From the NCBI GenBank assembly GCA_043798995.1, contig JAZDOD010000010.1, forward strand, positions 845 to 64,844: DNA of 64,000 nucleotides, given 5' to 3'. A program made the position numbers and the translations under genes. Of the stretch, positions 1 to 64,000 are shown one piece after another. How positions within the stretch are numbered: the stretch's first letter is position 1; each line of letters begins with the position of its first letter. Origin of the DNA: a bacterium. Lineage in GTDB: Bacteria > Patescibacteriota > Patescibacteriia > JAACEG01 > JAGUWE01. The notes under the pieces were generated by a model. It searched no databases, was not told where the DNA came from, and saw nothing but the letters and a program-made list of their open reading frames with translations.

Positions 1-522
1 GCAGTGACGATGATAGTTGATTTGGGCGCTGTGACCACCAATATTTCAATTGTTGAAAAGGGCATTCCGCTTATTAACCGCAGCATTGATGTCGGCGGCA
101 AATCAATGACCAAAGCCATTGCCGATAGCTTGGAGATTACTTTTGCTCGCGCCGAACAATTTAAGCAGGACATCGGCATCGGCGGCGGCTCGGTTTCGGA
201 AACTGTCCCGGCCACCATTGAATCAGCCATTGCCCCGATTATTGATGAAGTAAAATACAGTCTGAATTTTTATCAGAACCAGAGTTTTTCTCTGGAGGAA
301 AAAGTTGATGAAGAAAAAAAAGTTGAGAAGATTATTCTGACCGGCGGGTCGTCGCTTCTCCTAAATTTAGCCGATTATTTTGTTAAGACCGTGGGAATTA
401 AGACTTATTTGGGCGATCCTTGGGCTATGATTTCTTATCCCGAGGAACTTAAGGATGTTTTGGGGGAAATTGGTCCTAAATTAAGCGTGGCAATCGGCCT
501 GGCAATGAGAGACATTGAGTAG
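1..522 (+). CDS. pilM: Type IV pilus assembly protein PilM, C-terminal part (5' end lies outside the window)
   Basis: Open frame from base 1. The C-terminal actin-like ATPase fold ('ILTGGSSLLLNLADYF...IGLAMR') is typical of PilM/FtsA. It sits in a T4P locus, with pilN/O/B/C downstream. Confidence 0.6.
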   Translation, partial: AVTMIVDLGAVTTNISIVEKGIPLINRSIDVGGKSMTKAIADSLEITFARAEQFKQDIGIGGGSVSETVPATIESAIAPIIDEVKYSLNFYQNQSFSLEEKVDEEKKVEKIILTGGSSLLLNLADYFVKTVGIKTYLGDPWAMISYPEELKDVLGEIGPKLSVAIGLAMRDIE

Positions 523-584
523 AATTGAAAATTTACCAGTAAATTTTCAAATTTAAATTTCTAATTTTCAATTTTTTTCTTTAT

Positions 585-711
585 GTCATTGCGACAGCCT
601 GTCCAGAAACTGCCGAATCATACTCTACTGTCATTCCTGCGAAAGCAGGAATCCAGAAAAATAAGATAAATTTCAGATATTCTGGATTCCGCATCAAGTG
701 CGGAATGACAG
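585..711. repeat. MITE-like hairpin element, GTCAT...ATGAC family (copy E1)
   Basis: Termini are 'gtcattgcgacagcc' and 'ggaatgacag'. Internal palindromes are 'gtcattcctgcgaaagcaggaatccaga' and 'tctggattccgcatcaagtgcggaatgac'. It is related to the copies at 36113, 36668 and 49962. The ORF-track ATG at 705 lies inside this repeat. Confidence 0.7.
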
Positions 712-812
712 TTTATAGACAGGCTGGCGGCAATCTCACGGGAAGCTGCAGGCTGACCCGTGTTCGCTGGTCACTAATGCTCCCGCTGAGAATTTTGAAT
801 TTGGTTAAGCTT

Positions 813-3800
813 ATGTTTTCTAAAAATACAGACAAAAAATTTTATAAAAAGAAAATATATTTGCTAACTTTTGGTTTTTTAATTGGTTTTGGTTTTTTTC
901 TTTTGGCTAAGACGGCACTAGCTCAATTCGGCCTGGAATACGCCACGGCTTCTGGCTTGGGTACGCGCGGACTTAAACAAACTGTTTTTACCGTCATTAA
1001 TGTTCTCTTGGGTTTCTTGGGCATTGTGGCCCTCGTTATTGTGATGTATGGCGGTTTTGTTTGGATGACAGCCGGCGGCAATCAGGAAAAGGTTTCGCGA
1101 GCCAAGAAAATTTTATTAAATGGCTTAATTGGCCTGCTTTTAATTTTAACTTCTTGGGGGATTGCCAATTTTGTTTTGGGCCAGCTTTGGGGAGCAACCG
1201 GCGGTGGCGGACCAACCCCGGGTTCGCCTTGTGATTGCGTGACAGAACTTGGAATTTGTTCCGGGTGTTTGCGTTGTCAGAATACAGGCGGACCGGGTGT
1301 TTGCACCTGGCAGAATGATGTAACTTGCGACCCGACTTGTTTTGGCTTGCCCGGCGCCAAGACCTTTTACGCTCAAAAATTCCAGCCAACTTCGCCGCCG
1401 GATGCCATTCGCAACGCTGTAGTCAGAATTACCTTTAAAGGAGTAAATACTTCAAGCCAGCCCGGAGCCATTAATTATGGTACGAACTTTTCCGTGATAG
1501 ATGTGACCGGCGGTAATGTTTTAGTCAATCCTGATGCGGCCGGTAGTTATCCTAAGGTGGTTGGCAACCGCTTGGAATTTAAGCCCGACACTAACTGTCC
1601 GCCGCCCAATGCCAGTTATAAATGTTTTAATAGCAATAATGATTATCAAATTGTTATTAGTAATTTACCGCCCAACACCGCCGTGATTTCCAATACGGCC
1701 GGCATTAATATTAATTGTATTTTAGGAGCTGGCTGCCAAGCTAATTTTCGCACCAATGATATTGTTGACACCACGCCGCCGCAGATCAGCGTTTCAACTT
1801 TAAGCCAAATTTGCGCCGGTACAACCAATACGGTTTATGCCAATGGCAAAGATGATTCTGGCATTGCTTATGTTGAATTTTATTACGACGATGGCAGCGG
1901 CGACGCTTTAATTGATACTGATAATGCACCAAACTGTCTTGGTGTACCACCTAATGTTAATTGTTCAGCCCAGGTTAATTGGGATACTTCAGGAGACCCT
2001 GATCTGGTGGCCGGCGGTACCGCCTTTCTCAAAGCCAAAGCTATGGATTTGGATTCCAATGAAGGTAATTCAGCCAATTATAAAGTGACTTTGCGGGCGG
2101 CTCATTGCTGTAACAGCATTCAAGATATGGATGAAGAAGCGATTGATTGCGGCGGAACCGACTGCGCGGCTTGCGCCGGCGCTAATTGCGATATTGATAT
2201 GCCAACCCCGGGCTGCCAACCTGACGATATGGTTTGCGCTTCAATTTTTTGCGATCCAAGTCCTGGCCCGAACGAGTGCAAATGCCAGCAGCCGCCGATT
2301 ATTGACTGGGTCCAGCCGGCCGGTGGTTTTTGCGACGGCTCAATCAATACTCCGTGCAACGATAATGCTGATTGTTCTACTTTTATTCCTAATACATGCA
2401 ATAATACCGATCCTAATGGCCGGCCGGGTAATTTTGTCACCATCGGCGGCAGATTTTTTGGCACGACATCCGGCACGGTTAATTTTAGAGGAGCCGCTGG
2501 CTGGATTATGGCTCTTCCCCCTATTTCAGTTAATCCGGCCTGTCCTCCTGACACTTGGACTGATCACGAGATTGTGGTAGCCGTGCCTAACGGGGTAGTT
2601 AATGGCCCTATTCAAGTTGAAACAGCCGCCGGTTATACTGACCAGACCGCCGATACGCGCGGACCGCTGGTTCCTGATTTTCTTGTTAATACTATTACTC
2701 GTCCCGGGCTTTGCCAGGCCGCGCCAAATAGCGGCCCTTACGCTACCTTAGTTAATTTGACCGGTGTGCGTTTTGGCCCGGCTGCAACTTCTCGGACCAT
2801 AGAATTTGGCAATGAAACGAGTTTTGTGCCCGGAGAAAACATTAACTGGATAAATAACGAAAACGCTAATGTTACCGTGCCTAATCTTCGGCCGGCAGAT
2901 GTCGGGCTTAGGATTAAAACAGATGATATTTACAGCAATTATTTGTCGTTTAGGGTTTTGCCCGGCACGGCCGGTGGGCCGTATATTTCTTATCTTGACC
3001 CTGTTAGCGGGCCGGTCGGACAATACATGACGATTTTTGGCGGTAATTTTGGCAATCAAGTAGGCACGGTTAAGTTTATTGATGGCGGCGCAAATGAAGT
3101 TAACGCCGATGTTAATTTTCCCAGCGAGTGTTTAAATAATTTTTGGCACAATAATTATATTATTGTCAAAGTGCCCAGTGCGGCCGGAGTAAACGACGTA
3201 AAAGTTATCACCCAAGCCGGCAAAGAAAGTAATGTTGTACCATTCACCATAACAGCCGGCACTCCTGGGCCGGGCATTTGCGCTCTGATTCCTGATAACG
3301 GTCCGGTTGGCACAACAGTTGATTTTTTTGGCGATAATTTTGGCGGAGCCCTGGGCCAGATAATTTTTCATAATAGTGTTTCCGCCCCCATTACCTCGTG
3401 GGCTAACCAGTCAATTAAGAGTTCAGTTCCTTTAGGCGCGGTAACCGGCCCGGTTTTTGCCCGCCGTGGCGGTCAGCCGTCAAATCAAGTGCCTTTCCGG
3501 GTCGGAGCTTGTCAGGATTCTTCCCAATGCCAAGCGGGCGAGGAGTGCTGCGAGGACAAGACCTGCAGGATAACTTGTCCGGAAAAAGTGGAAGCAATCT
3601 ACGGCTGGAGCTTTACCACCGGCGATTATTTTGTGGCTCAAAATTGTATTCGGGACATAGAGATTCCCGCGACCGGGCCAAAAGGCGGCAATATTTGCGT
3701 TAATGCCCAAATTGCCGTGCGTTTTACCACTACAGTTAATGATGCTTCTGTGCCACCTAATGTTGTAGTTGAAAGATGTGATAATGATGAATGCACTACG

Positions 3801-6800
3801 GTAAGTCCAGTTGCCGGAAATGTGACTATGGTTACTTTAGCCACCGATCCGGTGACTGAGGGCTTTACTTTTACGCCCAGCATTATAGTTTTATTTGATA
3901 CAAACACAACTTATCGCGTGACGCTCCGGGGCGGACCCGGCGGCATTGAAGACGAAAGCGGCACGCCGCTTATTGATGATTTTTCCTGGACTTTTAAAAC
4001 CAGAAACGACGGCCGCCAATGCGAGATTGATAAAATCAATGTGGCGCCGAATAATTCTAAATTAGTGCTGATGGGCGCTACCCAGGACTACGTGGCTCTT
4101 ATTACGGCCAAAGAAGATCCCTGCCTTTTGATTGATCCCAAGGGCTATACTTGGGCTTGGGAGTCAAGCAAACCCGAAGTTGCTCAAATTTCTGGGTTTA
4201 CTGTCAATACTGCTACAGCTGTGGCTATGGGAGCTGGTTCGACCGATATCATTGCCAAAATTCCTTCAGAAAATAAATCAGGTAAAGCCATCCTCACGGT
4301 TGATCTTTCCGGCCTCCAGGTTTTAAACGCCGTGCCTAAATGCGATACAACCTGCACCAATGCCCAGATTAGGGCGCGCTTTAGCAACTGGGTTGATGAC
4401 AATACTTTGGCCGGCAATCTTTTTATCTATCAGTGCCCGAATAAGGTCTGCGGTTCAGGTTTTACGCCCGTGGCTTTGAACGGCGCCAATCCTTATGATT
4501 ATTTCTGGAATGGTTTGACCGGCGATTCGCTTTTGGACATTAATCAGGCCGCTAATTTTAACCCCAATACTTTTTATCGGGTGATTATCAAAGGCGGCCC
4601 AGCCGGTATTAAAAATTATTTAGGCGGGGGACTTTCTAATCCGAATTATAAATCATCCGCGGGCGAGGAATGCGAACCACCCGGTTTCCCGGGTTGTAGT
4701 GCGAGTTGTTTACACACCAGCGGCGAATGTACGCCTGGCTCTTTAGGTTGTAATGGCGCAGGGCTTCATACCGGTTCAATCGGTTCAAGCTGCGGCAATG
4801 GCGCGGTTGAGCCGGCACGGGGAGAAAATTGCGATCCTAGCGCTCCTGGCTATGGGCCAAGTGGTTGTGATAGTACAACATGTTTACTCAAAGGTAGTAT
4901 TTTTCCAGCTATTTGTGGCGACAGTTCCACGCCGGATAGGGTTCACGGTGAGGCCTGCGATGATAGAAATCAGACAGCCGGCGACGGTTGTTCGCCAAAA
5001 TGTTTGCGCGAAGGCACAGTGGCGCCAATTTGCGGCGATGGAAATATTGATCTTGGCGAGGACTGCGATGATGGAAATATTACTAACGGCGATGGCTGTT
5101 CGGCTAAATGCCTTGCTGAAGGAGCGATCGGCTCGGTTTGCGGCGACAGAAGAGTCGGCCTTGGCGAGGATTGCGACGACGGCAATACTGCGCCAAATGA
5201 CGGCTGTTCAGGCAGTTGTTTAAGCGAAGGCGCAACTGGTTTGGCAGTTTGCGGCAATAATGTAGTTGAAGATGGCAAAATTAATGATAGCTATTCCTGG
5301 GTTTTTGGCGTGGGCAATGCCATTTGTCAGCCCTTGCGAAGCGAAGTGGTACCAGCTAACCTTACCACCATTATAGGCAAAACCATAGATTATTTGGCTA
5401 ATGTTTATAGCTTGGCTGATGAATGCTCGCCCACAGGGCAATTATTGGATGCCGACGATTATCCTTGGGAGTGGACAACTAACAATGCTTTTGTGGCCGA
5501 TTTTGATCCGCCGCTTCCATTACCGCCTCATCCTCCGCGAGAAACGGTCAAAACCCTGAACGTTGGCAATGCCCAGATTTGCGCTTCGGCTGACACAACA
5601 ACGCCTCCGGATGGAACTTATGATCTTCAGGACTGCGCTGATATTGTGGTGCAAAATCCGGGCCCTCGGCGTTGCCAGCAATCGGGCAATGCTTGCTGTG
5701 CCAATGGCGTATCAAGTTGCGAGCCGGCTTATAAATGTCTGGAAAATCAGAGCTTGCCAGCTTGCCCTTGGTCGCCCGGCTTTTTTCAGGATTGCCTTTG
5801 TTGTTGCGATCCAACGGATGATAAGTGTCCGGCCCCGCTTTCCTGCTACGCTGACAAAGCTCCTTGCGCGGGCGCTAACCGCGGACTTTGCTGCGGCTGT
5901 AAGCAAGACAGCGAATGCCCTGACCCGATAGGTGAGGGCTGCGGCAGTGACAAGTGTTGCCATAGCCGTCCGGCCGTTGCAGCTACTCTGCCGGCGAATA
6001 ATGATGCCAATATCTGTCGCAATCTTAAAATCAGAGTTGACTTTGATCCGCTTGAGCCAATGCAGACCTCAAGTTTTGTTGGTAAAGTAGAAATGATAAA
6101 AATGAGCGACAGCAGTGCAGTTAAAGGGATGACTTCTTCAGCCGGTAACACTATTTTATATTTTAGTCCACAAAGTATTTTAGAACCACAAACCCAATAT
6201 CGCGTTACGATTAAAAAGGAGGTCTTAAGCATTTATAAAGTAGCAATGGCGGCTGATTATATTTTTTCCTTTACTACAGGCGATATCATCTGTGAGGCCG
6301 ATTATTTAAAAGTTTCAATCCAGCATGATGCCGATCTTTTTGTCACAACTAATAAAGATCTTTTCACTTGCGCCAAGACCAGCGGTTGTATCGATGATAC
6401 CAATACAACCATCTTGCCTCCTGATATACCTGACAATCAGCACCTTTATTTAGCCGAAGCCATGGATATGACCGGCGTGGTTTTAACCGGCTATGATTAT
6501 AATTGGCAGACCACTGACCCCGATGATATTGTTAATCCTAATACTTGGGCTTTAAATTCAATTACCGTTACGGCTAATAATAAAAAAGGCCGGACGACCT
6601 ATAATGTTAAGGCTACGCCACAACTCACTTCTGGCAATACCGCCGCTGTTTCTAACTATGTTTATGTGACTAACTTTATTTGCGAGAATCCTTGGCCGGC
6701 GGTTAATAATTGGCCTTGGATTGATGATTCGGTTTTAAATCCAAATTCAATTTGCAATACCCCCGGTTGCTTTAACGTTAATACTCAATTCCAAATAATG

Positions 6801-6923
6801 TATTGCCGCGATGCTGGCGGCCCGGGCCCAGCCGATGATCTGCCGGAGTTAAAATGGGATCCGCCGCTCATTCCCGGCCAAAGCGGAAATCTTCTCAAAG
6901 AATTTTATTTTGTGGTACCGTAG
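813..6923 (+). CDS. Giant (~2,035 aa) secreted/membrane-anchored cysteine-rich surface protein. It has an N-terminal signal peptide plus two hydrophobic helices (VirB2/TrbC-like topology), IPT/TIG-like beta domains, about 5 tandem 'Myxococcus cysteine-rich repeat' units (CGDG..GEDCDDGN..DGCS.KC) and Cys-rich EGF-like modules
   Basis: Long ORF. The likely true start is the ATG at 813 (MFSKNTDKK...), because the upstream ATG at 705 is inside repeat E1. Repeats 'ICGDGNIDLGEDCDDGNITNGDGCSAKCLAEG' recur about 5 times around 4,900-5,270. There is no stop codon for 6.1 kb. Confidence 0.75.
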   Translation: MFSKNTDKKFYKKKIYLLTFGFLIGFGFFLLAKTALAQFGLEYATASGLGTRGLKQTVFTVINVLLGFLGIVALVIVMYGGFVWMTAGGNQEKVSRAKKILLNGLIGLLLILTSWGIANFVLGQLWGATGGGGPTPGSPCDCVTELGICSGCLRCQNTGGPGVCTWQNDVTCDPTCFGLPGAKTFYAQKFQPTSPPDAIRNAVVRITFKGVNTSSQPGAINYGTNFSVIDVTGGNVLVNPDAAGSYPKVVGNRLEFKPDTNCPPPNASYKCFNSNNDYQIVISNLPPNTAVISNTAGININCILGAGCQANFRTNDIVDTTPPQISVSTLSQICAGTTNTVYANGKDDSGIAYVEFYYDDGSGDALIDTDNAPNCLGVPPNVNCSAQVNWDTSGDPDLVAGGTAFLKAKAMDLDSNEGNSANYKVTLRAAHCCNSIQDMDEEAIDCGGTDCAACAGANCDIDMPTPGCQPDDMVCASIFCDPSPGPNECKCQQPPIIDWVQPAGGFCDGSINTPCNDNADCSTFIPNTCNNTDPNGRPGNFVTIGGRFFGTTSGTVNFRGAAGWIMALPPISVNPACPPDTWTDHEIVVAVPNGVVNGPIQVETAAGYTDQTADTRGPLVPDFLVNTITRPGLCQAAPNSGPYATLVNLTGVRFGPAATSRTIEFGNETSFVPGENINWINNENANVTVPNLRPADVGLRIKTDDIYSNYLSFRVLPGTAGGPYISYLDPVSGPVGQYMTIFGGNFGNQVGTVKFIDGGANEVNADVNFPSECLNNFWHNNYIIVKVPSAAGVNDVKVITQAGKESNVVPFTITAGTPGPGICALIPDNGPVGTTVDFFGDNFGGALGQIIFHNSVSAPITSWANQSIKSSVPLGAVTGPVFARRGGQPSNQVPFRVGACQDSSQCQAGEECCEDKTCRITCPEKVEAIYGWSFTTGDYFVAQNCIRDIEIPATGPKGGNICVNAQIAVRFTTTVNDASVPPNVVVERCDNDECTTVSPVAGNVTMVTLATDPVTEGFTFTPSIIVLFDTNTTYRVTLRGGPGGIEDESGTPLIDDFSWTFKTRNDGRQCEIDKINVAPNNSKLVLMGATQDYVALITAKEDPCLLIDPKGYTWAWESSKPEVAQISGFTVNTATAVAMGAGSTDIIAKIPSENKSGKAILTVDLSGLQVLNAVPKCDTTCTNAQIRARFSNWVDDNTLAGNLFIYQCPNKVCGSGFTPVALNGANPYDYFWNGLTGDSLLDINQAANFNPNTFYRVIIKGGPAGIKNYLGGGLSNPNYKSSAGEECEPPGFPGCSASCLHTSGECTPGSLGCNGAGLHTGSIGSSCGNGAVEPARGENCDPSAPGYGPSGCDSTTCLLKGSIFPAICGDSSTPDRVHGEACDDRNQTAGDGCSPKCLREGTVAPICGDGNIDLGEDCDDGNITNGDGCSAKCLAEGAIGSVCGDRRVGLGEDCDDGNTAPNDGCSGSCLSEGATGLAVCGNNVVEDGKINDSYSWVFGVGNAICQPLRSEVVPANLTTIIGKTIDYLANVYSLADECSPTGQLLDADDYPWEWTTNNAFVADFDPPLPLPPHPPRETVKTLNVGNAQICASADTTTPPDGTYDLQDCADIVVQNPGPRRCQQSGNACCANGVSSCEPAYKCLENQSLPACPWSPGFFQDCLCCCDPTDDKCPAPLSCYADKAPCAGANRGLCCGCKQDSECPDPIGEGCGSDKCCHSRPAVAATLPANNDANICRNLKIRVDFDPLEPMQTSSFVGKVEMIKMSDSSAVKGMTSSAGNTILYFSPQSILEPQTQYRVTIKKEVLSIYKVAMAADYIFSFTTGDIICEADYLKVSIQHDADLFVTTNKDLFTCAKTSGCIDDTNTTILPPDIPDNQHLYLAEAMDMTGVVLTGYDYNWQTTDPDDIVNPNTWALNSITVTANNKKGRTTYNVKATPQLTSGNTAAVSNYVYVTNFICENPWPAVNNWPWIDDSVLNPNSICNTPGCFNVNTQFQIMYCRDAGGPGPADDLPELKWDPPLIPGQSGNLLKEFYFVVP

Positions 6924-6967
6924 TTCGTCATTCTGATCCGCCAGTTGGCGGAGAAGAATCCCGAACA
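6924..6967. repeat. Short hairpin element 'ttcgtcattctga-ccgccagttggcgg-agaagaatcccgaaca' (GTCATTCTGA sub-family)
   Basis: Shares both end motifs with the B units at 7289-7331 and 7411-7452. It has a central palindrome 'ccgccagttggcgg'. Confidence 0.65.
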
Positions 6968-6972
6968 GTTTT

Positions 6973-7260
6973 ATGAAAGAGAACTTTTATGTTTACATTG
7001 CCACCAATAAACGAAATACCGTTTTTTATACTGGGATAACCAGTGATTTGGCAAAAAGAATGTGGCAACATAAACAGAAAGAGGTCAAAGGTTTTACTAG
7101 TAAATATAACATTAACAAATTAGTCTATTACGAGATATTTTCCAATCCCCAAGAGGCAATAGCAGCTGAAAAGAAAATCAAAGGTTGGACAAGAAAAAAG
7201 AAGATTGATTTAATCAAAGAGATTAATCCTGAATTTAAAGATTTGTCAGAAGAACTATAA
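6973..7260 (+). CDS. GIY-YIG nuclease family protein (UPF0213-like, 95 aa)
   Basis: 'FYVYIATNKRNTVFYTGITSDLAKRMWQHK...GFTSKYNINKLVYYE' matches the GIY-YIG catalytic module. The gene is bracketed by repeat elements on both sides. Confidence 0.8.
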   Translation: MKENFYVYIATNKRNTVFYTGITSDLAKRMWQHKQKEVKGFTSKYNINKLVYYEIFSNPQEAIAAEKKIKGWTRKKKIDLIKEINPEFKDLSEEL

Positions 7261-7495
7261 TGAGATCCTTCACTGCGTTCAGGATGACTACTTTTTTCGT
7301 CATTCTGAGCGGAGCGAAGAATCCCGAACAACATTAAAGGGGATCCTTCACTGCGTTCAGGATGACAAGAGAAGATGTTCAGGATGACAAGAGAAGATGC
7401 GTAGGATGACTACTTTTTTCGTCATTCTGAGCGGAGCGAAGAATCCCGAACAAGATCGGATGGGATCCTTCACTTCGTTCAGGATGACCACCCTC
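7261..7495. repeat. Composite array of two repeat units: A = 'gatccttcactgcgttcaggatgac' (x3), B = 'tacttttttcgtcattctgagcggagcgaagaatcccgaaca' (x2)
   Basis: Direct sequence repetition at 7264/7342/7466 (A) and 7289/7411 (B). The ORF-track ORFs 7128..7334(-) and 7357..7590(-) are translations of these repeats and are not called as genes. Confidence 0.75.
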
Positions 7496-7510
7496 AGCAC
7501 AAGATAGTCA

Positions 7511-9763
7511 TTGGCCCTATTGGGCAAAAGTAAATTTATCCATTCTATGTTAGTAAGACAAAAAACCAAACGAAAAAAATTAATGCGCAAAAATCGTTCA
7601 CAACTATTATTAGTTGTTAGTTGTATGTTGTTAGCATTATTGGTTGGTTTTGGTTTTTACTATCTTAACCTTAATTTTAAAAATTTTATCTTCTCAGCCC
7701 CCGCCCAGGCCCAAACCGAAAGCGCCCTGGCCATTCGCGTCTTCAAAAATCCCGACCACCTCTCGCCCGAACAATGGTACAAGGAAAATGTGCCTCACCC
7801 AAGCAATCCGCAGTCAACCGTGATTGATGGCTATCAAGCCATCCGCGATGGCCGCAGCATTTATGTCTCGGCCGCCAACTTAAACACCGTTGACAACCAG
7901 CTTCACTCCAACATTTATTTAATTTCCTACAGCGAAGGCGCTTCTACTGCCGCCCAAAAGATTTTTGAGGGAGTTTTGGCTAATTGGCAGTTTAACAGCA
8001 ATATACCGCCTAATAATGCAGGCAAAGTTTGCTCCAATGATTACACCACGGTCTGCAGCCAGGATAAGGATTGTCCCACAGGCGAAACTTGCTTAAACAT
8101 TGAGCCCAAACCCCGCCTCACCCGCGACGTGAAGCGACTGGCTGATCTCCAAGATATCCGCCAAGAACTGGAAGATTACAATTATCAAGCCGGCTCTTTT
8201 CCGACTTTAAGCTCCGGCACTTACATTCCCAAACTTTCTTTTTCCGTCTGGCCCAGCTGGGAAAAAACTTTGGGGCAAAACTTGGGTTCAACCTTACCCG
8301 CTGATCCAATTAACCGATTGATGGGCTGTACTAATCCGTATGACCCAACCACTTGTTGGGATAACAAATCTTTAGCTTTTCAGTGCCCCGGCAACTATTA
8401 CATTTATGCCTACCGATCGCCAACTCTTTCCGGCGACCAAGCCAAACTTTACACCAAATTAGAATACCGCGATCAAACCTGGGCCTCAACTTTAGATATT
8501 TTAACTAACCCCCAAGAATTATTAGATAATATATTAGCTAAGTGTCTGCTTAATTTTGGCCAAAATACCAATGATTATGATAATGATACTGTGCCTAACG
8601 GCGATGATAATTGTCCGACCATTCCTAATACGACCCAAACTGATTCAGAAGTTCCAATAAAAGACGGTATTGGCGATGCCTGCGACGCCTGCCCCAATGA
8701 CGCGCAAAACGACCAGGACAACGACGGTTATTGCCTCGGGCTGGCCAGTTTAGTTTTTGGCGACAAAAAAAGCAATGACAATTGCCCCACTATTTACAAT
8801 CCCAGCCAGCAGGAAAATCCAGCTATCCCAGGCACGGGTTTGGCTTGCTCGCGCTGTCAGGACGCTGATAGTGACAGCTATTGCTCTTATGCGACCGGCG
8901 GCGATGATTGTGATGACACAAAGGCTGATATTCACCCAGGCGCGCCAGAATTTTTCAATGGCCTTGATGATAACTGCGACGGCCGGATTGACGAATGCGA
9001 AAAAACAGTCGGCTTTAATGTTACCACGTCATTCGGCACGACTCAAGTAGCCCAGGCTTTTAGCTTGGACAAAGACGTCGAAGATCTTTACTCTTATGCC
9101 AGCGCCTCTGCTTATATATTTGAGTTTGATTATAATAAAGATGGCTGGGCTGATTGGTATCAAAGTCAAGCGAGCAATATTTTTATTTATCATAGCCGGA
9201 TCAGCAATCGTCTTTATTTAGGAATAATTCATAATATGGAACAGGGGGGCACTGGCACTGCTGATCTTGGCTTTTCAGGCCTGCCAGCTGACGCCACCTT
9301 TGTGATTAAGGATGACCCCAACCACGCCCCCGATACTTATAGCTTAACTCAAATTACACATGGCTGGAGCAAAAATAGCGACGGCGCCATAATTGACTTG
9401 GGGCCAGCCAGCCGGCCTTGGACAATCACTATTACCAACAATGGTTTTGGTGGCGTCGGTCCCGACCCGATTAATAAGTGGCGCCTGGCTTATCCGCGCT
9501 TCAACGGCATTAACTATATTGGTTTAGATATGGCCGCCGCCTCCTGGGTCAGGTTAGAATACGGCGGCAGCTTGAACCAGTCCATTCCCTGTTATAATGG
9601 CCCAGCGGGGACCGAAGATGTCGGGATTTGCCATGGAGGGTTTGCCACCTGTCAACTAACCGGGCTTTTAGGGACGTGCGTGGGTGAGGTTGTGCCCCAG
9701 ATAGAAAAATGCGGCAATGGCATTGATGAAGATTGCAATGGCTCTGATCTTGTTTGTGCATAA
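7511..9763 (+). CDS. Secreted cysteine-rich protein with thrombospondin-type-3-like Ca-binding repeats (DNDTVPNGDDNCP.., DQDNDGYC) and MopE-like 'putative metal-binding' CxxC...DDCDD..PGA.E.CDG.D motifs
   Basis: N-terminal hydrophobic segment after a basic stretch (start may be the internal Met at 7547 or 7583). The TSP3-like aspartate-rich repeats and the terminal 'CGNGIDEDCNGSD' are read directly from the translation. Confidence 0.6.
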   Translation: MALLGKSKFIHSMLVRQKTKRKKLMRKNRSQLLLVVSCMLLALLVGFGFYYLNLNFKNFIFSAPAQAQTESALAIRVFKNPDHLSPEQWYKENVPHPSNPQSTVIDGYQAIRDGRSIYVSAANLNTVDNQLHSNIYLISYSEGASTAAQKIFEGVLANWQFNSNIPPNNAGKVCSNDYTTVCSQDKDCPTGETCLNIEPKPRLTRDVKRLADLQDIRQELEDYNYQAGSFPTLSSGTYIPKLSFSVWPSWEKTLGQNLGSTLPADPINRLMGCTNPYDPTTCWDNKSLAFQCPGNYYIYAYRSPTLSGDQAKLYTKLEYRDQTWASTLDILTNPQELLDNILAKCLLNFGQNTNDYDNDTVPNGDDNCPTIPNTTQTDSEVPIKDGIGDACDACPNDAQNDQDNDGYCLGLASLVFGDKKSNDNCPTIYNPSQQENPAIPGTGLACSRCQDADSDSYCSYATGGDDCDDTKADIHPGAPEFFNGLDDNCDGRIDECEKTVGFNVTTSFGTTQVAQAFSLDKDVEDLYSYASASAYIFEFDYNKDGWADWYQSQASNIFIYHSRISNRLYLGIIHNMEQGGTGTADLGFSGLPADATFVIKDDPNHAPDTYSLTQITHGWSKNSDGAIIDLGPASRPWTITITNNGFGGVGPDPINKWRLAYPRFNGINYIGLDMAAASWVRLEYGGSLNQSIPCYNGPAGTEDVGICHGGFATCQLTGLLGTCVGEVVPQIEKCGNGIDEDCNGSDLVCA

Positions 9764-9854
9764 GTTCACATTCAGTGTTTTAATTTTTAGTTACTTTGAG
9801 GTATAATAATAAAAAGATGTTTTTAAAAACTTTAAGCCTTATAGTAGATTTACT

Positions 9855-10700
9855 ATGATTGATTTAAAAAAGAAAATTAAATTACTAAAAGAATATTTTT
9901 TTCGGCGGTCAGAGGTTTTGATGGCGTTTGTTTTTGGCTCTCAGGCAAAAAAGAAGGCTGGTAAAATTTCTGATTGGGATATTGCCATTTATTTTCAACC
10001 GTGCTCAAAAGAGATAGAGTGGGAAAGCAACCGCCGTTATCCTCAAGAAGAAAAAATTTGGCTTGATTTAGTTGAACTGCTGGAAACTGATCAAGTTGAT
10101 TTAGTTGTTCTCAACCGAGCTTCAGCCAGCGTGGCAGCTTCAGCTCTTCAAGGCCTACCTTTAATAATCAAAGACCGTCAGCTTTTTCTTGAATTTATGT
10201 TAATTGTTAGTCGGGAAGCCGAAGATTATCGCCAAACTGCCAAAGAATACGCCGAGATTTACTGGCGCTCCTCTTCACTAAGTGAAGAAGATAAATACAT
10301 CCTTAATCGACGAGTTATTTTTCTTGATTCAGAATTAAAAGATGCAGCTAAATTCCGCGAGCTTAATCAGTTAGAATATGAAAAAGATAGCACCAAAAGA
10401 AGGGAAGTGGAGCGTTGGATTGAAAACTTGATCAATGCGGCCATTGATATTACAAAAATTATTTTAGCCAGCCAGAAGCGACCGATTCCCTCGACTTACA
10501 AAGAAGTTCTTCGAGCACTTGAAATTTTACCCAATTGTCCAAAAAATTTAGGAGAACAACTGGCTGTTTGGGCGGAACTGCGTAATATTCTGGCTCACGA
10601 GTATTTAGACATTCGCTGGCGGCGGATTGAAGATTTTATTAAAAAAAGCGAATCTTATTTTCAAAATTTAATCAAAATGGTCAAAGAAAATTTTCTTTAA
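9855..10700 (+). CDS. Single-chain fusion of a MntA-like nucleotidyltransferase (N-terminal) and a HepT/DUF86-like HEPN RNase domain (C-terminal); toxin-antitoxin-like
   Basis: N-terminal 'FVFGSQAKKKAGKISDWDIAIYF' matches the Pol-beta NTase G[SG]x(9-13)DxD motif. C-terminal 'LRNILAHEY' matches the HEPN/HepT Rx4HxY motif. 281 aa is about MntA plus HepT. The gene has its own TATAAT upstream at about 9811. Confidence 0.6.
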   Translation: MIDLKKKIKLLKEYFFRRSEVLMAFVFGSQAKKKAGKISDWDIAIYFQPCSKEIEWESNRRYPQEEKIWLDLVELLETDQVDLVVLNRASASVAASALQGLPLIIKDRQLFLEFMLIVSREAEDYRQTAKEYAEIYWRSSSLSEEDKYILNRRVIFLDSELKDAAKFRELNQLEYEKDSTKRREVERWIENLINAAIDITKIILASQKRPIPSTYKEVLRALEILPNCPKNLGEQLAVWAELRNILAHEYLDIRWRRIEDFIKKSESYFQNLIKMVKENFL

Positions 10701-10721
10701 ATTAGAAATTAATAATTACAT

Positions 10722-12131
10722 ATGCCTGCAGATGATATTAATCTTTTACCCCCAGACCTAAGGGGCAAAGAAGAAAAAATTAGGAAGAGGGCGCCTCGGA
10801 AAGTTTGGGAAATAAGAATGACCTCACCGCAACCCAAGCAATCGAAATTAAAAGAGGCATCGAAAACTTCGTGGTGGGAGGAAATGAAAAAGTTTTTAAC
10901 TCAACCCTTAGGCAAGAAAGCCCGACCAATGCCCTTAGGCAGTATGGCACCTCTTAAAATGCCAGTTTTTGAATATGAGAAGAAAGTTTTGGCTAAGCCG
11001 GCAGAAAAGCCAAAACTAATTGAAATAAAAACTTTGCCGTCGAAGGCAGAGCCGGCCAAAAAAGTATCATTTTGGTCCAGGGTTTTTAAAACCAAGAAGC
11101 ACGAACTAAAAATAGAAGCAAGGATGATTTCAACCAGGGATCTTCCTTCGCAAAAAAAAGAAATTTCGCCGTCAGTCAAAAAGGAAGCTGTCAAAGAAAT
11201 TGCCGCTTGGTCTAAGGTAACTGAACCGGAAAAAATTCAGCTCAAGCCAGCCCCCAAAATGTCATTTTGGTCGAAAATTTTCAAGAAAAAAGAAAGAAAA
11301 ATCACGCCATCGGTTCCATCGCCCCAAAAACCAGCCAAAGTTTCCTTTTTTGAAAAAATATTTGGGCCAAAAATCAAACCGGCTCGCAAGGAAACCCCTT
11401 TAGCGCCAGTACTTCATAAAAAAACATCTTTTTTTCAAAAGTTTTTTTCAGCCAAAGAAGAGCCGACTAAACCGGCCAAATCCTTTAAAACGCCGCCGCT
11501 GTCAGCTGGGGGAAAGAAAAAAGAAAAAGCGCCTCTTAAACCCAAGAAATTCAAAAGCCCGTCAATTTCTTTTATTCCCGAAAACGAGGTTTCGGCTAAG
11601 CTTAAGTTTTTTAAGAAAATATTCCTGGGCGAAATTGTTGTTCTTCTTTTTTGTTTTTTACTTGGCTTTAGTTATTTAATACTTCTTTGGTATCATGCCA
11701 ATTTAATGACTAAATCAAGCAATTTGGAAATAAAAATCAGCGAGTTAAAAGAAAAAATTGCGCGCAATCAAAAAGAGGAGGAGATGATGCTTATAGATCA
11801 GAAACGAATTAAAGCCGCTCAAGTGCTTTTGGATCAGCATATATATTGGTCTAACTTATTTGATTTGCTTGGAAGATACACCGTTGATGATGTTTATTAT
11901 AAAGATTTTGCTGTCAGTGATTTTGAAAAGATAACTTTGCAGGCCGTAGGCGCTGATTTCAGATCAATGGCCCGCCAACTTTTAGTTTTCAGCCAGGCTA
12001 AAGATTATATTAAGGATGTTAAAATCAGCAGCGGGAGTTACTCAATCACGGGAGTTAGTTTTACAATTAATTTGACAGTTGACAAAGCTTTATTTTACAA
12101 ACTTAGCTACGATAACAACAGCCTAAAATAA
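10722..12131 (+). CDS. pilN: PilN-like type IV pilus assembly protein with an expanded lysine-rich repetitive cytoplasmic linker
   Basis: N-terminal 'DDINLLPPDLRG' resembles the PilN INLLP signature. A single TM 'IVVLLFCFLLGFSYLILLW' follows about 300 aa of K/P-rich sequence that contains 5 copies of a K-x-SF(W/F)-x-K-I/F-F-K motif. A periplasmic ~150 aa domain follows. It is positioned immediately upstream of the pilO-like gene and pilB. Confidence 0.55.
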   Translation: MPADDINLLPPDLRGKEEKIRKRAPRKVWEIRMTSPQPKQSKLKEASKTSWWEEMKKFLTQPLGKKARPMPLGSMAPLKMPVFEYEKKVLAKPAEKPKLIEIKTLPSKAEPAKKVSFWSRVFKTKKHELKIEARMISTRDLPSQKKEISPSVKKEAVKEIAAWSKVTEPEKIQLKPAPKMSFWSKIFKKKERKITPSVPSPQKPAKVSFFEKIFGPKIKPARKETPLAPVLHKKTSFFQKFFSAKEEPTKPAKSFKTPPLSAGGKKKEKAPLKPKKFKSPSISFIPENEVSAKLKFFKKIFLGEIVVLLFCFLLGFSYLILLWYHANLMTKSSNLEIKISELKEKIARNQKEEEMMLIDQKRIKAAQVLLDQHIYWSNLFDLLGRYTVDDVYYKDFAVSDFEKITLQAVGADFRSMARQLLVFSQAKDYIKDVKISSGSYSITGVSFTINLTVDKALFYKLSYDNNSLK

Positions 12132-12136
12132 AAATT

Positions 12137-12802
12137 ATGCTTCTTAATAAAGAAAATTTTAAAGTAATTATTGTTAGAAATTTAATTAAATATTTTTATC
12201 TAATCATTTTTTTAATTATCGTAATTATCGGTTTGATTGGTTATTACTATCTTTTCCTGCCGAAAATTGAACAAATCAGAGAATTGCAAGATGTTGATTT
12301 TTCAGCTAAACAAACAGATTTTTCTAAAAAAAGCGAGCATTTAAAAAAAGTTGAAGCACTGCAAAAGAATTATCAAACAATCAATGCAGATGATTTAGAA
12401 AAAATCAAACAAGTTATTCCCGAGGGGCCAGATTTGTCGGGGCTTTTTGTTCAGCTTCAAAGTTTAGGGCGGGAGTTTGATCTTCAACTTATTTCAGTGG
12501 CAGTAACAGAAGAAAAAAGTAATCAGGGCAAAGGAACGGTTAAGGAAGGCATTAGTTTTAATTTGCCAGGCCAAGAGGCTCCGTCGCAAGCCCTTTCCGG
12601 ACTTAATAATGTTAAAAAATTAAATATCAACCTTCAGTACCAAGGTCTTGGCAATTACGCTTCTTTTAAGAGTTTTCTTCTTGGTTTTGAAAATCATATT
12701 AGATTATTTGATATAAATAATCTAAGTTTTACCTTGGCTAAAACTGGTGAAAAAAGCGGTATGATTAATCTTAATTTTACTACTTATTATTTAGAGATAT
12801 AA
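12137..12802 (+). CDS. pilO: PilO-like pilus biogenesis protein (N-terminal TM + coiled coil)
   Basis: The topology (TM 'LIIFLIIVIIGLIGYYYLF', then coiled coil) and its position between the pilN-like gene and pilB support the call. Sequence similarity alone is weak. Confidence 0.45.
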   Translation: MLLNKENFKVIIVRNLIKYFYLIIFLIIVIIGLIGYYYLFLPKIEQIRELQDVDFSAKQTDFSKKSEHLKKVEALQKNYQTINADDLEKIKQVIPEGPDLSGLFVQLQSLGREFDLQLISVAVTEEKSNQGKGTVKEGISFNLPGQEAPSQALSGLNNVKKLNINLQYQGLGNYASFKSFLLGFENHIRLFDINNLSFTLAKTGEKSGMINLNFTTYYLEI

Positions 12803-12807
12803 ATATT

Positions 12808-13179
12808 ATGTTAATCTTAGAAGAAAAGGATAGAAAAAAGATGGTTTCGTCAATCGTAGTCTTAATCTTAATAATTTTGGGAGTGATGGGGCTTCTCTTT
12901 TTTTGGAGTTTATCTATTAGCGGATTCTCGGTTAGCAGTGTTAAGTCAACAATTTCCCTGCCTCAATTTTTAATCGGCAGCAAAGAAAAAATCATTGAGA
13001 GCACTAATATAGAAACAAGGATTTTTAAAGATTCAAAATTTAAAGCTTTAAGATCCTACGAAGTTCTGCCAATCAGAGAAGGAAGTTTTGGCAAAGCTGA
13101 TCCTTTTGCAGCGCCTTTTTTCTTTTCCCAAGAAGAATTTAGTAACGAAGAAGCGGGTAATAGCGAACCATTTAGATAA
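12808..13179 (+). CDS. Small membrane-anchored protein (pilus-locus accessory, PilP-like position)
   Basis: N-terminal TM 'IVVLILIILGVMGLLFFW'. Called from genomic context only. Confidence 0.35.
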   Translation: MLILEEKDRKKMVSSIVVLILIILGVMGLLFFWSLSISGFSVSSVKSTISLPQFLIGSKEKIIESTNIETRIFKDSKFKALRSYEVLPIREGSFGKADPFAAPFFFSQEEFSNEEAGNSEPFR

Positions 13180-13222
13180 GAAGAAGAGTAAAAAATAATT
13201 TACCGCATTAATTTTTAATAAA

Positions 13223-14980
13223 ATGCCGAAATTAAGCAATTTGCTTTTAGATAAAATAGTTCAAAAGAAATTAGCCAGCGTCGCCGAACTTGAAAAATTA
13301 GTCAAAGAAAGCAAATCTTCCAATGAAGAGATTGAAAATTTGTTAGTCAAAAAAAGAATTGTTGATATTGAAACCCTAACCCAGCTTAAGGGCGAGCTTT
13401 TAGGAGTTCCTTATATTAATTTAAAGGGTACTTCGCTGGATCCGGCGGTGATTAGCTTAATTCCGTCTGAAGTAATGGAAAATCATCAGATTATTGCTTT
13501 TGAACGCGCCGAAGGGGAACTTAAGGTCGGTTTGGTTGAGCCGCAAAATTACCGGGCGATTGAAACAATTGAATTTTTGGCCAAAAAAAATCGTCTGCGC
13601 GTCAAATATTTTATCATTTCTGCCGCCAGCTTTGAGGAAGTTTACAGTAAGTTCAGAACTATTAAAAAAGAGGTGGAAAAGGTCTTAGATATTGCCTCAG
13701 CCAAATATACGCCGGCTAAAGAACGGGAAGGATTGTCCACGTTTAAGGAATTGGAAGTTGTTAAGGGAGCGCCGATTTCAAAAATTGTTGATGTCATTAT
13801 TAACCACGCGGTTGAAGGCAAGGCCTCGGATATTCATATTGAGCCGGGCTCTAAAGAGTCAAGGGTCCGCTATCGTTTGGACGGCATTTTGCATACCTCG
13901 TTAATTTTACCAATTTATTTACATTCAGCCATTATCTCGCGCATCAAAGTTTTGGCTAATTTGAAATTAGATGAAACCCGCATTCCCCAGGACGGGAGAA
14001 TTCGTTTGGTCATCAGCGGAAAACCGATTGATTTTCGTATTTCAACTTTGCCGCTCTTGGATAATGAAAAAGTGGTAATGAGGGTTTTGGATACTTCGGC
14101 CGGCGTGCTTAGCCTTTCAGATTTGGGCTTTAACAAACACCAAGTCGCCATTATTGAAAGAAATGTTGAGAGTTCGCACGGTATGTTTTTAGCGACCGGT
14201 CCGACCGGCTCTGGTAAATCAACCACGCTTTACACCGTGCTTAATATGCTTAATAAAGAAGGCGTTAACATTATTACTTTAGAAGATCCGGTTGAGTATT
14301 ATTTGAAAGGCGTTAATCAATCGCAAGTTAAGCCGGAAGTTGGTTTTACTTTCGCCAGCGGGCTTCGTTCAATTTTGCGCCAGGACCCGGACATTATTAT
14401 GGTCGGTGAAATCAGAGATAGCGAAACGGCCGAGCTGGCGATTCACGCCGCTTTGACCGGCCACATTGTGCTTTCAACTCTTCACACTAACGACGCTACC
14501 GGAGCCATTCCTCGGCTTATTGATATGAAAGTTGAGCCGTTTTTATTGTCTTCAACTTTAAACTTAGTAATTGCCCAAAGATTAATCCGCCGCCTTTGCC
14601 AGCATTGCCAGCAAGAGGTTGAGTTGCCGGCCAATCTTAAAGAGGATGTGTTTAAGGCCTTGGCCGAACTGCCCGACGAATATTTAGACGAAATAAATAT
14701 TAAAGACAAGAGAAATATTCCCGTTGAAAAATTGGTTTTTTATAAAGGCCAAGGTTGCAATCATTGCGGCGAGACCGGTTATAAAGGCCGCTCGGTTATT
14801 GCCGAAGTTTTGCAGGCGACGGATAATTTGAAAAAAATTATCAACGAGGGAAATAAAATTGATGAGGTAATGGCAGAAATTAAAAAACAGCAAATGATCT
14901 CGGTTGTTCAGGACGGCATTATTAAGGCCTTAAAAGGCATTACCAGTTTAGAAGAAGTGATGCGGGTGATGAGAGAATAA
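13223..14980 (+). CDS. pilB: Type IV pilus assembly ATPase PilB (GspE family)
   Basis: GspE N-terminal domain, Walker A 'GPTGSGKSTT', Asp box, His box and the tetracysteine 'CQHC...CNHC' motif are all present in a 585 aa protein. Confidence 0.92.
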   Translation: MPKLSNLLLDKIVQKKLASVAELEKLVKESKSSNEEIENLLVKKRIVDIETLTQLKGELLGVPYINLKGTSLDPAVISLIPSEVMENHQIIAFERAEGELKVGLVEPQNYRAIETIEFLAKKNRLRVKYFIISAASFEEVYSKFRTIKKEVEKVLDIASAKYTPAKEREGLSTFKELEVVKGAPISKIVDVIINHAVEGKASDIHIEPGSKESRVRYRLDGILHTSLILPIYLHSAIISRIKVLANLKLDETRIPQDGRIRLVISGKPIDFRISTLPLLDNEKVVMRVLDTSAGVLSLSDLGFNKHQVAIIERNVESSHGMFLATGPTGSGKSTTLYTVLNMLNKEGVNIITLEDPVEYYLKGVNQSQVKPEVGFTFASGLRSILRQDPDIIMVGEIRDSETAELAIHAALTGHIVLSTLHTNDATGAIPRLIDMKVEPFLLSSTLNLVIAQRLIRRLCQHCQQEVELPANLKEDVFKALAELPDEYLDEINIKDKRNIPVEKLVFYKGQGCNHCGETGYKGRSVIAEVLQATDNLKKIINEGNKIDEVMAEIKKQQMISVVQDGIIKALKGITSLEEVMRVMRE

Positions 14981-14985
14981 TCCCC

Positions 14986-15180
14986 GCTCTAATTGACCTA
15001 ATTGACCTAATTGACCTAATTATTCTAAATAAATTCTCTCCCTACGGGAGATCTCTGTCCCTTCGGGACATCTCCCGAAGGGATGACCAAAGGGAGACAA
15101 ATCCCAATGACCAATAAAATTTTGGGATTTAGAAAATTGGGAATTATTTAGAGCAATTAGACTAATTAGAATAATTAGGA
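14986..15180. repeat. Inverted-repeat-bounded intergenic element: left arm is a 'taattgacc' x3 tandem, right arm is 'aattagactaattagaataattagg', with an internal cluster of short G/C hairpins (tctccc-N3-gggaga, tgtccc-ttc-gggaca)
   Basis: Read directly from the sequence between pilB and the receiver gene. Confidence 0.55.
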
Positions 15181-15198
15181 ATTCTTTATGACAAATTT

Positions 15199-15621
15199 AT
15201 GGTCAACAACAACAAAAAAACAAAAATCCTCCTGATTGAAGATGACGTTTTTTTATCTAATATTTACAGCAAAAAATTTGAAAGCGAGGGCTTTGAAATG
15301 TTGATTGCTTTGGATGGAGAAAAGGGGCTGAAACTGGCTTTAAGCAAAGAGCCGGCTTTGATTTTATTAGATCTTCTTTTGCCGGGCCTAAACGGCTTTG
15401 AAGTTTTAAAAGTTCTTAAAAAAGACGAAATGGCAAAAAAGATTCCGGTCATTCTTTTAACTAATTTAAGCCAAAAAGAAGATATTGAAAAAGGACTAGC
15501 TTTGGGAGCAGACGATTATTTGATTAAGACCCATTTTATGCCTTCGGAAATAGTGGAAAAAGTCAAGAAGTTTTTAAGCAAAACATCTTTTAAATCCGAA
15601 ATCCTAAGCACTAAACTCTAA
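15199..15621 (+). CDS. Single-domain response regulator (CheY-like receiver)
   Basis: 'KILLIEDD...LILLDLLLPGLNGFEVLKVLK...KIPVILLTN...GADDYLIK' carries the conserved receiver Asp and Lys. It sits between pilB and pilC. Confidence 0.85.
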   Translation: MVNNNKKTKILLIEDDVFLSNIYSKKFESEGFEMLIALDGEKGLKLALSKEPALILLDLLLPGLNGFEVLKVLKKDEMAKKIPVILLTNLSQKEDIEKGLALGADDYLIKTHFMPSEIVEKVKKFLSKTSFKSEILSTKL

Positions 15622-15729
15622 ACAAATTCTAAACTTTAAATCACAAATTCTAAACGGTTTGGAATTTAAAAAATTGGAATTTTGAATTTGTTTAGGATTT
15701 AGAATTTCGGATTTAGGTATTTTTTTATT

Positions 15730-16941
15730 ATGTCCATTTTTAACTATAAGGCAAAAAACCGCAAAAGCCAGACCATTAAAGGCAAGGTTGAGGCAATGAC
15801 CGAGGAAGTGGCAGCTGATATTTTAAAAGACAAAAATCTTGTTGTTATTAAGATAAGCCGCCAGAAGCGGATTTTTGTTCTTGATAAGATTTCGGAAACA
15901 CTTTTTCATAGGGTTAAAATTAAAGATCAGGTGATTTTTTTTCGTCAGCTCTCTATCCTAATTTCAGCTAATATGCCCTTAGTCCAGTCTCTTCGCATTT
16001 TAGCCAAACAAACTCGCCTTGAGTCCTTTCAAAATATTATTTTAGACATAGCCGATGATGTGGAGGGAGGCAATCGCTTATCCGATTCTTTAGCCAAATA
16101 CCCGCGGGTTTTTAACAATTTCATTATCAATATGATTAGATCCGGCGAGACCTCGGGCAAGCTTGAAGAGGTCTTGATTTATCTGGCTAATCAGCAGGAA
16201 CAGGATTATGATATGATGAGTAAAATTCGCGGGGCAATGATTTATCCGGCTTTTATTTTCGGGATGTTACTTGTGGTTGGGGTGGTGGTGATGACTTTTG
16301 TCATTCCCAAACTGACCGCGATTTTTACCGAATCGGAAACCAAACTGCCAATGGCCACCACGATTTTGATCAATACTAGTAATTTTATCATCAATTTTTG
16401 GTGGCTTTTACTTTTACTTTTTTTTGTGCTTTTGTCATTTTTGCAAATTTATATCAGAACGCCCTTTGGCCGGCGTCAGTGGGATGTTTTTAAGTTAAAA
16501 ATACCGATTATCGGGCTGCTTTTTCAGAGAATTTATTTAGTCCGTTTTACCCGCAGTTTTTCCACCCTGCTGACCGGCGGAGTCGTAATTACCAAGGCCT
16601 TGGAAGTAACCAAAGAAGTGATTGGCAATGTAGTTTACAAGGAATTGATTGGCAAGACCATTAAAGAAGTTGAGGACGGCAACTCCTTAGTTTCAATTTT
16701 TAGACAGAGTCCCTATGTCCCGGCTATGGTTGTTCAGATGATTGCCGTGGGCGAAGAAGCCGGTAAATTAGATTTAGTGTTGACTAAAATCACTGATTTT
16801 TACACCAAAGAAGTGGAGACGCTCGTTAAAAATTTGCTGACCCTGCTTGAACCATTGGTTATTGTTTTAATGGGTTTGGGCGTGGCCGCTCTCGTCGCCG
16901 CCGTTATTTTGCCCATTTACAACTTGGCCTCGCAGTTCTAA
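15730..16941 (+). CDS. pilC: Type IV pilus inner-membrane platform protein PilC (GspF family)
   Basis: Duplicated T2SS-F domains, 3 TM helices, 403 aa. Confidence 0.9.
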   Translation: MSIFNYKAKNRKSQTIKGKVEAMTEEVAADILKDKNLVVIKISRQKRIFVLDKISETLFHRVKIKDQVIFFRQLSILISANMPLVQSLRILAKQTRLESFQNIILDIADDVEGGNRLSDSLAKYPRVFNNFIINMIRSGETSGKLEEVLIYLANQQEQDYDMMSKIRGAMIYPAFIFGMLLVVGVVVMTFVIPKLTAIFTESETKLPMATTILINTSNFIINFWWLLLLLFFVLLSFLQIYIRTPFGRRQWDVFKLKIPIIGLLFQRIYLVRFTRSFSTLLTGGVVITKALEVTKEVIGNVVYKELIGKTIKEVEDGNSLVSIFRQSPYVPAMVVQMIAVGEEAGKLDLVLTKITDFYTKEVETLVKNLLTLLEPLVIVLMGLGVAALVAAVILPIYNLASQF

Positions 16942-16994
16942 AAATTTAAAATTATTTTATTAAATTATTACGAGTTTAGCGAGTTAGCGGGTTT

Positions 16995-17381
16995 ATGAAA
17001 ATAAAAAATTTTGAGGATCTGAATATTTGGAAGTTAAGCTTAAAAATAACCAAGGAGATTTATGACTTAACTTCTAAAAGCGGTTTTTCTCATGACTTTG
17101 CTTTGAGAGATCAGATAAGAAGAGCCATTATTTCTGTTAGTTCTAATATCACGGAAGGATTTGAAAAAAATAACAACAATGAATTCATTCGTTATCTTAA
17201 AATCTCAAAAGGATCAACTGGCGAGGTTAGAAATCAACTTTATATCGCCTTGGCGGTAAATTATATTACTCAACAAGAATTTGAAAAGGTTAATCAAGAA
17301 TTAATATCTTTAGCCAATCAGATCGGGAAGTTTATTAGTTATTTAGAAATAAGAAGAAAATTAACCCGCCAAACCCGTTAA
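16995..17381 (+). CDS. Four-helix-bundle protein (23S rRNA intervening-sequence protein family, TIGR02436-like), copy 1
   Basis: 'DQIRRAIISVSSNITEGFEKNNNNEFIRYLKISKGSTGEVRNQLYIA'. The gene is flanked by inverted repeats at 16972-16994 and 17363-17389. Confidence 0.75.
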   Translation: MKIKNFEDLNIWKLSLKITKEIYDLTSKSGFSHDFALRDQIRRAIISVSSNITEGFEKNNNNEFIRYLKISKGSTGEVRNQLYIALAVNYITQQEFEKVNQELISLANQIGKFISYLEIRRKLTRQTR

Positions 17382-17452
17382 ACTCGCTAAATAGATTAAT
17401 AAAAGGAATAAATTTTAATTTTTTATTTTAATTTTACCTTTCCATTATTTTA

Positions 17453-17461
17453 TGTTATAAT
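17453..17461 (+). promoter_or_regulatory. Extended -10 promoter element 'TGtTATAAT' upstream of pilA
   Basis: The sequence 'tatgTGTTATAATgtgg' lies about 55 bp upstream of a strong RBS 'aggaaggggg' and the pilin start codon. Confidence 0.5.
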
Positions 17462-17517
17462 GTGGATAACTAATTAAAATGAAGAATTAAAATTCTTAAC
17501 AGGAAGGGGGTGAAACA

Positions 17518-18051
17518 ATGTTAAAAAAGAAAAAAGGTTTTACTTTAATTGAATTATTGGTCGTTATCGCTATTATTGGTATTTTATCAACCTTAGCCAT
17601 TATTGCCTTAGGCAATGCCCGCGCCAAAGCCCGAGACGCCAAGCGTCTTTCCGATGTCAAACAGCTTTCTACCGCCTTAGAGATAGCTGAAACAACCAAT
17701 CCCGGAGCTAGTTTAGCCTGTCTCGGCCGTGTTATAACAGACAATGGTGTAGCCACAGATACTTGCACCGATTTAACCGAATCCGCTAATGGCGTAGTTT
17801 TAAACTGGGATAATTTTTATGATCCTTCTTGCTCTCCTACTGCTACCCCTGCTTGTACCACTGTTTGCTCTACTGCTGCTCCAACAACAGCGTGTATGTA
17901 CTCAGTAAATCTTGGTGCAACTGTTGCGATGACCACTGCTAATTACAATATTTGTTTTCGCATGGAACAAACCAGTAGTGTAGGTGGCGCCGGTCTTTAT
18001 AAGATTTCCACCGGTGGCAATATTTCATCGGGTTGTACCGATTTACCGTAA
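17518..18051 (+). CDS. pilA: Type IV major pilin (prepilin with class III signal peptide)
   Basis: 'KKGFTLIELLVVIAIIGILS' is the prepilin cleavage/methylation motif. There is a strong Shine-Dalgarno sequence and a terminator downstream. Confidence 0.9.
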   Translation: MLKKKKGFTLIELLVVIAIIGILSTLAIIALGNARAKARDAKRLSDVKQLSTALEIAETTNPGASLACLGRVITDNGVATDTCTDLTESANGVVLNWDNFYDPSCSPTATPACTTVCSTAAPTTACMYSVNLGATVAMTTANYNICFRMEQTSSVGGAGLYKISTGGNISSGCTDLP

Positions 18052-18132
18052 CATGTTTTTTACTTTGTCGCCTGCCGGCAGGCTGGATTTTACAAAGGGA
18101 AAAAACAAAAAAGCAACCGGATTTAATAAAAC

Positions 18133-18165
18133 AAAAACTTCTCTAAAAGAGAAGTTTTTGTTTTA
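18133..18165 (+). terminator. Rho-independent terminator after pilA
   Basis: 'aaacttctct-aaa-agagaagttt' stem followed by 'ttgtttt'. It is preceded by a second palindrome 'gcctgccggcaggc' at about 18070. Confidence 0.65.
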
Positions 18166-18218
18166 TACGTTTTCGTCATTAAGGGTAATTTGTGATATAA
18201 TTTTAACAAGGGAGGATT

Positions 18219-18374
18219 AAAAATCTCCCTCAATCCCTCTTTTACAAAGAGGGAAACCGTTTTTCTCCCTTTAAAAAAGGGAGAACCAAAGAGGGATTTG
18301 TATATCTTCTCCTTTTGTCAAAAGGGAGAATTTCCGCCCAAGGCGGATCCGCCTCTGGCGGAAAAGAGGGATTT
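18219..18374. repeat. Hairpin-cluster repeat (AAATC-CCC...GGGATTT family), left direct repeat flanking the DUF559 gene
   Basis: About 110 nt of near-identity with 18739-18850. Both copies end 'tttccgcccaaggcggatccgcctctggcggaaaagagggattt'. Confidence 0.75.
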
Positions 18375-18376
18375 TT

Positions 18377-18739
18377 ATGAGACGTTACTATAAATCTCAT
18401 TTAAGAAATATTTCCAGAAAACTTAGAAGTAATATGACCGAAGCAGAAATAAAACTCTGGAATAGAATTAGAAAAAAACAAATTAACAATTTTCAATTTT
18501 ATAGACAAAAACCGTTAGGTAAATACGTGGCGGATTTCTATTGCCCGGTTAAGGAGTTGGTCATTGAAATAGACGGAGGACAACGTTACGACGAAGCCGG
18601 AGAAATCACAAGGGAAGATAAAGAAAAAGAAAATTATCTTAAAAATATTTTAAAATTAAAAGTAATAAGATTCACTAATATTGAGATAACGAAGAATTTA
18701 GACGGTGTGGTAAATAGTTTAATAGAAGAATTAAAGTAA
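18377..18739 (+). CDS. DUF559 endonuclease-domain protein (Vsr-like fold)
   Basis: 'EAEIKLWNRIRKKQINNFQFYRQKPLGKYVADFYCPVKELVIEIDGGQRY...LKVIRFTNIEI' matches the DUF559 signature (W..LR, FrRQ, DFyc, LvIEiDG, lRf.N). Confidence 0.8.
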   Translation: MRRYYKSHLRNISRKLRSNMTEAEIKLWNRIRKKQINNFQFYRQKPLGKYVADFYCPVKELVIEIDGGQRYDEAGEITREDKEKENYLKNILKLKVIRFTNIEITKNLDGVVNSLIEELK

Positions 18740-18850
18740 AAATCTCCCTCAGTCCCTCTTTTACAAAGAGGGAAGTCACTTCTCTCCCTTTAGAAAAGGG
18801 AGAGTTTCCGCCCAAGGCGGATCCGCCTCTGGCGGAAAAGAGGGATTTGC
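18739..18850. repeat. Right direct repeat flanking the DUF559 gene
   Basis: See 18219-18374. It is a shorter copy that lacks about 45 nt from the middle of the left copy. Confidence 0.75.
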
Positions 18851-18859
18851 ACATCTCTT

Positions 18860-19615
18860 ATGACCCTTATTTTTATCTTTCTTTTCGGCCTGATTATCGG
18901 CAGTTTTCTTAACTGCCTGATTTGGCGGACTTACCAAGGAAAGTCGTTTATAAAGGGCCGCTCAATTTGTCCCAAGTGCCGTCATCAACTTGCTTGGCAA
19001 GACAATATCCCTATTTTAAGTTTTATAATGTTAAGCGGCAAATGCCGCTGGTGTGGCAAACCAATTTCCTGGCAGTATCCCTTAGTGGAATTGGCTACGG
19101 CTATTTTATTTGTTTTGGCGTATTTTGTTGAATTGCGGGTTGCGGGTTGCGGGTTGCGGGTTTTAGCGATAGCTCGCGATTGGTTTTTTATCGCCGTTTT
19201 AATCATTATTTTTGTCCAGGATTTGCGCTGGCAGGTGATTTTAGACCGAATAACTTTGCCGGCCATGGCGGCTGCTTTACTTTTTAATTTAATCTTGGGT
19301 TTTTCTTTAGGAAATCTTTTAATTTCTGCTATAATAGGAGGTAGTTTTTTTGCTATCCAATATCTGGTTTCCCGCGGCCGCTGGATTGGAGGAGGGGATA
19401 TTAGAATGGGGGCGTTAATGGGTCTGATGCTGGGCTGGTCGGTTCTTTTAGCCATTATGTTTGGCTATTGGCTGGGGGCGATCGCGGGAATTTATTTAAT
19501 TCTTAGCGGCCAAAAGAAATTTTCAAGTAAAATCCCGCTTGGCACTTTTTTGGCAATCGGCACAATTGCGGCACTTTTTTGGGGAGAGGCAATATTAGAA
19601 ATTTTTAATTTCTAA
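18860..19615 (+). CDS. pilD: Prepilin peptidase (A24 family) PilD
   Basis: N-terminal zinc-binding CxxC...CxxC ('CPKCRH...CRWCGK') and a polytopic membrane peptidase domain 'IGGGDIRMGALMGLMLGW'. Confidence 0.85.
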   Translation: MTLIFIFLFGLIIGSFLNCLIWRTYQGKSFIKGRSICPKCRHQLAWQDNIPILSFIMLSGKCRWCGKPISWQYPLVELATAILFVLAYFVELRVAGCGLRVLAIARDWFFIAVLIIIFVQDLRWQVILDRITLPAMAAALLFNLILGFSLGNLLISAIIGGSFFAIQYLVSRGRWIGGGDIRMGALMGLMLGWSVLLAIMFGYWLGAIAGIYLILSGQKKFSSKIPLGTFLAIGTIAALFWGEAILEIFNF

Positions 19616-19620
19616 ATTCA

Positions 19621-20274
19621 ATGAAAATTAAAAAATGCCTGCCTGCCGGCGAGGCAGGGAAATTGAAACAAAATTTTGGTTTCACCATTATTGATCTTTT
19701 GGTTTCTATGGCTATTATGACGCTTTTAACTCTAACCTCGATAATAAGTTTTAGACAGGCCGAGCGAAACCAAAATTTAAACAACGCCGCTGAAATTTTA
19801 GCTAGTCAAATTAGAGAGCTTGAAAACATGGCCATTACGGGCAAAGAAGCTCAAGCTGGCCAAGTGCCAGCCGGTGGTTATGGTATTCACTTTGAAAAGA
19901 CCGTAGAGAATATTTTTTATTTCTTTTTTGCTGATATGGATCGCGATTTATTATATAAAACTTCAATCCCGGCAGATCTCGTGCCTTATTTTTCAACCTC
20001 TGATCGCGAGATCGAATTAAAAAAGAAATATTCTCCGCACCCGGATATTATTATTTCTGAGATTAATATTAATGGTCTACCAGTTAATTGGGGGGAAACC
20101 CTATCTCTAGACATAGTTTTCAAAACACCTAATGCTAAGGTTTATGTTAATGGCGAAACAAAAATTAATTTTGTTCTCATTAACTATGTTTCAATTGCTT
20201 TAAAACATACTAAAATTGATAAAACTAAAACTATTAAGATTTATCCTCTTTCGCGGCAGATTAGTGTAGAATAA
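19621..20274 (+). CDS. Minor pilin / pseudopilin (prepilin-type N-terminal domain)
   Basis: 'NFGFTIIDLLVSMAIMTLLT' is a class III signal variant (D at +5). Confidence 0.6.
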   Translation: MKIKKCLPAGEAGKLKQNFGFTIIDLLVSMAIMTLLTLTSIISFRQAERNQNLNNAAEILASQIRELENMAITGKEAQAGQVPAGGYGIHFEKTVENIFYFFFADMDRDLLYKTSIPADLVPYFSTSDREIELKKKYSPHPDIIISEININGLPVNWGETLSLDIVFKTPNAKVYVNGETKINFVLINYVSIALKHTKIDKTKTIKIYPLSRQISVE

Positions 20275-20285
20275 AATTAACTCAA

Positions 20286-20672
20286 ATGTCAAAACTCAAA
20301 ACTCAAAACCACAACTTAAATCTTAAAACTAACGTTAAATACCGTACCTACTATTTTTCTTTAGATGTAATTAAACTTGTTGCTACCCTGCCAAATGAAA
20401 GGATATATTGGATTATTAGTGATCAATTATTGAGATCCGCTACTTCTATTGGAGCTAATATTGTTGAAGCTAAGTCAGCGAGCTCCCGAAGAGATTTTAT
20501 TAAATTTTATGAAATTGCTTTAAAATCTGCTAATGAAACTAAATACTGGTTTTGTCTTCTAAGAGATGGAACCAAAGTTGACAAACAAGGGATAAACAAA
20601 CTTTTAAATGAAGCAGAGGAAATATCAAGAATGATAGGATCAAGTTTACTTACACTTAAAAATAAAAGATAA
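20286..20672 (+). CDS. Four-helix-bundle protein (IVS-protein family), copy 2
   Basis: 'SIGANIVEAKSASSRRDFIKFYEIALKSANETKYWFCLL'. Inverted repeats built from 'tcaaaactcaaaac' words lie at 20283-20312 and 20697-20724. Confidence 0.7.
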   Translation: MSKLKTQNHNLNLKTNVKYRTYYFSLDVIKLVATLPNERIYWIISDQLLRSATSIGANIVEAKSASSRRDFIKFYEIALKSANETKYWFCLLRDGTKVDKQGINKLLNEAEEISRMIGSSLLTLKNKR

Positions 20673-20776
20673 GAAGTTTAAAGGTTTTAACATTTAATTT
20701 TGACATTTGACTTTTGAGTTTTGAAATTAGAGGATGAACATAGAGAAAATATTATCAATCAATTTGATTCTCAAAT

Positions 20777-21547
20777 ATGATAAAATTTTATAAGAATAAT
20801 CGTGGTCAAAGTTTGATCGAGCTTTCGGTAGCGATTGGCTTAACCTCTATGGCTCTTTTAGCCATCATAAGTTTGGTTTTGATTGGGATTGTTACCCAAA
20901 GAAAAAGTGCTAATTATTATATTGCTATTAATTTAGCTCGTGAAGCCATTGAAACTGCTCGCAATATACGCGATACTAATTGGCTTATTAGAGAAAAAGA
21001 AATAAAAGATACTGGCGTTGCTACAACGCTTTGGGATAATTATTTATATAACGGAAATATTTACTCTGCTATTTTAAAATTTCTCCCGGAGACCGATTTA
21101 AGCAGTATCCCTAGCAGATTAAATTTTGAATTTATCGATCCAGTAGCGGAAAAAGAGAAAACTATCATTTATGAAAAAAAATTAACGCCAGGCGAGACGA
21201 CTGTTTATTTAGATTATTCTTGTGTTGATTGTCAGAAAACTAATTTTAAGCGCTTAATTCATTTAAAACCTATTTGCAATGGTGATACAGGCTATTCCGG
21301 TAATCACGACGCCTTTTTAGCAGCTAACGGAGCGGATTGTCCCGAGGATACGAGTGTGGCTGGCTGTGAGGTTGTCAATCCTCCTCTTAAACCAGACAAA
21401 ACCTGCAATTTTATCTGTGAAAATAATTGGTTCTGCAATGATCTGGCTCCCAAAATAGGTATTAGGGCGGTGGTGGAAATCAATTGGACCGAAGGCGGGC
21501 GGACCAATAATTTAAAATTAGTTGATGATATTTATAATTGGCGCTAA
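20777..21547 (+). CDS. Minor pilin / pseudopilin
   Basis: 'NRGQSLIELSVAIGLTSMALLAIISL' prepilin motif. Confidence 0.65.
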   Translation: MIKFYKNNRGQSLIELSVAIGLTSMALLAIISLVLIGIVTQRKSANYYIAINLAREAIETARNIRDTNWLIREKEIKDTGVATTLWDNYLYNGNIYSAILKFLPETDLSSIPSRLNFEFIDPVAEKEKTIIYEKKLTPGETTVYLDYSCVDCQKTNFKRLIHLKPICNGDTGYSGNHDAFLAANGADCPEDTSVAGCEVVNPPLKPDKTCNFICENNWFCNDLAPKIGIRAVVEINWTEGGRTNNLKLVDDIYNWR

Positions 21548-21571
21548 TTAGAATTTAGCCTTTTTTGAATT

Positions 21572-22198
21572 ATGTATTACAAACAAAAACAAGTCGGTTT
21601 TACTTTATTAGAAATGATTGTGGTACTTGGTATTTTTTCCATTGTGGTAGTGGTAATATCCTCAATTTTAAATTCTATATTTTTATCAAGAAAAGTAATT
21701 GTCGCCCGAGAAAAACTACAAAGTGATTCTAACTCAATTATAGAAATTATCAGTAGAGATTTTAGGACCGCTCGTTTATATTACCCCTGGTATAGCGATT
21801 CAAATCCTTTGGCTGGAGAGTTAACCGCCACCAATCCAACGGAAAGTTTGGCCTTAATTGATCAAAATGGCAATATGGTTATTTATCGTAAATCTCAAAA
21901 TCAAGGCAATTGCGGTGAAAGAACTCCGGATGTTTGCTTAGTCGTAGCAGTAGGAACAGAAAGTGAGTTTGGCCTGTTAACTTGGACCAATGTTACGCCC
22001 CAAGATGTTAATTTAGTTGATGTTAAATTTTATCTTGAACCAATTAGAGATCCTTTTGATATCACCAATGGAATTGATAAACAACCATTGGTTGCTATTA
22101 TTTTAAAAACCGAAGCTCAAGCAGGCAACAGCCAAAATAAAGTCAGTGGATTTATCCAAACATCTATTTCTTCGCGTTTTTATCAGGAACGCTACTAA
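21572..22198 (+). CDS. Minor pilin / pseudopilin
   Basis: 'KQVGFTLLEMIVVLGIFSIVVVV' prepilin motif. Confidence 0.7.
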   Translation: MYYKQKQVGFTLLEMIVVLGIFSIVVVVISSILNSIFLSRKVIVAREKLQSDSNSIIEIISRDFRTARLYYPWYSDSNPLAGELTATNPTESLALIDQNGNMVIYRKSQNQGNCGERTPDVCLVVAVGTESEFGLLTWTNVTPQDVNLVDVKFYLEPIRDPFDITNGIDKQPLVAIILKTEAQAGNSQNKVSGFIQTSISSRFYQERY

Positions 22199-22236
22199 AC
22201 TAACTTTAAAATTCATTCCTTGGTGGATTTGAAATT

Positions 22237-22270
22237 TAAAACCATCCCTTGGATTTAGGGATGGTTTTAA
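22237..22270. terminator. Bidirectional hairpin terminator between convergent genes
   Basis: 'aaaaccatccct-tggattt-agggatggtttt' is flanked by A/T runs on both strands. Confidence 0.6.
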
Positions 22271-22387
22271 ATTTGTTTAAGGTTTATAATGAATGATTTT
22301 ATAGAGATGTCTTTAGTGCGGGATTCTGCTTCACCTAGATGACTTGACACCGTGCGAGGCACCACGGGCTTGCCCGCGGTGCTCCAT

Positions 22388-22876
22388 TTAAATCGGTAAA
22401 AGACGGATTTCTTGAGGAGTAATTTCTTCTTTATATTTAATATTTTCGTTGGCGATAATTTCAATTAAATCACCAATTTTTAAGTCCCGAATTTTAATTT
22501 GAGTTATTAGATTGGTAAAAGAAATTTTGTTGCCTTCGGCTTGGGGTAGATTAACGATTTTTTTTATTACTGTTTTGTCAGTAATAATGATTTTTCTTTC
22601 GGTTGGAATTTGAGCAGCTTTGGGATTTTGAGCAGGTAAATACGTTGCTACGGTTAAAGTATTTTTTTCTGCATCAATGGCCGTAATTTTGCCATTGAGC
22701 AGTCGTGTTTCTTCAACAAATTCTTGGGTTTCTTGTTGAGCTTGAATTTGTTCTAAAATGTTCTTTTTTGGTTTAAGAGGCAGGGTTATTTCTTGGCGCC
22801 AGAAATACCAACTTACTGCGCCAGTTATCACAATTATTACCAACACAATGATTAAAATTTTAAGCTTTTTGTTCAT
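22388..22876 (-). CDS. Hypothetical membrane-anchored protein (the only clear minus-strand gene in the first 40 kb)
   Basis: A 162-aa ORF with an N-terminal TM 'ILIIVLVIIVITGAVSWYFW'. No recognizable domain. Confidence 0.5.
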   Translation of the reverse strand: MNKKLKILIIVLVIIVITGAVSWYFWRQEITLPLKPKKNILEQIQAQQETQEFVEETRLLNGKITAIDAEKNTLTVATYLPAQNPKAAQIPTERKIIITDKTVIKKIVNLPQAEGNKISFTNLITQIKIRDLKIGDLIEIIANENIKYKEEITPQEIRLLPI

Positions 22877-23043
22877 AATTTTGGAAATTAAATAAATTTT
22901 ATTTTATAAGCGAGATGTTTTTGGGCTCACCCTCACCAAGCAGTAGTCTACCACAGACATTGTTTCGCTAAAACTAGGCGAAGGTGAACAGGCGAAGGCC
23001 TGTGGATAAATTTGCAAAAAGAGTAGGAATTTCTTGTCTCTTA

Positions 23044-23052
23044 TGGTATAAT
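23044..23052 (+). promoter_or_regulatory. Extended -10 promoter 'TGgTATAAT' upstream of the 3,046-aa gene
   Basis: 'cttatGGTATAATaactac' lies 42 bp upstream of the ATG at 23094. Confidence 0.45.
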
Positions 23053-23093
23053 AACTACATTATAATATATTTTAAAATAAAACAAAAGCCAAG

Positions 23094-26000
23094 ATGTCAA
23101 CAAGTAAAAATAAAAACACTTTTTGCTTTTCCCTACTAAAATTTAACCGAATTGTTAAGCCCTTATTAATGACTGGTATTTTTTTATTTTTTCTTTTTCT
23201 AAATTTTTTGCCCTGGCCGGCTAAAGCGGTAGAGATTAGTAATTTTAATCTTTCTCCCGGATGCGATAATAAGACTGATAATCCCGTCAACTGTGTGCCT
23301 GGTCAGATAGTAATAGAAGCGAGATGGGCAGCCCTAGATAATGCACTTTGCCCGACCGTGTCGGAAAATAAATGTTACTATAGAATTTTAAGAAAAGAAA
23401 GCTCGCCCACAGGGAGTTTTGTGACTTTAGTTAGCAACTTAACTTATATAAGCGGTGCTTCGGCAGTTTGGCGAGATACCGGCGGCGGATCTTATCCCCT
23501 GAAAGAAAGAACCAACTACACTTATAAAATAGAAGCTCGTGACGCCAGTGGCGGAACAATTTATGGCACCAGCGGCGAGAAAGAGACAATGAGCAAGGTT
23601 TGCGGCTGCCCGCACCCGTTTGTTTTATATGGAGCCAGTAATGATTGTGACGGCAATATTTCTCAAATCGGATTAAGTTGGCAAGAAACTGCCATTGAAG
23701 TGAGAGACGGGCGTGGGACTTCCATTTTAGCGCCTCACTACGGAATTTATCGTTGGAATGGTCCTTGCAGCAGCTCAAGTTGTTATGACCCTTCTAATGC
23801 AGTCGGATTTATTGATCGAGCCATTGCCTGTCAGGCTGGTAAATGTTTTTTTGTTGACGGCAATAATTCTGCCAAACGGCTCGAATTCAATAAAAGTTAT
23901 TATTATAAAGTAGTAGCTTATAGTGAGGGCGCGGAGAGAGCTTCTGCCAATCAATTAACACCAATAGCTGCTTTTTGTCCTAAACCCGTAATTCCCTCTA
24001 ATAGTGCCACGCCGCCCGGCTTAGAGCTTGACTGTAATCCCCTACAATTGAAATTAAGATGGGATGATTGCGCTGGCGCAACTAATCCTGCGGCCTGTCA
24101 GCAAAGTCGGCTTAACGTCCCTATCTTTTATAATATTTATAAAAATACCAATGAGAATGGCTATATTTGGATTAATTCACTGGCTGCCAATTCTTCCCAA
24201 TCTCCTTGCCAGTGGCAGAGCAACAAATTTAGTTGTCAATTTAGTGACAGCATTAAAAGTAATTTTAGCTATAGTTATTATGTTAAGGCAGCTGGCCAGG
24301 GCTGGACTTTAGACAGCAATTATAGCGAACTACTGACAATAATACCAGGCGCCTGCGCCGTTCAGATTAATCCGCCTGATTATCTATGGGTTACGCCTTT
24401 TTGCGATTCGCTTGATAATAATAAACCCAAGATGACTTTAAGCTGGGGTTACACTGCCACTCCGCCGGCTAATATCAGACGCTATTATATTCATAAATAT
24501 CGTTGCACTAATCCCCCAACTTGTAGCAGCTGGCAAGCCATTACCAAAGACGGGAATACAACTTATTACGATAGTTATAACACTACAGCCGAAGATGTGA
24601 TTTGGGTTGACGGTTCTCAAAGTTATCATACAGTGATTGCCGGTGAAACTTATCGTTATCAAGTGAAAACCGAAACTACCGACGGAGTCAGTAATCCTAC
24701 CCCCCCCAGCACTTCGGTCAAAGCTCGTGAAGATTGCGTTTCGCCGCCTCATACAGCTACTCCGGTTTTAACCTTGGGAGCTAGTTGTTCTAATTTAGCC
24801 CCGGTTATGATCTTAAATTGGACGCCGCCCAAAACCGACGGCAATGGCGACGGCAATAGCGACGGCACTACCGACGATATTTTTGTTTATCATATTTTAA
24901 AAAACGGCGTACTTTATACTGATACCGCCAATTCTGATTCTTATATAGACACATTCAACGTTAGCCCTGGCCAGCCGTATTATTATCAAATTATTGCCGA
25001 TGGGCCAGGCGGCCCAGCGGCTTCCAATCTTACCCCAACGGTAGTTAGCCGAGACGATTGCAATAAACCCACGCCTTTTAAATTAATCACCGTGGCTAAA
25101 AGTTGTCTTCCGCCGAGTCAGCATCAAGTTTATTTGGATTGGCAAAACTCATCTAATCTTAGCCGTTACGAAGTTTTTAGAAAAGCGACCAATAGCCCCC
25201 CTGATTGTACTACCAGCGAAGGGCGACTTTCGGCCGGCCTAATTACCAATCTTAATGTCACTAACTTTACTGATACTGAAAACTTAGTCGAAGGCGCGAC
25301 TTATTATTATTTTATCAGGGCTTCGGTTGACGGCGGCAGCTGTACTTTAGCCACCCTAGCCAGCGGCGTGAGCAATGCCGTGACCATTCCTTATACCACC
25401 CCAGGCCAGCCGAGCGGTCTTGCCGCTACGCCCCAGTGCTTAAATAGCTGGCAAAGCAGTATCCGCCTTACTTGGACAGTTGATCCCGCCGTAGCCAGTT
25501 ATAAGCTCTGTTACAATACTTCGCCGGCGGTGACCGAAGCTAATTGCACCCAGTCCTTACTTTCTACTGGTTCTTATGATTTCACCAATAATGTTACAGT
25601 TGGTCAGAATTATTATTTTGCCATTCAGGCCGATAGCGGTTGTGCCAAAAGTTTGTCAGCCGTGGTGGGGCCAACAACGGCTCGTTGTTGCCCGCCACCA
25701 AGTTTTTCCATAAACGGCACGGCAACCTGCCAATCAACGGCCGCGGCCCAACATACCCTTTCTTGGACTACTCATTCCTCGGCTGAAAGCTATGAGGTTT
25801 TTCAATCAGCCAATAATCTTGACTTTTCTTCTTTAGGTTTGCGGGTTTCACCTTTTAATACCTTAGTTGGCCCAAATAACACCTTTTACTATTTTGTCCG
25901 AGCCAAAGCTACTTGTGGATTAGAATATACTAATTCTAATACTTCTCAACTGGCGATTAATTGTCTTCAGTCCGCCAGTCCAACCTTAACCTTGAGCAGC

Positions 26001-29000
26001 ACCAGTTGTATTGGTGGCTATCCGGCTATTGCCTTTAGCTGGAGCCAATCAGCCAATGCCACTTCTTATAGCATTTATCGCTGCCAAGGAACTAGTTGCC
26101 CGCCCAACACAGAGATTAAAAGCGGTTATAATGGGACAAGCTATAATGACATAGGTGGCGAAGGTCAAGCACCCATAAGCGGCAATCTTTACAGTTATCA
26201 GATTAAAGCCATCAATGCCAATAGTAATAGTTTTAATCTTTCTAATTCTATCCAAAATATTTCAGCGCCTTATTGTCCGCCCGGTCCTTTTATTTTATCT
26301 TCCGCAACTAATTGCGATCCAGTGGCGAATAGGCCGATTTTTAAACTTAAATGGACCAAGGCGGCTGAACCAGCGACTTTGGATAAATATAAAATTTATC
26401 GGGTGACGGGCTTTATTTCCGGCCGAGGGCCAAGCGATCCAGTGGTAGCAGAAAAAGCCGGCACTTTTTTTGACCAATGGTGGACTGATGATACATTTCC
26501 GCCCGGCGAACCAATCAATGACCAAAATTATTCTTATTATGTTGAAGCCGTAGCCAAAAATAATGCCGGTTCTTCCTATTCTAATATTGTCAATTTGAAA
26601 AAGGACTGCCAAGGCCCGACCGGGACTTTGGCTTTAACCGCTAATGCCTCTTGTGATGCCAATGACGATCCTTATGTTGATTTGGACTGGACAATGAGCA
26701 ATTTGACTGATGTGGCCTCTTACAAGCTTTATCGGGGGGGCCAATTAATTTATACCGACGCCACTATTTCGGCCGTGGAAACTTATCCCGATTCCAATAT
26801 CGAAAGCGGTTCTTCTTATAATTATGCGGTGAGGGCGTGCGACCAAAATAATTTATGTACCAGCGATTCGGTCGTCAATAATGTTTCAGCGCCTTATTGC
26901 CCGGTCGGTATTCCGGCTGATTTGCAAGTCGGTGCTATTTGCCAAGAAGTAGATTTGCCCGCGGTTAATTTAAGCTGGCAGCCGGCCAAAAACGCCACCC
27001 AGTACACCGTTGTCAGAAAGATAGGAGGGGTCATTAATAAAACTTACTCGGTTACCGCTACTTCTAAATCAGATAATGAGGTGGTGGGCGGGACAACTTA
27101 TACTTATCAAATCATTGCCAAAAATCCAGCTAATTTGTGTGCTACCAATGATTGTGCCGTTTGTGCTGGCCAATGTTCAACTGTCCAAACCGCCTCGGTG
27201 CCTACTTGCGGGGTTAGTGAGCCGGTTCTTTTTGCTGACAGATATTGTAGCGGAGAAGGAGTGCCGGCTGATTTAAAGTGTTTTAGTCAGGGTGATCAGT
27301 ACGGCACTTATGCTCATTTTTGTTGGACAGCTGACGAATCAGCGGGAGCGCCGCTTTGGTGCCGCCTAGAAAGACAAACTCCTGAAGGCTGGTGGCTGGT
27401 TAAAACCCCGACTTTTCATAGCCAGGGGATATACGATTCTGGTTCTTCTACCGTTGATAATATTGCTACAACTCAAAGGAATAATATTACTAATCGAGCT
27501 TATTCAGCGCTTAGCTTTTATGATTTTTATGAGTCAGTCGTGCTGGGTCGGAGTGGCGTCAGTATGGTTCCTTCGCGCATCCAGCTTCTAGCCGGCATTT
27601 ATCCGGTCGGACCTTATCCTGAAGCTTCCCGGAATGTGACTTTGGACTTTTGGTTTAAAATTGGTCCTTACTCTTGTCTTACTAATAGAGATGATTTATT
27701 TTATTCGTTCCTTTGGAAACATAGCGGCGATCAAACTCAACCAGATTTTAGAATATCTTATAATGCTATTAACAACGGTGGTTATCAAGATGACTTAGTG
27801 ATGCTGAAAACAGATGAACTCGTGATCGTTGCTCCTGAGTCAGAAAGAGCAACTTTAATTAATTATCCAGAGCCAGGAGGCGGTTTAACTTGCGATACTT
27901 GGCATCATTTTCTTTGGACCCAAGACCAGACCTCGGGTCAGACCCAGGTTTATCTTGATAAAACTTTAGCTTACAATGGTCTTTGGGGTAGAAATTTTAC
28001 GAGAAATAATAACTTATATTTTGGTTGCGAATCTTTTTTTATGCCTGGCACAGCTAGTTATTTCCGCGTGCCGGAAACAATTTTTGACGAAATTAAAATC
28101 TGGCCGGACAAGATTATAAATAGCCGCCAAGTCCAAAAACTTTATGATCAAGATTACACCAAGCTAACAACATGGCCGGTTTTAAAAAATGTAATAGCTG
28201 TAACAACCTCCGCCGGCGGTTATCACACCTGCGCCCTTCTTGAAGACAAGACAGTTAAGTGTTGGGGGGAAAATGGCTTTGGCCAGCTCGGCCTTGGTAA
28301 TACTAATAGTCCCCAACTTAACCCAGTTTCAGTTCCTAATTTATCTAATGTCAAAGCCGTCGCCGTCGGCTTTTTTCACACCTGCGCCCTTCTTGAAGAC
28401 AAGACAGTTAAGTGTTGGGGGGAAAATTACTATGGCCAAGTCGGTGATGGTACTACTGTTACTCTCGCATTGAGCCCAGTTTTTGTTCATGATGTTAGTG
28501 TTAGTGGTGTTGTTTGGGCTGATTACCACACTTCTTACGATGATTTTGAGACAATTGAAGGCGGGCAATATAATTATCAGGTGACTTGCGGCTACACTGG
28601 CGGAGCAACCAGAACCACACCGGGTAACTTTGCTTTTCCCTGGTGTCAGCCAGACATTGATTTTCCCCAGACCAATGATTTACAAGGCATTTGTTCTGAT
28701 TGGGCCGATAAAAATAAAAATATAGTTGCTGATCAAACAGCTGATTGTTCCGGCGGTTATTCTGATGATACCGAAGAAATTGCGGAATCCAAGTATCAAC
28801 CTCAAGCTCCCTACGCACTGCTGGCTTGGGATTATTTAGGTGGGGCTGAAACTGTTGAAGTTAAAAGATATCAAGAAGGACAATCTGAAACCGAGGCAAT
28901 TACTTTAGCCAGTTTCTCGGTTGATCCGACTGATCCTAATAAGGCGAGCAGTGATATTCAGTGTCCTGAGGGTCATTGTTACTGCCAAGACCGCAGCGTC

Positions 29001-32000
29001 CAAGAAGCTGATCTTTCGCAAAAGTTTCATTACTTTGTTAAAGCTATCGGCCCGCCGCCTAGCAGGAGAGAAGCCAAACTTTATTTTCCCTCAGCTGACC
29101 CAGCTTTGTCTAAATCCTTTGGCCTGACTTGCTCTAATGATTACGGAACTGAAAAATTCTTGCTTTTAAACCCTTGCCAAGCGGGCCAGCCTACAGTCAA
29201 AATCGTTTTAAAGCCAAATAGCGGTCCGGCAGCTAACATTAAGAGCTATTGGGAAGGCAACGCTGAAATTTTAACCATTAGTCAAGGCCTAAGAAGCGTG
29301 ACCAAAGAAGGCGTGGCCTTAAGCGAGGATATGGCAGGCAATGATGATAGCGCGACTCAATTAAACGCCACTGGCTTTGCCAATCCTTATGGTGCGGTTT
29401 CCTGGTCAGCTTTGGGCAACATAAGTACTGACCCCAATCTGTCTCAAGAACCAATAGCCCTTTCAATGTGGGTAAAATTTGACAGTGCTTATCAGGCAGA
29501 AAAAGAAATTTTATTTTATGGCTTAAATCCGGCTTCTGTTTGGTGTGAAGGTTGCGGTGATGAGCCGCAAGAGTATTTAAGATTATCGCGTTCAGGCACG
29601 AGCCTTACTGCAGCTGACGAGGGCGAATTAGAAATTGCTTCGCGGGCGAGCGCCTATGTTGATAAAAGATATTATACTGATTATATTTTATCAGACACAA
29701 CTTCCTGGCATCACTTAAAAGGTGTCTGGCAAAATAATGGCGCTAACAAGAAAATGAAATTTTGGCTGGATTTTAACTTTATTGGCGAGATGATCATTGA
29801 CACCCCTTTTCCCATTCCTGCTACTTCTGGCTATAATATCTATTTAGGCGACCATTATAAAAACAGCGATACCTCGCCTCTAACTCACAATTCTATTACG
29901 GCCAAAGCTCGCCTTGATGAAGTTTATATTTCCAAAGATTCGGGCAATGACCCTTATTATTACGAGATTTTCCGCAAAGCCCCGAGCGAGCAAACTTACC
30001 GGCATTTAGTCACTTTGGATAGCAATGCTTATCAATGGTTTGAAAGGGAATTAACAGCCGAGAGCGAATATGCTTATAAAGTGCGTCTGATTCCGACTGA
30101 TCAAAATAAACTTTCCCTGACTTTAGCTACTTTTGAAAATACACCTGATAATATTATTTTGCCGGCCGACTGCCGGCCCGAATATGGTCCGTTTGACTTT
30201 CAGGCCTTGTCCTCCAGTTGTTTGGCCAGCCAGCCAGTTATTAATTTATCTTGGCAGGACAATAAGGCACCTTCGGCTGAGAACAATTACTCCCTCTTAG
30301 CTGACTTGCCAAGCGGTGTAGTTTATATCTCCATCCCGCCGGCAAATTGCACTAAAAATTCACCCAATGAGCCTTACCAATGTCATTATGTCTATCAGCT
30401 GCCGGCCGAAACTGATTATTTTCACGAGCATATGTTTTATCTTATACGTGAGGCCGAAGAAGACGAAATAGCCAATGGCGCGCCTGATTTTTTCTTAACT
30501 TCTTTAGCCGAAGCAGTCCGACCAGCTCGCTGTTTTGACGAGCTGCCAAAGTGGCCTGATCCTGATAATTTATCTGGCAATGCTTGTTGCGCGGAAAATG
30601 GTCTTTGTACTTCTAACGGGCCAGAGCCAGCTGTTTTCTTAAACTGGCAGGATGCGCAATACACTAATTATTATGAGATTTATCGCTGTCAGTTAGGGGT
30701 CTCGCTTTGCAGTGATTTATCTGATTTTATTTTAATGGGTTCTGTTGAAGAAACAGTGGTCTGTTTAAATGCGGGTAGCCAGACTGGCAGCCTTTGTCGA
30801 TTTGACTGGGAATGCGGCAGTGGCACCTGCGGTGAAACCAGTTATAATTTGACCGATGATCAAGTAGCGGCCGGCGCCACTTATGTCTATCGCATTTTTG
30901 CTTATGGTAATGGCTCTCAAGAGGCCAATAATTCTCTAATTGTTATTACCCCCAGTTTTGGCAGAGAAGCGGGAAATTGTAAATTAATTCCGGCCACTCC
31001 TTTTATTACTAAAATTGAAAGAGGCTGTACTGCCACGGACGAGCCGTTTCATCGGCTATGGTGGGATTATGCTAATCAATATGGCACAGAAGTTGCGCCT
31101 TCGGGCGATCCTAATCCTAATATTATTATTGATCATTGGCTAATTGAAAGACAGCCCCCAAACGGCTCCTTTGATTTAGTTAAAGAATTTTATCCGACTA
31201 ACTTACCCTTGCCTTTGGTGAGCACTAATTTTATCACTCCTTTTAATAATAATTTGGTCGCCGGCCACTTTTATAATTACGGAGTCAAAGCCGTGACTCA
31301 AGTTGATTCAGAATTTTTTGAATCTTATCCTTCGCCGACGGTTGGAGCAATGGCTCCTTTTTGCACTGATCCGCCGAAAAACGATATTTTCAATTTTGGC
31401 ATAGATGAGTACAGTAGTTGTAATAAAATTAGCTTTAAATTCGAGACTGCCGCTGATGATTTTGCCGAGGGTTATGAAATTTATCAACTTGCTAATTTGC
31501 CCAGTTTGGCCAAATTTAATTATCAAAATTGTCAATATAATTATTCAAATTTTTCCCAAGGAGAACTAAAATGTAGCTATTCTTCTTCTTGTAGTTGCGC
31601 TGGCGTGGGCAGTGTTTGTGATTTCTGCAAAAACAAAAAATTAAATGACCAGGGGCTCTTAATTAAAGAGATTATTCAAGCTCGGGGACCGACTACCTAT
31701 ACTTTTGAAGCAGAAAATTTTGCCCAAAACACCACCTTATATTGGGCAGTGGTGCCTTTTAATAGCCGGGGTTATTACGATTCAATCGAGGGCGGTAATA
31801 TTATTCCAATTCAAACTAATCTTTGCGCCCAGGCCCCAATCAGTTCCACCTTTACTGCCGTAAGTAAATGTCCTTCAACCGTTGAGCTTAAATGGAAAAA
31901 CCCCGACGAATCAATTTATGGCTATAAAATTTATCGCAAAAAATTAGAAGAGTCGGATGCCTCTTATCTTTTGTTGGCTGATAAAGACGAGGATAGCAAT

Positions 32001-32234
32001 GAAGTGAAAGAAGCTTGCGATATTCCCAATAAATCATCCTGTTTCAATCTTTATCAAGATGAACTGTCTCAAGCTCTGACCGAGATTTACAAATATAAAA
32101 TTGTCAGTGTTTCCCAACAATTTATTGAGAGCGAAGGTCGAACGTATCTGATCGAAGGCGAGGCCATTAATAAAAACGCTCGCGCCTGTTTCCGCTTGCC
32201 GCGCTGGCAGGAACTGCCGGGAATAACGCCGTAA
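23094..32234 (+). CDS. Giant (3,046 aa) surface protein with an N-terminal signal/TM, many fibronectin-III-like modules, two RCC1-like blades, a LamG/concanavalin-like lectin region and Cys-rich segments
   Basis: Uninterrupted 9.1-kb ORF. Recurrent 'L.W....Y.(I/V)YR' FN3-like periodicity. '[28 protein letters not shown]' occurs twice (RCC1 signature). It has its own promoter. Confidence 0.8.
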   Translation: [3046 protein letters not shown]

Positions 32235-32280
32235 ATTCATAAATTCCAAATCCCAAGCACCAAATAACAAATAAATTTCA

Positions 32281-32646
32281 ATGACCGAAATTTCAAATTC
32301 CAAACCATACAATTTAGAAGAAAGAACTTTTCAATTTGCTAAAAAAGTAGCACTCTTTTGTAAAAAATTACCAAGAACTGTAAGTAACCTTGAATACGTT
32401 AAACAAGTAATTAGATCATCGGGCTCAACCGGCGCTAATTATATTGAAGCAAATGAGTCATTTAGTAAAAAAGATTTTAGATTAAGGATTAAAATTTGTC
32501 GCAAAGAAGCAAAAGAATCAGTTTATTGGCTGAGATTAATTATTGAAACCAACGACAAGAAATTTGAAAAAGAAGGGAAAGAGCTTTTAGAAGAAGCGAT
32601 GGAACTCAAAAAGATTTTTTCCGCAATTATTGAAAAATCAAAATAA
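32281..32646 (+). CDS. Four-helix-bundle protein (IVS-protein family), copy 3
   Basis: 'SSGSTGANYIEANESFSKKDFRLRIKICRKEAKESVYWLRLI'. Flanked by inverted 'aaatttcaaattccaaa / tttggaatttgaa' word repeats. Confidence 0.7.
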   Translation: MTEISNSKPYNLEERTFQFAKKVALFCKKLPRTVSNLEYVKQVIRSSGSTGANYIEANESFSKKDFRLRIKICRKEAKESVYWLRLIIETNDKKFEKEGKELLEEAMELKKIFSAIIEKSK

Positions 32647-32662
32647 TTTTTGTATTTGATAA

Positions 32663-33460
32663 TTGGAATTTGAATATTATTTGGAATTTGTAATTTGTAA
32701 TTTGGAATTTATGTTCGTTTGTATTTTGAGACATTTTAAAAGATATCCAGAGAGAGGCAATGTTCTCCTTTCCACCATCCTTATTATGGGCATAACGCTT
32801 AACATTGGGCTGGTGATAGCAACCTTAGCTTTAAGTGGTTTTAGTAGGGCGCGGAATATCAAATTGCAATCCTTGTCTTATTATGGGGCCGAAAGCGGCG
32901 TTGAATATAGTTTATTTAAAGTTAGGAAAGGTGGCAGTGAAATTGGTAATTTGAATATTAACGCCGCTACTGAATCTGGCGTCAGCTGGGAGAGCGCGGG
33001 TAAAATTTTTTCATTAGAAATTTTTGAGGATTTAGAAGAAGATAAATCAATCATTCTTTATCTTTATAATCCAGACACTTGGACCAGCGGCATCAATCGA
33101 TTGTTAATTAAGTGGAATGATACTTGTTATGGTAGTTCAGTTTTAGAAATTAAATATTATGAAATTAATGAGCAGACCGATTTAAACAATCTTAATTGGA
33201 CAGGAAAGATTACCAGAGAATGGATACAAGAAGAAACAACGCCACCTGGCACCATTGAAGATCTTTTTTTAAATTCCAACAATGCCTATGCCATGAAAAT
33301 TACAGTAAAAAATTGTTATGTTAATGTTTTAAACATTAACCCCCAAGTGTATAATTATACTACGGGTCAGTATGAAGAAACAAATATTAATATTGAAAAT
33401 GTTATTACCTCTACCGGTGCTTCGGGCGATGTCAAACAGACGATCAGGGTATCGATGTGA
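32663..33460 (+). CDS. Hypothetical membrane-anchored protein with a PilX-N-like hydrophobic N-terminus (probable start at 32711)
   Basis: 'ERGNVLLSTILIMGITLNIGLVIATLALSGFSRARN...YYGAESGVEY' resembles the PilX N-terminal domain. The remainder is Asn-rich with no recognizable domain. Confidence 0.4.
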   Translation: MEFEYYLEFVICNLEFMFVCILRHFKRYPERGNVLLSTILIMGITLNIGLVIATLALSGFSRARNIKLQSLSYYGAESGVEYSLFKVRKGGSEIGNLNINAATESGVSWESAGKIFSLEIFEDLEEDKSIILYLYNPDTWTSGINRLLIKWNDTCYGSSVLEIKYYEINEQTDLNNLNWTGKITREWIQEETTPPGTIEDLFLNSNNAYAMKITVKNCYVNVLNINPQVYNYTTGQYEETNINIENVITSTGASGDVKQTIRVSM

Positions 33461-33577
33461 AATTTTTAATTTTTAATTTTTAATTTTCAATTAAACCGGT
33501 ACTTTGAAATGGCCGGTTTTTGTGATACAATAACAACAAATCCAAAATCCAAAACTCTAAATACTAAACAAATTCTA

Positions 33578-33946
33578 ATGATTCAAATTCCAAATTCCAA
33601 ACGAAATAATAAATATGATTTAGAGGAAAGAAGTCTTAAGTTTGCTAAAAGAGTTAACGATTATGTTAATAAATTGCCTAAAACTATTCCTAACATTGAA
33701 AACGGTAAGCAATTAGTTCGCGCAGCCGGTTCAACCGGTGCTAATTATATCGAAGCTAATGAATCTTTGGGCAAAAAAGATTTTCAAATGAGAATCAAAA
33801 TTTCTAAAAAAGAAGCCAAGGAAAGTGGATTTTGGTTAGAACTATCCCAACCTTTAAAAGAAAATGAAAAAGAAAAACAAGATTTAATTCAAGAAAGCAT
33901 AGAACTTATGAAAATTTTTGGTTCTATTTTAGAAAAGTCAAAATGA
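33578..33946 (+). CDS. Four-helix-bundle protein (IVS-protein family), copy 4
   Basis: 'AAGSTGANYIEANESLGKKDFQMRIKISKKEAKESGFWLEL'. The ORF-track start at 33509 lies inside the left inverted repeat; the Met at 33578 gives a length like copies 1-3. Confidence 0.7.
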   Translation: MIQIPNSKRNNKYDLEERSLKFAKRVNDYVNKLPKTIPNIENGKQLVRAAGSTGANYIEANESLGKKDFQMRIKISKKEAKESGFWLELSQPLKENEKEKQDLIQESIELMKIFGSILEKSK

Positions 33947-34016
33947 AGAGTTTGTGATTTGAAATTTATGATTTAGATATTGTTTAGGATTTAGGATTTC
34001 GAATTTAGAATTTTAA

Positions 34017-36056
<2,040 letters not shown>

Positions 36057-36112
36057 TTACCAATTTTCAATCAATTTACAATGATTCAATTTTCAGTTAC
36101 CAGTTTTTTCTC

Positions 36113-36262
36113 CTGTCATTCCCGTCCCTGCTTCCGCAGGGGTAAACTTGTCCCCGCGAAAGCGGGGAGCGGGAATCCAGAACTCAGAAAGTTTATCCCT
36201 GGATCCCGCATCTCAGCCCGAGGCTGATCCGCCTTTGGCTGGAAAGTGCGGGATGACAAAAC
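36113..36262. repeat. MITE-like hairpin element (GTCAT...ATGAC family), copy E4
   Basis: 'tgtcattcccgtccctgcttccgcaggg...ggaaagtgcgggatgacaaaa'. Its reverse complement occurs at 36668-36822. Confidence 0.75.
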
Positions 36263-36304
36263 ATATTGTTTGAAAATCTCTAAATTTAAAACTTTAAAAA
36301 TATT

Positions 36305-36613
36305 ATGCCTACTACTAAAAAAATTTCAATTCAAGAAATTAAGCATTTGGCCGATTTGGCCAGATTAAAAGTGAGCGAAAGCGAGGTCAAAAAATACGCC
36401 TCGGATCTTTCGGCAATTTTAGATTATGTTGCCGAGTTAAAAGGAATAGACACTCAGAAAATTTCTCCGACTGCCCAGGTGGTGGAAACAGAAAATGTTT
36501 TTAAAAATGATTTGGTTGATTTGGATTATACTGCCAAAACTAAAGAAAAAATAATTAAAAATTCGCCCGAAAGTCAGGATAATTTATTTAAGGTTAAAAA
36601 GGTGTTTGAGTAA
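36305..36613 (+). CDS. gatC: Asp-tRNA(Asn)/Glu-tRNA(Gln) amidotransferase subunit C
   Basis: 'ISIQEIKHLADLARLKVSESEVKKYASDLSAILDYVAEL' and length about 100 aa, located upstream of gatA. Confidence 0.85.
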   Translation: MPTTKKISIQEIKHLADLARLKVSESEVKKYASDLSAILDYVAELKGIDTQKISPTAQVVETENVFKNDLVDLDYTAKTKEKIIKNSPESQDNLFKVKKVFE

Positions 36614-36667
36614 ATTTACAATTTCCAATTATCAATTCACAATAAATTTTTAAATGGCCCAATTTTC

Positions 36668-36822
36668 AATTGTCATCCCGCACTTTCCAGCCAAAGGCGG
36701 ATCAGCCTCGGGCTGAGATGCGGGATCCAGAATGAAAATAGAATAATTGCTGGATTCCTGCTCCCCGCTTTCGCGGGGACAAGTTTACCCCTGCGGAAGC
36801 AGGGACGGGAATGACAAAATAC
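36668..36822. repeat. MITE-like hairpin element, copy E5 (inverted relative to E4)
   Basis: Near-perfect reverse complement of 36113-36262. Confidence 0.75.
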
Positions 36823-36843
36823 TTGAAAATTGAAAATCAAATT

Positions 36844-38283
36844 ATGTTAAACGAATTAACCATCACCCAAGCCCATCAAGGTTTGATAAAAAAAGAATTT
36901 TCTTGCCAGGAGCTGACCAGGGCTTGTTTAGGGCAAATTAAGAAAGTTGATCAGAAAATCAAAGCTTTTTTGACCTTGACTCAAGATTCGGCGCTAAAAG
37001 AAGCCAAAAAGATTGACCAGAAAATAAAAAATAAAGAAGAAATTACTATTCTTTCGGGCATTCCGGTGGCTATTAAGGATAATATTAATATAGAAGGAGT
37101 TAAAACTACCGCCGGCTCGCAAATTTTAAAAAATTTTATTGCCCCGTATGATGCTACGGTAATTGAAAAATTAAAGTCAATCGGAGCTATTTTTTTGGGC
37201 AAAACCAATCTTGATGAGTTTGCCATGGGTTCAAGCACTGAAAATTCTAGCTACCAAAAGACGGCCAACCCCTGCGATTTAAAGCGCGTGCCGGGCGGTT
37301 CTTCCGGTGGCTCGGCTGCGGCTGTCGTCGCTCACCAGTGTATTTACGCCTTGGGTTCTGACACCGGCGGTTCAATCCGCCAGCCAGCCAGTTTTTGCGG
37401 CCTGGTGGGGCTCAAACCAACTTATGGCCGCGTTTCTCGTTATGGCCTTTTGGCCATGGCTTCTTCTTTGGATCAAATCGGGTCCTTAACCAAAACCGTT
37501 GAAGACGCCGCTTTAGTTTTAGAAACAATTGCCGGCCAAGACGCGCGGGACGCAACCAGTTTGCCTAAGGACGTTCCTTCTTATTCACAGCAGTTAAAAA
37601 AAGACATTAAGGGTCTTAAAGTCGGCTTGCCCAAAGAATATTTTGCCCAAGGTCTAAATAGAGAAATTAAAAAAATAATTGAGAAAGCGGTTAAACAAGT
37701 AGAAGATTTGGGCGCTCAAGTTAGAGAAGTGGAATTGCCCTATACCAAGGCGGCTTTGCCGGTTTATTATTTACTTATGCCCGCCGAGGTCTCCTCTAAT
37801 TTAGCCCGTTACGACGGCATAAAATATGGTCTTTCGGATAAAAAAGCCAAAGATTTATTATCGGTTTATTTAAACTCAAGACAACTTGGTTTTGGCCAGG
37901 AAGCAAAGCGGCGGATTATACTCGGCGCTTATATTCTTTCGGCCGGTTATTATGACGCTTATTATTTAAAGGCGCAAAAAGTAAGAACTCTTATTAAATG
38001 GGATTTTGACAAAGTTTTTAACGAGGTTGATGTTTTAATCACCCCGACCTCGCCAACAGTCGCTTTTAAAATCGGCGAGAAAATAAATGATCCTTTGAAG
38101 ATGTATCTTTCCGACATTTATACCGTTTCAGTTAATTTGGCTGGACTGCCGGCCATCTCCATTCCGGTCGGTTTTAGTCAGGGGTTGCCCGTTGGACTGC
38201 AAATCATTGGCCGCCAGTTGGATGAGGCCACGATTTTAAGAGTAGCGTATTGGTGTGAACAGAAGACAGGTCGGCATAATTAG
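36844..38283 (+). CDS. gatA: Glu-tRNA(Gln)/Asp-tRNA(Asn) amidotransferase subunit A (amidase signature family)
   Basis: Amidase signature '[13 protein letters not shown]' and the Ser-cisSer-Lys triad context. The start is placed at the ATG at 36844 because the ORF-track ATG at 36811 is part of the E5 terminus 'ggaatgacaaaa'. Confidence 0.9.
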
Positions 38284-38307
38284 ACTTTTAATTTTTAACT
38301 AATTTTT

Positions 38308-38658
38308 ATGACTGATGAAAGATGGCAAAATATAATCTCGCTTATTAAAGATAAGTTTAAAGTTGAAAAAGAGGAAATCACTGAAGAAGAAATTGACAAA
38401 GACCAGGAAGGCAAAGCTGTCTTGGAAAAAAGAGAAATGATTATTTTTCCAAGCCCTTTAGGCCGGCTTAAAATGGAAAGAACCACTAAACCTTTAATTC
38501 TTGATAAAAAAACCAAATATTCCCAAAGAATTGGCGGCGAGGTAGCAGTAAATTATATTTATTCAAAAGAAGAAAAAGTTCATAGATTCAAAGTTTATCG
38601 TTATAGCGAAGATGATAATATTTGGGTAGAAATAGACCAAAATAATTTTAATCTTTAA
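38308..38658 (+). CDS. Hypothetical protein (116 aa, acidic/lysine-rich)
   Basis: ORF with a plausible start. No recognizable motif. Confidence 0.4.
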   Translation: MTDERWQNIISLIKDKFKVEKEEITEEEIDKDQEGKAVLEKREMIIFPSPLGRLKMERTTKPLILDKKTKYSQRIGGEVAVNYIYSKEEKVHRFKVYRYSEDDNIWVEIDQNNFNL

Positions 38659-38670
38659 GATAAGACCAAA

Positions 38671-39321
38671 ATGGAGATCTTTAATCATCAAAAAGAACAA
38701 AGAAAATTAATTATAATTAATTTTCTTCGCTTGCTTTTCAGTGGTTTGGTTATCCTTGAACTTTTTAATTATTTAAGAATTTTTCAATTTAGTGTGGAAT
38801 ACACTTGGCTGGGTTTACTTGTTACTTCCACTGTTAGTTGGATCTTATTAGAGAGCACTGCTTATCAATACCAAAAGAAAGAAAGGCATCGTTTACATTG
38901 GTTATTTTGGTTGATTATTTTAGCCGCTCTTAGTTTAGATGCCGCCGGTGATTTCTTTCACTTTTATGGTAAGTTTGACTGGTGGGATCAATTTGCCCAT
39001 CTATTTATTAGTGCCGTAGTTTGTTTTACTTTATTCGTGGTTATCAGTGCTTTTTGGATTGACAAATTTCAATTCAGTTTGCTTTTCAGGGGAGGTAGAT
39101 TAAAATTGTCTCTATTTTTAGCAGCTACTAGTACGATAAGCCTATCAGCTCTTTATGAGATTGAGGAATACTTAGAGGACATTATTTTTAAAACCCATCG
39201 TTTAGGCCCTGGCACAGATACTGCTAATGATTTATTATTTAATTTGTTGGGAGTGTTGTTAGTAGTAATTTTTATGAACTTTTATTATCTTACTACACAT
39301 AAAAGAAAAATTTTAGATTAA
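38671..39321 (+). CDS. Hypothetical polytopic membrane protein
   Basis: Multiple hydrophobic helices in a 216-aa ORF. It is followed by a hairpin terminator. Confidence 0.5.
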   Translation: MEIFNHQKEQRKLIIINFLRLLFSGLVILELFNYLRIFQFSVEYTWLGLLVTSTVSWILLESTAYQYQKKERHRLHWLFWLIILAALSLDAAGDFFHFYGKFDWWDQFAHLFISAVVCFTLFVVISAFWIDKFQFSLLFRGGRLKLSLFLAATSTISLSALYEIEEYLEDIIFKTHRLGPGTDTANDLLFNLLGVLLVVIFMNFYYLTTHKRKILD

Positions 39322-39330
39322 AATTTACCC

Positions 39331-39372
39331 CGTTAGAAAGGACAGGGTTTTCTAACGGGGTTTACAAAAGAA
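39331..39372 (+). terminator. Hairpin terminator 'ccccgttagaaa-ggacagg-gttttctaacgggg' + T-rich tail
   Basis: Read directly from the sequence. Confidence 0.55.
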
Positions 39373-39471
39373 GTTTTATGTCTCAAAAAGAACAAAGTGC
39401 TCAAAAAATCAAACTTTTAGAAAAAAAGATTAAAATTTTAAATCAAGAAATAAAATTGACAGTAGTAAAAT

Positions 39472-40323
39472 ATGGCTAAATTTATTCCACGTTCATTGCT
39501 CAGATATTTAACCCCGGTGCTAATTTCTTTTTTGATTTTTTTGGGCCTGGAATTTTTTTTTATTTTTCCAAAAATCTGGGCCTTAATTGCTCTTTTTTTA
39601 TTTTTAGTTAATTTTATAGCAATTTGGCAATTAATACCCAAAACAACACAGGCAAGATTGATTTTAAACAGTCAAAAATTTTCGCTTAAGTTACTGTTTG
39701 CTTTTTTCCGCATAATAACCGATCGGGAATTTATTAATTTTCTTTTGCCAACTTTGTTTTTAAATTTAGGGAGCATCATTTTTCTTATTTTTTTGCCCGT
39801 CGGTTTATTTCGTCATTTAGTGGCATTGTTTACTGCTTTTTTATCATTTTTATTTTTTAAAAGTCTTTTCTTGTATTTTTTCCGGCCGGAAGAATATCAA
39901 GCTCGGAGCCTTGAAAATGTTTCGCTCTATCTTTCTTTGATAACTTTTTATTTTTTTTCCAGCAGCTTTTTGGGCCTGATTATTTTTGCCGATTTTTTAC
40001 TTTGGCAGGCACTGCTTATTTATTTGGCAGTTACTTTTCTTTTGGTTTGGCAAGTTTTTTGGGTTCATCAGTTTGAGGTTAAAAATAGCTGGTATTATAT
40101 TTTTATTTTATGTCTTTTGGCAGGTGAATTTTTTTGGGCAATAAATTTTTTACCGCTTAATTTTTATGTCGGGGGCTTGCTTTTAGCTGTTATTTATTAT
40201 CTATTTTTTAGCTTAAGCAGAAGGCAATTAACAGGCGCTTTAGAAAAAAAAATAGTTTGGCATTATTTACTTTTAAGTTTGGCGATTATTCTAATTATTT
40301 TGGCCACAGCCGAGTGGCGATAA
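39472..40323 (+). CDS. Hypothetical Phe-rich polytopic membrane protein
   Basis: Eight or more hydrophobic segments in a 283-aa ORF. Confidence 0.5.
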   Translation: MAKFIPRSLLRYLTPVLISFLIFLGLEFFFIFPKIWALIALFLFLVNFIAIWQLIPKTTQARLILNSQKFSLKLLFAFFRIITDREFINFLLPTLFLNLGSIIFLIFLPVGLFRHLVALFTAFLSFLFFKSLFLYFFRPEEYQARSLENVSLYLSLITFYFFSSSFLGLIIFADFLLWQALLIYLAVTFLLVWQVFWVHQFEVKNSWYYIFILCLLAGEFFWAINFLPLNFYVGGLLLAVIYYLFFSLSRRQLTGALEKKIVWHYLLLSLAIILIILATAEWR

Positions 40324-40335
40324 GAATATAAAAAT

Positions 40336-41511
40336 ATGGCTTTTATTTCAAATGAAAATCAACCCCAAAATGGTTTTAATAAATTTTTAAAAAGAGATAT
40401 TAGCGCGCCTTTTCTTATTTTATCTTTTTTATTGATTAGTTTTTTATCCGGCACTTTAGGCGGTTTAATTGTCAATAATTATTATCAAGCCGAAGAGATA
40501 AGTGCCCAGCAGCAAATTTCCCGTCAAAATTTGCCCAAGGTCTCAACTAAAGAAGTTGAATCTAAACAGCTTAATCAATCTTTAGCCGGAAGTACTGTTG
40601 GCATCTATTTAACAAAAATAGCCGGCCCTGATTTATTAAACAATAGTTATTCACCCTTGGACCTAAAAGGCAGCGGCCTTATTTTAACCAATGACGGCTG
40701 GATAACGACAAGTCGGAAAGTTATTGAAGCGGCGCAACCGAATAAATATACGGTTATAACTCAAGACAGCTATACATTTCCTCTGGATAAGATAGTTTTA
40801 GACAATGCCACGGATATAGTTTTTGCTAAAATCAAAAGTGAGGCAAAAATAGAAAATTTGCCAACCGTTCTTTTTGCCGACAGTTCCGAATTGCAAGTCG
40901 GCGACGACTTTTTTTCATTCGGTTCTTCGGGCAGAATCGCTACGGGTAAAACCTTAAACTCAATTGATTATTATTTTGATTCTCGCGATCAATTTGTTCA
41001 GTCAACGGAAAAATTTTCTAAAATTATTTTATTAGCCGGCAAGGGCTATGACAATTCTTTTATCGGAGGTCCTGTCTTCAATTTAAAAGGAGAGGTAGAA
41101 GGCGTGGTTATTAATTTTAATAATAATGAAATAAGAATTTTGCCGATTGATTATCTTAGCGATAAATTTGAAACTTTATTCAAGACGGGTGAGATTAAAA
41201 GAAACTATTTGGGGATAAATTATTTGGATTTAAATTCTATTTATTTATTTGATAAAAGAGCCCTTAATCTCACCCAAGGAGCATTAATTACAAAAAATAA
41301 AAACAAAGTCGCTGTCAGCAAAAGCAGTCCGGCTGAAAAAGCAGGATTGCGAGAAAATGACATTATCTTGGCAGTTGAAAAAGAGTCATTAGCCCCTTTT
41401 TATAATTTGACCGAGTTAATTCAGCAATATAAAGAGGGGAGCGAGGTAACATTAAAAGTGAAGAGGCAAGATAAAATAATCGATATAATAGTTAAATTAG
41501 AGACAAGATAA
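40336..41511 (+). CDS. HtrA/DegP-like trypsin-fold protein with a C-terminal PDZ domain, probably catalytically inactive
   Basis: The trypsin-like core and PDZ ('GALITKNKNKVAVSKSSPAEKAGLRENDIILAV') are recognizable. The His-box reads 'ILTNDGWITT' with no His, and the GDSGGP serine box is replaced by 'DNSFIGGPVF'. Confidence 0.55.
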   Translation: MAFISNENQPQNGFNKFLKRDISAPFLILSFLLISFLSGTLGGLIVNNYYQAEEISAQQQISRQNLPKVSTKEVESKQLNQSLAGSTVGIYLTKIAGPDLLNNSYSPLDLKGSGLILTNDGWITTSRKVIEAAQPNKYTVITQDSYTFPLDKIVLDNATDIVFAKIKSEAKIENLPTVLFADSSELQVGDDFFSFGSSGRIATGKTLNSIDYYFDSRDQFVQSTEKFSKIILLAGKGYDNSFIGGPVFNLKGEVEGVVINFNNNEIRILPIDYLSDKFETLFKTGEIKRNYLGINYLDLNSIYLFDKRALNLTQGALITKNKNKVAVSKSSPAEKAGLRENDIILAVEKESLAPFYNLTELIQQYKEGSEVTLKVKRQDKIIDIIVKLETR

Positions 41512-41526
41512 AATTAGATTTTATTT

Positions 41527-42585
41527 ATGAACATCTTAGCTATTGAAACCAGTTGCGATGAAACAGCCGCGGCAATTTTAGAGATTAAAGAAGAAAAAGA
41601 TAATTTAAATTTTAAGGTTTTAGCTAATATAGTTTCTTCTCAAACAGAAAGTCATCGAGCTTTCGGCGGCGTAGTGCCGAATTTGGCCGCAACTTTGCAT
41701 TTGGAAAATATTTTGCCGAGCATTAAAAAAAGTTTTGCCAAAGCCAAAATCGAGCCTCAAAAGCTCGATTTTATCGCGGTGACTGCCGGGCCGGGCCTTG
41801 CCCCGGCTTTGTTAGTCGGCGTTAATACGGCCAGAACCTTAGCTTGGCTTTGGCAAAAACCAATTATCAGTGTTAATCATGTAGAGGCTCATTTGCTGGT
41901 CAATTGGCTGGAAATCAGAAAAAAAAATATTTTTCCGGCCATCGGTTTGGTTGTTTCAGGCGGACACACCCAATTAATTCTTCTGAAAGATTTTGGACAA
42001 TATCAATTAATCGGCGAAACGCGCGATGACGCCGCCGGCGAGGCCTTTGACAAAATTGCGCGACTTCTTGGTTTAGGTTATCCAGGTGGTCCAGCAATTG
42101 AAAAGGCAGCTCAAAATTTTAAAAAGGGGACAATTAGTTTGCCTCGGCCCATGATTAAAAGTGATAATTTTGATTTTAGTTTCTCGGGGCTCAAGACAGC
42201 TGTTAGTTTATTAGTCAAAGAAAGAAAATTAACTCAAAACGAGAAAAATGAATTTGCCCGGGCAGTACAAAAAACAATTATTGATGTTTTGGTTAGTAAG
42301 ACCATTAGGGCCGTTAAAACCTATCAAATTAAAACTTTAGTTCTCTCCGGCGGCGTGGTGGCTAATGGTTATTTAAGAAAGGAATTTAAAAAATCAGCCA
42401 GACGCCAATCATTAAAACTTATTATACCGCCCATAAATTATTGTACCGACAATGCGGTTATGATTGGGGTAGCAGCTTATTTTAAAGTGCAAAGAGTCAA
42501 AGATTTTTCTTATCCCGTAAATTCAAAAATTTACGGGACTTGTTGGCAGAAAGTCGTTACCGAGCCAGATCAGGAGTTTATTTAA
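41527..42585 (+). CDS. tsaD: tRNA N6-adenosine threonylcarbamoyltransferase TsaD (Kae1/YgjD family)
   Basis: 'MNILAIETSCDETAAAIL...', 'GLVVSGGHTQL' and the conserved metal-binding His pair 'HVEAHL'. Confidence 0.9.
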   Translation: MNILAIETSCDETAAAILEIKEEKDNLNFKVLANIVSSQTESHRAFGGVVPNLAATLHLENILPSIKKSFAKAKIEPQKLDFIAVTAGPGLAPALLVGVNTARTLAWLWQKPIISVNHVEAHLLVNWLEIRKKNIFPAIGLVVSGGHTQLILLKDFGQYQLIGETRDDAAGEAFDKIARLLGLGYPGGPAIEKAAQNFKKGTISLPRPMIKSDNFDFSFSGLKTAVSLLVKERKLTQNEKNEFARAVQKTIIDVLVSKTIRAVKTYQIKTLVLSGGVVANGYLRKEFKKSARRQSLKLIIPPINYCTDNAVMIGVAAYFKVQRVKDFSYPVNSKIYGTCWQKVVTEPDQEFI

Positions 42586-42590
42586 CGAGC

Positions 42591-42890
42591 TTAGTTTTCA
42601 TTTTTGGTTGTTTCCTGGCCGGGGCTAAAAAGTTTATTTTTAATTTTCCATTTTTCCACATACTGGCCAACCCCCTCCCGTTCTAATTTGAGGCGGCGGC
42701 GAGTATTTTTTTGCGACCAACTAACCAAACTCTCAAAATTAATTTTGTAACGGCCCCTGACCACAATATAACGCAGCTCCTGATTTTTTAGGGCTTGGCG
42801 AATAGTGGTGGACGTCACGCCAAAGAGGCGACCGGCTTCGCTAACTGAAACCCGGATTGGGAACTTGGGTGCTTTGTTTTGTTCAGCCAT
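42591..42890 (-). CDS. Small helix-turn-helix DNA-binding protein (Xis/MerR-like HTH_17 type)
   Basis: 'VSEAGRLFGVTSTTIRQALKNQEL' is an HTH. The likely start is the internal Met (MAEQNK...). It is divergent from the operator-like palindromes at 42917-43014. Confidence 0.55.
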   Translation of the reverse strand: MAEQNKAPKFPIRVSVSEAGRLFGVTSTTIRQALKNQELRYIVVRGRYKINFESLVSWSQKNTRRRLKLEREGVGQYVEKWKIKNKLFSPGQETTKNEN

Positions 42891-42916
42891 AAATTTAAAA
42901 AATAAGAAATTTAAAT

Positions 42917-43014
42917 TATACACAGTTGTATAAGTTTATAATTATATTTTATACAATGTTGTATAGGTTTGTCAAGTTTTTAATGATTTTATTTATTTTA
43001 TACAGCTATGTATA
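42917..43014. promoter_or_regulatory. Three 16-bp perfect-arm palindromes TATACA-N4-TGTATA (42917-42932, 42950-42965, 42999-43014); putative operator array
   Basis: 'tatacacagttgtata', 'tatacaatgttgtata' and 'tatacagctatgtata', read directly. They lie between a divergent HTH gene and the ECF sigma operon. Confidence 0.6.
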
Positions 43015-43028
43015 ATTAAGCGATTGAT

Positions 43029-43146
43029 GTCATTGCCACGCCCACCCCTTTCCGAGTAAAGGGGTGGGCGTGGCAATCTCTTTCTTCATTAAAAATAATA
43101 AGATTGCTTCGTCGTCCGCCAGCTGGCGGACTCCTCGCAATGACAG
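43029..43146. repeat. MITE-like hairpin element (GTCAT...ATGAC family), copy E6
   Basis: 'tgtcattgccacgcccacccctttccgagtaaaggggtgggcgtggcaatc ... cgtcgtccgccagctggcggactcctcgcaatgacag'. Confidence 0.7.
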
Positions 43147-43244
43147 AAATAGATAGTTGCCAAGATCTTAAAAATCATTTATTATATCTTATATCAATAT
43201 TGGCTTAAAAGTGTAACACTTTAATAAATTTTTCGTCTTAATAA

Positions 43245-43841
43245 ATGATTGAGAATTTACAAGATAAAATCCTTGTTTTAAAGATAAGAAACGGTGAAAC
43301 AGAGGCCTTTTCAGAAATTTATGATCGCTACGCCACCAGAATTTACCGCTTTATTTTTTTTAAAACAAGCCGAGTTGAAGAGACAGAGGATCTGACTTCC
43401 GAGGTTTTTCTCAAGCTTTGGCAGTATCTTAGCCAGGAAAGGGGAGAACTTCGCAATTTAAAAGCTTTTCTTTATCAAATGGCTCGGAATCAGGTAATTG
43501 ATTATTACCGCGGTCTAGCCGCTAAACAAACCGTGTCTTTGGATGAAAGATTAATCGAGCAAGTGGAATTATCAAGTTTAACGGGTTTAACGGGTCAGAG
43601 CCAGCAGATGAAAATTTTTGAAAAAATTGAGTTTGAAGAGGCATTTGAAAATATTAAAGATGGCTTGGCTAAACTCAAAGAAGAATATCGGGAAGCGCTG
43701 TTGCTTAAATATGTTGAAGATTTTTCAACCGGGGAGATCGCGGAAATTATTAATAAATCAAAAGGAGCAACGCGAGTCATTATCCATCGAGCCCTATCGG
43801 CCTTAAAAGAAGTAATTAAGGACGCCGAGCGTCCGAAATAA
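43245..43841 (+). CDS. RNA polymerase sigma-70 family factor, ECF-type
   Basis: Region 2 ('YDRYATRIYRFIFFKT...DLTSEVFLKLW') and region 4 ('EYREALLLKYVEDFSTGEIAEIINKSKGATRVIIHRALSALK'). Confidence 0.85.
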   Translation: MIENLQDKILVLKIRNGETEAFSEIYDRYATRIYRFIFFKTSRVEETEDLTSEVFLKLWQYLSQERGELRNLKAFLYQMARNQVIDYYRGLAAKQTVSLDERLIEQVELSSLTGLTGQSQQMKIFEKIEFEEAFENIKDGLAKLKEEYREALLLKYVEDFSTGEIAEIINKSKGATRVIIHRALSALKEVIKDAERPK

Positions 43842-43846
43842 AAAAA

Positions 43847-45001
43847 ATGACCAATCAAGAATTAATCAATAAATTAAAAGTTATCAAAAAAATTCAGCCG
43901 GATGAGACTTGGCTTAAATTAAATCGGGAAAGATTATTGGCTCAAATCGCCAATCAGAAAACTGCTTCCTCGTCTCATCAAGGTTTGGCTGAAGTTTTTT
44001 ATTTTGGCCGGCTTTTCAAACAATTAAGCAAAAATTTTGTTTTACAGCCCGTCGGCACTTTTGTTTTAATGCTGGCTATAGTTTTAGGCGGCGGAGTGGC
44101 TAAGGTTCAAGCTGATGCCAGTTTGCCGGGCGATTTTCTTTATGCTTTTAAACAGGGCGGCCAGCAGTTTCGGATGATGCTGGCCAGACGCGATGATCAA
44201 CGGCTCAAACTGCAGTTGGAATTTACCGACCGCCACTTAGATGAGTTAACCCAAATTGCCGAGCAAAGTAATTTTGCTACCTCCGAAAGAGAAGAACGCC
44301 TGCGAGAAGCGCTTAATATTTTTCAGGCCGATTTAGCTTATTTAAATAATAATTTGCAATCAATAAATTCTCAGACCGATGTTTCCGGAGCAGTGGCAGC
44401 GGCTCAGAAAGTTGATGAGAAAACCAATCTTTATCAATTGGTCTTAAAACAAACCGAACGAAAAATGGCTACTGGTAAAATTCAAACAGAGGTTCGGAAG
44501 ACAATTAAAGCCGTTGATGAAACCGAAACCAAGGCCTTAACTATGATTGTCAGCAAACATCAGCAAGGCCAAAGCCAAATTTCTTCCCAGGAAGTGGCAA
44601 TGAGAATTGAAAGCAAAATCAAACAAGCCACCGATAATTTAGATGAATTAGGCAAAACTTTAACAACAACTTCAGTTGACGGTAAAATAAATGAAGCAAA
44701 AACCAATTCTCAAAAAGTGCAAGATATGTTAGAGCAAGCCAGACAGGACTTGGCTAATCAGGAATTTGTCATTGCTTTGGAAAAAATTAAAACCTCGCAG
44801 GAAATTTTTAATGAGGCCAAGGATTCTGTTGCCGAAACAACCGAAACAGCCACTTCAACCTCAACCGAAACTAATGTTAATGCCGGTTTAATCAGAGAAA
44901 ATTCAATCAATATTTTAACTCCAACCAGTTCTGAAAAAGGTTTTGGCAGCGCTCCGGCTGATCCTGAAATGCCGGCTCAGACACCACAGACGCTTAAATA
45001 A
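43847..45001 (+). CDS. DUF5667-like membrane protein, putative anti-sigma factor partner of the ECF sigma
   Basis: It is located immediately downstream of the sigma gene with a 5-bp gap. It has one TM 'VGTFVLMLAIVLGGGVA' and a long coiled-coil extracytoplasmic region. Confidence 0.5.
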   Translation: MTNQELINKLKVIKKIQPDETWLKLNRERLLAQIANQKTASSSHQGLAEVFYFGRLFKQLSKNFVLQPVGTFVLMLAIVLGGGVAKVQADASLPGDFLYAFKQGGQQFRMMLARRDDQRLKLQLEFTDRHLDELTQIAEQSNFATSEREERLREALNIFQADLAYLNNNLQSINSQTDVSGAVAAAQKVDEKTNLYQLVLKQTERKMATGKIQTEVRKTIKAVDETETKALTMIVSKHQQGQSQISSQEVAMRIESKIKQATDNLDELGKTLTTTSVDGKINEAKTNSQKVQDMLEQARQDLANQEFVIALEKIKTSQEIFNEAKDSVAETTETATSTSTETNVNAGLIRENSINILTPTSSEKGFGSAPADPEMPAQTPQTLK

Positions 45002-45042
45002 AATCCTAAATCCTAAATCCTAAATCCTAAATCCTAAATCCT
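45001..45042. repeat. Tandem heptamer (aaatcct) x6
   Basis: Perfect tandem repeat starting on the stop codon of the preceding gene. Confidence 0.9.
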
Positions 45043-45186
45043 ATTTATTTTTATGTTTATAAACCATTGTAAGTTAAAGGTCGGGCCCTTTAAAAGGCGC
45101 TTGCAATTAAAATTTAATTAACCTTCTAAGTTTGGGCAGAAGTCGAAAATTGCCTTGAACTTAGAAAAAAGGAGAAAAAATTAATT

Positions 45187-48100
45187 ATGTCCAAATTAAC
45201 CAAGAAAATTTTCACTTATGTAGTAGTTTTTACTACGGTGATTTGGTCCATTGGTTTGGTTTCTGTTTTGCCAGTAGCAGCGGTTAGCTTATCTGCCGGC
45301 GACGTTATCAAAAGCAGCGGCAAAGCCGTTTATTACTACGCGGCTGACGGTAAAAGATATGTCTTTCCAACCGACTTGATTTTCAAGACCTGGTATAAGG
45401 ACTTTACAGGAGTTAGAACCATTTCCGACAGCGAACTTTCTGCCATTACTATTGGCGGCAACGTCGTTGCTCGAGGTGGCGTTAAATTAGTCCAATTCGT
45501 GACTAATGACACTCCTTGGAAGGTCTCTGATCCCAAGGTCTATGCGGTCACTCCGGGCGGAAAATTAAGACAGCTTACTTCAGCTGATGTCGCTTCTGGT
45601 CTTTATGGAGCTAACTGGGAGTCCAGAATTACCCCGGTAGTAGAAACTCTCTACAACAATTACACAATTGGTAATCAGATTACCAGTTCAACCGATGTTC
45701 CTGACGGTTCATTAATCAAATATTCCGGCTCAGCTGCTATTTATTATGTTGATGGCGGCAAAAAGCGAGCCGTTGACACAATGGCTACTATGGATGCCAA
45801 CCGCTTCCAGGATTCAGCCATTATCACTATTCCCAGCACTGTAACTTTGTCTGATGGCACTGCTTTAACTGGCGCTGAATCAACTATCACCAATACCGCT
45901 GGCGGAGCTAGTACCGGCACTTCAACCGGCACTGGTTTAACCGTGGCTTTGGCCTCTGATACTCCGTCTTCAGGTCTAGTAGTTGGCGGCGCAGCCAGAT
46001 ATCCATTCACCAAAGTTAATTTAACTGCTTCGTCTGATGGCGACATTGTTATTGATTCATTGGTTATGCAAAGAGGCGGTCTTGGCAGCGATGGCGCTTT
46101 TTCCTCTTTAGCTATCATTGACGTGGCTACTGCTGAGCAAATCGGTCTTGATAAAACCCTTAATTCTGATCATGAAGCGAATTTAAATGATGACATCACT
46201 ATTAAAGCTGGTACCACTAAAACCCTGCTTTTGGCTGGCAATATGGTGGCTAGAGCGACAATGGCTAGCTATGCTGGCGAAGCTCCGGCTTTATGTTTGA
46301 AGTCAATTACCCTTTCCGGCAGCGTTACCTTAACCGGCACCTTGCCTATTTGCGGTAACACTCAAACCACCAACGCGACCATTATCGTTGGCACTGCTAC
46401 TTTAGGCACTGGCGCTTCTAATCCAGCGGCTAACTCTTCAGTTGCTATTGGGACTAAGACCTTTAACATCATGGAATTCAAGATTTCCAATACTGGTTCA
46501 GCCGAAGATGAGCAAGTTGAGCAAGTGACGGCCCAGGTTTATGATGGTTCTGTAGCCGACGGCGACATCAAGAATATCCAGTTAGTTGACTCAACTACTG
46601 GCTCTGTTTTAGCTACCGTAGCTCAAGCCACCAGTAAGAAAGTCATCTTTAATTTATCAGCCACTCCCTTGGAAATTAAAAAGGGCTACAGCAAGGACTT
46701 GATGATTCGGGCTGATATTGATGGCGGCGCCGCTAGAACCTTGGATATGGTCATTAAGAAATACACTGATCTTTTGATCAAGGGTAAAACTTATGGCTAT
46801 TATGTTACGGCTACGGCCGGTACTGGCGCTTCAGGCAGTGAGCCAATAATCAATGGCGCTAATCACACCGTTGGTTCTGGGACTTTAGCGGTAGCTCAAG
46901 GCACTTTGGCTGCGGCTAATATTGCCGAAAACAGCCAGCAAGTGACTTTGGGTAAATTTGATTTCACCGTCAAAGGTGAGTCAGTTGAGATGACCCAAGT
47001 TGGTTGGCAGACCTACATTGATCAAACCACAGCCGGCACTGGAGCAACCACTTCGGATATTACCAATATCACTATTTATGATGAAAACGGTAAAACCGTG
47101 GCTGGTCCGACTAATCCTACCCATGATTATGGTGATGGTGACGAGGCCTATGGTTCAGCGACTACGACCGATACGATTACTTTGACTCCGGGTACTCACA
47201 CCTTGACTGTTAAAGGTAATTTAAGCGCTGATTTTAGCAACAATGATGTGGTTAAGATTAACTTAACTCCCAATCCTAATATTACAGCTAAAGGCGTGAC
47301 CACCGGCAACACCATTACAGCAACTCCGGCGACGGTTTTGATTTCAGCTACTATGACTGTTAAGACCGTGGCTTTGGTTGTCAGTATGTCTAGTTTGCCT
47401 TCAGCCCAGACCGTGGTTAAAGGCGTTAATGGCTTTACTCTTGCTAATATTATTTTAGACACTCAGGGTTCAGGCGAAGATGTTAATGTTACCCAAGTTG
47501 CTGTTTCGGTTAAACCACTCGTTATGGCCGCCAATGAACTGTCTGGTTTTGCCATTTATGACGGTACCACTAAAATCTCAACTTCCAACGATCCGGACAA
47601 CGCTCTGTCTTCAACTGCCGCGACTAACTCAACCAGTACCTTTACCTTTTCTTCAACTTTGAAGCTGACCAAAGGTACGGTTAAGACCTTAACTGTTAAA
47701 GCTAATATCAGCCGAGCGACTTCAGCTTCTGACACAGTACAAGTTGGTGTTGGTTCTTCTGGCTGTGTTTCAGCCAGCGGTTCTTCCACCGGCTCGTCTA
47801 TTACTGCTTCAGTTAGTCCAAGTCATGGGCCATTAATGACCCTGGCTGATAATGGTTCTTTGACTATTTACGCTTCTTCCGCTAGTCCAATCGCCGGACT
47901 CTTGCCGGCTTCAACCTCTGGCGTGACAGTCGGCGTAATCAATATCAGCGGGAAGCAGGAAGACATTAATCTGCAGAAGATTTACTTGACTGCTACCGCG
48001 GTTAATAGCGGCGGTCTGGATCAAATTGACAAACTCTATCTCTATGATGGTTCAACTCAAGTTATTGCTGTCACGCCAACTACTTCTGACACCGGTTCAG

Positions 48101-49020
48101 CCACTGTTTTAGTTGATATGACTAATACTCCAGTGGTAATTACGGCTGGCGCCAGCAAGGACTTAACTATTAAGGTAGATACCGCGGCCGCTAATCGCTT
48201 CTTGGGCTCAACCAAGGGTATGGCTGGTCAGGGCCTTAGCTTCTCAATTGCCGCTGTTGCTGATGTGACCGCTCAAGGCGTCTCTTCTGGTTCAACTTTG
48301 GGCACTACTGACAAAACGGTCAGTTGCTCTATGAACCAGTTTACTCTCTACAAGAGCGTGCCAACTGTGACGGTTAATTCAGATCTGGCAACAGCTGACA
48401 AGGTGGCTGATGGTACACTAACCACTTCATCCGGTAAAGAGGTTTACAAGTTTAGAGTAGCGGCTGATAGCGCCGGCGACATCGGTCTTTACCAGGTCTC
48501 ACTCTTGGTCACGACCAGTACGGCTACCACCTCTAATTATTATCTTTATGATGGTGGTACCAAAGTCGCGGCGACTACCACTGCTTCCCAGTATGTGACA
48601 GCTTCTTCTGGTCAAGGTGGCATTGCTGTCTTCAACTTACTCTTTACCAATGATGGTAATGCGCCAAGCAATACCAATGTGGTGCCTTTGACCATTTCGG
48701 CCGGTACCTCTAAGATCTTGACCTTAAAAGCTGATTTGACTTGTAGCGCCGGTGGCGCTGGTTGTACTAGTGCTAATGGCAGTTCGGTTCAATTCCAGTT
48801 CTTAGGCGATTCTGCCTTCCCCAGTACCTATCCTAACAATGCTACGACCTTAGGTGTCGATGCTTATGACGCCAGCTTTATCTGGGGTGATTACAATATC
48901 ACCAACGGTAACTCATCAACCACTGCTTCTACTTCAGAGCAATGGACCAATGGTTACCGCGTCAAATCCGGTTCTTCTGTCTTGGCAGCTACTTCATCCG
49001 CAGTCAGCTTCACCAAGTAA
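45187..49020 (+). CDS. Large (1,277 aa) secreted Thr/Ser/Ala/Gly-rich surface protein, S-layer-like
   Basis: Signal peptide 'VVFTTVIWSIGLVSVLPVAAVS', a ~200-aa N-terminal globular domain, then about 1,000 aa of beta-rich T/S/G/A low-complexity repeats. Strong RBS 'aaggag' at 45166. A strong terminator follows the gene. Confidence 0.7.
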   Translation: MSKLTKKIFTYVVVFTTVIWSIGLVSVLPVAAVSLSAGDVIKSSGKAVYYYAADGKRYVFPTDLIFKTWYKDFTGVRTISDSELSAITIGGNVVARGGVKLVQFVTNDTPWKVSDPKVYAVTPGGKLRQLTSADVASGLYGANWESRITPVVETLYNNYTIGNQITSSTDVPDGSLIKYSGSAAIYYVDGGKKRAVDTMATMDANRFQDSAIITIPSTVTLSDGTALTGAESTITNTAGGASTGTSTGTGLTVALASDTPSSGLVVGGAARYPFTKVNLTASSDGDIVIDSLVMQRGGLGSDGAFSSLAIIDVATAEQIGLDKTLNSDHEANLNDDITIKAGTTKTLLLAGNMVARATMASYAGEAPALCLKSITLSGSVTLTGTLPICGNTQTTNATIIVGTATLGTGASNPAANSSVAIGTKTFNIMEFKISNTGSAEDEQVEQVTAQVYDGSVADGDIKNIQLVDSTTGSVLATVAQATSKKVIFNLSATPLEIKKGYSKDLMIRADIDGGAARTLDMVIKKYTDLLIKGKTYGYYVTATAGTGASGSEPIINGANHTVGSGTLAVAQGTLAAANIAENSQQVTLGKFDFTVKGESVEMTQVGWQTYIDQTTAGTGATTSDITNITIYDENGKTVAGPTNPTHDYGDGDEAYGSATTTDTITLTPGTHTLTVKGNLSADFSNNDVVKINLTPNPNITAKGVTTGNTITATPATVLISATMTVKTVALVVSMSSLPSAQTVVKGVNGFTLANIILDTQGSGEDVNVTQVAVSVKPLVMAANELSGFAIYDGTTKISTSNDPDNALSSTAATNSTSTFTFSSTLKLTKGTVKTLTVKANISRATSASDTVQVGVGSSGCVSASGSSTGSSITASVSPSHGPLMTLADNGSLTIYASSASPIAGLLPASTSGVTVGVINISGKQEDINLQKIYLTATAVNSGGLDQIDKLYLYDGSTQVIAVTPTTSDTGSATVLVDMTNTPVVITAGASKDLTIKVDTAAANRFLGSTKGMAGQGLSFSIAAVADVTAQGVSSGSTLGTTDKTVSCSMNQFTLYKSVPTVTVNSDLATADKVADGTLTTSSGKEVYKFRVAADSAGDIGLYQVSLLVTTSTATTSNYYLYDGGTKVAATTTASQYVTASSGQGGIAVFNLLFTNDGNAPSNTNVVPLTISAGTSKILTLKADLTCSAGGAGCTSANGSSVQFQFLGDSAFPSTYPNNATTLGVDAYDASFIWGDYNITNGNSSTTASTSEQWTNGYRVKSGSSVLAATSSAVSFTK

Positions 49021-49043
49021 TATTTAGTATCTCTTGAAATAGA

Positions 49044-49087
49044 AAACCCCCCACCAATGTACATTGGTGGGGGGTTGTGTTTTTGGG
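49044..49087 (+). terminator. Strong rho-independent terminator
   Basis: 'aaccccccaccaatgtacattggtggggggtt' (perfect 13-bp stem) followed by 'gtgtttttgg'. Confidence 0.8.
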
Positions 49088-49201
49088 GAAAATGTGGTTT
49101 AATTGGAAAAGTAAAATCCCCCTATTTCCCCCTTTTTAAAAGGGGGACTAAGGGGGATTTCTGAAATTAAATTTATCTCAATAAGTTGTAAGTTAATTTC
49201 T

Positions 49202-49942
49202 ATGTCCAAAAATAAACTTATTCAATACATCGTCCTAATCTTAGTCATTATTATTATCGGCGGTTATTTTGTTTGGCAGGGAAAATTTAAACAAGAACCA
49301 AATAATCAAAGCAATAGCACAAATCAATCCTTGGGCGTTGAAAGATTTTTTGAATTTAAAGTTTTAGACCAAACACTTTCAACCGAATTAAAAAATAAAT
49401 ATTATGGTGATTTTTCCCAAATGAAAGCGGTTTTGGAAAAGGATAATAAAAATACTGACGCTCTGAAAGAAATAGCCAAGATTAAAACATACATCGGCGA
49501 TTACGAAGGGGCCAGGGAGATTTATCTTTATGCCGAGGCAATTAGTCCTTTAAATTATACCATTCCGGCCTCACTGGCTGATTTATGCCACAATTTTATT
49601 AAAGATTACACTTGCGCCGAAGATGCTTATAAGAGAGCAATTGATAAATGTGTCGGCAAAACCGAAACCGACTGCAGTCTAATTTATATGAATTTGTATG
49701 ACCTTTACTATAACATTAGACATGACAATGCTTTGGCAGAAAATATTTTAAAAGAAGGTTTAGTAAAGCTGCCGGATAATGTTAATCTGCCGACAAGCTT
49801 AGCCAATCACTATAAAAAAATTGGCGATAATGCCAAGGCCAAAGAAATTTATGAGAAGATTTTGAAATTAGACCCAAAAGATGAAAATATTAAAGCGGTC
49901 CAAGAAGCGGTGAGAAGGGAGATGGAAAACTTGCCAAAATAA
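49202..49942 (+). CDS. Membrane-anchored tetratricopeptide-repeat protein
   Basis: N-terminal TM 'IVLILVIIIIGGYFVW'. TPR-like 'AKEIYEKILKLDPKDENIKA' repeats. Confidence 0.55.
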   Translation: MSKNKLIQYIVLILVIIIIGGYFVWQGKFKQEPNNQSNSTNQSLGVERFFEFKVLDQTLSTELKNKYYGDFSQMKAVLEKDNKNTDALKEIAKIKTYIGDYEGAREIYLYAEAISPLNYTIPASLADLCHNFIKDYTCAEDAYKRAIDKCVGKTETDCSLIYMNLYDLYYNIRHDNALAENILKEGLVKLPDNVNLPTSLANHYKKIGDNAKAKEIYEKILKLDPKDENIKAVQEAVRREMENLPK

Positions 49943-49961
49943 TAAATTATCATTTTTCAAT

Positions 49962-50121
49962 ATCATTGCGATAGCCTGTCCAAAAACTGTCATTCCGCAC
50001 TTGATGCGGAATCCAGAATATCTGAAATTTATCTTATTTTTCTGGATTCCTGCTCCCCGCTTTCGCGGGGACAACCCCGTATTTAATACGGGGCCTGCGG
50101 AAGCAGGGGCAGGAATGACAA
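49962..50121. repeat. MITE-like hairpin element (GTCAT...ATGAC family), copy E7
   Basis: 'tcattgcgatagcctgtccaaaaactgtcattccgcacttgatgcggaatccagaa...ttctggattcctgctccccgctttcgcggggacaa...gcaggggcaggaatgacaag'. It shares modules with E1 and E4. Confidence 0.75.
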
Positions 50122-50128
50122 GAAGTAT

Positions 50129-51376
50129 TTATTTAGAATAAAGTTTAATAGTTTTACTTAACATTTTTTCAAAACCAAATTCTTTTTCAAATTTTTCTTT
50201 CGCCTTTTGGCCAAAATTTTTCGCTAAGTCAGGATTTTCCAGCATCTGGCTTATTTTTTCTGCCAAAATTTCACTTTCTCTTGGCTGAACTAAAAAGCCG
50301 GATACCCCGTCTTCAATCATTTCCGAGATGCCCCCGACTCGGGTAGCGACAATCGGCAGCTCGGCTGCCATAGCTTCTAAAATAGTGTAAGGCAAGCCTT
50401 CCTTGACCGATGATAAAACAAAAATATCAAAGGCCTTAAGATATCTGTAGGCGTCAGCGATTTTTACTAACTTAAAATTATCTTGTAAATTTAGTTGGTT
50501 AATTTTTTTATTCAGAAATTCTCTTTGTTGACCTTCGCCAATCAAAACAAAAAGAATATCAGGAAATTTTTTTCTCACCAAATCAGCTGCTTTAATTAAA
50601 TAATTAAGTCCCTTGGTCGGATAAAAATTAGCGATCGTGCCAATGATTTTGAATTTTGAATTATGAATTATGAATTTAGAATTAATCATGTTTAGTAATT
50701 TCTCTCTGGCCTCGTTTCTTTCTAAAAATTTTAAAGTATTAACATCGATGCCGTTATGAATAGTAATTAATTTTTCCTCGGAAAAATTATTCTTTACGGC
50801 AACTTGCCGGTCAAATTCCGAAACGCAGATAATCTTGTCTTTAAAGAAAGCGGTAAATTTTTCCGCCCAAAAATAAAAAGTTTTCTGCCAGTGCGATAAA
50901 GGTTCGTTAAAAACCCAGCCATGAACGGTATAAAGCACATAACATTTAACATGAAACATGAAACAAATTTTAGCCGCTACAGAGCCGAGAATGGAAACTT
51001 TTGAACTATTAAGGTGGATAATGTCTGGTTTTTCTTTTTTGATTAATCTAACGATTTCTATTAACCCCCAAAAATCAGTCAAAGGGTTAATGGCTCTAAC
51101 CAGATTTTTAAGATAAATTGTTTTAATGCCTTTTTGGGCGAGTTTCTTAAATAATTCACCATTTTCATCTTCGCCGGCAGCCACCACTGCTTCAAAAAAA
51201 ATGTCATTGCGAGGACCCCGCGTAGCGGGGGATGTGGCAATCCCATTCAAAACTGAAAGAGATCCCTCGCCCTGTTTTGGCAGGACTCGGGATGACAGAG
51301 CGGTTGCCAAATCAAAAACATATTTCTGCGCTCCGCCCCACTCGGACTGGGTTATGATATATAATATTTTTTTCAT
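50129..51376 (-). CDS. Glycosyltransferase family 4 (GT-B), carrying an in-frame 32-codon repeat-element insertion near its N-terminus
   Basis: 'MKKILYIITQSEWGGAQKYVFDLATAL...' is the typical GT4 N-terminus, and the 'E...GGISEMIEDGVSGFL' motif lies near the C-terminus. Residues 27-60 are encoded by repeat copy E8. Confidence 0.8.
   Translation of the reverse strand: MKKILYIITQSEWGGAQKYVFDLATALSSRVLPKQGEGSLSVLNGIATSPATRGPRNDIFFEAVVAAGEDENGELFKKLAQKGIKTIYLKNLVRAINPLTDFWGLIEIVRLIKKEKPDIIHLNSSKVSILGSVAAKICFMFHVKCYVLYTVHGWVFNEPLSHWQKTFYFWAEKFTAFFKDKIICVSEFDRQVAVKNNFSEEKLITIHNGIDVNTLKFLERNEAREKLLNMINSKFIIHNSKFKIIGTIANFYPTKGLNYLIKAADLVRKKFPDILFVLIGEGQQREFLNKKINQLNLQDNFKLVKIADAYRYLKAFDIFVLSSVKEGLPYTILEAMAAELPIVATRVGGISEMIEDGVSGFLVQPRESEILAEKISQMLENPDLAKNFGQKAKEKFEKEFGFEKMLSKTIKLYSK
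51203..51298. repeat. MITE-like hairpin element, copy E8; 96 bp, inside the GT4 coding sequence
   Basis: 'gtcattgcgaggaccccgcgtagcgggggatgtggcaatc...cctgttttggcaggactcgggatgacag'. Its termini are the same as the intergenic copies, and its length is a multiple of 3. Confidence 0.7.
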
Positions 51377-51574
51377 AATTTTTGTACTGTAAATATCGAA
51401 TTTTCACCGCCCAGGATAGTTGACTTTTGGATTGATTTATAATACTATATTAAAACAAGTTTTTTTAATTTACAAGTTTTTCAAAGATTTAATTAAAAAT
51501 AACTTGCGCCTAAATTAAGATTGACAAAAATTGTTAATTTGCTAAAATAGTTAGATTTTATACAAATAACTTTT

Positions 51575-52963
51575 ATGGAAGAAACTATTAATAATTTTAG
51601 CCAAAATGATACGGAAGAGGACTCGCTTTTAAGCGAGAAATTTTATCGGCAAAAAAATCAGAATCCGGTTATAGATGAATTTTCCCAATCCCGAAAACCG
51701 GCCGTTTGTGTTATCGGTATGGGCTATGTTGGTTTTCCCCTGGCAGTTTTGGCCGCCAGCAAGGGTTATGAAGTTTTCGGTTTTGATACAGATACGGAGA
51801 AATTAAAATTAATTGATAAAGGGGCAAATATCGCCGGCGAGAAATATTTAGATGAGCTGATACCAAAGGCAAAGATCAATACCTTTCACGACCCGCGCTT
51901 GATGCGTATCTGTGACATTTTTATTATTTGCGTGCCAACGCCGGTTGACGAAAAAGCCCATCCGATTTTGGATTATGTGGTAAGCGCAACGCGCGCTATT
52001 GCCCAAAACGCAAAAAAAGGCGCTTTGGTGATTTTAGAATCAACCGTTAATCCCGGCGTGTGCGAAGGAGTTATCGGGCCAATATTTGAAGAAGCGGGCT
52101 ATAAGATTGGCCAGGATATTTTTATTGTTCATTGCCCGGAAAGGGTTAATCCGGGAGATGCGACTTGGAATGTAACTAACTTACCGCGCGTGATTGGCTC
52201 GCTTGATGATGCCGGACTTAAAAAAGCCATGGAATTTTATCAAAGTATTGTTGATGCTCCGATTATTGCTATGGATAATATTCGCGAGGCCGAAGCAGTT
52301 AAAATTTTAGAAAATTCTTTCCGCGACATTAATATTGCTTTTGTTAATGAACTGGCCAAATCATTTGACCGACTGGATATTGACATTACCAATGTCATTC
52401 GCGGGGCTGCCACCAAGCCGTTTGCCTTTATGGCCCACTGGCCGGGTTGCGGAGTGGGCGGCCATTGCATTCCTGTCGATCCTTATTATTTGATTGAAGA
52501 GGCTAAAAAAAATGATTTTGACCACAAATTTTTGCGCTCCGCCCGCAATATTAATAACAGCATGCCCGTTTATACCGTGGAATTATTGCAAGAGGCGCTT
52601 AACTCTATAGAAAAGTCAATTAAAGGCACTAATATCGGCATTCTGGGAGTTTCTTATAAAGCAAATATCGGCGATCTGCGAGAAAGCCCGCCTTTAAAAA
52701 TAATTGAACTTCTTAGAAAAAAAGGGGCAAATCTTCATATTTTTGATCCTTATATAGCAAAACTTTCTACAACGGGCAGCCTTGCTGAGCTTTTGCAAAA
52801 ATCAGAAGCGATCATAGTAGCTACCAATCATCGGGAATTTTTACAAATGCCGGTTGAAGAATTTGGAAATAACAACATCAGGGTAATTATTGATGGCAGG
52901 AATTGTCTGGATAAAAAGGCGATTAAAAAATTAGGCATTGTCTATAGGGGTATCGGCAGGTAA
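51575..52963 (+). CDS. UDP-glucose/GDP-mannose dehydrogenase family nucleotide-sugar dehydrogenase
   Basis: N-terminal Rossmann 'VCVIGMGYVGFPLAVLAA', catalytic Cys context 'HWPGCGVGGHCIPVDP' and a C-terminal UDP-binding domain. Confidence 0.85.
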   Translation: MEETINNFSQNDTEEDSLLSEKFYRQKNQNPVIDEFSQSRKPAVCVIGMGYVGFPLAVLAASKGYEVFGFDTDTEKLKLIDKGANIAGEKYLDELIPKAKINTFHDPRLMRICDIFIICVPTPVDEKAHPILDYVVSATRAIAQNAKKGALVILESTVNPGVCEGVIGPIFEEAGYKIGQDIFIVHCPERVNPGDATWNVTNLPRVIGSLDDAGLKKAMEFYQSIVDAPIIAMDNIREAEAVKILENSFRDINIAFVNELAKSFDRLDIDITNVIRGAATKPFAFMAHWPGCGVGGHCIPVDPYYLIEEAKKNDFDHKFLRSARNINNSMPVYTVELLQEALNSIEKSIKGTNIGILGVSYKANIGDLRESPPLKIIELLRKKGANLHIFDPYIAKLSTTGSLAELLQKSEAIIVATNHREFLQMPVEEFGNNNIRVIIDGRNCLDKKAIKKLGIVYRGIGR

Positions 52964-53089
52964 ATTTTTACAATTTGCTAAATTATTTTTAACAAAGTAT
53001 GATATTAATATCATACTTTAATTATAATATAATACTTTAGTAACCGGTGAGAGAGCTTTTTAGTTTTATTTTTTTTCTATATATTTAGT

Positions 53090-54049
53090 ATGAGCACTAT
53101 TCTTATAACCGGTGGCGCTGGTTTTATCGGTTCGCATGTGGCCAAAAAATTAATTGAGGAGGGCCAAGAAGTTATTATTATTGATAATTTTAACCAGTAT
53201 TATGACCCGCTTCTAAAAGAAGCCCGCCTCAATACTTTTCTTAAAGATTTAAATTTTAAACTTTATAGGATTGATATTACTGATTTTTCCGAACTTAAAA
53301 AAGTATTTTTGGAAAATAAATTCACTAAGATTTGCCACTTGGCAGCCCAAGCCGGGATTAGATATTCTTTGAAGAATCCCTTTTTATATGAGGAAACCAA
53401 TGTTCGCGGCATGCTTAATTTATTGGAATTGGCCAAGGATTTTGGCGTTAAGGGTTTTATTTATGCTTCCAGCTCCTCGGTTTATGGGGGAAATAAAAAA
53501 ATTCCCTTTTCAGAAGCCGATCGGGTGGACAAACCAATTTCTCTTTATGCCGCGACGAAACGTTCCGGCGAGCTTTTAGCTTATACTTATCATCATCTCT
53601 ATAAGTTGCCTTGCACAGGACTTCGTTATTTTACAGTTTATGGCCCCTGGGGCCGGCCGGATATGGCTTATTTTAAATTTACCAAAGCGATTTTAGATGG
53701 ACGTCCTATTGAAGTTTATAATTATGGCAAAATGAAGCGCGATTTTACTTATATTGACGATATAGTTTCCGGAACTTTGGCAGCTCTTGAAAGCAGTTTT
53801 TCTTATGAAATTTTTAATTTAGGCAATTCCGAGACAGTTGAACTTGAATATTTTATTTCGGTTTTGGAAAAATCTTTAGGCAAATTAGCCCAAAAAAAAT
53901 ATTTACCGCTTCAAGCGGGCGATGTGCCGGAAACTTACGCTAACATCAGCCAGGCCCAAGAAAAACTGGGCTATTGTCCCGTAACTTCAATTGAAGAGGG
54001 GATTGAGAAGTTTGTTGCGTGGTATAAAGAGTATTATAAAGTTAATTAA
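53090..54049 (+). CDS. NAD-dependent epimerase/dehydratase (SDR family), likely a UDP-glucuronate 4-epimerase type
   Basis: '[18 protein letters not shown]', the 'YAATKRSGE' catalytic YxxxK, and 319 aa. Confidence 0.8.
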
Positions 54050-54059
54050 ATTATTTCTT

Positions 54060-55001
54060 ATGAAAAAAAGGAGTTTAGTCACCGGCGGAGCCGGCTTTAT
54101 CGGCTCTCATCTTTGCCAGCGTCTTTTGACTGAAGGCCAGGAAGTTATTTGCGTTGATAATTTTTTTACCGGCTCAAAGGAAAACATTGAACATTTAATT
54201 AATAATCCTTATTTTGAGTTTATTCGTCACGACATCACTTTCCCTTTGTATATAGAAGTTGATGAGATTTACAATTTAGCCTGTCCGGCTTCGCCGGTTC
54301 ATTATCAATTTGATCCGGTCCAGACGGTTAAGACCAATGTTCATGGTTCAATTAATATGTTGGGCTTGGCCAAGCGACTCAAAGTGCCGATTCTTCAGGC
54401 CTCAACTTCCGAGGTCTACGGCGATCCACTGGAGCATCCGCAAAAGGAAAGTTATTTCGGCAACGTCAACCCAATCGGACCGCGGGCTTGTTACGACGAG
54501 GGCAAACGTTGCGCTGAGACTTTATTTGCCGCTTATCATAAGCAGTATAAATTAGACATCAAAATTGTCAGAATTCACAATACCTTTGGTCCGCGGATGC
54601 TGGAAAATGACGGCCGTGTTGTTTCTAATTTTATAGTTCAGGCGCTGCGCGGCCAGGATTTGACCGTCTATGGGGGCGGGAGCCAGACCCGCAGTTTTAT
54701 GTATATTGATGATTTAGTTGAGGCGTTAATAAAGATGATGGCGGCAAAAAATTTTAGCGGACCGGTTAATGTGGGCAACCCTAAAGAAGTTTCAATTAAA
54801 CAACTAGCTGATAAAATTTTAGAATTAACCGGCAGCCCAAGTCAGATTGTTTATCAGCCCTTGCCACAGGATGATCCAAAAAGACGACTCCCTGACATTA
54901 GTTTAGCCAAAGAAATCTTGGCTTGGCAGCCAAAATGTGATTGGGTAGAAGGATTGAAAAAGACCATTGATTATTTTAAAGAAAAGTTAAAAATAAAATA
55001 A
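54060..55001 (+). CDS. UDP-glucuronate decarboxylase (UDP-xylose synthase) type SDR
   Basis: '[19 protein letters not shown]...[18 protein letters not shown]' and '[14 protein letters not shown]' (YxxxK) are highly characteristic of UXS. The start is the ATG at 54060; the ORF-track start at 53991 overlaps the preceding gene. Confidence 0.8.
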
Positions 55002-56569
55002 TGAGAAAGATTTTAATATTTTCCTTGGCTTATTTTCCTTTGATTGGCGGGGCTGAGGTGGCAATCAGAGAAATTGCCAAAAGAAATCCGGAATTTGAAT
55101 TTGATTTATTGACCGCTAAATTCAAAAAAGAGCTGCCGAGACAAGAAAAAATAGACAATATTAATGTTTATCGCCTGGGTTTGGGAAATTATTTTGACAA
55201 ATATTTGTATTTTTGGCTTGCTTTTTTAAAAGCCGGCGAATTTAATCGCCAAAGAAAATATAATTTAATTTGGGCCATGATGGCTAACTACGCCGGGCTC
55301 TCGGCCCTTCTTTTCAAAAGAGCCCATCCGGAAATTAAATACTTGTTAACCCTGCAAGAAGGCGACAGCGAAGTTTTTTTGCGCCGCCGGACCTGGTTTT
55401 GGCAGCCGATTTATAAAAAAATTTATACCGAAGCCGATCATATCCAGGTGATCAGCAATTATTTAGCCAAGCGCGCCCAGAAAATGGGAGTTAAATGTCC
55501 AATTGATCTTGTCCCTAATGGAGTTGATTTTGAAAATTTTGCCAAAGATTTTTCAGAAGAAGAATTAAAAGAATTAAAAGCAAGCTTAAAAATCAAAGAT
55601 AATGAAAAAGTAATAATTACCGTCTCCCGTTTGGTTGAAAAAAACGGAGTTGATGATTTAATCAGAGCCATTAAAGAATTAAAGTTAAAAAGAGATAATT
55701 TGCCGGTAAAGTTATTGATTATTGGCGATGGCAAGGATAAAGATGAACTAACGGAATTAACTCGTCGCTTGGATTTAAAAAATGAAGTTTTATTTTTAGG
55801 CCAAATTGATCATTGGGCTTTGCCGCGCTGTTTAAAAATAGCCGATGTTTTTGTCAGACCTTCTCTATCAGAAGGGTTGGGCAATGTTTTTTTAGAAGCA
55901 ATGGCGGCCGGACTGCCAATAATCGGAACGCCGGTTGGCGGGATTCCCGATTTTTTGACCGACTACGAGACCGGACTTTTCTGTGAAATTCGCAATCCAG
56001 AGAGTATTGCCGAGAAAATATTAGAATTAATTGACAAGCCGGAATTAGCTCAAACCCTAACCAAGAATGGACAGAAATTAGTTTTGGAAAAATATGATTG
56101 GGATAAGGTTGCTGGGCAAATGAAAGAAATTTTTCTAAATGAGATTTATAAAGCTAACAAGAGCTTGATTGGCAGATTATTGGTCCTAACTTATTCAAAA
56201 ATACGATTTATCAAATATTGCGTTGTTGGCACCATTGCTGCCGCAGTGGATTTTTCTTTCCTTTACGTTTTAACCGAATTTGTTGGAATTTATTATTTAA
56301 TTTCTTCATTATTTTCTTTTATTTTTAGCGCCAGCACTAATTTCACGCTTAATAAATATTGGACTTTTAAAAATCAAAGTAAAGCCGTCACAGCGCAATT
56401 TACCACTTTTTTATTTATTGTTATAATTGGCTTAGGGTTTAATTTGATTTTAATGTATATTTTGACAGAGAAGTTGGGTTTATGGTATATGTTATCTAAA
56501 GCTATTACGATCGCCCTTGGTTTGTTTTGGAATTATACCGGCAACAAGCATTTTACTTTTAGAACTTAA
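55001..56569 (+). CDS. Fusion of a GT4 glycosyltransferase (N-terminal) and a GtrA-like membrane domain (C-terminal)
   Basis: GT4 'E..GLGNVFLEAMAAGLPIIGTPVGGIPDFL' motif, then a 4-TM GtrA-like segment 'RFIKYCVVGTIAAAVDFSFLYVL...NKYWTFKN'. TAATG overlap with the previous gene. Confidence 0.75.
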   Translation: MRKILIFSLAYFPLIGGAEVAIREIAKRNPEFEFDLLTAKFKKELPRQEKIDNINVYRLGLGNYFDKYLYFWLAFLKAGEFNRQRKYNLIWAMMANYAGLSALLFKRAHPEIKYLLTLQEGDSEVFLRRRTWFWQPIYKKIYTEADHIQVISNYLAKRAQKMGVKCPIDLVPNGVDFENFAKDFSEEELKELKASLKIKDNEKVIITVSRLVEKNGVDDLIRAIKELKLKRDNLPVKLLIIGDGKDKDELTELTRRLDLKNEVLFLGQIDHWALPRCLKIADVFVRPSLSEGLGNVFLEAMAAGLPIIGTPVGGIPDFLTDYETGLFCEIRNPESIAEKILELIDKPELAQTLTKNGQKLVLEKYDWDKVAGQMKEIFLNEIYKANKSLIGRLLVLTYSKIRFIKYCVVGTIAAAVDFSFLYVLTEFVGIYYLISSLFSFIFSASTNFTLNKYWTFKNQSKAVTAQFTTFLFIVIIGLGFNLILMYILTEKLGLWYMLSKAITIALGLFWNYTGNKHFTFRT

Positions 56570-56600
56570 TTTTAATAAACTGCCAGCGCCGCTTATCTTT

Positions 56601-57125
56601 ATGAAAAAATATGTTATTTTTTTGATTTTTTTGCCGATTTTATTTGCCGGCTGTTTAAATCAAGCAAAAACTAAAATGAGAGAATCTGTTCCTTCAACGG
56701 TCAATATAAATCAAACTCCCCAAGAATCAGGAAAAAAAGACATTAATTCCAACACCAACCAAGTCCTTCTTGAATATAATAACGTTAATCAGGATCAAAA
56801 GAACAACGAAAAAAAAGACATTAAAGTTAGTCTAATTTTAAAATTTGCCGGTCAGGAAGAAAAATATGATGAAAATATGGAGGCGGGGCAGACTGCTTTT
56901 GATCTTTTGGTGATGGCGGCGGCTCAGCATAATTTTTCGGTTAAATTTCAAAATTATCCCGAGATGGGAGTTTTTATTACTGAAGTTCACGGCCAAGAAA
57001 ACGGGCAAAGCAATAAATATTGGCAATACACCGTTAATGATCATTACGCTGAAAAAGCCGCTGACAAACTGGAGCTTAAAGAAGGAGACGTGGTTACTTG
57101 GGAATTTAAGGAGTCAAATTTTTAA
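56601..57125 (+). CDS. Putative lipoprotein (DUF4430-like C-terminal fold)
   Basis: Lipobox 'ILFAGC' after a hydrophobic signal. The start is at the ATG at 56601. Confidence 0.5.
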   Translation: MKKYVIFLIFLPILFAGCLNQAKTKMRESVPSTVNINQTPQESGKKDINSNTNQVLLEYNNVNQDQKNNEKKDIKVSLILKFAGQEEKYDENMEAGQTAFDLLVMAAAQHNFSVKFQNYPEMGVFITEVHGQENGQSNKYWQYTVNDHYAEKAADKLELKEGDVVTWEFKESNF

Positions 57126-57208
57126 AAGCTATTTTGGAAACCAGGTTTCCAAATAATTACTTAGAAACCTGGTTTCCTTTCGAGGATTTAATAATTTAAT
57201 TTAAACTT

Positions 57209-57739
57209 ATGAATCAAACTTTTAAATTGGGTCTGGCTTTATTTCTGGTTTTAGGAGCGGTTTTATTGCGTTTCTTGCCTCACCCGGCTAATTTTGCGCC
57301 GATTGCAGCATTGGCTTTGTTCAGCGGAGTTTATTTAAATAAAAAATATGCTTTAGTGGTACCGGTGGCAGCGATGCTGGTAAGTGATTTTTTTATTGGT
57401 TTTTATGATTGGCGGCTGATGAGCGTGGTTTATAGTTGTTTTTTAATATCGGGACTCGTTGGTTTATGGTTCAAGAATCATAAAAATTTGGCAACTATTA
57501 TTGGCGGAACATTAGTTAGTTCTCTGGTTTTTTTCTTGGCGACAAATTTGGCAGTTTGGGCTTTTTCTTCCTGGTATCATCATAATTGGCAAGGGCTGCT
57601 TTATTGTTACAGTTTAGCTTTGCCGTTTTTTAGAAATACAATGTTCGGCGATTTGTTTTACGTCGGCGTTTTGTTTGGTCTTTATGAGATGGTTTTGATT
57701 TTAGCTAAAAGGCAGATTTTAGCCAGAAAAACAATTTAA
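57209..57739 (+). CDS. Hypothetical 5-6 TM membrane protein
   Basis: Hydrophobic segments in a 176-aa ORF. Confidence 0.5.
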   Translation: MNQTFKLGLALFLVLGAVLLRFLPHPANFAPIAALALFSGVYLNKKYALVVPVAAMLVSDFFIGFYDWRLMSVVYSCFLISGLVGLWFKNHKNLATIIGGTLVSSLVFFLATNLAVWAFSSWYHHNWQGLLYCYSLALPFFRNTMFGDLFYVGVLFGLYEMVLILAKRQILARKTI

Positions 57740-57831
57740 TTTTTTGAAGTTTAAAGAAAAAAAGTTAAAATCGAGCTAAAAGCTCGATTTTAAGTTGAAA
57801 AAAAGTCAGATTTAAATTAGAATGAAGATAT

Positions 57832-59046
57832 ATGAAAATGGTTATTGCGGCTGAGATTTTTCCGCCTGATATCGGCGGACCGGCAACTTATGCCCAAAAA
57901 TTAGCCGAGGAATTAGAAAAAAAAGGTTATTCGCTGACTCTTCTTTGTTATGGCGAAAAAACGGCTGAGCAATTTTCTTTTCCGGTTTTAAGAGTCAGTC
58001 GCCGGCAACCTCTTTTTTGGCGCTATTTTAACTATTTTTGGCAGTTATTGAAAGCAAGTCGTGATGCTTCCTTAATTTATGCCCAGGGGCCGGTGAGTTC
58101 TGGCTGGCCAGCTTTATGGGTTAAAAAATTACTCGGGAAAAGATTAGTAGTTAAAGTGGTGGGAGATTATGCTTGGGAACAGTGGCAAAACGAAGTTAAA
58201 AGTTTAAAGTTTAAAGTTAAAAGTCGCGATGAAAAATTTGAAAATTTAGAGGATTTTCAAAAGATTAAAGTTAGCAGCAAGATTGGCTGGTTAAAAAAAA
58301 TTGAGAGAAAAGTTTGCCAAAAAGCTGAGGCGGTGATTGTGCCAAGTTATTATTTAAAAAAAATAGTTGCTTCTTGGGGAGTTGATGAGAAAAAAATAAA
58401 AGTCGTTTATAACGCGATTGAAATTCCTGTGCCTTTGGTGAGTAAAAACCAGGCCAAGGAGCAAGTGAAATTAAATGGCGATTTAATAGTTTCTGCCGGC
58501 CGTTTAGTCAAGTGGAAAGGTTTTGAGGCGTTGATTGAGATTATGCCGCGCCTTTTGGCAGTCAATCCTAATTTTAAATTAATTATTATTGGTGATGGGC
58601 CGGAAAAAGAAAATCTTAAATCTCAAATCTCCCGCCTGTCATCGGCTTTGCCTCAGGCAAATGGCGGGCAGGTAAATCTCAAACTTCAAGAAAAGGTTAT
58701 TTTAACCGGCAAACTTTCTCAACCAGAAGTGATTTGTTATTTAAAGGCAGCTGATACATTTGTTTTAAACAGCGGCTATGAGGGTTTGTCTCATCTGCTT
58801 TTGGAGGCAATGGCTGTTGGAGCGCCGATCATTGCCACCAATATCGGCGGTAATCCGGAATTAATAAAGCACAATGATAATGGTTTTTTAGTTGAATATA
58901 ATAATAAGGAAGAGCTTTTGGACGCCATTATTCAGCTTTGGCGCGATAAAAATTTACAAAATAAATTTGTTAATAATTCCGAGGAGGTTTTAGAAAAGTT
59001 TAAATTTTCCAAAATGATAGAAGAAACGATAAGAATTCTAAAATAA
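57832..59046 (+). CDS. Glycosyltransferase family 4
   Basis: N-terminal 'EIFPPDIGGPATYAQKLAEEL' and C-terminal 'EGLSHLLLEAMAVGAPIIATNIGGNPELI' GT4 motifs. Confidence 0.8.
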   Translation: MKMVIAAEIFPPDIGGPATYAQKLAEELEKKGYSLTLLCYGEKTAEQFSFPVLRVSRRQPLFWRYFNYFWQLLKASRDASLIYAQGPVSSGWPALWVKKLLGKRLVVKVVGDYAWEQWQNEVKSLKFKVKSRDEKFENLEDFQKIKVSSKIGWLKKIERKVCQKAEAVIVPSYYLKKIVASWGVDEKKIKVVYNAIEIPVPLVSKNQAKEQVKLNGDLIVSAGRLVKWKGFEALIEIMPRLLAVNPNFKLIIIGDGPEKENLKSQISRLSSALPQANGGQVNLKLQEKVILTGKLSQPEVICYLKAADTFVLNSGYEGLSHLLLEAMAVGAPIIATNIGGNPELIKHNDNGFLVEYNNKEELLDAIIQLWRDKNLQNKFVNNSEEVLEKFKFSKMIEETIRILK

Positions 59047-59068
59047 TTATTTTACTCGCTTTTGACTT

Positions 59069-60817
59069 ATGAATTTTAAAAATAATTTTATTCAAAAACA
59101 TCAAGAGATTATTTTTTTAATTGGTTTACTGTTAATCGCTTCTTTTTTGAGGTTTTATCAAATAGAACGGGCTGATATGATAAATGATGCTTCAACTTAT
59201 GCTTTTCGTTCAATCGGTTATACTGATATTTTGATGAGCGACATTCAGACTACGCCGCTAAAATGGTTTGGTTATATGCCGTCTTGGAGCAAGTTTTCTT
59301 TTCACGATGCGCCGCCTTTGGTATTTTTAATTCAACATTTATTTTTTAAAGTTTTGGGAGTTAATTTATTGGTGGCGCGGCTGCCTTTTGCAATTTTTGG
59401 CATTTTAACGGTTTTGGTTTTTTATTTTTTTGTCAAAGAACTTTACCCCGTAAGACCTTCGGTCTCTTACGGGGTTTACGGCCGAAAACCGGCTTTTTTG
59501 GCCTCATTGTTTTTAGCAGTTGATGCTTATCATACTTTATCCAGCCAGTCGGGACTGCTTGAGCCTATTTTATTGTTTTTTGTCATTCTTAGTTTATGGT
59601 TTTTAAAAAAAGGTTTGGCCGATTCAAAATATCTTATTTTGGCCGCTTTATTCCTTGGTTTGAGTTTGCTTTGCAAATACTTAGCCTTGTTTTTATTATT
59701 AGCTTTTTTCTTAATTTTTATTTTTGATAAAAATTTTAAAAAATTTTTGAGTGACTGGAAATTTTATACGGCAGTTTTAGTTTTTCTCGTGGTGATTTCT
59801 CCTTTGGTTATTTATAACGTTGAAATGTATCAAGCACGAGGGCACCTTGATATGCAACTGGCTCTCCTGTTTGGTCAAAAACAACAGGACTGGACTTCAA
59901 TCAGCAGCCGCCAAGTCGGCGTGAATATAAGCCAAAATTTTTTTACTTTTTTCGCGGCAGTTAAAAATTCATCTATTGCGGTTTACTGGTTGTTTTTAAT
60001 CAGTTTATTTTATCTTCTGGTAAAAATAATTTTTTATCGGCAAAAACGACATTTTTTTATCGGTCTCGTTTTATCGTCTTTATTTATCTTTTTTAGTTTA
60101 GTTGGCGCCGGCGCTCGCTATTTGGCAATTTTGTCTCCCTTTGTTTTTTTAGTTATCGCTATTTTTTTAATAGATTTGACGGCAGAGTTTAAAAAATTAA
60201 AATATTATGTATTCGGTTTGATTGGAATTCTAATTATTTATCTCGCTGTTTTTAATCTTAACAGCAACCAGTTTATGCCGTTTGGCAAAGCTGATTTGAC
60301 TTATTCTTCTTATCGCGAAGATAACTGGGGGTATAATCAGTTAGAAAAATATTGGACAGCCAAATATACGGGAATTTATCAACTTAAGCCGGCGAAAATT
60401 AAAAAAATAGATGATACCGAATTGGGTAAAAATATGGAACAGATCACGGAGTTAGTCAGGGATAATTTATTAGTTTATGACAGCAGAATGAATTGGTTTG
60501 CCAAAGAGTGGTATATTTATCGCTGGATTGTTTACTGGCGTGTTCCTTTTGTTTCAACCGATGAATTTACGGATTTAGCCTCTCAGGAAGGAGGAATTGA
60601 ATTTCTTAATTCTTTAGGCAGCAAGAATTTAATTTTTATCAAAGCGACTGAAAAATCATTTTTAGATCCGGCCGAAAGCAATGTTTCTCAAAGCGCTGAA
60701 TTTATGGAGCATCGGCTTTTAGAGCAAAAATTTAAACCATTAGATATTATTTATAATCCAAAAGGCGAAGAAGCTTTTCGGGTTTACAAAATCCAGCAGT
60801 TGATTAAGAAGCAGTAA
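59069..60817 (+). CDS. Polytopic membrane glycosyltransferase of the GT39/GT83 (PMT/ArnT-like) fold
   Basis: About 12 predicted TM helices, with an N-terminal loop 'YQIERADMINDASTYAFRSIGY' containing the DE-like motif typical of lipid-linked-sugar-dependent GT-C enzymes. Confidence 0.6.
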   Translation: MNFKNNFIQKHQEIIFLIGLLLIASFLRFYQIERADMINDASTYAFRSIGYTDILMSDIQTTPLKWFGYMPSWSKFSFHDAPPLVFLIQHLFFKVLGVNLLVARLPFAIFGILTVLVFYFFVKELYPVRPSVSYGVYGRKPAFLASLFLAVDAYHTLSSQSGLLEPILLFFVILSLWFLKKGLADSKYLILAALFLGLSLLCKYLALFLLLAFFLIFIFDKNFKKFLSDWKFYTAVLVFLVVISPLVIYNVEMYQARGHLDMQLALLFGQKQQDWTSISSRQVGVNISQNFFTFFAAVKNSSIAVYWLFLISLFYLLVKIIFYRQKRHFFIGLVLSSLFIFFSLVGAGARYLAILSPFVFLVIAIFLIDLTAEFKKLKYYVFGLIGILIIYLAVFNLNSNQFMPFGKADLTYSSYREDNWGYNQLEKYWTAKYTGIYQLKPAKIKKIDDTELGKNMEQITELVRDNLLVYDSRMNWFAKEWYIYRWIVYWRVPFVSTDEFTDLASQEGGIEFLNSLGSKNLIFIKATEKSFLDPAESNVSQSAEFMEHRLLEQKFKPLDIIYNPKGEEAFRVYKIQQLIKKQ

Positions 60818-60824
60818 GTTAGAA

Positions 60825-60950
60825 ATTAAAATCCCCTTTATTAAGGGGGATTAAGGGGGATTTATTTCCCCTCTTTAATAAAGAGGGGTTAGGGGAGATT
60901 TAGAAATCCTCCCCAACCCTCCTTTTTAAAAGGAGGGAATATACTTATAT
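60825..60950. repeat. Hairpin-cluster repeat (AAATCCC...GGGATTT family)
   Basis: 'aaaatcccctttattaagggggatt', 'tcccctctttaataaagagggg' and 'ccctcctttttaaaaggaggg' palindromes. It is related to 18219, 49100 and 15050. Confidence 0.65.
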
Positions 60951-60963
60951 CTTTTATCTTTTT

Positions 60964-62121
60964 ATGAAAATTTTAATGCTTTCAATTGACAAAGGATTAT
61001 TGGGCAAGGGACAATTAGGCGACGTGGTTGAGCGCCATGAGCGATATGGTAAATCGGCAGATCGTTTGGATATTATTGTTTTTTGTAAAAAGGGTTTTTC
61101 CGAGAATAGAATTTCTGACAATGTTAGTGCTTGGCCAACAAATTCAAAGAACAAGTGTTGGTATTTTTTTGATGGCTTTAAAGTAGGAAGAGCATTATTT
61201 TCTAAAAATAATTATGATTTAATAGTCACTCAAGAGCCGTTTGTTACGGGCTTAGTTGGTTATATGTTGAAGAGAAAATTTGGCGCCAAGTTACTCGTTC
61301 ACTTTCACGGAGATTTCTTCAGTCCTAAATGGTTGGCAGAAAGCCCCAGGAACAAGTTGTTTTTGATATTGGGGAAATTTTTGGCCCGTCGGGCTGATGC
61401 TATCCGTTCGGTTAGTTCTGGCATCAAAGAGAGTCTTGTCAAAAAAGTTGGAATCAAAGAAACTAAAATTCGCGTCATTTCTACGCCGGTTAGCTTAGAG
61501 CGTTTTGAAGAAGTAGATGAAAAGATAGTTTTAGATTTCAAAACCAACTTTCTCAAAGGCCATCCAACCATCTTGCACGTTGGCCGGGAAGACCCGGCTA
61601 AAGATTTTGAAACTTTGACTAAAACTTTTGCTTTGGTTTTAGAAAAAAAGCCCGAAGTTCGCCTTTTGCAATTGGGCCGGCTTAATCAAAATATAAAATT
61701 TTCCGAGATCAAAGAAAAACTTAAATTATTTGATTCAACCAAAGAGCCATTAGCTGGGCCAAAATTAGCTATAACTGATTTACCGATCATTTATAGCGCG
61801 GTTGATTTATTGGTATCAAGTTCAACTCATGAAAGTTTTGGTAAAGTTTTGGTTGAAGCTAACGCCGCCGGCAGGCCGGTGGTAGCCACGGCCACCACCG
61901 GTGCCAAAGATATTGTCAAAGATGGCTATAATGGTTTTTTAGTGCCGATTGGCGATGCGGAGGCGCTGGCTCAAAAAATTTTATATTTGCTGGATAATCC
62001 CGAGGAAGCTAAAAAAATAGGGGAGAACGGCAGAAAGTTAGTTTGGAAAAACTTTAGCGGTCAAGCTAATACGCAAAAAATCATCAATTTTTGGCAGGAT
62101 ATTTCGGCCGGTAAATTATGA
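60964..62121 (+). CDS. Glycosyltransferase family 4
   Basis: 'ESFGKVLVEANAAGRPVVATATTGAKDIVKDGYNGFLV' GT4 C-terminal motif. Confidence 0.8.
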   Translation: MKILMLSIDKGLLGKGQLGDVVERHERYGKSADRLDIIVFCKKGFSENRISDNVSAWPTNSKNKCWYFFDGFKVGRALFSKNNYDLIVTQEPFVTGLVGYMLKRKFGAKLLVHFHGDFFSPKWLAESPRNKLFLILGKFLARRADAIRSVSSGIKESLVKKVGIKETKIRVISTPVSLERFEEVDEKIVLDFKTNFLKGHPTILHVGREDPAKDFETLTKTFALVLEKKPEVRLLQLGRLNQNIKFSEIKEKLKLFDSTKEPLAGPKLAITDLPIIYSAVDLLVSSSTHESFGKVLVEANAAGRPVVATATTGAKDIVKDGYNGFLVPIGDAEALAQKILYLLDNPEEAKKIGENGRKLVWKNFSGQANTQKIINFWQDISAGKL

Positions 62122-62199
62122 TTGACAAATAAAATCTTTTATTATAAGCTATATAAAATTTTGTTCATTGAATTTTAGAAAATAAAAAAGGAGGGAAAA

Positions 62200-62415
62200 A
62201 TGGGAGAGAAGGGAAAACCCAAGCAAATTTTTGAAAGGTTCATTGGCAAACTGCATCCTTATTCATATTCTCGGATACGATTGATTACGCTCATAATATT
62301 ATCAACGCTCTTAGTTATAACTTTCATTGAAGGCCCTACACCATCACCTATTAGAATCATTGCCTTGTTTTTAGCACTTATTGTTTTATTTTTTATAGGA
62401 GCAGCTGTGCCTTAA
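62200..62415 (+). CDS. Small hypothetical membrane protein (71 aa, 2 TM)
   Basis: RBS 'aaaggaggg' 8 nt upstream. Hydrophobic segments. Confidence 0.45.
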   Translation: MGEKGKPKQIFERFIGKLHPYSYSRIRLITLIILSTLLVITFIEGPTPSPIRIIALFLALIVLFFIGAAVP

Positions 62416-62443
62416 AAATTTAAAAAGGAGGTCATAGGATGAT

Positions 62444-62764
62444 GTGTGGCAAGTTTTAAAGAAAAAAATTATTAAACGGAAGAGAAAACTATTAAAGTTT
62501 GTCAGGGAAACAAAATTACTTTGTCAGAGGGCAGAAAGGGGGGAGTTTGATAACGCAGAAGATTTATTAAGAGAATATTTTAAAATCTGGCCCTTACTTG
62601 GACATCATCTAAAAGAGAAAACAATTAAGAGAAAGATCAAACGCTTTATAATACCCTCTTATGATGACCTTAATTATACTATTAAGTTAATTGAAGACGC
62701 GGTTGTTTCAAACATAATACGCGGCCGCTTAAAAGAGATTAACTGGTTGCTAAAAAACCTTTAA
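62444..62764 (+). CDS. Hypothetical basic protein (106 aa)
   Basis: ORF with RBS 'aaaggagg' upstream. A terminator follows the gene. Confidence 0.4.
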   Translation: MWQVLKKKIIKRKRKLLKFVRETKLLCQRAERGEFDNAEDLLREYFKIWPLLGHHLKEKTIKRKIKRFIIPSYDDLNYTIKLIEDAVVSNIIRGRLKEINWLLKNL

Positions 62765-62780
62765 AAAATTCAAGACAAAG

Positions 62781-62810
62781 GGCTCAAAAACGAGCCCTTT
62801 TATTTTTAAT
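62781..62810 (+). terminator. Rho-independent terminator 'gggctcaaaaacgagccc' + T-run
   Basis: Read directly from the sequence. Confidence 0.65.
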
Positions 62811-62898
62811 CAGACCTTTACTTTTTAGCTCGTTTGGGTAAAATAAAGGTAGGAAAACTCTTTTTTTATTTATAGTGAAATTGACAAAAAGCTAATTT

Positions 62899-64000
62899 AT
62901 GCCTAAAATAAGAGAAGTTTTTAAATATTTCAAAAAACCAACTTTTCATCTGGGTTTTTTAATTATTTTACTTGGTTTTGTTTTTTTAAACACCAGAATT
63001 ACCCAAATGGATGACGGCTTTTTGTATCAAAAGTTTGCCGAAACTTTGGTTAAAGAGCATCGGCTGGATATGTCCATTCCGGGTTTTCATGGCCCCTCGC
63101 TTTTTGCCGCCTTAATTTATTGGCTGACCGGTTCAAGTTATTCAATCAATTATTTTGAAATTATTGCCGCTCTTTTGATAATCGTTTTTATTTATTTAGC
63201 CGTAAGGGAAATATTTCAATCGCAGTTGGCAGGCATTATGGCAAGTTATCTTTATGTACTAATGCCACTTCACTATTTTACGGCTTTCCGCGGTTTTATC
63301 TGGGCCAGTTTTCTTTTTTTTGTCGTTCTGACGCTTTATTTATTGTATAAAAAGCCGCAATTTTCTTTTTTGTCTCTGGGACTGGCCTTAATTACCAAAC
63401 CTTTTGCCATTTGTCTTTTGCCTTTTTTTATTTATAAAAGAAAAGTTAAGCAGTTTTTTCTGGCTTTAATTTTTCCTATTCTTTATTTGGCAATCCAGCT
63501 TAGCCAGATCCAGCGGGTTATTATCGGCGCTCATCAAGATTTGACTGCCGGCGGACTTTTTAATCCAAGCCGACTTATTCCTAATTTATTTTACGCTTTC
63601 CAGAATTATTTCAGCATTCATAATTATTCGCCGCTCCAGCCGCTTCACTTTATGGATATGATTCATCTTTCGCCCTTTATTTCCTTTCTGGCGCTTTTGG
63701 CTATTTTTTATCCTCGTAAATATTTTCACGATTTAAAATTATATTATACCTTAATAGCTTTTGCTTTTTTTTCTTTGATAATTCCGGCCAGTTTTCATCA
63801 TTTGGATATGTATTACCTGACTACTTTTAATCTGGCTTTGATTTTTTTAGCCCTTTTGCCTTTAGTTGAATATGAAAAATTGTGGCCGCTGATAGCGGTT
63901 AGTTTTGCCTTTCAGTTTTTTTACGCTTATCTAAGTTACAAAGAGGCCTTTTGGGACTCTTATATAATTTTTCTTATTCCTTTAGTAATATTTTTTATTA
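62899..64000 (+). CDS. Polytopic membrane protein, 3' end outside the window (not in the ORF track because no stop codon is reached); possibly another GT-C / O-antigen-type membrane enzyme
   Basis: The ATG at 62899 opens a frame (MPKIREVFKYFKKPTFHLGFLIILLGFVFL...) that runs without a stop to the window end and has many hydrophobic helices. Confidence 0.5.
   Translation, partial: MPKIREVFKYFKKPTFHLGFLIILLGFVFLNTRITQMDDGFLYQKFAETLVKEHRLDMSIPGFHGPSLFAALIYWLTGSSYSINYFEIIAALLIIVFIYLAVREIFQSQLAGIMASYLYVLMPLHYFTAFRGFIWASFLFFVVLTLYLLYKKPQFSFLSLGLALITKPFAICLLPFFIYKRKVKQFFLALIFPILYLAIQLSQIQRVIIGAHQDLTAGGLFNPSRLIPNLFYAFQNYFSIHNYSPLQPLHFMDMIHLSPFISFLALLAIFYPRKYFHDLKLYYTLIAFAFFSLIIPASFHHLDMYYLTTFNLALIFLALLPLVEYEKLWPLIAVSFAFQFFYAYLSYKEAFWDSYIIFLIPLVIFFI

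Follow-up and report, generated by a model that had tools for sequence, protein, structure and literature searches.

Inverted NTS-like hairpin doublets on both sides of gatC in a Patescibacteria-type genome: probably an outcome of repeat insertion

The Neisseria repeat called NTS contains dRS3. SsnA, a GIY-YIG nuclease of 94 amino acids, binds and cuts NTS in single-stranded form and only on one of the strands (PMC11893778). Copies of their own motif usually flank genes of the Ssn type (PMC11893778, Chenal et al. 2025). Mobility of such cassettes has not been demonstrated; the authors only raise their resemblance to insertion sequences (PMC11893778). The Patescibacteria are absent from the main text of that paper (PMC11893778).

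The DNA analysed here is a stretch of 64,000 nucleotides from a bacterium of that group, called the window below, with a GC content of 39.5%. In it, the essential gene gatC lies between two inverted copies of a hairpin-rich element, E4 and E5. An initial annotation had described these as reverse complements of each other that enclose gatC and nothing else. Both points are confirmed: the copies are 146-bp elements, and the gene order is ligA, gatC, gatA. The account that we think probable takes E4 and E5 for two copies of an NTS-like hairpin doublet that carries no gene, and the bracket for the result of ordinary repeat insertion and not a device for gatC. The coordinates of all features are collected in Table 1.

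Table 1. Positions in the window of the genes, hairpin elements, spacer arms and nuclease cassette
Feature	Position	Strand	Remarks
E1	629-711	+	Minimal doublet: TGTCATTCCTGCGAAAGCAGGAATCCAGAA, 21-nt loop, TTCTGGATTCCGCATCAAGTGCGGAATGACAG
E1 left unit	629-656		TGTCATTCCTGCGAAAGCAGGAATCCAG
Candidate autonomous cassette	6926-7288	+	GTCAT unit, 95-aa GIY-YIG gene, inverted unit
Cassette, left GTCAT unit	6926-6966		CGTCATTCTGA (TCCGCCAGTTGGCGGA) GAAGAATCCCGAAC
GIY-YIG gene	6973-7260		95 aa, single domain; Pfam PF01541, E 1.3e-18
Cassette, inverted right unit	7262-7288		GAGATCCTTCACTGCGTTCAGGATGAC
Gene-less cassette-end copies	7299-7366 and 7421-7488 (within 7299-7488)	+	Left arm, 16-nt loop, right arm
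ligA (NAD-dependent DNA ligase)	34023-36056	+	677-aa ORF; upstream of the bracket
Upstream AT-rich palindromic spacer element, left arm	36057-36113	+	Carries CAATTTTCAAT and ATTTACAAT
E4	36114-36259	+	Two GTCAT hairpin units in inverted orientation, no gene; inverted-repeat arms
E4 left unit	36115-36180		
E4 variable AT-rich loop	36181-36198		AACTCAGAAAGTTTATCC
E4 right unit	36199-36257		
Upstream AT-rich spacer element, right arm	36260-36304	+	From alignment to the L003 downstream spacer
gatC	36305-36613	+	Intact, 102 aa; Pfam GatC PF02686, E 2.3e-17; homologues 69-92% identical
Second, direct AT-rich spacer copy, left arm	36614-36669	+	CAATTTTCAAT at its end, abutting E5
E5	36670-36817	-	E4-type doublet in opposite orientation
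E5 right unit	36672-36730		
E5 loop	36731-36749		AATGAAAATAGAATAATTG; unrelated to the E4 loop
E5 left unit	36750-36815		
Downstream AT-rich spacer element, right arm	36818-36843	+	TTGAAAATTG, complementary to CAATTTTCAA
gatA	36844-38283	+	Start inferred, as relatives start MLNELT or MKLNELT
E4/E5 arm pair 1	36114-36180 and 36750-36816	inverted	67 nt, 66/67 identical (99%)
E4/E5 arm pair 2	36199-36259 and 36670-36730	inverted	61 nt, 61/61 identical (100%)
E6	49987-50122	-	E1 plus three small hairpins in the left-unit loop; modules common to E4/E5

The inverted match between E4 and E5 was located by a repeat search, and global alignment agrees with it. Nothing similar is expected by chance. The arms are identical at 127 of 128 positions, yet the central loops of 18 to 19 nt cannot be aligned. 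The sole difference in the arms is a G against an A in the left unit's outer stem.

Each copy consists of two inward-facing units with a short AT-rich loop joining them, and each unit is made up of GTCAT, a stem, an enlarged loop, the returning stem and ATCC. The left part of E4 runs TGTCATTCCCG, a small hairpin (CCCTGC-TTCC-GCAGGG), GTAAACTT, a second hairpin (GTCCCCGC-GAAA-GCGGGGA) and GCGGGAATCCAGAA, after which the loop begins. On the other side of the loop it continues with CCTGGATCCCGCA, two adjoining hairpins (TCAGCC-CGA-GGCTGA and TCCGCC-TTTG-GCTGGA) and AAGTGCGGGATGACAA. Small hairpins are thus nested inside the unit loops of both copies. The pattern GTCATTCCYG-N30-60-CRGGAATCYRG matches both E4 and E5, with 0 matches expected.

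The copies fold very stably. As DNA, E4 reaches -43.9 kcal/mol (z -7.6), and both copies lie between -38 and -44 kcal/mol with z-scores against shuffles of -5.5 to -7.6. As RNA, the self-folds come to -80 kcal/mol for E4 (z -7.7) and, over the two copies, to -80 and -78 kcal/mol (z about -7.7); z-scores overall range from -5.5 to -7.8. In a terminator scan there was no T-run after either element, and they are not intrinsic terminators.

The hairpin structure of the left units is maintained in evolution. Among 21 left units from several phyla, the three-helix structure has 98.9% of its cells paired, versus 42-52% for slid controls. Four pairs carry changes on both sides (for example ATTCCCG/CGGGAAT, ATTCCTG/CAGGAAT and ACCCCTG/CAGGGGT). 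The covariation score, in which helix 3 is invariant because it served as the search pattern, was reached by 0 of 500 shuffles.

The surroundings of the two elements are themselves repetitive. The spacer between ligA and gatC measures 248 bp and the one between gatC and gatA 230 bp. The gatA start is most likely the one at 36844 (MLNELTI...), although the ORF already opens inside E5, with an ATG at 36811. ORF starts at 36811, 705 and 51376 all extend into elements, and are traps for annotation. The identity of ligA is supported by its orthologue in L003, one of the relatives discussed below, which has the Pfam domains DNA_ligase_aden, OB and BRCT.

If E4 or E5 is deleted from its spacer, what is left aligns with the AT-rich palindrome between gatC and gatA in L003, with 76 of 102 positions identical on the E4 side and 68 of 84 on the E5 side. 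The insertion points in this alignment are at the centre of the palindrome. The layout is therefore an AT-rich arm, E4, an AT-rich arm, gatC, an AT-rich arm, E5 in inverted orientation, and an AT-rich arm, where the AT-rich elements are direct copies of each other. This also explains the outer words that had been reported to match around the two elements. Both words are real (CAATTTTCAAT at 36061 and 36660, ATTTACAAT at 36074 and 36614), but all four occurrences lie 5' of each element on the + strand, which makes them direct repeats without mirror symmetry. They are there because E4 and E5 sit within direct copies of one AT-rich palindromic spacer element. A GC-rich core within AT-rich arms is also found in other spacers of the window, such as 14981-15198, and GC-rich hairpin cores occur in about 13 of the 26 intergenic gaps longer than 60 bp.

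Relatives were retrieved as GatC homologues, 69-92% identical, together with their DNA context; an exact match to the GatC protein of the window was not among recorded proteins. In L002 (nucleotide identity to the window of 93.5% for ligA, 90.6% for gatC and 83.2% for gatA) the genes are nearly contiguous, with 2 nt between ligA and gatC and 3 nt between gatC and gatA (TAATATG). L215, with 94% in gatC, has a 144-bp AT-rich spacer without a GC-rich core before gatA; upstream, its contig begins with ...TAATGAC, 11 nt before the ATG, where the assembly probably broke off within a GTCAT element. L001 (89.8% in gatC, 94.7% in gatA) has a GTCATCCTGAAC-type doublet between ligA and gatC, in a spacer otherwise homologous to that of L003, and an unrelated GTCATTGCGAGG-type unit between gatC and gatA. 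These two elements cannot pair with each other. In L003 and L004 (GatC 70% identical in amino acids) both spacers are AT-rich only. L216 (GatC 69%) has a single GATTCTGAA...ATGAC unit between gatC and gatA, and ligA was not identified in the 78 nt upstream. In L002 and L003/L004, gatC has ligA before it and gatA after it; in L001, L215 and L216 it immediately precedes gatA. The occupancy of its flanks differs in every relative examined. This means that the sites have been hit repeatedly and independently, and that the E4/E5 pair is specific to the lineage of the window. The initial annotation had named absence of the elements from close relatives, with no effect on operon expression, as a sign of two independent insertions. 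The absence is borne out: L002, L003 and L215 lack them, and L001 and L216 carry other GTCAT elements. The spacing between ligA, gatC and gatA goes from 2-3 nt in L002 to entire AT-rich spacers.

E4 and E5 have kin in the window. The directional unit of GTCAT, palindrome and ATC(C) is found in all four units of E4 and E5, in E1 and E6, and at 7299-7488, 43029-43144 and 51203-51296. E6 is built like E1, except that its three hairpins stand where the left unit of E1 has a GAAA loop.

Outside the window, a scan of a genome collection with the 21-mer GTCCCCGCGAAAGCGGGGAGC found at least 119 genome loci in many phyla. Among the matches listed, at least 35 loci have the 21-mer in an E4-like nested context, in addition to both window copies. 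L011, a metagenome-assembled genome (MAG) labelled Nitrospinota, has the 66-nt left unit at 98.5% identity, and MAGs of Desulfobacterales and Pirellulales have it at 94-95%. For single contigs such cross-phylum matches may reflect mis-binning, but several Planctomycetota genomes hold many copies. The right inner module, TCAGCCCGAGGCTGA plus TCCGCC..GGCGGA, exists as a free-standing double hairpin at 91 metagenome loci, and in 0 of these 91 was the E4 context seen. Some matches of that scan are chance ones in coding repeats rich in proline and glutamate. When the spurious 55-aa ORF that spans E5 served as a protein query, there were two weak matches, in which the left unit has other partners. 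Viral contigs yielded a single match, with no sign of a viral vector, and at gathering thresholds Rfam reports 0 families for the whole window.

A third full-length copy of E4/E5 was found neither in the window nor in the 91 metagenome loci that have the right inner module, nor among predicted proteins. Each of the two is the nearest relative of the other, which favours a local copy event over two draws from a large family. The four junctions share no direct repeat, although a duplication of 2-3 nt would be undetectable in these AT-rich, low-complexity flanks.

With NTS and the Ssn-related motif (SRM), hairpin repeats that single-domain GIY-YIG nucleases cut as single-stranded DNA, the E4 and E5 units have in common the directional GTCAT 5' flank, an imperfect palindrome and the ATCC(AG) 3' flank. 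E4, E5 and E6 even keep the exact NTS flanks, GTCATTCCCG...CGGGAATCCAG, around an insert of 46-58 nt. The window elements are likewise intergenic, and the repeat-gene-repeat configuration is present. What differs is that the unit loops of E4 and E5 are 46-48 nt long with nested hairpins, versus 3-5 nt, and that the units come in a fixed arrangement of inverted pairs, with a short AT-rich loop between them.

The Neisseria NTS consensus, CGTCATTCCCGCGMAVGCGGGAATCYRG, was scanned for with up to 3 mismatches, where the paper allows 1 (PMC11893778). The left unit of E1 is the only match in the window, at 25 of 28 positions with 0 expected, and two of its three mismatches form a compensatory pair. 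At 1 mismatch the window has no match. The SRM pattern HGTCWYN(0-2)YYVSBRHN(0-5)WNVSBRGN(0-2)RNCYNB matches 0 times in the window versus 0.05 in shuffles; it fails because of a compensatory stem pair, AT-richer stems or enlarged loops. Strict membership is for this reason not claimed. Judging from these resemblances in sequence, E4 and E5 are probably related to NTS/SRM.

Two other kinds of repeat are also worth comparing. Correia elements, which are MITEs of Neisseria, are transcribed as hairpins that RNase III cuts, a fate that the initial annotation had envisaged for E4 and E5. The two elements are MITE-like in that they are 146 bp long, non-coding and have terminal inverted repeats TTGTCAT(T)CCCG. 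Their ends are TGTCATTCCCG... and ...CGGGATGACAA, and they contain only chance ORFs of 41-55 aa. They are also polymorphic for presence and absence at orthologous sites, and for a sister family, a gene-bearing counterpart with matching ends exists in the window. Unlike MITEs, they come without a target-site duplication that could be found and in two full copies only, and what the putative autonomous form encodes between its ends is a GIY-YIG nuclease, not a known transposase. REP, BIME and REPIN sequences resemble the window elements in their hairpin units, inverted doublets and mosaic intergenic clusters, in a single-copy nuclease-type gene flanked by such units, and presumably in acting as single-stranded DNA hairpins. 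Here the 5' motif is GTCAT and not the GTAG of REP, and the flanked gene is GIY-YIG and not a Y1/HUH transposase (RAYT, IS200/IS605-like). Searches of the literature on MITEs of the Candidate Phyla Radiation and on a link between GIY-YIG and REP returned nothing relevant.

The nuclease gene of the window was found by a phmmer search that was seeded with the protein of a Planctomycetes-labelled locus, L091. UPF0213 proteins are its closest solved relatives, and its top homologues are from MAGs of Moranbacteria, Parcubacteria and Patescibacteria. Along with the GC content of 39.5%, these homologues place the window in the Candidate Phyla Radiation. The bracket of GTCAT units recurs around homologues in L217, a 96%-identical relative, in L218-L225, where a 78%-identical protein is found on more than 20 contigs, in L091 and in L128. 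In this last locus the arms match the canonical NTS at 27 of 28 positions, and the protein is 44% identical to that of the window over its full length (E 9e-31). The arms of the window cassette (GTCATTCT...AGAATCC) are of another sequence type than the E4/E5 units, so E4 and E5 are only putative targets of the window enzyme. A gene-bearing element with E4/E5 ends was not found. A gene-bearing form that shares its ends with gene-less copies occurs in the sister family of the window; with NTS-type ends, a gene-bearing form was seen only in another organism, that of L128. The gene-less copies at 7299 and 7421 also combine near-identical arms with unalignable loops.

Put together, a doublet like E1, E4 or E5 may be both ends of a nuclease cassette minus the gene, which would make it a non-autonomous, MITE-like derivative. 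Its units would act as single-stranded DNA hairpins that are recognised by an Ssn-type nuclease, and its spread would rely on such a nuclease or on recombination. New copies or hairpins may tend to enter exposed hairpin loops, which would yield the nested mosaic structure. That E4 and E5 face opposite ways would be the coin-flip of two insertions, or else the product of local copying of one to the other. An RNA duplex between them, or cutting of single-stranded DNA on either side of gatC, would be a by-product and not a selected, gatC-specific device.

The annotation had seen more in the pair: in RNA, the copies would form a stem of more than 140 bp that loops gatC out of the ligA-gatC-gatA transcript, as an RNase III site or an insulator of translational coupling. 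The copies can indeed pair, but the potential duplex consists of one helix of 67 bp and one of 61 bp, with an internal loop between them. RNAcofold puts the duplex at -292.7 kcal/mol versus -158.9 for the two self-folds, so that it is thermodynamically favoured, and the minimum free energy structure of 36040-36860 uses it as well (-380.3 versus -243.2 kcal/mol if pairs are limited to 200 nt). There is also no terminator-like site between ligA, gatC and gatA on the + strand. These are equilibrium figures, however, and each copy folds on itself at about -80 kcal/mol during transcription, so local folding competes with the long-range duplex; formation of the latter in vivo would depend on such kinetics and on the traffic of ribosomes. 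Like elements stand singly in many other spacers, both strands of one family would be needed as RNA though the units are directional as DNA, and a motif scan found no RNase III gene in the window. Nor is the pairing conserved in relatives: L002 is compact, L003 and L215 are without GC-rich cores, and the elements of L001 are unrelated to each other. With the pairing missing at 90-94% nucleotide identity, a selected function is unlikely, and both proposed roles go unsupported. We regard a selected RNA device as distinctly improbable, while an incidental effect of the predicted duplex on the transcripts of this strain is possible.

A different role would be that of a barrier to recombination or transformation, where cutting of the Ssn type on both sides of gatC shortens homology and lowers allele replacement. 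Each doublet has one unit per strand, so either entering strand would be cut. The units are NTS-like, the window has an Ssn-like gene, and in N. meningitidis an NTS-gene-NTS arrangement lowers transformation (PMC11893778). In addition, the identity to L002 and L001 shifts across the spacers, which suggests that these are recombination junctions. We still rate the barrier as rather unlikely: the natural transformability of this lineage and the cutting of E4/E5 by its nuclease are purely hypothetical, the occupancy of the sites varies among close relatives, and with such elements in about half of the larger spacers, gatC is not singled out. Quite unlikely, in our estimate, is the bolder version in which a GIY-YIG Ssn cassette copies itself and its gene-less versions into exposed hairpin loops, and E4-gatC-E5 is a two-strand barrier as well. 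A mobile element driven by its nuclease would account for hairpins nested in loops, for insertion at the centre of AT-rich palindromes and for near-identical units across MAGs with different phylum labels; if true, the arrangement would shield an essential gene of a Patescibacteria-type organism from replacement by incoming DNA. Recombination between the two inverted copies of 146 bp might also flip gatC, and so turn it on and off or alter its dosage. Arms that agree at all positions but one beside diverged loops could stem from continuing gene conversion between E4 and E5, but inversion of an essential gene relative to its operon should be detrimental, and no sequence with gatC flipped turned up; such a switch is very improbable. 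The initial annotation also offered a composite-transposon-like unit, in which E4 and E5 mobilise gatC as cargo. The outermost ends do face outward (GTCAT...ATGAC), a topology as in the nuclease cassette. We reject this possibility as almost certainly wrong, since the 146-bp copies encode no protein, gatC is syntenic in relatives with or without elements, and neither a second gatC nor a duplicated target was seen.

Repeat insertion, our preferred reading, means that even when an essential gene stands in so conspicuous an inverted bracket, regulation need not be read into it. The recently described pairing of Ssn nucleases and hairpin repeats probably extends to Patescibacteria-type genomes. 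Gene-bearing forms beside gene-less ones are what would be expected if these cassettes are, or once were, mobile, an idea that the 2025 paper raised but did not show (PMC11893778). The units of E1, E4 and the copies at 7299 are concrete candidate substrates for the GIY-YIG enzyme of the window.

The arms of the hairpin doublets are almost identical, while their central loops are hypervariable. Between E4 and E5, the inverted doublets on either side of gatC, 127 of 128 arm positions are identical, but the loops (36181-36198 versus 36731-36749) cannot be aligned. The two gene-less copies beginning at 7299 and 7421 have one difference in their arms; in their loops (7325-7340 versus 7447-7462), some 6 positions out of 11 differ. 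E1 and E6, members of the same family, are in contrast to both pairs in that they have their loop in common.

Around gatC, nucleotide identity was compared with two relatives over 35000-38300. For L002, this identity is 93.5% in ligA, 90.6% in gatC and 83.2% in gatA. For L001, it is 89.8% in gatC and 94.7% in gatA. Because identity changes across the gatC spacers, this comparison suggests that recombination breakpoints lie at or near these spacers.

Several genes and ORFs of the window lie next to or run into hairpin elements or other repeats, as listed in the table.

Genes and ORFs associated with hairpin elements or inverted words
Feature	Window position	Strand	Associated repeat
Single-domain GIY-YIG nuclease gene	6973-7260		inverted GTCAT hairpin units on both sides
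DUF559 gene (Vsr-like endonuclease fold)	18377-18739		hairpin mosaic copies on either side
23S_rRNA_IVP paralogue 1 (four-helix-bundle)	32281-32646		AT-rich inverted word repeats flank gene
23S_rRNA_IVP paralogue 2 (four-helix-bundle)	33509-33946		AT-rich inverted word repeats flank gene
gatA ORF	opens at 36811		ATG situated in E5
2072-aa ORF	opens at 705		start situated in E1
ORF	50129-51376	minus	traverses hairpin element 51203-51296

Two gene-less copies of the GIY-YIG cassette ends come after the cassette, and the whole (6926-7488) looks like an autonomous and non-autonomous pair. A TCCGCC-AGTT-GGCGGA hairpin is nested within the loop of the cassette's left arm, where L217, a 96%-identical relative, has a plain loop.

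The DUF559 gene with its mosaic is a second small-nuclease-plus-repeat pairing within the window. The mosaic copies are direct (18218-18374 and 18737-18848), and their inner double hairpin, TCCGCCCAAGGCGGA plus TCCGCCTCTGGCGGA, is similar to the right inner module of E4. The inverted words around each 23S_rRNA_IVP gene (32238-34013) are of the AAATCCAAAATCC type; akin words also occur at 15592-15727 and 44995-45048.

The mechanically called ORFs at 36811, 705 and 51376, which begin within or traverse hairpin elements, would probably be given false N-terminal extensions by automatic annotation.

Another GTCAT-type element (TCATTGCGACAGCCTGTCC ... GACAGGCTGGCGGCAAT), at 586-790, encloses E1, and a copy of its outer left arm, at 49965-49990, adjoins E6. 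The surroundings of E1 and E6 thereby combine several unit types into BIME-like mosaics.

Related units also occur elsewhere. A free-standing double hairpin, CTCAGCCCGAGGCTGATCCGCC..GGCGGA, adjoins a tRNA gene in all seven metagenome loci checked with ARAGORN (L154, L159, L192, L139, L131, L206, L212). In the first three, about 20 nt of the tRNA end is repeated after the double hairpin, as if the latter had been inserted with partial tRNA duplication.

The left unit of E4, 66 nt long, recurs at 98.5% identity in L011 (2467-2532), from a groundwater MAG with the label Nitrospinota. In MAGs assigned to Desulfobacterales and Pirellulales (L019, L028, L043), its identity is 94-95%. L019 additionally carries the exact right unit of E1 and E6. 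The similarity is due either to spread between phyla or to strong constraint; mis-binning is possible for single contigs.

Follow-up and report, generated by a model that had tools for sequence, protein, structure and literature searches.

Xis and BldC bind direct repeats in a head-to-tail manner, and not palindromes; BldC does so as a monomer that assembles on 9-bp direct repeats of the form AATT-N4-C (PMC5859096). RacA was shown to bind a 14-bp palindrome as a "wing dimer", with its sites clustered near the origin (PMC4914108), and RicO binds origin-proximal motifs (bioRxiv 10.64898/2026.03.06.710092). RacA, RicO and RocS possess coiled coils and anchors (PMC4914108; bioRxiv 10.64898/2026.03.06.710092), and the MerR-type winged helix of TnrA and GlnR dimerizes on DNA without a coiled coil (PMC5859096; PMC4914108). 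Regarding sigma factors of the BldN type, a complex of RsbN with BldN has been described (PMC6101532).

Here, we compared with these systems a palindrome array that lies next to the gene of a small HTH protein in a 64-kb window, i.e., the whole stretch of DNA that was analyzed. The relatives of this protein belong to the Patescibacteria, which are ultra-small, mostly uncultured bacteria that account for a large share of bacterial diversity. To our knowledge, almost nothing is known about the control of transcription and of the cell cycle in the Patescibacteria (CPR), and our literature search found no paper on the HTH family, on the HTH/ECF module or on Patescibacteria origins. Two further groups of proteins serve as points of comparison below. 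True excisionases sit in mobile elements. Spo0A, CtrA, MtrA, AdpA and HP1021, which are response regulators or AraC-type proteins, have sites in promoters and in oriC beside DnaA boxes and control initiation.

The original prediction, made from the window itself, had described three perfect palindromes between the HTH gene and an operon encoding an ECF sigma factor, an anti-sigma factor and an S-layer-like protein, and had proposed that they are operators through which the HTH protein regulates its own gene as well as the sigma-factor operon. The features of the locus are as follows.

42591..42890, minus strand: HTH gene, encoding a 99-aa winged-helix protein (HTH_17 / "excisionase-family"), with its start fixed by homologue alignment
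42917..42932: candidate operator site 1 (proximal), TATACA-CAGT-TGTATA, 26 nt short of the HTH ATG
42946..42975, minus strand: predicted sigma70-type HTH promoter, TTGACA (42975-42970), 18-nt spacer, TAAAAT (42951-42946)
42950..42965: candidate operator site 2, TATACA-ATGT-TGTATA, inside the HTH promoter spacer
42999..43014: candidate operator site 3 (distal), TATACA-GCTA-TGTATA, upstream of the HTH promoter
43157..43185, plus strand: sigma70-like promoter of the sigma gene, farther from its ATG than the ECF promoter, TTGCCA-17-TATTAT
43212..43237, plus strand: ECF-type sigma promoter, TGTAAC-N16-CGTC
43245-43841, plus strand: ECF sigma gene, with Sigma70_r2 and r4_2 domains
43847-45001, plus strand: gene of a DUF5667-like putative anti-sigma factor, with a weak DUF5667 match
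45187-49020, plus strand: gene of a 1,277-aa secreted or surface protein

Exactly three perfect matches to TATACA-N4-TGTATA were found in the 64-kb window, all of them in the intergenic region that separates the HTH gene, on the minus strand, from the ECF sigma gene, on the plus strand with its ATG at 43245. The distances of 33 and 49 bp given originally were confirmed as the start-to-start distances from site 1 to site 2 to site 3. In 100 dinucleotide-preserving shuffles of the window, the mean number of matches was 0.00 and the maximum was 0, and relaxing the motif to two mismatches added a single match, a pure A/T string at 55412. Since three exact sites stand against none in the shuffles, the array is not a by-product of AT-richness, and chance was thus ruled out as its origin. 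The concern that such a motif could be randomly frequent in AT-rich DNA does not apply to this window, which holds no fourth exact copy. At gathering thresholds, no Rfam family was detected in the whole window, and a permissive Rfam scan of 42880-43260 returned only matches to miRNA-model hairpins that were far below threshold. As a separate observation, the DNA between site 3 and the sigma promoters contains GC-rich stems; 43032-43077 forms a perfect 20-bp stem, and 43114-43131 is palindromic. When this region was folded as RNA, it reached -65 kcal/mol (z = -8).

The start codon of the HTH gene is the ATG at 42890, from which 37 homologues align, and not the GTG at 42923 of a 110-aa ORF; site 1 is thus non-coding. 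The hexamers of the HTH promoter match 11 of the 12 consensus positions, both this promoter and the transcript start being consensus predictions. The 18 bp that separate the two hexamers are filled by site 2, which also overlaps the -10 hexamer by 2 nt. Site 1 starts 13 nt past the -10 hexamer and would span about +8 to +23 of an HTH transcript that is expected to begin near 42939, and 23 nt separate the -35 hexamer from the end of site 3 upstream. We estimate at about 75% the probability that the array consists of operators of the adjacent 99-aa winged-helix protein, and that this protein acts as a dimeric autorepressor.

The HTH protein passed the threshold of the NCBIfam model TIGR01764 ("excisionase family DNA-binding domain"; 30.3 bits versus a cut-off of 28.8) and fell just under that of Pfam HTH_17 (PF12728; 24.4 versus 27), a domain which is precomputed for nearly all of its homologues. 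At least 1,447 homologues with 57-98% identity were found, all in Patescibacteria-type assemblies. An AlphaFold2 model of the monomer, built with 38 homologues, reached a pLDDT of 89-94 over residues 11-60. The modeled topology is beta-alpha-alpha-beta-beta(wing)-alpha, with strands at residues 13-15, 41-44 and 47-51 and helices at residues 16-23, 27-35 and 52-59. C-terminal to this winged helix lie two short helices, at residues 63-72 and 75-80, and a tail; the model is of low confidence beyond residue 82, and the tail is conserved and of basic-hydrophobic character (WKIKNKLFSP). No long coiled coil was predicted in the AlphaFold2 model. Membership in HTH_17/TIGR01764 is thus indicated both by a profile threshold and by the predicted fold.

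A Foldseek search against the PDB retrieved mycobacteriophage Xis (4J2N, the best match), BldC, RacA, GlnR and MerR-family DNA-binding domains, all with weak E-values, as expected of a 50-residue domain. The fit to BldC (6AMA/6AMK) gave 1.3-1.6 A rmsd over about 50 residues, and the target-normalized TM-scores (TMt) for Xis 4J2N and BldC were 0.72-0.79. At the sequence level, the HTH family had no relative in the PDB below E = 0.4, with a marginal match to Xis at E = 0.42. The HTH protein, a member of a large Patescibacteria family, is thus according to the model an Xis/BldC/MerR-type winged helix.

Among the systems with this fold, BldC, a 68-aa developmental regulator of Streptomyces (PDB 6AMA, 6AMK), resembles the HTH protein in being a small stand-alone winged helix with arrays of several sites in promoter regions. 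Moreover, Streptomyces has the ECF sigma factor BldN, and the sigma factor of the window is closest to the BldN-family model, although below its cut-off; we know of no genome linkage of bldC to bldN. In contrast to BldC, with which it shares no significant sequence similarity, the HTH protein is 99 aa long and carries two additional helices as well as a basic tail that is conserved. The sites differ as well, since those of the window are two-fold symmetric inverted repeats, a departure from the BldC mode at the level of the site sequences.

The TIGR01764 match and the phage Xis as best structural match also raise the question of whether the sites could be excisionase (recombination-directionality) binding sites of a mobile element. 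This is highly improbable, given that no integrase or mobile-element gene lies nearby and that the neighbors are chromosomal housekeeping genes, encoding GatA, an HtrA-like protease, TsaD, glycosyltransferases and UDP-glucose dehydrogenase. In addition, synteny at the locus extends over hundreds of species, and Xis-type sites are direct repeats, whereas those of the window are inverted. RacA, RicO and RocS from Firmicutes also have a MerR-type winged helix, and RacA was among the Foldseek matches. However, no counterpart of their long coiled coil, or of the anchor that attaches them to the membrane or to DivIVA, is predicted in the HTH protein, and we detected no relationship to them at the sequence level. 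Since the defining features of BldC, of MerR proteins, of excisionases and of the RacA/RicO/RocS structure are missing, the HTH protein was assigned to none of these groups. Classical dimeric autorepressors are similar to the array in having multiple palindromes over their own promoter, with conserved arms and free cores; these autorepressors and TnrA/GlnR differ from the HTH system in protein family and in motif.

Conservation of the array, as a set of candidate operators for the HTH protein, was investigated in a locus sample obtained by a pattern scan with one genome per species; at least 568 relatives were confirmed and 80 loci were kept. In the 400 bp before the conserved SVSEA motif of each locus, amounting to 32 kb upstream of the 80 orthologues, we found 115 occurrences of TATACA-N4-TGTATA with up to two mismatches, compared to 37 in the other 603 kb. 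Likewise, 75 perfect sites of the form T[ACG]TA[CGT]A-N4-reverse complement were counted in 27 kb of HTH-sigma intergenic DNA, compared to 8 in 478 kb elsewhere, an enrichment of the family palindrome of about 164-fold. At least one site with up to one mismatch was present in 60 of the 69 analyzable HTH-sigma intergenic regions. The sites gathered at the HTH end in all lineages and almost never lay within 120 nt of the sigma ATG (69 loci). Most loci without a match carried diverged extended palindromes at the same place, such as TTTGTATAGG-GTAC-CCTATACAAA in locus L048, and locus L042 had three copies of a different palindrome. In one lineage, comprising L030, L031, L044 and L066, the HTH gene was present and no palindrome was recognizable.

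When the loci were anchored on the proximal site, the palindrome of many lineages proved to be 24 bp long, with the form TTTG-TATACACTAGTGTATA-CAAA or AAGG-TATAGAATAGTGTATA-CTTA; it lies 5-30 nt before the HTH ATG and directly downstream of a TTGACA-17/18-TAnnAT promoter, and most orthologous loci have an equivalent proximal site. Site centers peaked 10-30 nt past the -10 hexamer of HTH-directed sigma70-like promoters, and no helical phasing between sites was seen in 25 spacings. Among close relatives (protein identities of 98, 88 and 88%), the cores drifted, whereas all arms and the two promoter hexamers were nearly unchanged. Both hexamers of the HTH promoter were invariant in L203, L001 and L202. 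Site 1 was the same in L203 and L001, and L202 differed there by a single arm base. The arms of site 2 were identical in L203 and L001 and had one change in L202 (TACACA), its core varying among the relatives, and site 3 kept its arms with a core that differed in every close relative (TAGC, AATA, AATA and TCTA on the HTH strand). Two sites, at shifted positions, were retained in a relative with 80% identity.

The location of site 2 bears on the sign of the regulation, since a position within the spacer is also the geometry of MerR-type activators. The HTH protein might accordingly be a MerR-like activator of its own promoter that works through the -35/-10 spacer, which at 18 bp is longer than optimal, and its DNA-binding fold is MerR-like. 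We consider this decidedly unlikely. Classical MerR proteins combine a 19-20-bp spacer, on which their operators are centered, with a long coiled-coil dimer that is absent from our model (PMC5859096). The 99-aa HTH protein is predicted to have neither a coiled-coil dimerization helix nor an effector domain, most lineages have their proximal operator past the -10 hexamer rather than in the spacer, and the HTH -35/-10 hexamers are already near consensus (11/12).

In favor of the preferred reading, i.e., autorepression by a dimer, we observed that the sequence of the recognition helix and that of the operator vary together. The following pairs were obtained.

Recognition helix S[ST]KTIRQ/E: operator aaGG-TATAGA-ATAG-TGTATA-CTta
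Recognition helix N/D-x-Q/H-TIRR: operator tttG-TATACA-CTAG-T[GC]TATA-Caaa
Recognition helix TSTTIRQ (lineage of the window): operator aacT-TATACA-N4-TGTATA-Aaat

Residue 32 (R versus Q/E and others) tracked the flank base at -2 (T versus G/A) with counts of 23:1 versus 1:23 (Fisher p = 3.6e-11), and the same residue of the recognition helix was associated with arm position 5 of the operator (p = 1e-3); these statistics ignore phylogeny, and shared descent could account for part of the co-variation. The co-variation is thus supportive rather than decisive for the HTH protein as the reader of the sites.

Symmetry of the sites gave additional information. Cores were self-complementary in 25 of the 75 family sites, versus 4.7 expected, and 40 of the 75 had arm mismatches, at the degenerate positions 2 and 5, that are unable to pair in RNA. 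Symmetric cores combined with unpairable arms favor a symmetric protein dimer over a hairpin. The inverted repeats could in principle form RNA hairpins in the HTH leader, or DNA cruciforms, as each site allows a 6-bp stem with a 4-nt loop and site 1 is predicted to be transcribed. Besides the unpairable arms and the self-complementary "loops", the distal sites lie upstream of the promoter and the stems are A/U-rich and weak, so that this explanation has next to no chance of being correct. Two counterpoints to the reading of the sites as dimer operators are that the AlphaFold2 model, being monomeric, shows no dimerization interface, and that the nearest proteins in structure, Xis and BldC, bind direct repeats.

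Conservation upstream of the gene, overlap with the promoter and co-variation with the regulator are the marks of an autoregulated repressor and its operators, and all three were found here. Together with the roughly 164-fold enrichment, they lend comparative support to the part of the original prediction that named the adjacent HTH protein as the likely binder and autoregulator. In the mechanism that we infer, from binding and the stoichiometry of the dimer to the transcript start and the sign of the regulation, each 16-bp site would most likely be bound by the HTH protein as a two-fold symmetric dimer that reads the 6-bp arms, plus the flanks in other lineages, and not the 4-bp core. The protein would occupy the spacer (site 2), the first ~20 transcribed bases (site 1) and the upstream edge of the promoter (site 3). 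Since these positions cover the spacer, the start region and the DNA upstream of the -35 hexamer, occupancy should block binding of RNA polymerase or promoter escape. The outcome would be negative autoregulation, which may be cooperative and switch-like owing to the three sites.

We also investigated the divergent sigma-factor operon. The sigma factor has only sigma2 and sigma4 domains and scored 85.5 with TIGR02937 (cut-off 42.9). Its closest matches were a BldN-family NCBIfam model, PDB 6DXO and then SigW; with 109 bits versus a cut-off of 206, it falls outside the BldN family. Entry 6DXO, given in the search output only as an ECF-subfamily sigma factor, is presumably the RsbN-BldN complex. 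The assignment of the downstream protein as an anti-sigma factor is weak (DUF5667, 24.7 versus 27), and this protein had no relatives in the PDB. The 1,277-aa protein matched no Pfam or NCBIfam family, "S-layer-like" being an earlier label.

The sequence TGTAAC-N16-CGTC occurs once in the window, compared to 0.02 expected, and ends 7 nt before the sigma ATG at 43245. Such a distance points to an autoregulated gene, and from the typical geometry of an ECF promoter we predict that the sigma mRNA is leaderless or nearly so. Across the loci, TGTAAC-N15-17-CGTC was found almost only at the sigma gene; the fixed -32 ECF element was exact in 51 of 69 loci, and in 63 of the 69 when TGTAAT was allowed (TGTAAC/T-N16-CGTCT). 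In the window, no ECF-type promoter (TGTAAC-N15-17-CGTC) precedes the HTH gene or the gene of the large protein. The sigma gene thus has the attributes of an ECF sigma factor with an autoregulated promoter, i.e., no domains besides sigma2/sigma4, its own promoter of the AAC-N16/17-CGT type and a putative anti-sigma gene downstream.

The gene order is widely kept. Across the 80 loci, a divergent sigma orthologue was present in 78, an anti-sigma-like gene in 56 and a homologue of the large protein in 65, the shortfalls being mostly due to contig ends. Such a conserved divergent arrangement makes some functional coupling between the HTH and sigma transcription units likely. It is also the first argument for the proposal that the array, and site 3 in particular, also or mainly controls the sigma operon. 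Moreover, a plus-strand TATAAT follows site 3, so that a sigma-directed transcript could be repressed there, and in loci L041 and L077 a family site is flanked by the anti-sigma and large-protein genes. However, the sigma gene has its own promoters, which lie 143 bp (sigma70-like) and 198 bp (ECF-type) from site 3. Comparison of the window with L001, whose protein is 88% identical, revealed only two conserved islands, one being the ECF promoter, which is nearly invariant, and the other the block that comprises the HTH promoter and its operators; the sigma70-like promoter reads TTGCCA-17-TATAAT in L001. The ~190 bp between the two islands are unrelated. Across the loci, no link was seen between the sites and sigma-directed promoter-like sequences, and overlap of sigma-directed sigma70 promoters with the distal sites was rejected as a candidate, since there was no association. 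Together with the rarity of sites close to the sigma ATG, these comparisons make control of the sigma operon by the array unlikely, and direct control through the palindromes is not supported. The operator idea thus stands insofar as the sites are placed for autoregulation of the HTH gene, and the claim of the original prediction that the array controls the sigma-factor operon lacks support: that operon has conserved promoters of its own 143-198 bp away and the sites are almost never close to the sigma ATG. It would be driven by its own promoters, probably without direct control from the palindromes.

In a metagenome collection, a scan for the long form of the operator, TTGTATASACTAGTSTATACAA, gave at least 120 loci holding at least 159 exact sites. 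Among the 159 matches listed, 49 were upstream of an HTH orthologue and 110 were elsewhere. These off-gene sites lie in clusters of DnaA boxes (TTATCCACA). Within 150 bp of the 110 off-gene sites listed, at least one DnaA box with up to one mismatch was present in 90, at least two in 67 and at least three in 36; the mean was 1.86 boxes per listed off-gene site, compared to 0.15 per 300 bp of background and to 0.22 for HTH-adjacent sites. The gaps between box and palindrome were discrete: in one orientation, boxes lay 1-3, 13-14 or 33-34 nt from the edge of the palindrome, and in the opposite orientation the distance was 20 or 31-32 nt. A parS-like sequence was found in 22 of the 120 loci listed, mostly 36-800 bp away, and a tRNA-Arg(CCT)/tRNA-Ala(CGC) pair lay beside the sites in 12 of the 20 loci tested. 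Of the 12 long loci, 9 had genes that diverge from the site; GC skew changed sign in only 2 of 12. Signature motifs of dnaA were absent within ~5 kb on either side of the origin-like loci listed. From these data we infer that the off-gene loci are origin-like, short of proven oriC. They belong to related lineages; within the 64-kb window, no DnaA-box cluster, parS or tRNA was found.

The proximity of DnaA boxes suggests another reading, namely that the palindromes are bound by a different factor, such as DnaA or an origin protein, and that the HTH gene is only one of its targets. The same palindrome lies beside DnaA boxes at fixed spacing in the origin-like regions, and in some lineages (14 of 69 loci), the lineage without palindromes among them, the HTH-sigma intergenic DNA shows a 7-fold enrichment of perfect DnaA boxes. 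In the window, the left half of site 1 reads TTATACACA (42916-42924), which deviates from a DnaA box at a single position. Site 1 was nevertheless rejected as a DnaA box: the conserved part of the sites is the symmetric pair of 6-bp arms, and the essential CA would fall in the variable core. Furthermore, the operators vary with the HTH recognition helix while the box remains TTATCCACA in the same contigs, and the simplest assumption for sites beside the gene of a regulator is that this regulator binds them as operators. We therefore regard binding by another factor as very unlikely, even more so than the MerR-like activation discussed above.

With the HTH protein as the preferred reader of the palindromes, the occurrence of the same operator at DnaA-box clusters implies that the HTH family probably has a further class of targets beyond its own promoter, and the fixed spacing of the boxes suggests a direct interplay with DnaA. 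A tentative extension, which we find possible but well short of probable, is that the HTH protein would be an origin-binding regulator of the Patescibacteria that represses itself, binds origin palindromes at fixed distances from DnaA boxes, next to parS and the tRNA-Arg/tRNA-Ala pair, and gates or organizes replication initiation. This would resemble RacA, RicO and RocS, whose sites are origin-proximal as the HTH palindrome is at the origin-like loci of related lineages. However, the sites of these three proteins extend over hundreds of kb and do not alternate with DnaA boxes at set distances, and autoregulation via promoter operators is not known for them. By analogy, the HTH protein is possibly also like origin-binding regulators such as Spo0A or CtrA; it differs from them as a 99-aa Xis/MerR-type winged helix whose role at the origin is deduced from the location of sites in relatives.

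The regulator/operator pair described here is present in at least 568 species-level genomes and is testable with a 99-aa protein and 130 bp of DNA. It is part of a conserved four-gene module, in which the HTH gene is divergent from the genes of the ECF sigma factor, the putative anti-sigma factor and a giant surface protein and in which the ECF promoter is precisely defined. An Xis/BldC-fold protein that apparently reads palindromes and not direct repeats bears on the way in which this small fold oligomerizes on DNA. The wide conservation and the link to origins lift the array above a routine operator. If true, the presence of the operator at origin-like clusters would provide a lead for locating oriC and for studying replication control in these bacteria, and the pairing of an origin-binding regulator with the ECF sigma/anti-sigma/giant surface-protein operon would couple envelope or host-contact signaling to the cell cycle.

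The divergent ECF sigma gene (ATG at 43245, plus strand) was preceded by a strongly conserved promoter-like motif. This motif and the other features of the window considered here are as follows.

705-6923, plus strand: giant ORF of 2,072 aa
17461-17469: perfect DnaA box
23001-23009: perfect DnaA box, just upstream of the 3,046-aa ORF
23094-32234, plus strand: giant ORF of 3,046 aa
40336-41511: gene for an HtrA-like protease (Trypsin_2 and PDZ domains), downstream of the HTH gene
43018-43150: GC-rich multi-stem element within the AT-rich spacer between the HTH and sigma genes
43212-43244: ECF-type promoter TGTAAC/T-N16-CGTCT, also found at the equivalent position in the related HTH/sigma loci L001-L080
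45001-45043: heptamer AAATCCT repeated perfectly in tandem (6.1 copies), starting from the stop codon that ends the anti-sigma-like gene

We observed the TGTAAC/T-N16-CGTCT motif at a fixed position of -32 relative to the sigma ATG in 51-63 of the 69 genomes with an analysable intergenic region. The ATG lies 7 nt past the end of the -10 element, implying that the sigma mRNA would be leaderless if transcribed from this predicted promoter. The motif provides a promoter consensus ready for use with this Patescibacteria ECF group. Among the related assemblies with odd titles (L009, L011-L015 and others), many are titled "uncultured Gammaproteobacteria bacterium" (TPA MAGs), and one each is titled "archaeon", "Helarchaeota" and "Udaeobacter". 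Since a Patescibacteria-type HTH/sigma locus was present in all of these oddly titled assemblies, either wrong titles or contaminated bins are the probable cause.

Around the sigma operon, the heptamer repeat sits in the 185-bp gap ahead of the 1,277-aa gene. In 22 of the 80 related loci, an HtrA-like protease gene follows the HTH gene on its downstream side, and in a few loci a DUF5656 protein is encoded there. By analogy with DegS, cleavage of the putative anti-sigma factor by the protease is conceivable.

The GC-rich element, which occurs once within the window, contains a 20-bp perfect stem at 43032-43077 and a palindrome, GTCCGCCAG/CTGGCGGAC, at 43114-43131. Its predicted RNA fold reached -65 kcal/mol (z = -8). 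Among the relatives compared, it was shared with L203 and L201, with a few compensatory changes, and was absent from L001 and L202. No Rfam family matched it.

In the Falkowbacteria locus L042, three copies of a different palindrome, ATTCACC-N7-GGTGAAT, stand 114, 230 and 349 nt upstream of the HTH start codon where TATACA-type sites would be expected; this may reflect operator turnover in which the three-site layout was retained. Perfect DnaA boxes were detected in the HTH promoter regions of seven loci of the lineage with the recognition-helix sequence S[ST]KTIRQ (L004, L016, L034, L041, L050, L053 and L061). These boxes were in HTH-gene orientation and preceded the proximal operator by about 15 nt, roughly where the -35 hexamer is expected. 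The lineage without palindromes (L030, L031, L044 and L066) also carried perfect DnaA boxes at a conserved position, and no such box was found in the HTH promoter region of the window. This placement in the two lineages suggests that, in some lineages, DnaA feeds into the expression of the HTH gene.

Among the metagenome loci listed with the long operator form (L081-L200), a composite element, TTATCCACA-(1-3 nt)-TTGTATA[CG]ACTAGT[CG]TATACAA, was repeatedly found (for example at L090:2526, L086:1975 and L171:7960) in origin-like regions that also contain parS-like sites and a tRNA-Arg(CCT)/tRNA-Ala(CGC) pair. In L182, four operator palindromes with a regular spacing of 78-80 bp (3841-4098) lie between tRNA-Ala(CGC) and tRNA-Arg(CCT), and a fifth is found at 3430; the series looks like a tandemly repeated unit. 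The composite element could serve as a signature to locate oriC in the L081-L200 lineages.

Follow-up and report, generated by a model that had tools for sequence, protein, structure and literature searches.

The insert-bearing glycosyltransferase gene

The question posed by this locus is whether a repeat element lying inside a glycosyltransferase gene has disrupted that gene or has been accommodated by it, and by which route the element arrived. The window, i.e. the whole stretch of 64,000 nt that was analysed, was obtained from an uncultured bacterium of CPR/Patescibacteria type. The host gene (positions 50129-51376, minus strand) was an intact ORF for a GT4 glycosyltransferase of the GT-B fold, with a product of 415 aa reading ...KYVFDLATAL-SSRVLPKQGEGSLSVLNGIATSPATRGPRNDI-FFEAVVAAG. 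Affiliation with GT4 was based on the Pfam matches Glycos_transf_1 (2e-40) and Glyco_transf_4 (1e-18). The two-domain GT-B fold, both Pfam domains and the E-x7-E motif (E326, E334) were all present. Stops and frameshifts were absent from the ORF, and in the family alignment none of the invariant GT4 residues was lost, those of the E326...E334 motif included. The preliminary description of this locus, which had reported a 96-bp in-frame repeat element in a GT4 gene with the reading frame and the downstream motifs intact, was thus confirmed by sequence, ORF and Pfam analysis. The Glyco_transf_4 match to the N-terminal domain started only at residue 84, corresponding to profile position 40. In-frame inserts split domain matches and are therefore mistakable for gene damage in annotation.

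The AlphaFold model of the insert-bearing protein had a mean pLDDT of 92 and a pTM of 0.89, with the GT-B fold intact. In Foldseek searches against the PDB, HepE (4xsp) was the top match with a TM of 0.89, and BshA was also matched. Structure prediction placed the insert as a disordered, low-confidence coil (pLDDT 45-59) between helix alpha1 (residues 15-28) and strand beta2 (residues 61-68). The earlier assignment to a nucleotide-sugar-binding Rossmann domain needs correction, as the insert lies in the N-terminal domain. In GT-B enzymes, the N-terminal domain mainly forms the acceptor side and the nucleotide-sugar donor is mainly located on the C-terminal domain. From Rossmann topology, the loop would be directed away from the catalytic cleft. 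Judged from the frame and the maintenance of the ORF, the insert is probably translated. The encoded peptide includes QGEGSLSVLNGIATSPATR; it had been quoted with 34 residues, counting the flanking L and F, whereas 96 nt encode 32.

Architecture of the insert

The inserted element was located at positions 51203-51298, comprising 96 nt or 32 codons that correspond to residues ~28-59 in the alpha1-beta2 loop. It begins with GTCATTGCGA at 51203, finishes with GGGATGACAG at 51298 and is in frame. The GC content was 0.55, compared with 0.395 in the whole window. The boundaries are approximate (+/-2 nt) because a close relative with an empty site was not found, the nearest insert-free orthologues being just 52-53% identical.

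Two tagged hairpins in inverted orientation make up the element. Its left module (51203-51242, plus strand) consists of a GTC tag, the stem ATTGC, the nested hairpin CCCCGC-GTA-GCGGGG, the closing stem GCAAT and then C. An AT-rich spacer (51243-51260) separates it from the right module (51261-51296, minus strand), which comprises a GTC tag, the stem ATCCC, GAG, the nested hairpin CCTG-CCAAAA-CAGG, CGA, the closing stem GGGAT and then C. The right-module skeleton GTCATCCCGAG...CGAGGGATCTC recurred in L013, L020, L095 and L099. The insert ends in inverted repeats, TGTCAT...ATGACA, which match at 9/11 positions when extended to 11 nt (GTCATTGCGAG versus GTCATCCCGAG). Folding of the whole insert as DNA gave z = -2.5 to -2.7, and only two of the six reading frames of the element were open. 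Direct repeats indicating a target-site duplication were not observed around the insert or the inspected intergenic copies. The scan for a terminator formed by the sense-strand hairpin and T8 called none, and neither Rfam nor tRNA searches over the full window gave any match. An intein or intron in the GT4 gene was rejected, as the 32 aa hold no Hint or endonuclease domain. The frame was kept across three length variants (see below), suggesting that the insert is read through rather than removed.

The hairpin family and an Ssn-like nuclease gene

The published SRM pattern HGTCWYN(0-2)YYVSBRHN(0-5)WNVSBRGN(0-2)RNCYNB had 0 matches in the window, even among the most NTS-like copies. This pattern presumes GC-rich stems and a loop of <=5 nt. 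Because of the missing matches, a relaxed module definition (GTC + ATxyz ... z'y'x'AT + C) was adopted and tested against dinucleotide shuffles. It was satisfied by both halves of the insert. The window held 24 modules of this kind versus 1.36 expected (maximum of 5 in 100 shuffles), an 18-fold enrichment. About nine such hairpin elements were present in total, and an Ssn-like gene lies between members of the set.

Close to the 3' end of the GT4 gene, the module scan identified an intergenic dimer (49989-50119) that belongs to this superfamily. Its right half and a module lying upstream of the orthologue in the relative L002 were identical. The window copy closest to the insert in architecture was an intergenic dimer with ATTGC stems at 43029-43144 (DNA fold z = -8.7). 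Another dimer at 36115-36257 and its inverted second copy at 36672-36815 bracket gatC. Two tandem short dimers of family D8 (7299-7366 and 7421-7488, together 7299-7488) were located downstream of the GIY-YIG unit, and an NTS-like intergenic dimer with ATTCC stems, GTCATTCCTGCGAAAGCAGGAATCCA, was found by the module scan at 630-709. The insert resembled the intergenic copies in termini, stems and architecture but not over the whole sequence, and its pairing of an ATCCC with an ATTGC module was unlike every other dimer in the window. The element had been described as exactly a repeat copy. Shared termini and architecture uphold part of this claim, but neither blastn nor a 3-mismatch pattern search retrieved a close copy of full length from the window. 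Because only the termini recur, a module-level family was defined instead. Among metagenome contigs, the left-module variant was detected on 20 contigs in at least 12 contexts, including a tandem of three that lies upstream of a GIY-YIG gene. The left module of the insert differed from the module in L091 and L096 by 1 nt and the loop.

The Ssn-like gene (6973-7260, plus strand) encodes a single-domain GIY-YIG nuclease of 95 aa, with the Pfam GIY-YIG match (1.3e-18) spanning residues 5-78. Residues Y8, Y19, R29, H33 and E66 were invariant in 20 homologues and Y6 nearly so. By sequence, the protein has the features expected of Ssn, a single GIY-YIG domain of ~94 aa with catalytic Tyr, Tyr and Glu. 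It had 576 relatives among species-representative genomes, and a 100%-identical protein had no entry in the contig collection; NCBIfam gave no match and the PDB sequence search only weak UPF0213 matches. A tagged hairpin is located directly upstream of the gene (6927-6960, plus strand) and an inverted one 4 nt past the stop codon (7264-7288, minus strand). Equivalent placements were found upstream in 40 and downstream in 39 of 80 homologous loci, versus 2.1 and 1.3 expected. This bracketing was tight, with fixed orientation and distances, across phyla. The gene is a candidate for the partner that acts on the hairpin family in trans. It is flanked by modules with ATTCT and ATCCT stems, whereas the insert has ATTGC and ATCCC stems. 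Since these stems differ and published Ssn enzymes are sequence-specific, the cognate enzyme of the insert, if any, may be encoded outside the window.

Distribution and evolution of the insert

The alpha1-beta2 loop comprised 3-6 residues in 117 of 121 aligned sequences. Loops of 34-43 residues were only present in the query, P0001, P0002 and P0005, which agrees with the original view of a lineage-specific insert. The relatives L001 and L002 (73-75% identical) carried the insert at the identical nucleotide position, in the same orientation and with the same skeleton, so that the homologous insert was represented in independent assemblies of two other samples. Insert lengths across the three lineages were 96, 99 and 114 nt, all multiples of three. 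Outside the insert, dN/dS was 0.28 and 0.24 at dS values of 0.45 and 0.56, respectively, indicating purifying selection on the GT4 gene with the insert present. The insert was retained in frame while the gene stayed under selection, and a recent knockout is rejected. The preliminary description had offered two readings. The tolerated loop insertion is favoured by the identical position in two relatives, the dS and dN/dS values and the pLDDT of the model; the recent inactivating event found no support in the dN/dS values or the sharing of the insert by relatives.

The skeleton was identical at 46/46 nt between the relatives (P about 5e-9 given the synonymous divergence of the gene itself). The hairpin interiors were unalignable, with 52% identity corresponding to the level of shuffled sequences, and fell only marginally below the neutral expectation (P = 0.02). 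The spacer versions of the query and L001 also differed. Donors of the inner hairpins were not found in the 305 kb of DNA searched. The conserved skeleton versus fully diverged interiors in coding DNA makes this insert a natural test case for repeat maintenance. A syntenic orthologue with 50% identity, L003, contained a different family member about 2 codons away. A Y1_Tnp gene was located 4.4 kb from this orthologue.

Relationship to known repeat families

The insert is a new example of the in-gene palindromic repeats first seen in Rickettsia and not a new phenomenon. Like the RPEs, it is a short palindromic repeat that is placed in frame, adds a peptide regarded as fold-compatible and has intergenic counterparts; RPEs occur in unrelated housekeeping genes (PMC10969869, PMC3733652). 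Unlike them, it resides in a GT4 gene of a CPR/Patescibacteria-type host and its modules have long nested inner hairpins. The likeness rests on Di Nocera et al. (2013; PMC3733652), who equated RPE-4 and RPE-6 with CGTC-tagged REPs, and not on a comparison of consensus sequences. The superfamily of CGTC-tagged REPs includes Rickettsia RPE-4/-6 as well as Neisseria dRS3, and its members were reported from five phyla, the CPR phyla not included (PMC3733652). Common features are the (C/T)GTC tag, the AT-started stem, the short C-rich tail and the prevalence of inverted dimers. Both insert modules read TGTC rather than CGTC, the tetranucleotide carried by the window copies at 6926, 7298 and 7420 and by the L003 member. 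Intragenic CGTC REP dimers encode 20-30 aa (PMC3733652), compared with about 32 aa for the inverted dimer described here. Stems of CGTC REPs have 8-9 bp and loops 4-5 nt, whereas the insert modules have 5-bp stems and interiors of 20-25 nt with a hairpin of their own. The short copies in the window, e.g. 7299-7323, were nearer to the CGTC REP definition of stem and loop than the insert. Most known cases of in-frame palindromic-repeat insertion come from Rickettsia and some Proteobacteria; the present one extends the phenomenon to CPR/Patescibacteria-type genomes.

Ssn GIY-YIG nucleases recognise SRM motifs as ssDNA (Chenal et al. 2025, PMC11893778). According to that study, GTC 5' of the palindrome is required for cleavage and C after the palindrome for binding, whereas the identity of the loop is dispensable. 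Both insert modules have GTC 5' of the palindrome (GTC-ATTGC at 51203 on the plus strand, GTC-ATCCC at 51296 on the minus strand), and both stems are directly followed by C (ATTGC...GCAAT-C and ATCCC...GGGAT-C). The layout of hairpin, small GIY-YIG gene and inverted hairpin is likewise shared, both by the window and by roughly half of the 80 loci. However, the published degenerate SRM pattern fits no module of the window. In-frame copies within protein-coding genes are not addressed in the passages of PMC11893778 that were consulted. The insert ties this type of insertion to the hairpins that Ssn ssDNA nucleases recognise.

REPIN/RAYT systems resemble the present one in the inverted hairpin pair as a non-autonomous unit, the bracketed single-copy enzyme gene and the lack of an obvious target duplication. 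They differ in enzyme (an HUH tyrosine transposase of the IS200/IS605 type versus a GIY-YIG nuclease) and tag (GTAG versus GTC). Classical MITEs such as Coxiella QMITE1/2, Nezha and Correia/NEMIS likewise have inverted termini, are small and non-coding and occur in multiple copies, and bacterial MITEs occasionally give in-frame fusions (PMC5896051). In contrast to them, the insert showed no visible target-site duplication and did not arise by deletion from an IS with a transposase gene. MITE copies are near-identical and stem from a parental IS, whereas the copies here share only termini and stems. The initial label 'MITE' is loose. The inverted termini agree with it, but no duplication is visible and the partner gene encodes a small GIY-YIG nuclease, not a classical transposase. 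The better label is an inverted, REPIN-like dimer of GTC-tagged REP/SRM hairpins.

Origin and maintenance of the insert

The findings are probably best explained by a non-autonomous, REPIN-like hairpin dimer that entered the ancestral GT4 gene and was tolerated as an in-frame surface loop. The 96-nt segment would represent two inverted modules, each with a GTC tag, a 5-bp AT-started stem, a variable GC-rich hairpin, a closing stem and C, belonging to the superfamily of CGTC-tagged REPs and NTS/SRM. One dimer would have inserted into the gene before the query, L001 and L002 lineages separated. It would have landed where alpha1 and beta2 of the N-terminal Rossmann-like domain are joined by a short connection, and in one of the two stop-free frames of the element. 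The enzyme would still be made because the insert length is a multiple of three, and it would remain functional with an extra, probably disordered, surface loop of ~32 residues. Afterwards, the recognition skeleton would have stayed unchanged while the inner hairpins and the spacer were fully turned over and the length remained a multiple of three. By analogy with RAYT and REPIN, the dimers may require for their spread an Ssn-type nuclease that acts on the hairpins in single-stranded form. The presence and absence of the insert in syntenic orthologues provides comparative evidence for hairpin dimers inserting at new sites, a step that is only hypothesised in the Ssn paper (PMC11893778).

It is hardly credible that a native lineage-specific loop, or an artefact of assembly, came to look like the repeats by chance. 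The window indeed lacks a full-length copy, but the GC content of 55% versus 39.5%, the fit of both halves to a module definition with 18 times as many hits as in shuffled sequence, the left half lying within 1 nt and the loop of dispersed metagenomic copies, and the homologous insert in independent assemblies from two other samples all argue against it. Inactivation of the GT4 gene, which would now be a pseudogene or becoming one, is very unlikely as well. The Pfam match split by the insert and starting at residue 84 would be consistent with decay, as would the fact that neither the protein nor the contig collections contain the exact GT4 product. Against decay stand the ORF devoid of stops and frameshifts, the complete set of invariant residues, the dN/dS of 0.24-0.28 over a dS of about 0.5 with the insert in all three lineages, the insert lengths that remain multiples of three and the confident GT-B model for the rest of the protein.

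Independent insertions, with the query and the L001/L002 lineages each gaining a different member at the same nucleotide through target preference, appear unlikely. Interiors and spacer are only alike at shuffle level and of unequal length, and the third, clearly different member in L003 lies only ~2 codons away, from which it would follow that the site was struck repeatedly. There is also a precedent in Xanthomonas recB orthologues, which carry different REPs at about one site (PMC3733652). However, nucleotide position, orientation and the unusual pairing of ATCCC and ATTGC modules are common to both lineages, and interior identity is only marginally lower than expected under neutrality. A single ancestral insertion is preferred. 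The agent of spread is less certain. The element may have been mobilised by a Y1 transposase (RAYT-like, IS200/IS605-type) or by recombination and gene conversion, with the GIY-YIG protein as a mere passenger or host regulator; this is a possibility of some weight, though not the favoured one. Ssn-driven transposition is not known to have been demonstrated, and PMC11893778 only raises an analogy with IS. The Y1_Tnp gene near the L003 orthologue and the difference between the insert stems and those flanking the GIY-YIG gene of the window point in the same direction. Conversely, a transposase association of CGTC-type repeats was looked for and not found in PMC3733652, the hairpins tightly bracket GIY-YIG genes in fixed orientation and at fixed distances across phyla, and no Y1 transposase was detected among the 10 window ORFs scanned with Pfam, the last being a weak point.

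It is conceivable, albeit a long shot, that the intragenic copy is not inert and that its Ssn-recognition skeleton is under selection at the DNA level, either as a nuclease target or as a scaffold for cassettes. If so, a cell-surface glycan gene would harbour a live target of a single-strand nuclease, e.g. as a recombination boundary for incoming DNA, a role proposed for NTS in Neisseria. Hairpin 'cassettes' might also be swapped on the conserved skeleton, rewriting a surface loop of the protein with the frame unbroken.

The in-frame insert in the GT4 glycosyltransferase gene

An ORF of 415 codons on the minus strand (50129..51376) encodes a GT4 glycosyltransferase with Pfam matches to Glycos_transf_1 (2e-40) and Glyco_transf_4 (1e-18). 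It contains an insert of 96 nt at 51203-51298, which begins GTCATTGCGA and finishes GGGATGACAG and has a G+C content of 55% vs 39.5% for the window. As the N-terminal domain is interrupted in its first part, its profile match starts late, with residue 84 aligned to profile position 40. Sequence, ORF and Pfam domains confirmed the in-frame insertion. The gene-strand translation reads ...DLATAL-SSRVLPKQGEGSLSVLNGIATSPATRGPRNDI-FFEAVVAAG. The preliminary description gave a peptide of 34 residues, which includes flanking ones, since 96 nt encode 32.

The protein (the query) was aligned with its best 120 homologues, of which every named one came from a Patescibacteria/Parcubacteria-type bacterium. 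The link between the ...DLAxxL helix and the xFxIxVAAG strand measured 3-6 residues in 117 of the 121 sequences and 34-43 residues only in the query and the homologues P0001, P0002 and P0005. The insert was lineage-specific, as had been proposed: a homologous segment was absent family-wide and present only in the two closest relatives. Translated hairpin repeats occurred at other sites of GT4 orthologues, namely tagged repeats in P0049 (IARTPS...EAIS...IASAALRQ) and ISGSPHRHPEF three times in P0073. The loop after VAAG carried unrelated GC palindromes in P0008 (contig L105, ~420-470), P0033 (contig L104, ~410-500) and others, and P0098 was a further orthogroup member with independent in-frame repeat-like inserts. 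In-frame hairpin insertion is therefore a recurrent property of this GT4 family within these genomes.

Functional state of the glycosyltransferase

No stop codon or frameshift was found, and the query kept every residue of the 25 columns that are invariant in an alignment of 73 sequences, E326 and E334 among them, in agreement with the earlier statement that the frame and downstream motifs are intact. With the insert excluded, dN/dS was 0.28 and 0.24 against the orthologues on L001 and L002, the contigs of the two closest insert-bearing relatives, at a dS of 0.45-0.56 and with the insert present throughout. The three versions were 96, 99 and 114 nt long. Two of the six frames of the element lacked stops, and the GT4 gene uses one of these. 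AlphaFold2 with the family alignment predicted a complete GT-B fold (mean pLDDT 92, pTM 0.89), in which residues 29-60, the insert loop, formed a disordered-looking coil (pLDDT 45-59) that connects helix 15-28 to strand 61-68. The best PDB matches of the model were GT4 enzymes, HepE (TM 0.89), BA1558 and BshA. The evidence thus says that the gene is alive, and we infer that the insert is translated.

The Gly-rich loop that follows beta1 in Rossmann-like beta1-loop-alpha1-loop-beta2 units is turned towards the cleft, with the alpha1-beta2 turn at the edge opposite to it. From this general fold knowledge, the insert should point away from the active site. Of the two readings offered before, a recent inactivating event is not supported, given the open frame, the retained invariant residues, the low dN/dS (0.24-0.28) and the presence of the insert in relatives. 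Tolerance is favoured by dN/dS, invariant residues and model; the domain concerned is the N-terminal one, mainly the acceptor side of GT-B enzymes and not, as described before, their main nucleotide-sugar-binding domain.

The hairpin family of the insert

The window holds about nine elements of the same build as the insert. The first half consists of (T/C)GTC, an AT-started stem, a variable GC-rich inner hairpin, the complementary stem and C(C/T)C; an AT-rich spacer follows, and then the mirror image, terminating in ...ATGAC(A/G). Modules were defined beforehand as GTC + ATxyz ... z'y'x'AT + C within 75 nt. The window contained 24 (1.36 expected), and none of 100 dinucleotide-preserving shuffles had more than five. 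Both halves of the insert matched this definition, the left module at 51203-51242 (plus) and the right module at 51261-51296 (minus).

The insert had been described as encoded exactly by a repeat copy. The window held no second full-length copy, only 11-20 nt of the termini recurring, but similarity to intergenic copies was found at module level. The specific variant that forms the left module, TTGCGAGGACCCCGCNNNGCGGGG, occurred in 20 contigs of the metagenome collection in at least 12 distinct flanking contexts (by inspection), as single modules and as inverted dimers (L092, L094, L097, L103). The right-module skeleton GTCATCCCGAG...CGAGGGATCTC was found again in L013, L020, L095 and L099. 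The former MITE label is better replaced by inverted dimer of Ssn-related, CGTC-type REP hairpins.

CGTC-tagged REPs have a CGTC tag, an AT-started stem and a short C-rich tail, form mostly inverted dimers, occur in several phyla and include Rickettsia RPE-4/-6 and Neisseria dRS3 (Di Nocera et al. 2013, PMC3733652). The dimers are sometimes intragenic, encoding 20-30 aa, and the family 'apparently lack[s] a dedicated transposase' (PMC3733652). Unlike these, the insert has TGTC in both modules and long, nested interiors, and the published degenerate SRM pattern had no match in the window. For these reasons, the insert is assigned to the family by architecture and recognition determinants, as read from sequence, and not by formal patterns. 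It also resembles REPINs as a non-autonomous inverted hairpin dimer. The phenomenon itself is well precedented by in-frame Rickettsia RPEs and intragenic CGTC/GTAG REP dimers, among which are cases of different REPs occupying one site in orthologues. A literature search of limited scope turned up no account of Patescibacteria with inserts of this kind. Modest interest lies in this CPR setting.

Ssn-like GIY-YIG genes and their hairpins

According to Chenal et al. (2025, PMC11893778), Ssn, a small single-domain GIY-YIG nuclease, binds NTS/SRM hairpins of this kind as ssDNA and cuts a few nt upstream; GTC before the palindrome is important for cleavage, C after it for binding, and loop identity is dispensable. 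The gene layout given there is NTS-ssnA-NTS, and mobility is presented as a hypothesis only, by analogy to IS200/IS605 and RAYT. The window encodes one Ssn-like GIY-YIG ORF of 95 aa (6973-7260, Pfam 1.3e-18), with one module upstream (6927-6960) and an inverted one downstream (7264-7288, 4 nt past the stop), exactly in this layout. Among 80 homologous GIY-YIG loci in species-representative genomes of many phyla, a correctly oriented module ended 5-50 nt upstream of the gene in 40 (2.1 expected, P ~1e-41), and an inverted module started -30..+20 of the stop in 39 (1.3 expected, P ~1e-47). This bracketing reproduces the published result and is not new.

Spread of the insert's family probably depends on an Ssn-type nuclease, given the gene-hairpin bracketing and the published biochemistry of relatives; the enzyme would act on extruded or single-stranded hairpins. 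The modules of the window's only Ssn-like gene have ATTCT/ATCCT stems, unlike those of the insert, so the cognate enzyme may be another paralogue. ATTGC-stem units adjoining a GIY-YIG gene exist: in L091/L096, the left-module variant, differing from the query module by one base and the loop, stands three times in tandem directly upstream of one. A rival idea is that a tyrosine transposase moves the hairpins. Bearing on it, a Y1_Tnp (IS200/IS605-type) gene lies at 10735-11362 of L003, 4.4 kb from an insert-bearing orthologue. The GIY-YIG gene of L096 (~1106-1560; same sequence in L091) is interrupted after ...DDPTSAI by ~150 nt with two hairpins, and its C-terminal coding part picks up again downstream.

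History of the insert

The contigs L001 and L002 come from Logan assemblies independent of each other and encode proteins with 75% and 73% identity to the query. Their inserts share nucleotide position, orientation and skeleton with it: CTGTCATCCCGAG-(inner hairpin 1)-GAGGGATCTC-spacer-GGGATTGCCACA-(inner hairpin 2)-CTCGCAATGAC. Query and L001 shared 82% DNA identity overall, rising to 90-97% in the 30-nt blocks that flank the insert. All 46 skeleton bases were identical (P ~5e-9 given the synonymous divergence of the gene itself, dS 0.45, for which a p-distance of 0.34 is expected); for the 28 positions designated a priori as recognition determinants, P was ~9e-6. The inner hairpins and spacer were 52% identical in an optimal alignment, no different from shuffled sequences and slightly less than the 66% expected under neutrality (P = 0.02); they also differed in length. 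Hairpins still form in every version. No donor of the inner hairpins was found in the 305 kb of DNA compared.

Such diverged interiors might be expected if two related elements had independently entered the gene at the same nucleotide. A single ancestral insertion is favoured over this, since the inserts agree in position, in orientation and in their unusual combination of an ATCCC-stem module with an ATTGC-stem one. After a single insertion, the interiors would have been exchanged or would have decayed to saturation, while selection, or homogenisation with other copies, kept the skeleton unchanged. The orthologue on L003 is 50% identical and stands in a conserved gene order (TPR gene, GT4, UDP-glucose dehydrogenase, epimerase). 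Its element is clearly different, 114 nt long (GTCATTGCGAGG...GCAATC plus GGGATCGC...CGCGATGAC), and lies ~2 codons from the query insert site; here the same loop was hit independently.

The insert is best described as a tolerated, anciently retained loop insertion; the preliminary observation is confirmed and its interpretation partly supported. A non-autonomous REPIN-like dimer would have inserted once in the ancestor of this small clade, surviving through a permissive surface turn, an open frame and a length divisible by three, and would now supply a disordered loop of ~32 residues. Also of modest interest are the comparative evidence that Ssn-type hairpin dimers undergo insertion events and the frozen recognition skeleton vs fully diverged interiors within coding sequence.

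Other repeats and features of the window

A 147-nt hairpin dimer is present in two inverted copies (36115-36257 and 36672-36815, 99-100% complementary) that bracket gatC (36305-36613) between ligA and gatA. This composite-like arrangement could promote gatC inversion or loss. Inverted 82-nt copies of a hairpin element at 644-725, upstream of a 2072-aa ORF, and 49973-50054, just 3' of the GT4 gene, are 98% complementary and 49 kb apart and could serve as substrates for a large inversion. Just downstream of the GT4 stop, a module followed by a T-run (49992-50012, minus) had a terminator-like score, which agrees with the reported placement of such repeats at gene 3' ends; the scan called no intrinsic terminator at the insert. 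The mechanical ORF starts at 705 (2072-aa protein) and 36811 (gatA) are the ATG of the element terminus ATGACA, and the real starts are probably downstream. Element termini of this kind can produce spurious N-terminal extensions.

A possible second in-frame hairpin insert lies at 58618-58683 in another GT4 gene (57832-59046), whose Glycos_transf_1 match is split in two. It comprises a 45-nt GC-rich palindrome, not GTCAT-tagged, encoding SRLSSALPQANGGQV, with AAATCTCAAA on either side in different frames, as the copies are 56 nt apart. Near-identical 55-nt GC palindromes, CCGCCCAAGGCGGATCCGCCTCTGGCGG, bracket the ORF 18377-18739 (18320-18374 and 18794-18848) and have remoter relatives within the 36.2 kb and 36.7 kb elements. 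Separate AT-rich, AAATCCTAAATCC-like repeats flank small ORFs at 15592-15720, 32241-32713, 33538-34013, 45008-45048 and 50654-50683; a 30-nt member in the insert-bearing GT4 gene, at residues ~231-242, is the model's only other low-confidence stretch (pLDDT 66). The 64-kb window contained no tRNA genes and no Rfam families at the gathering threshold. It encodes two giant ORFs of 2072 and 3046 aa and, at 50-62 kb, a cluster of GT4, PMT and sugar-nucleotide genes.
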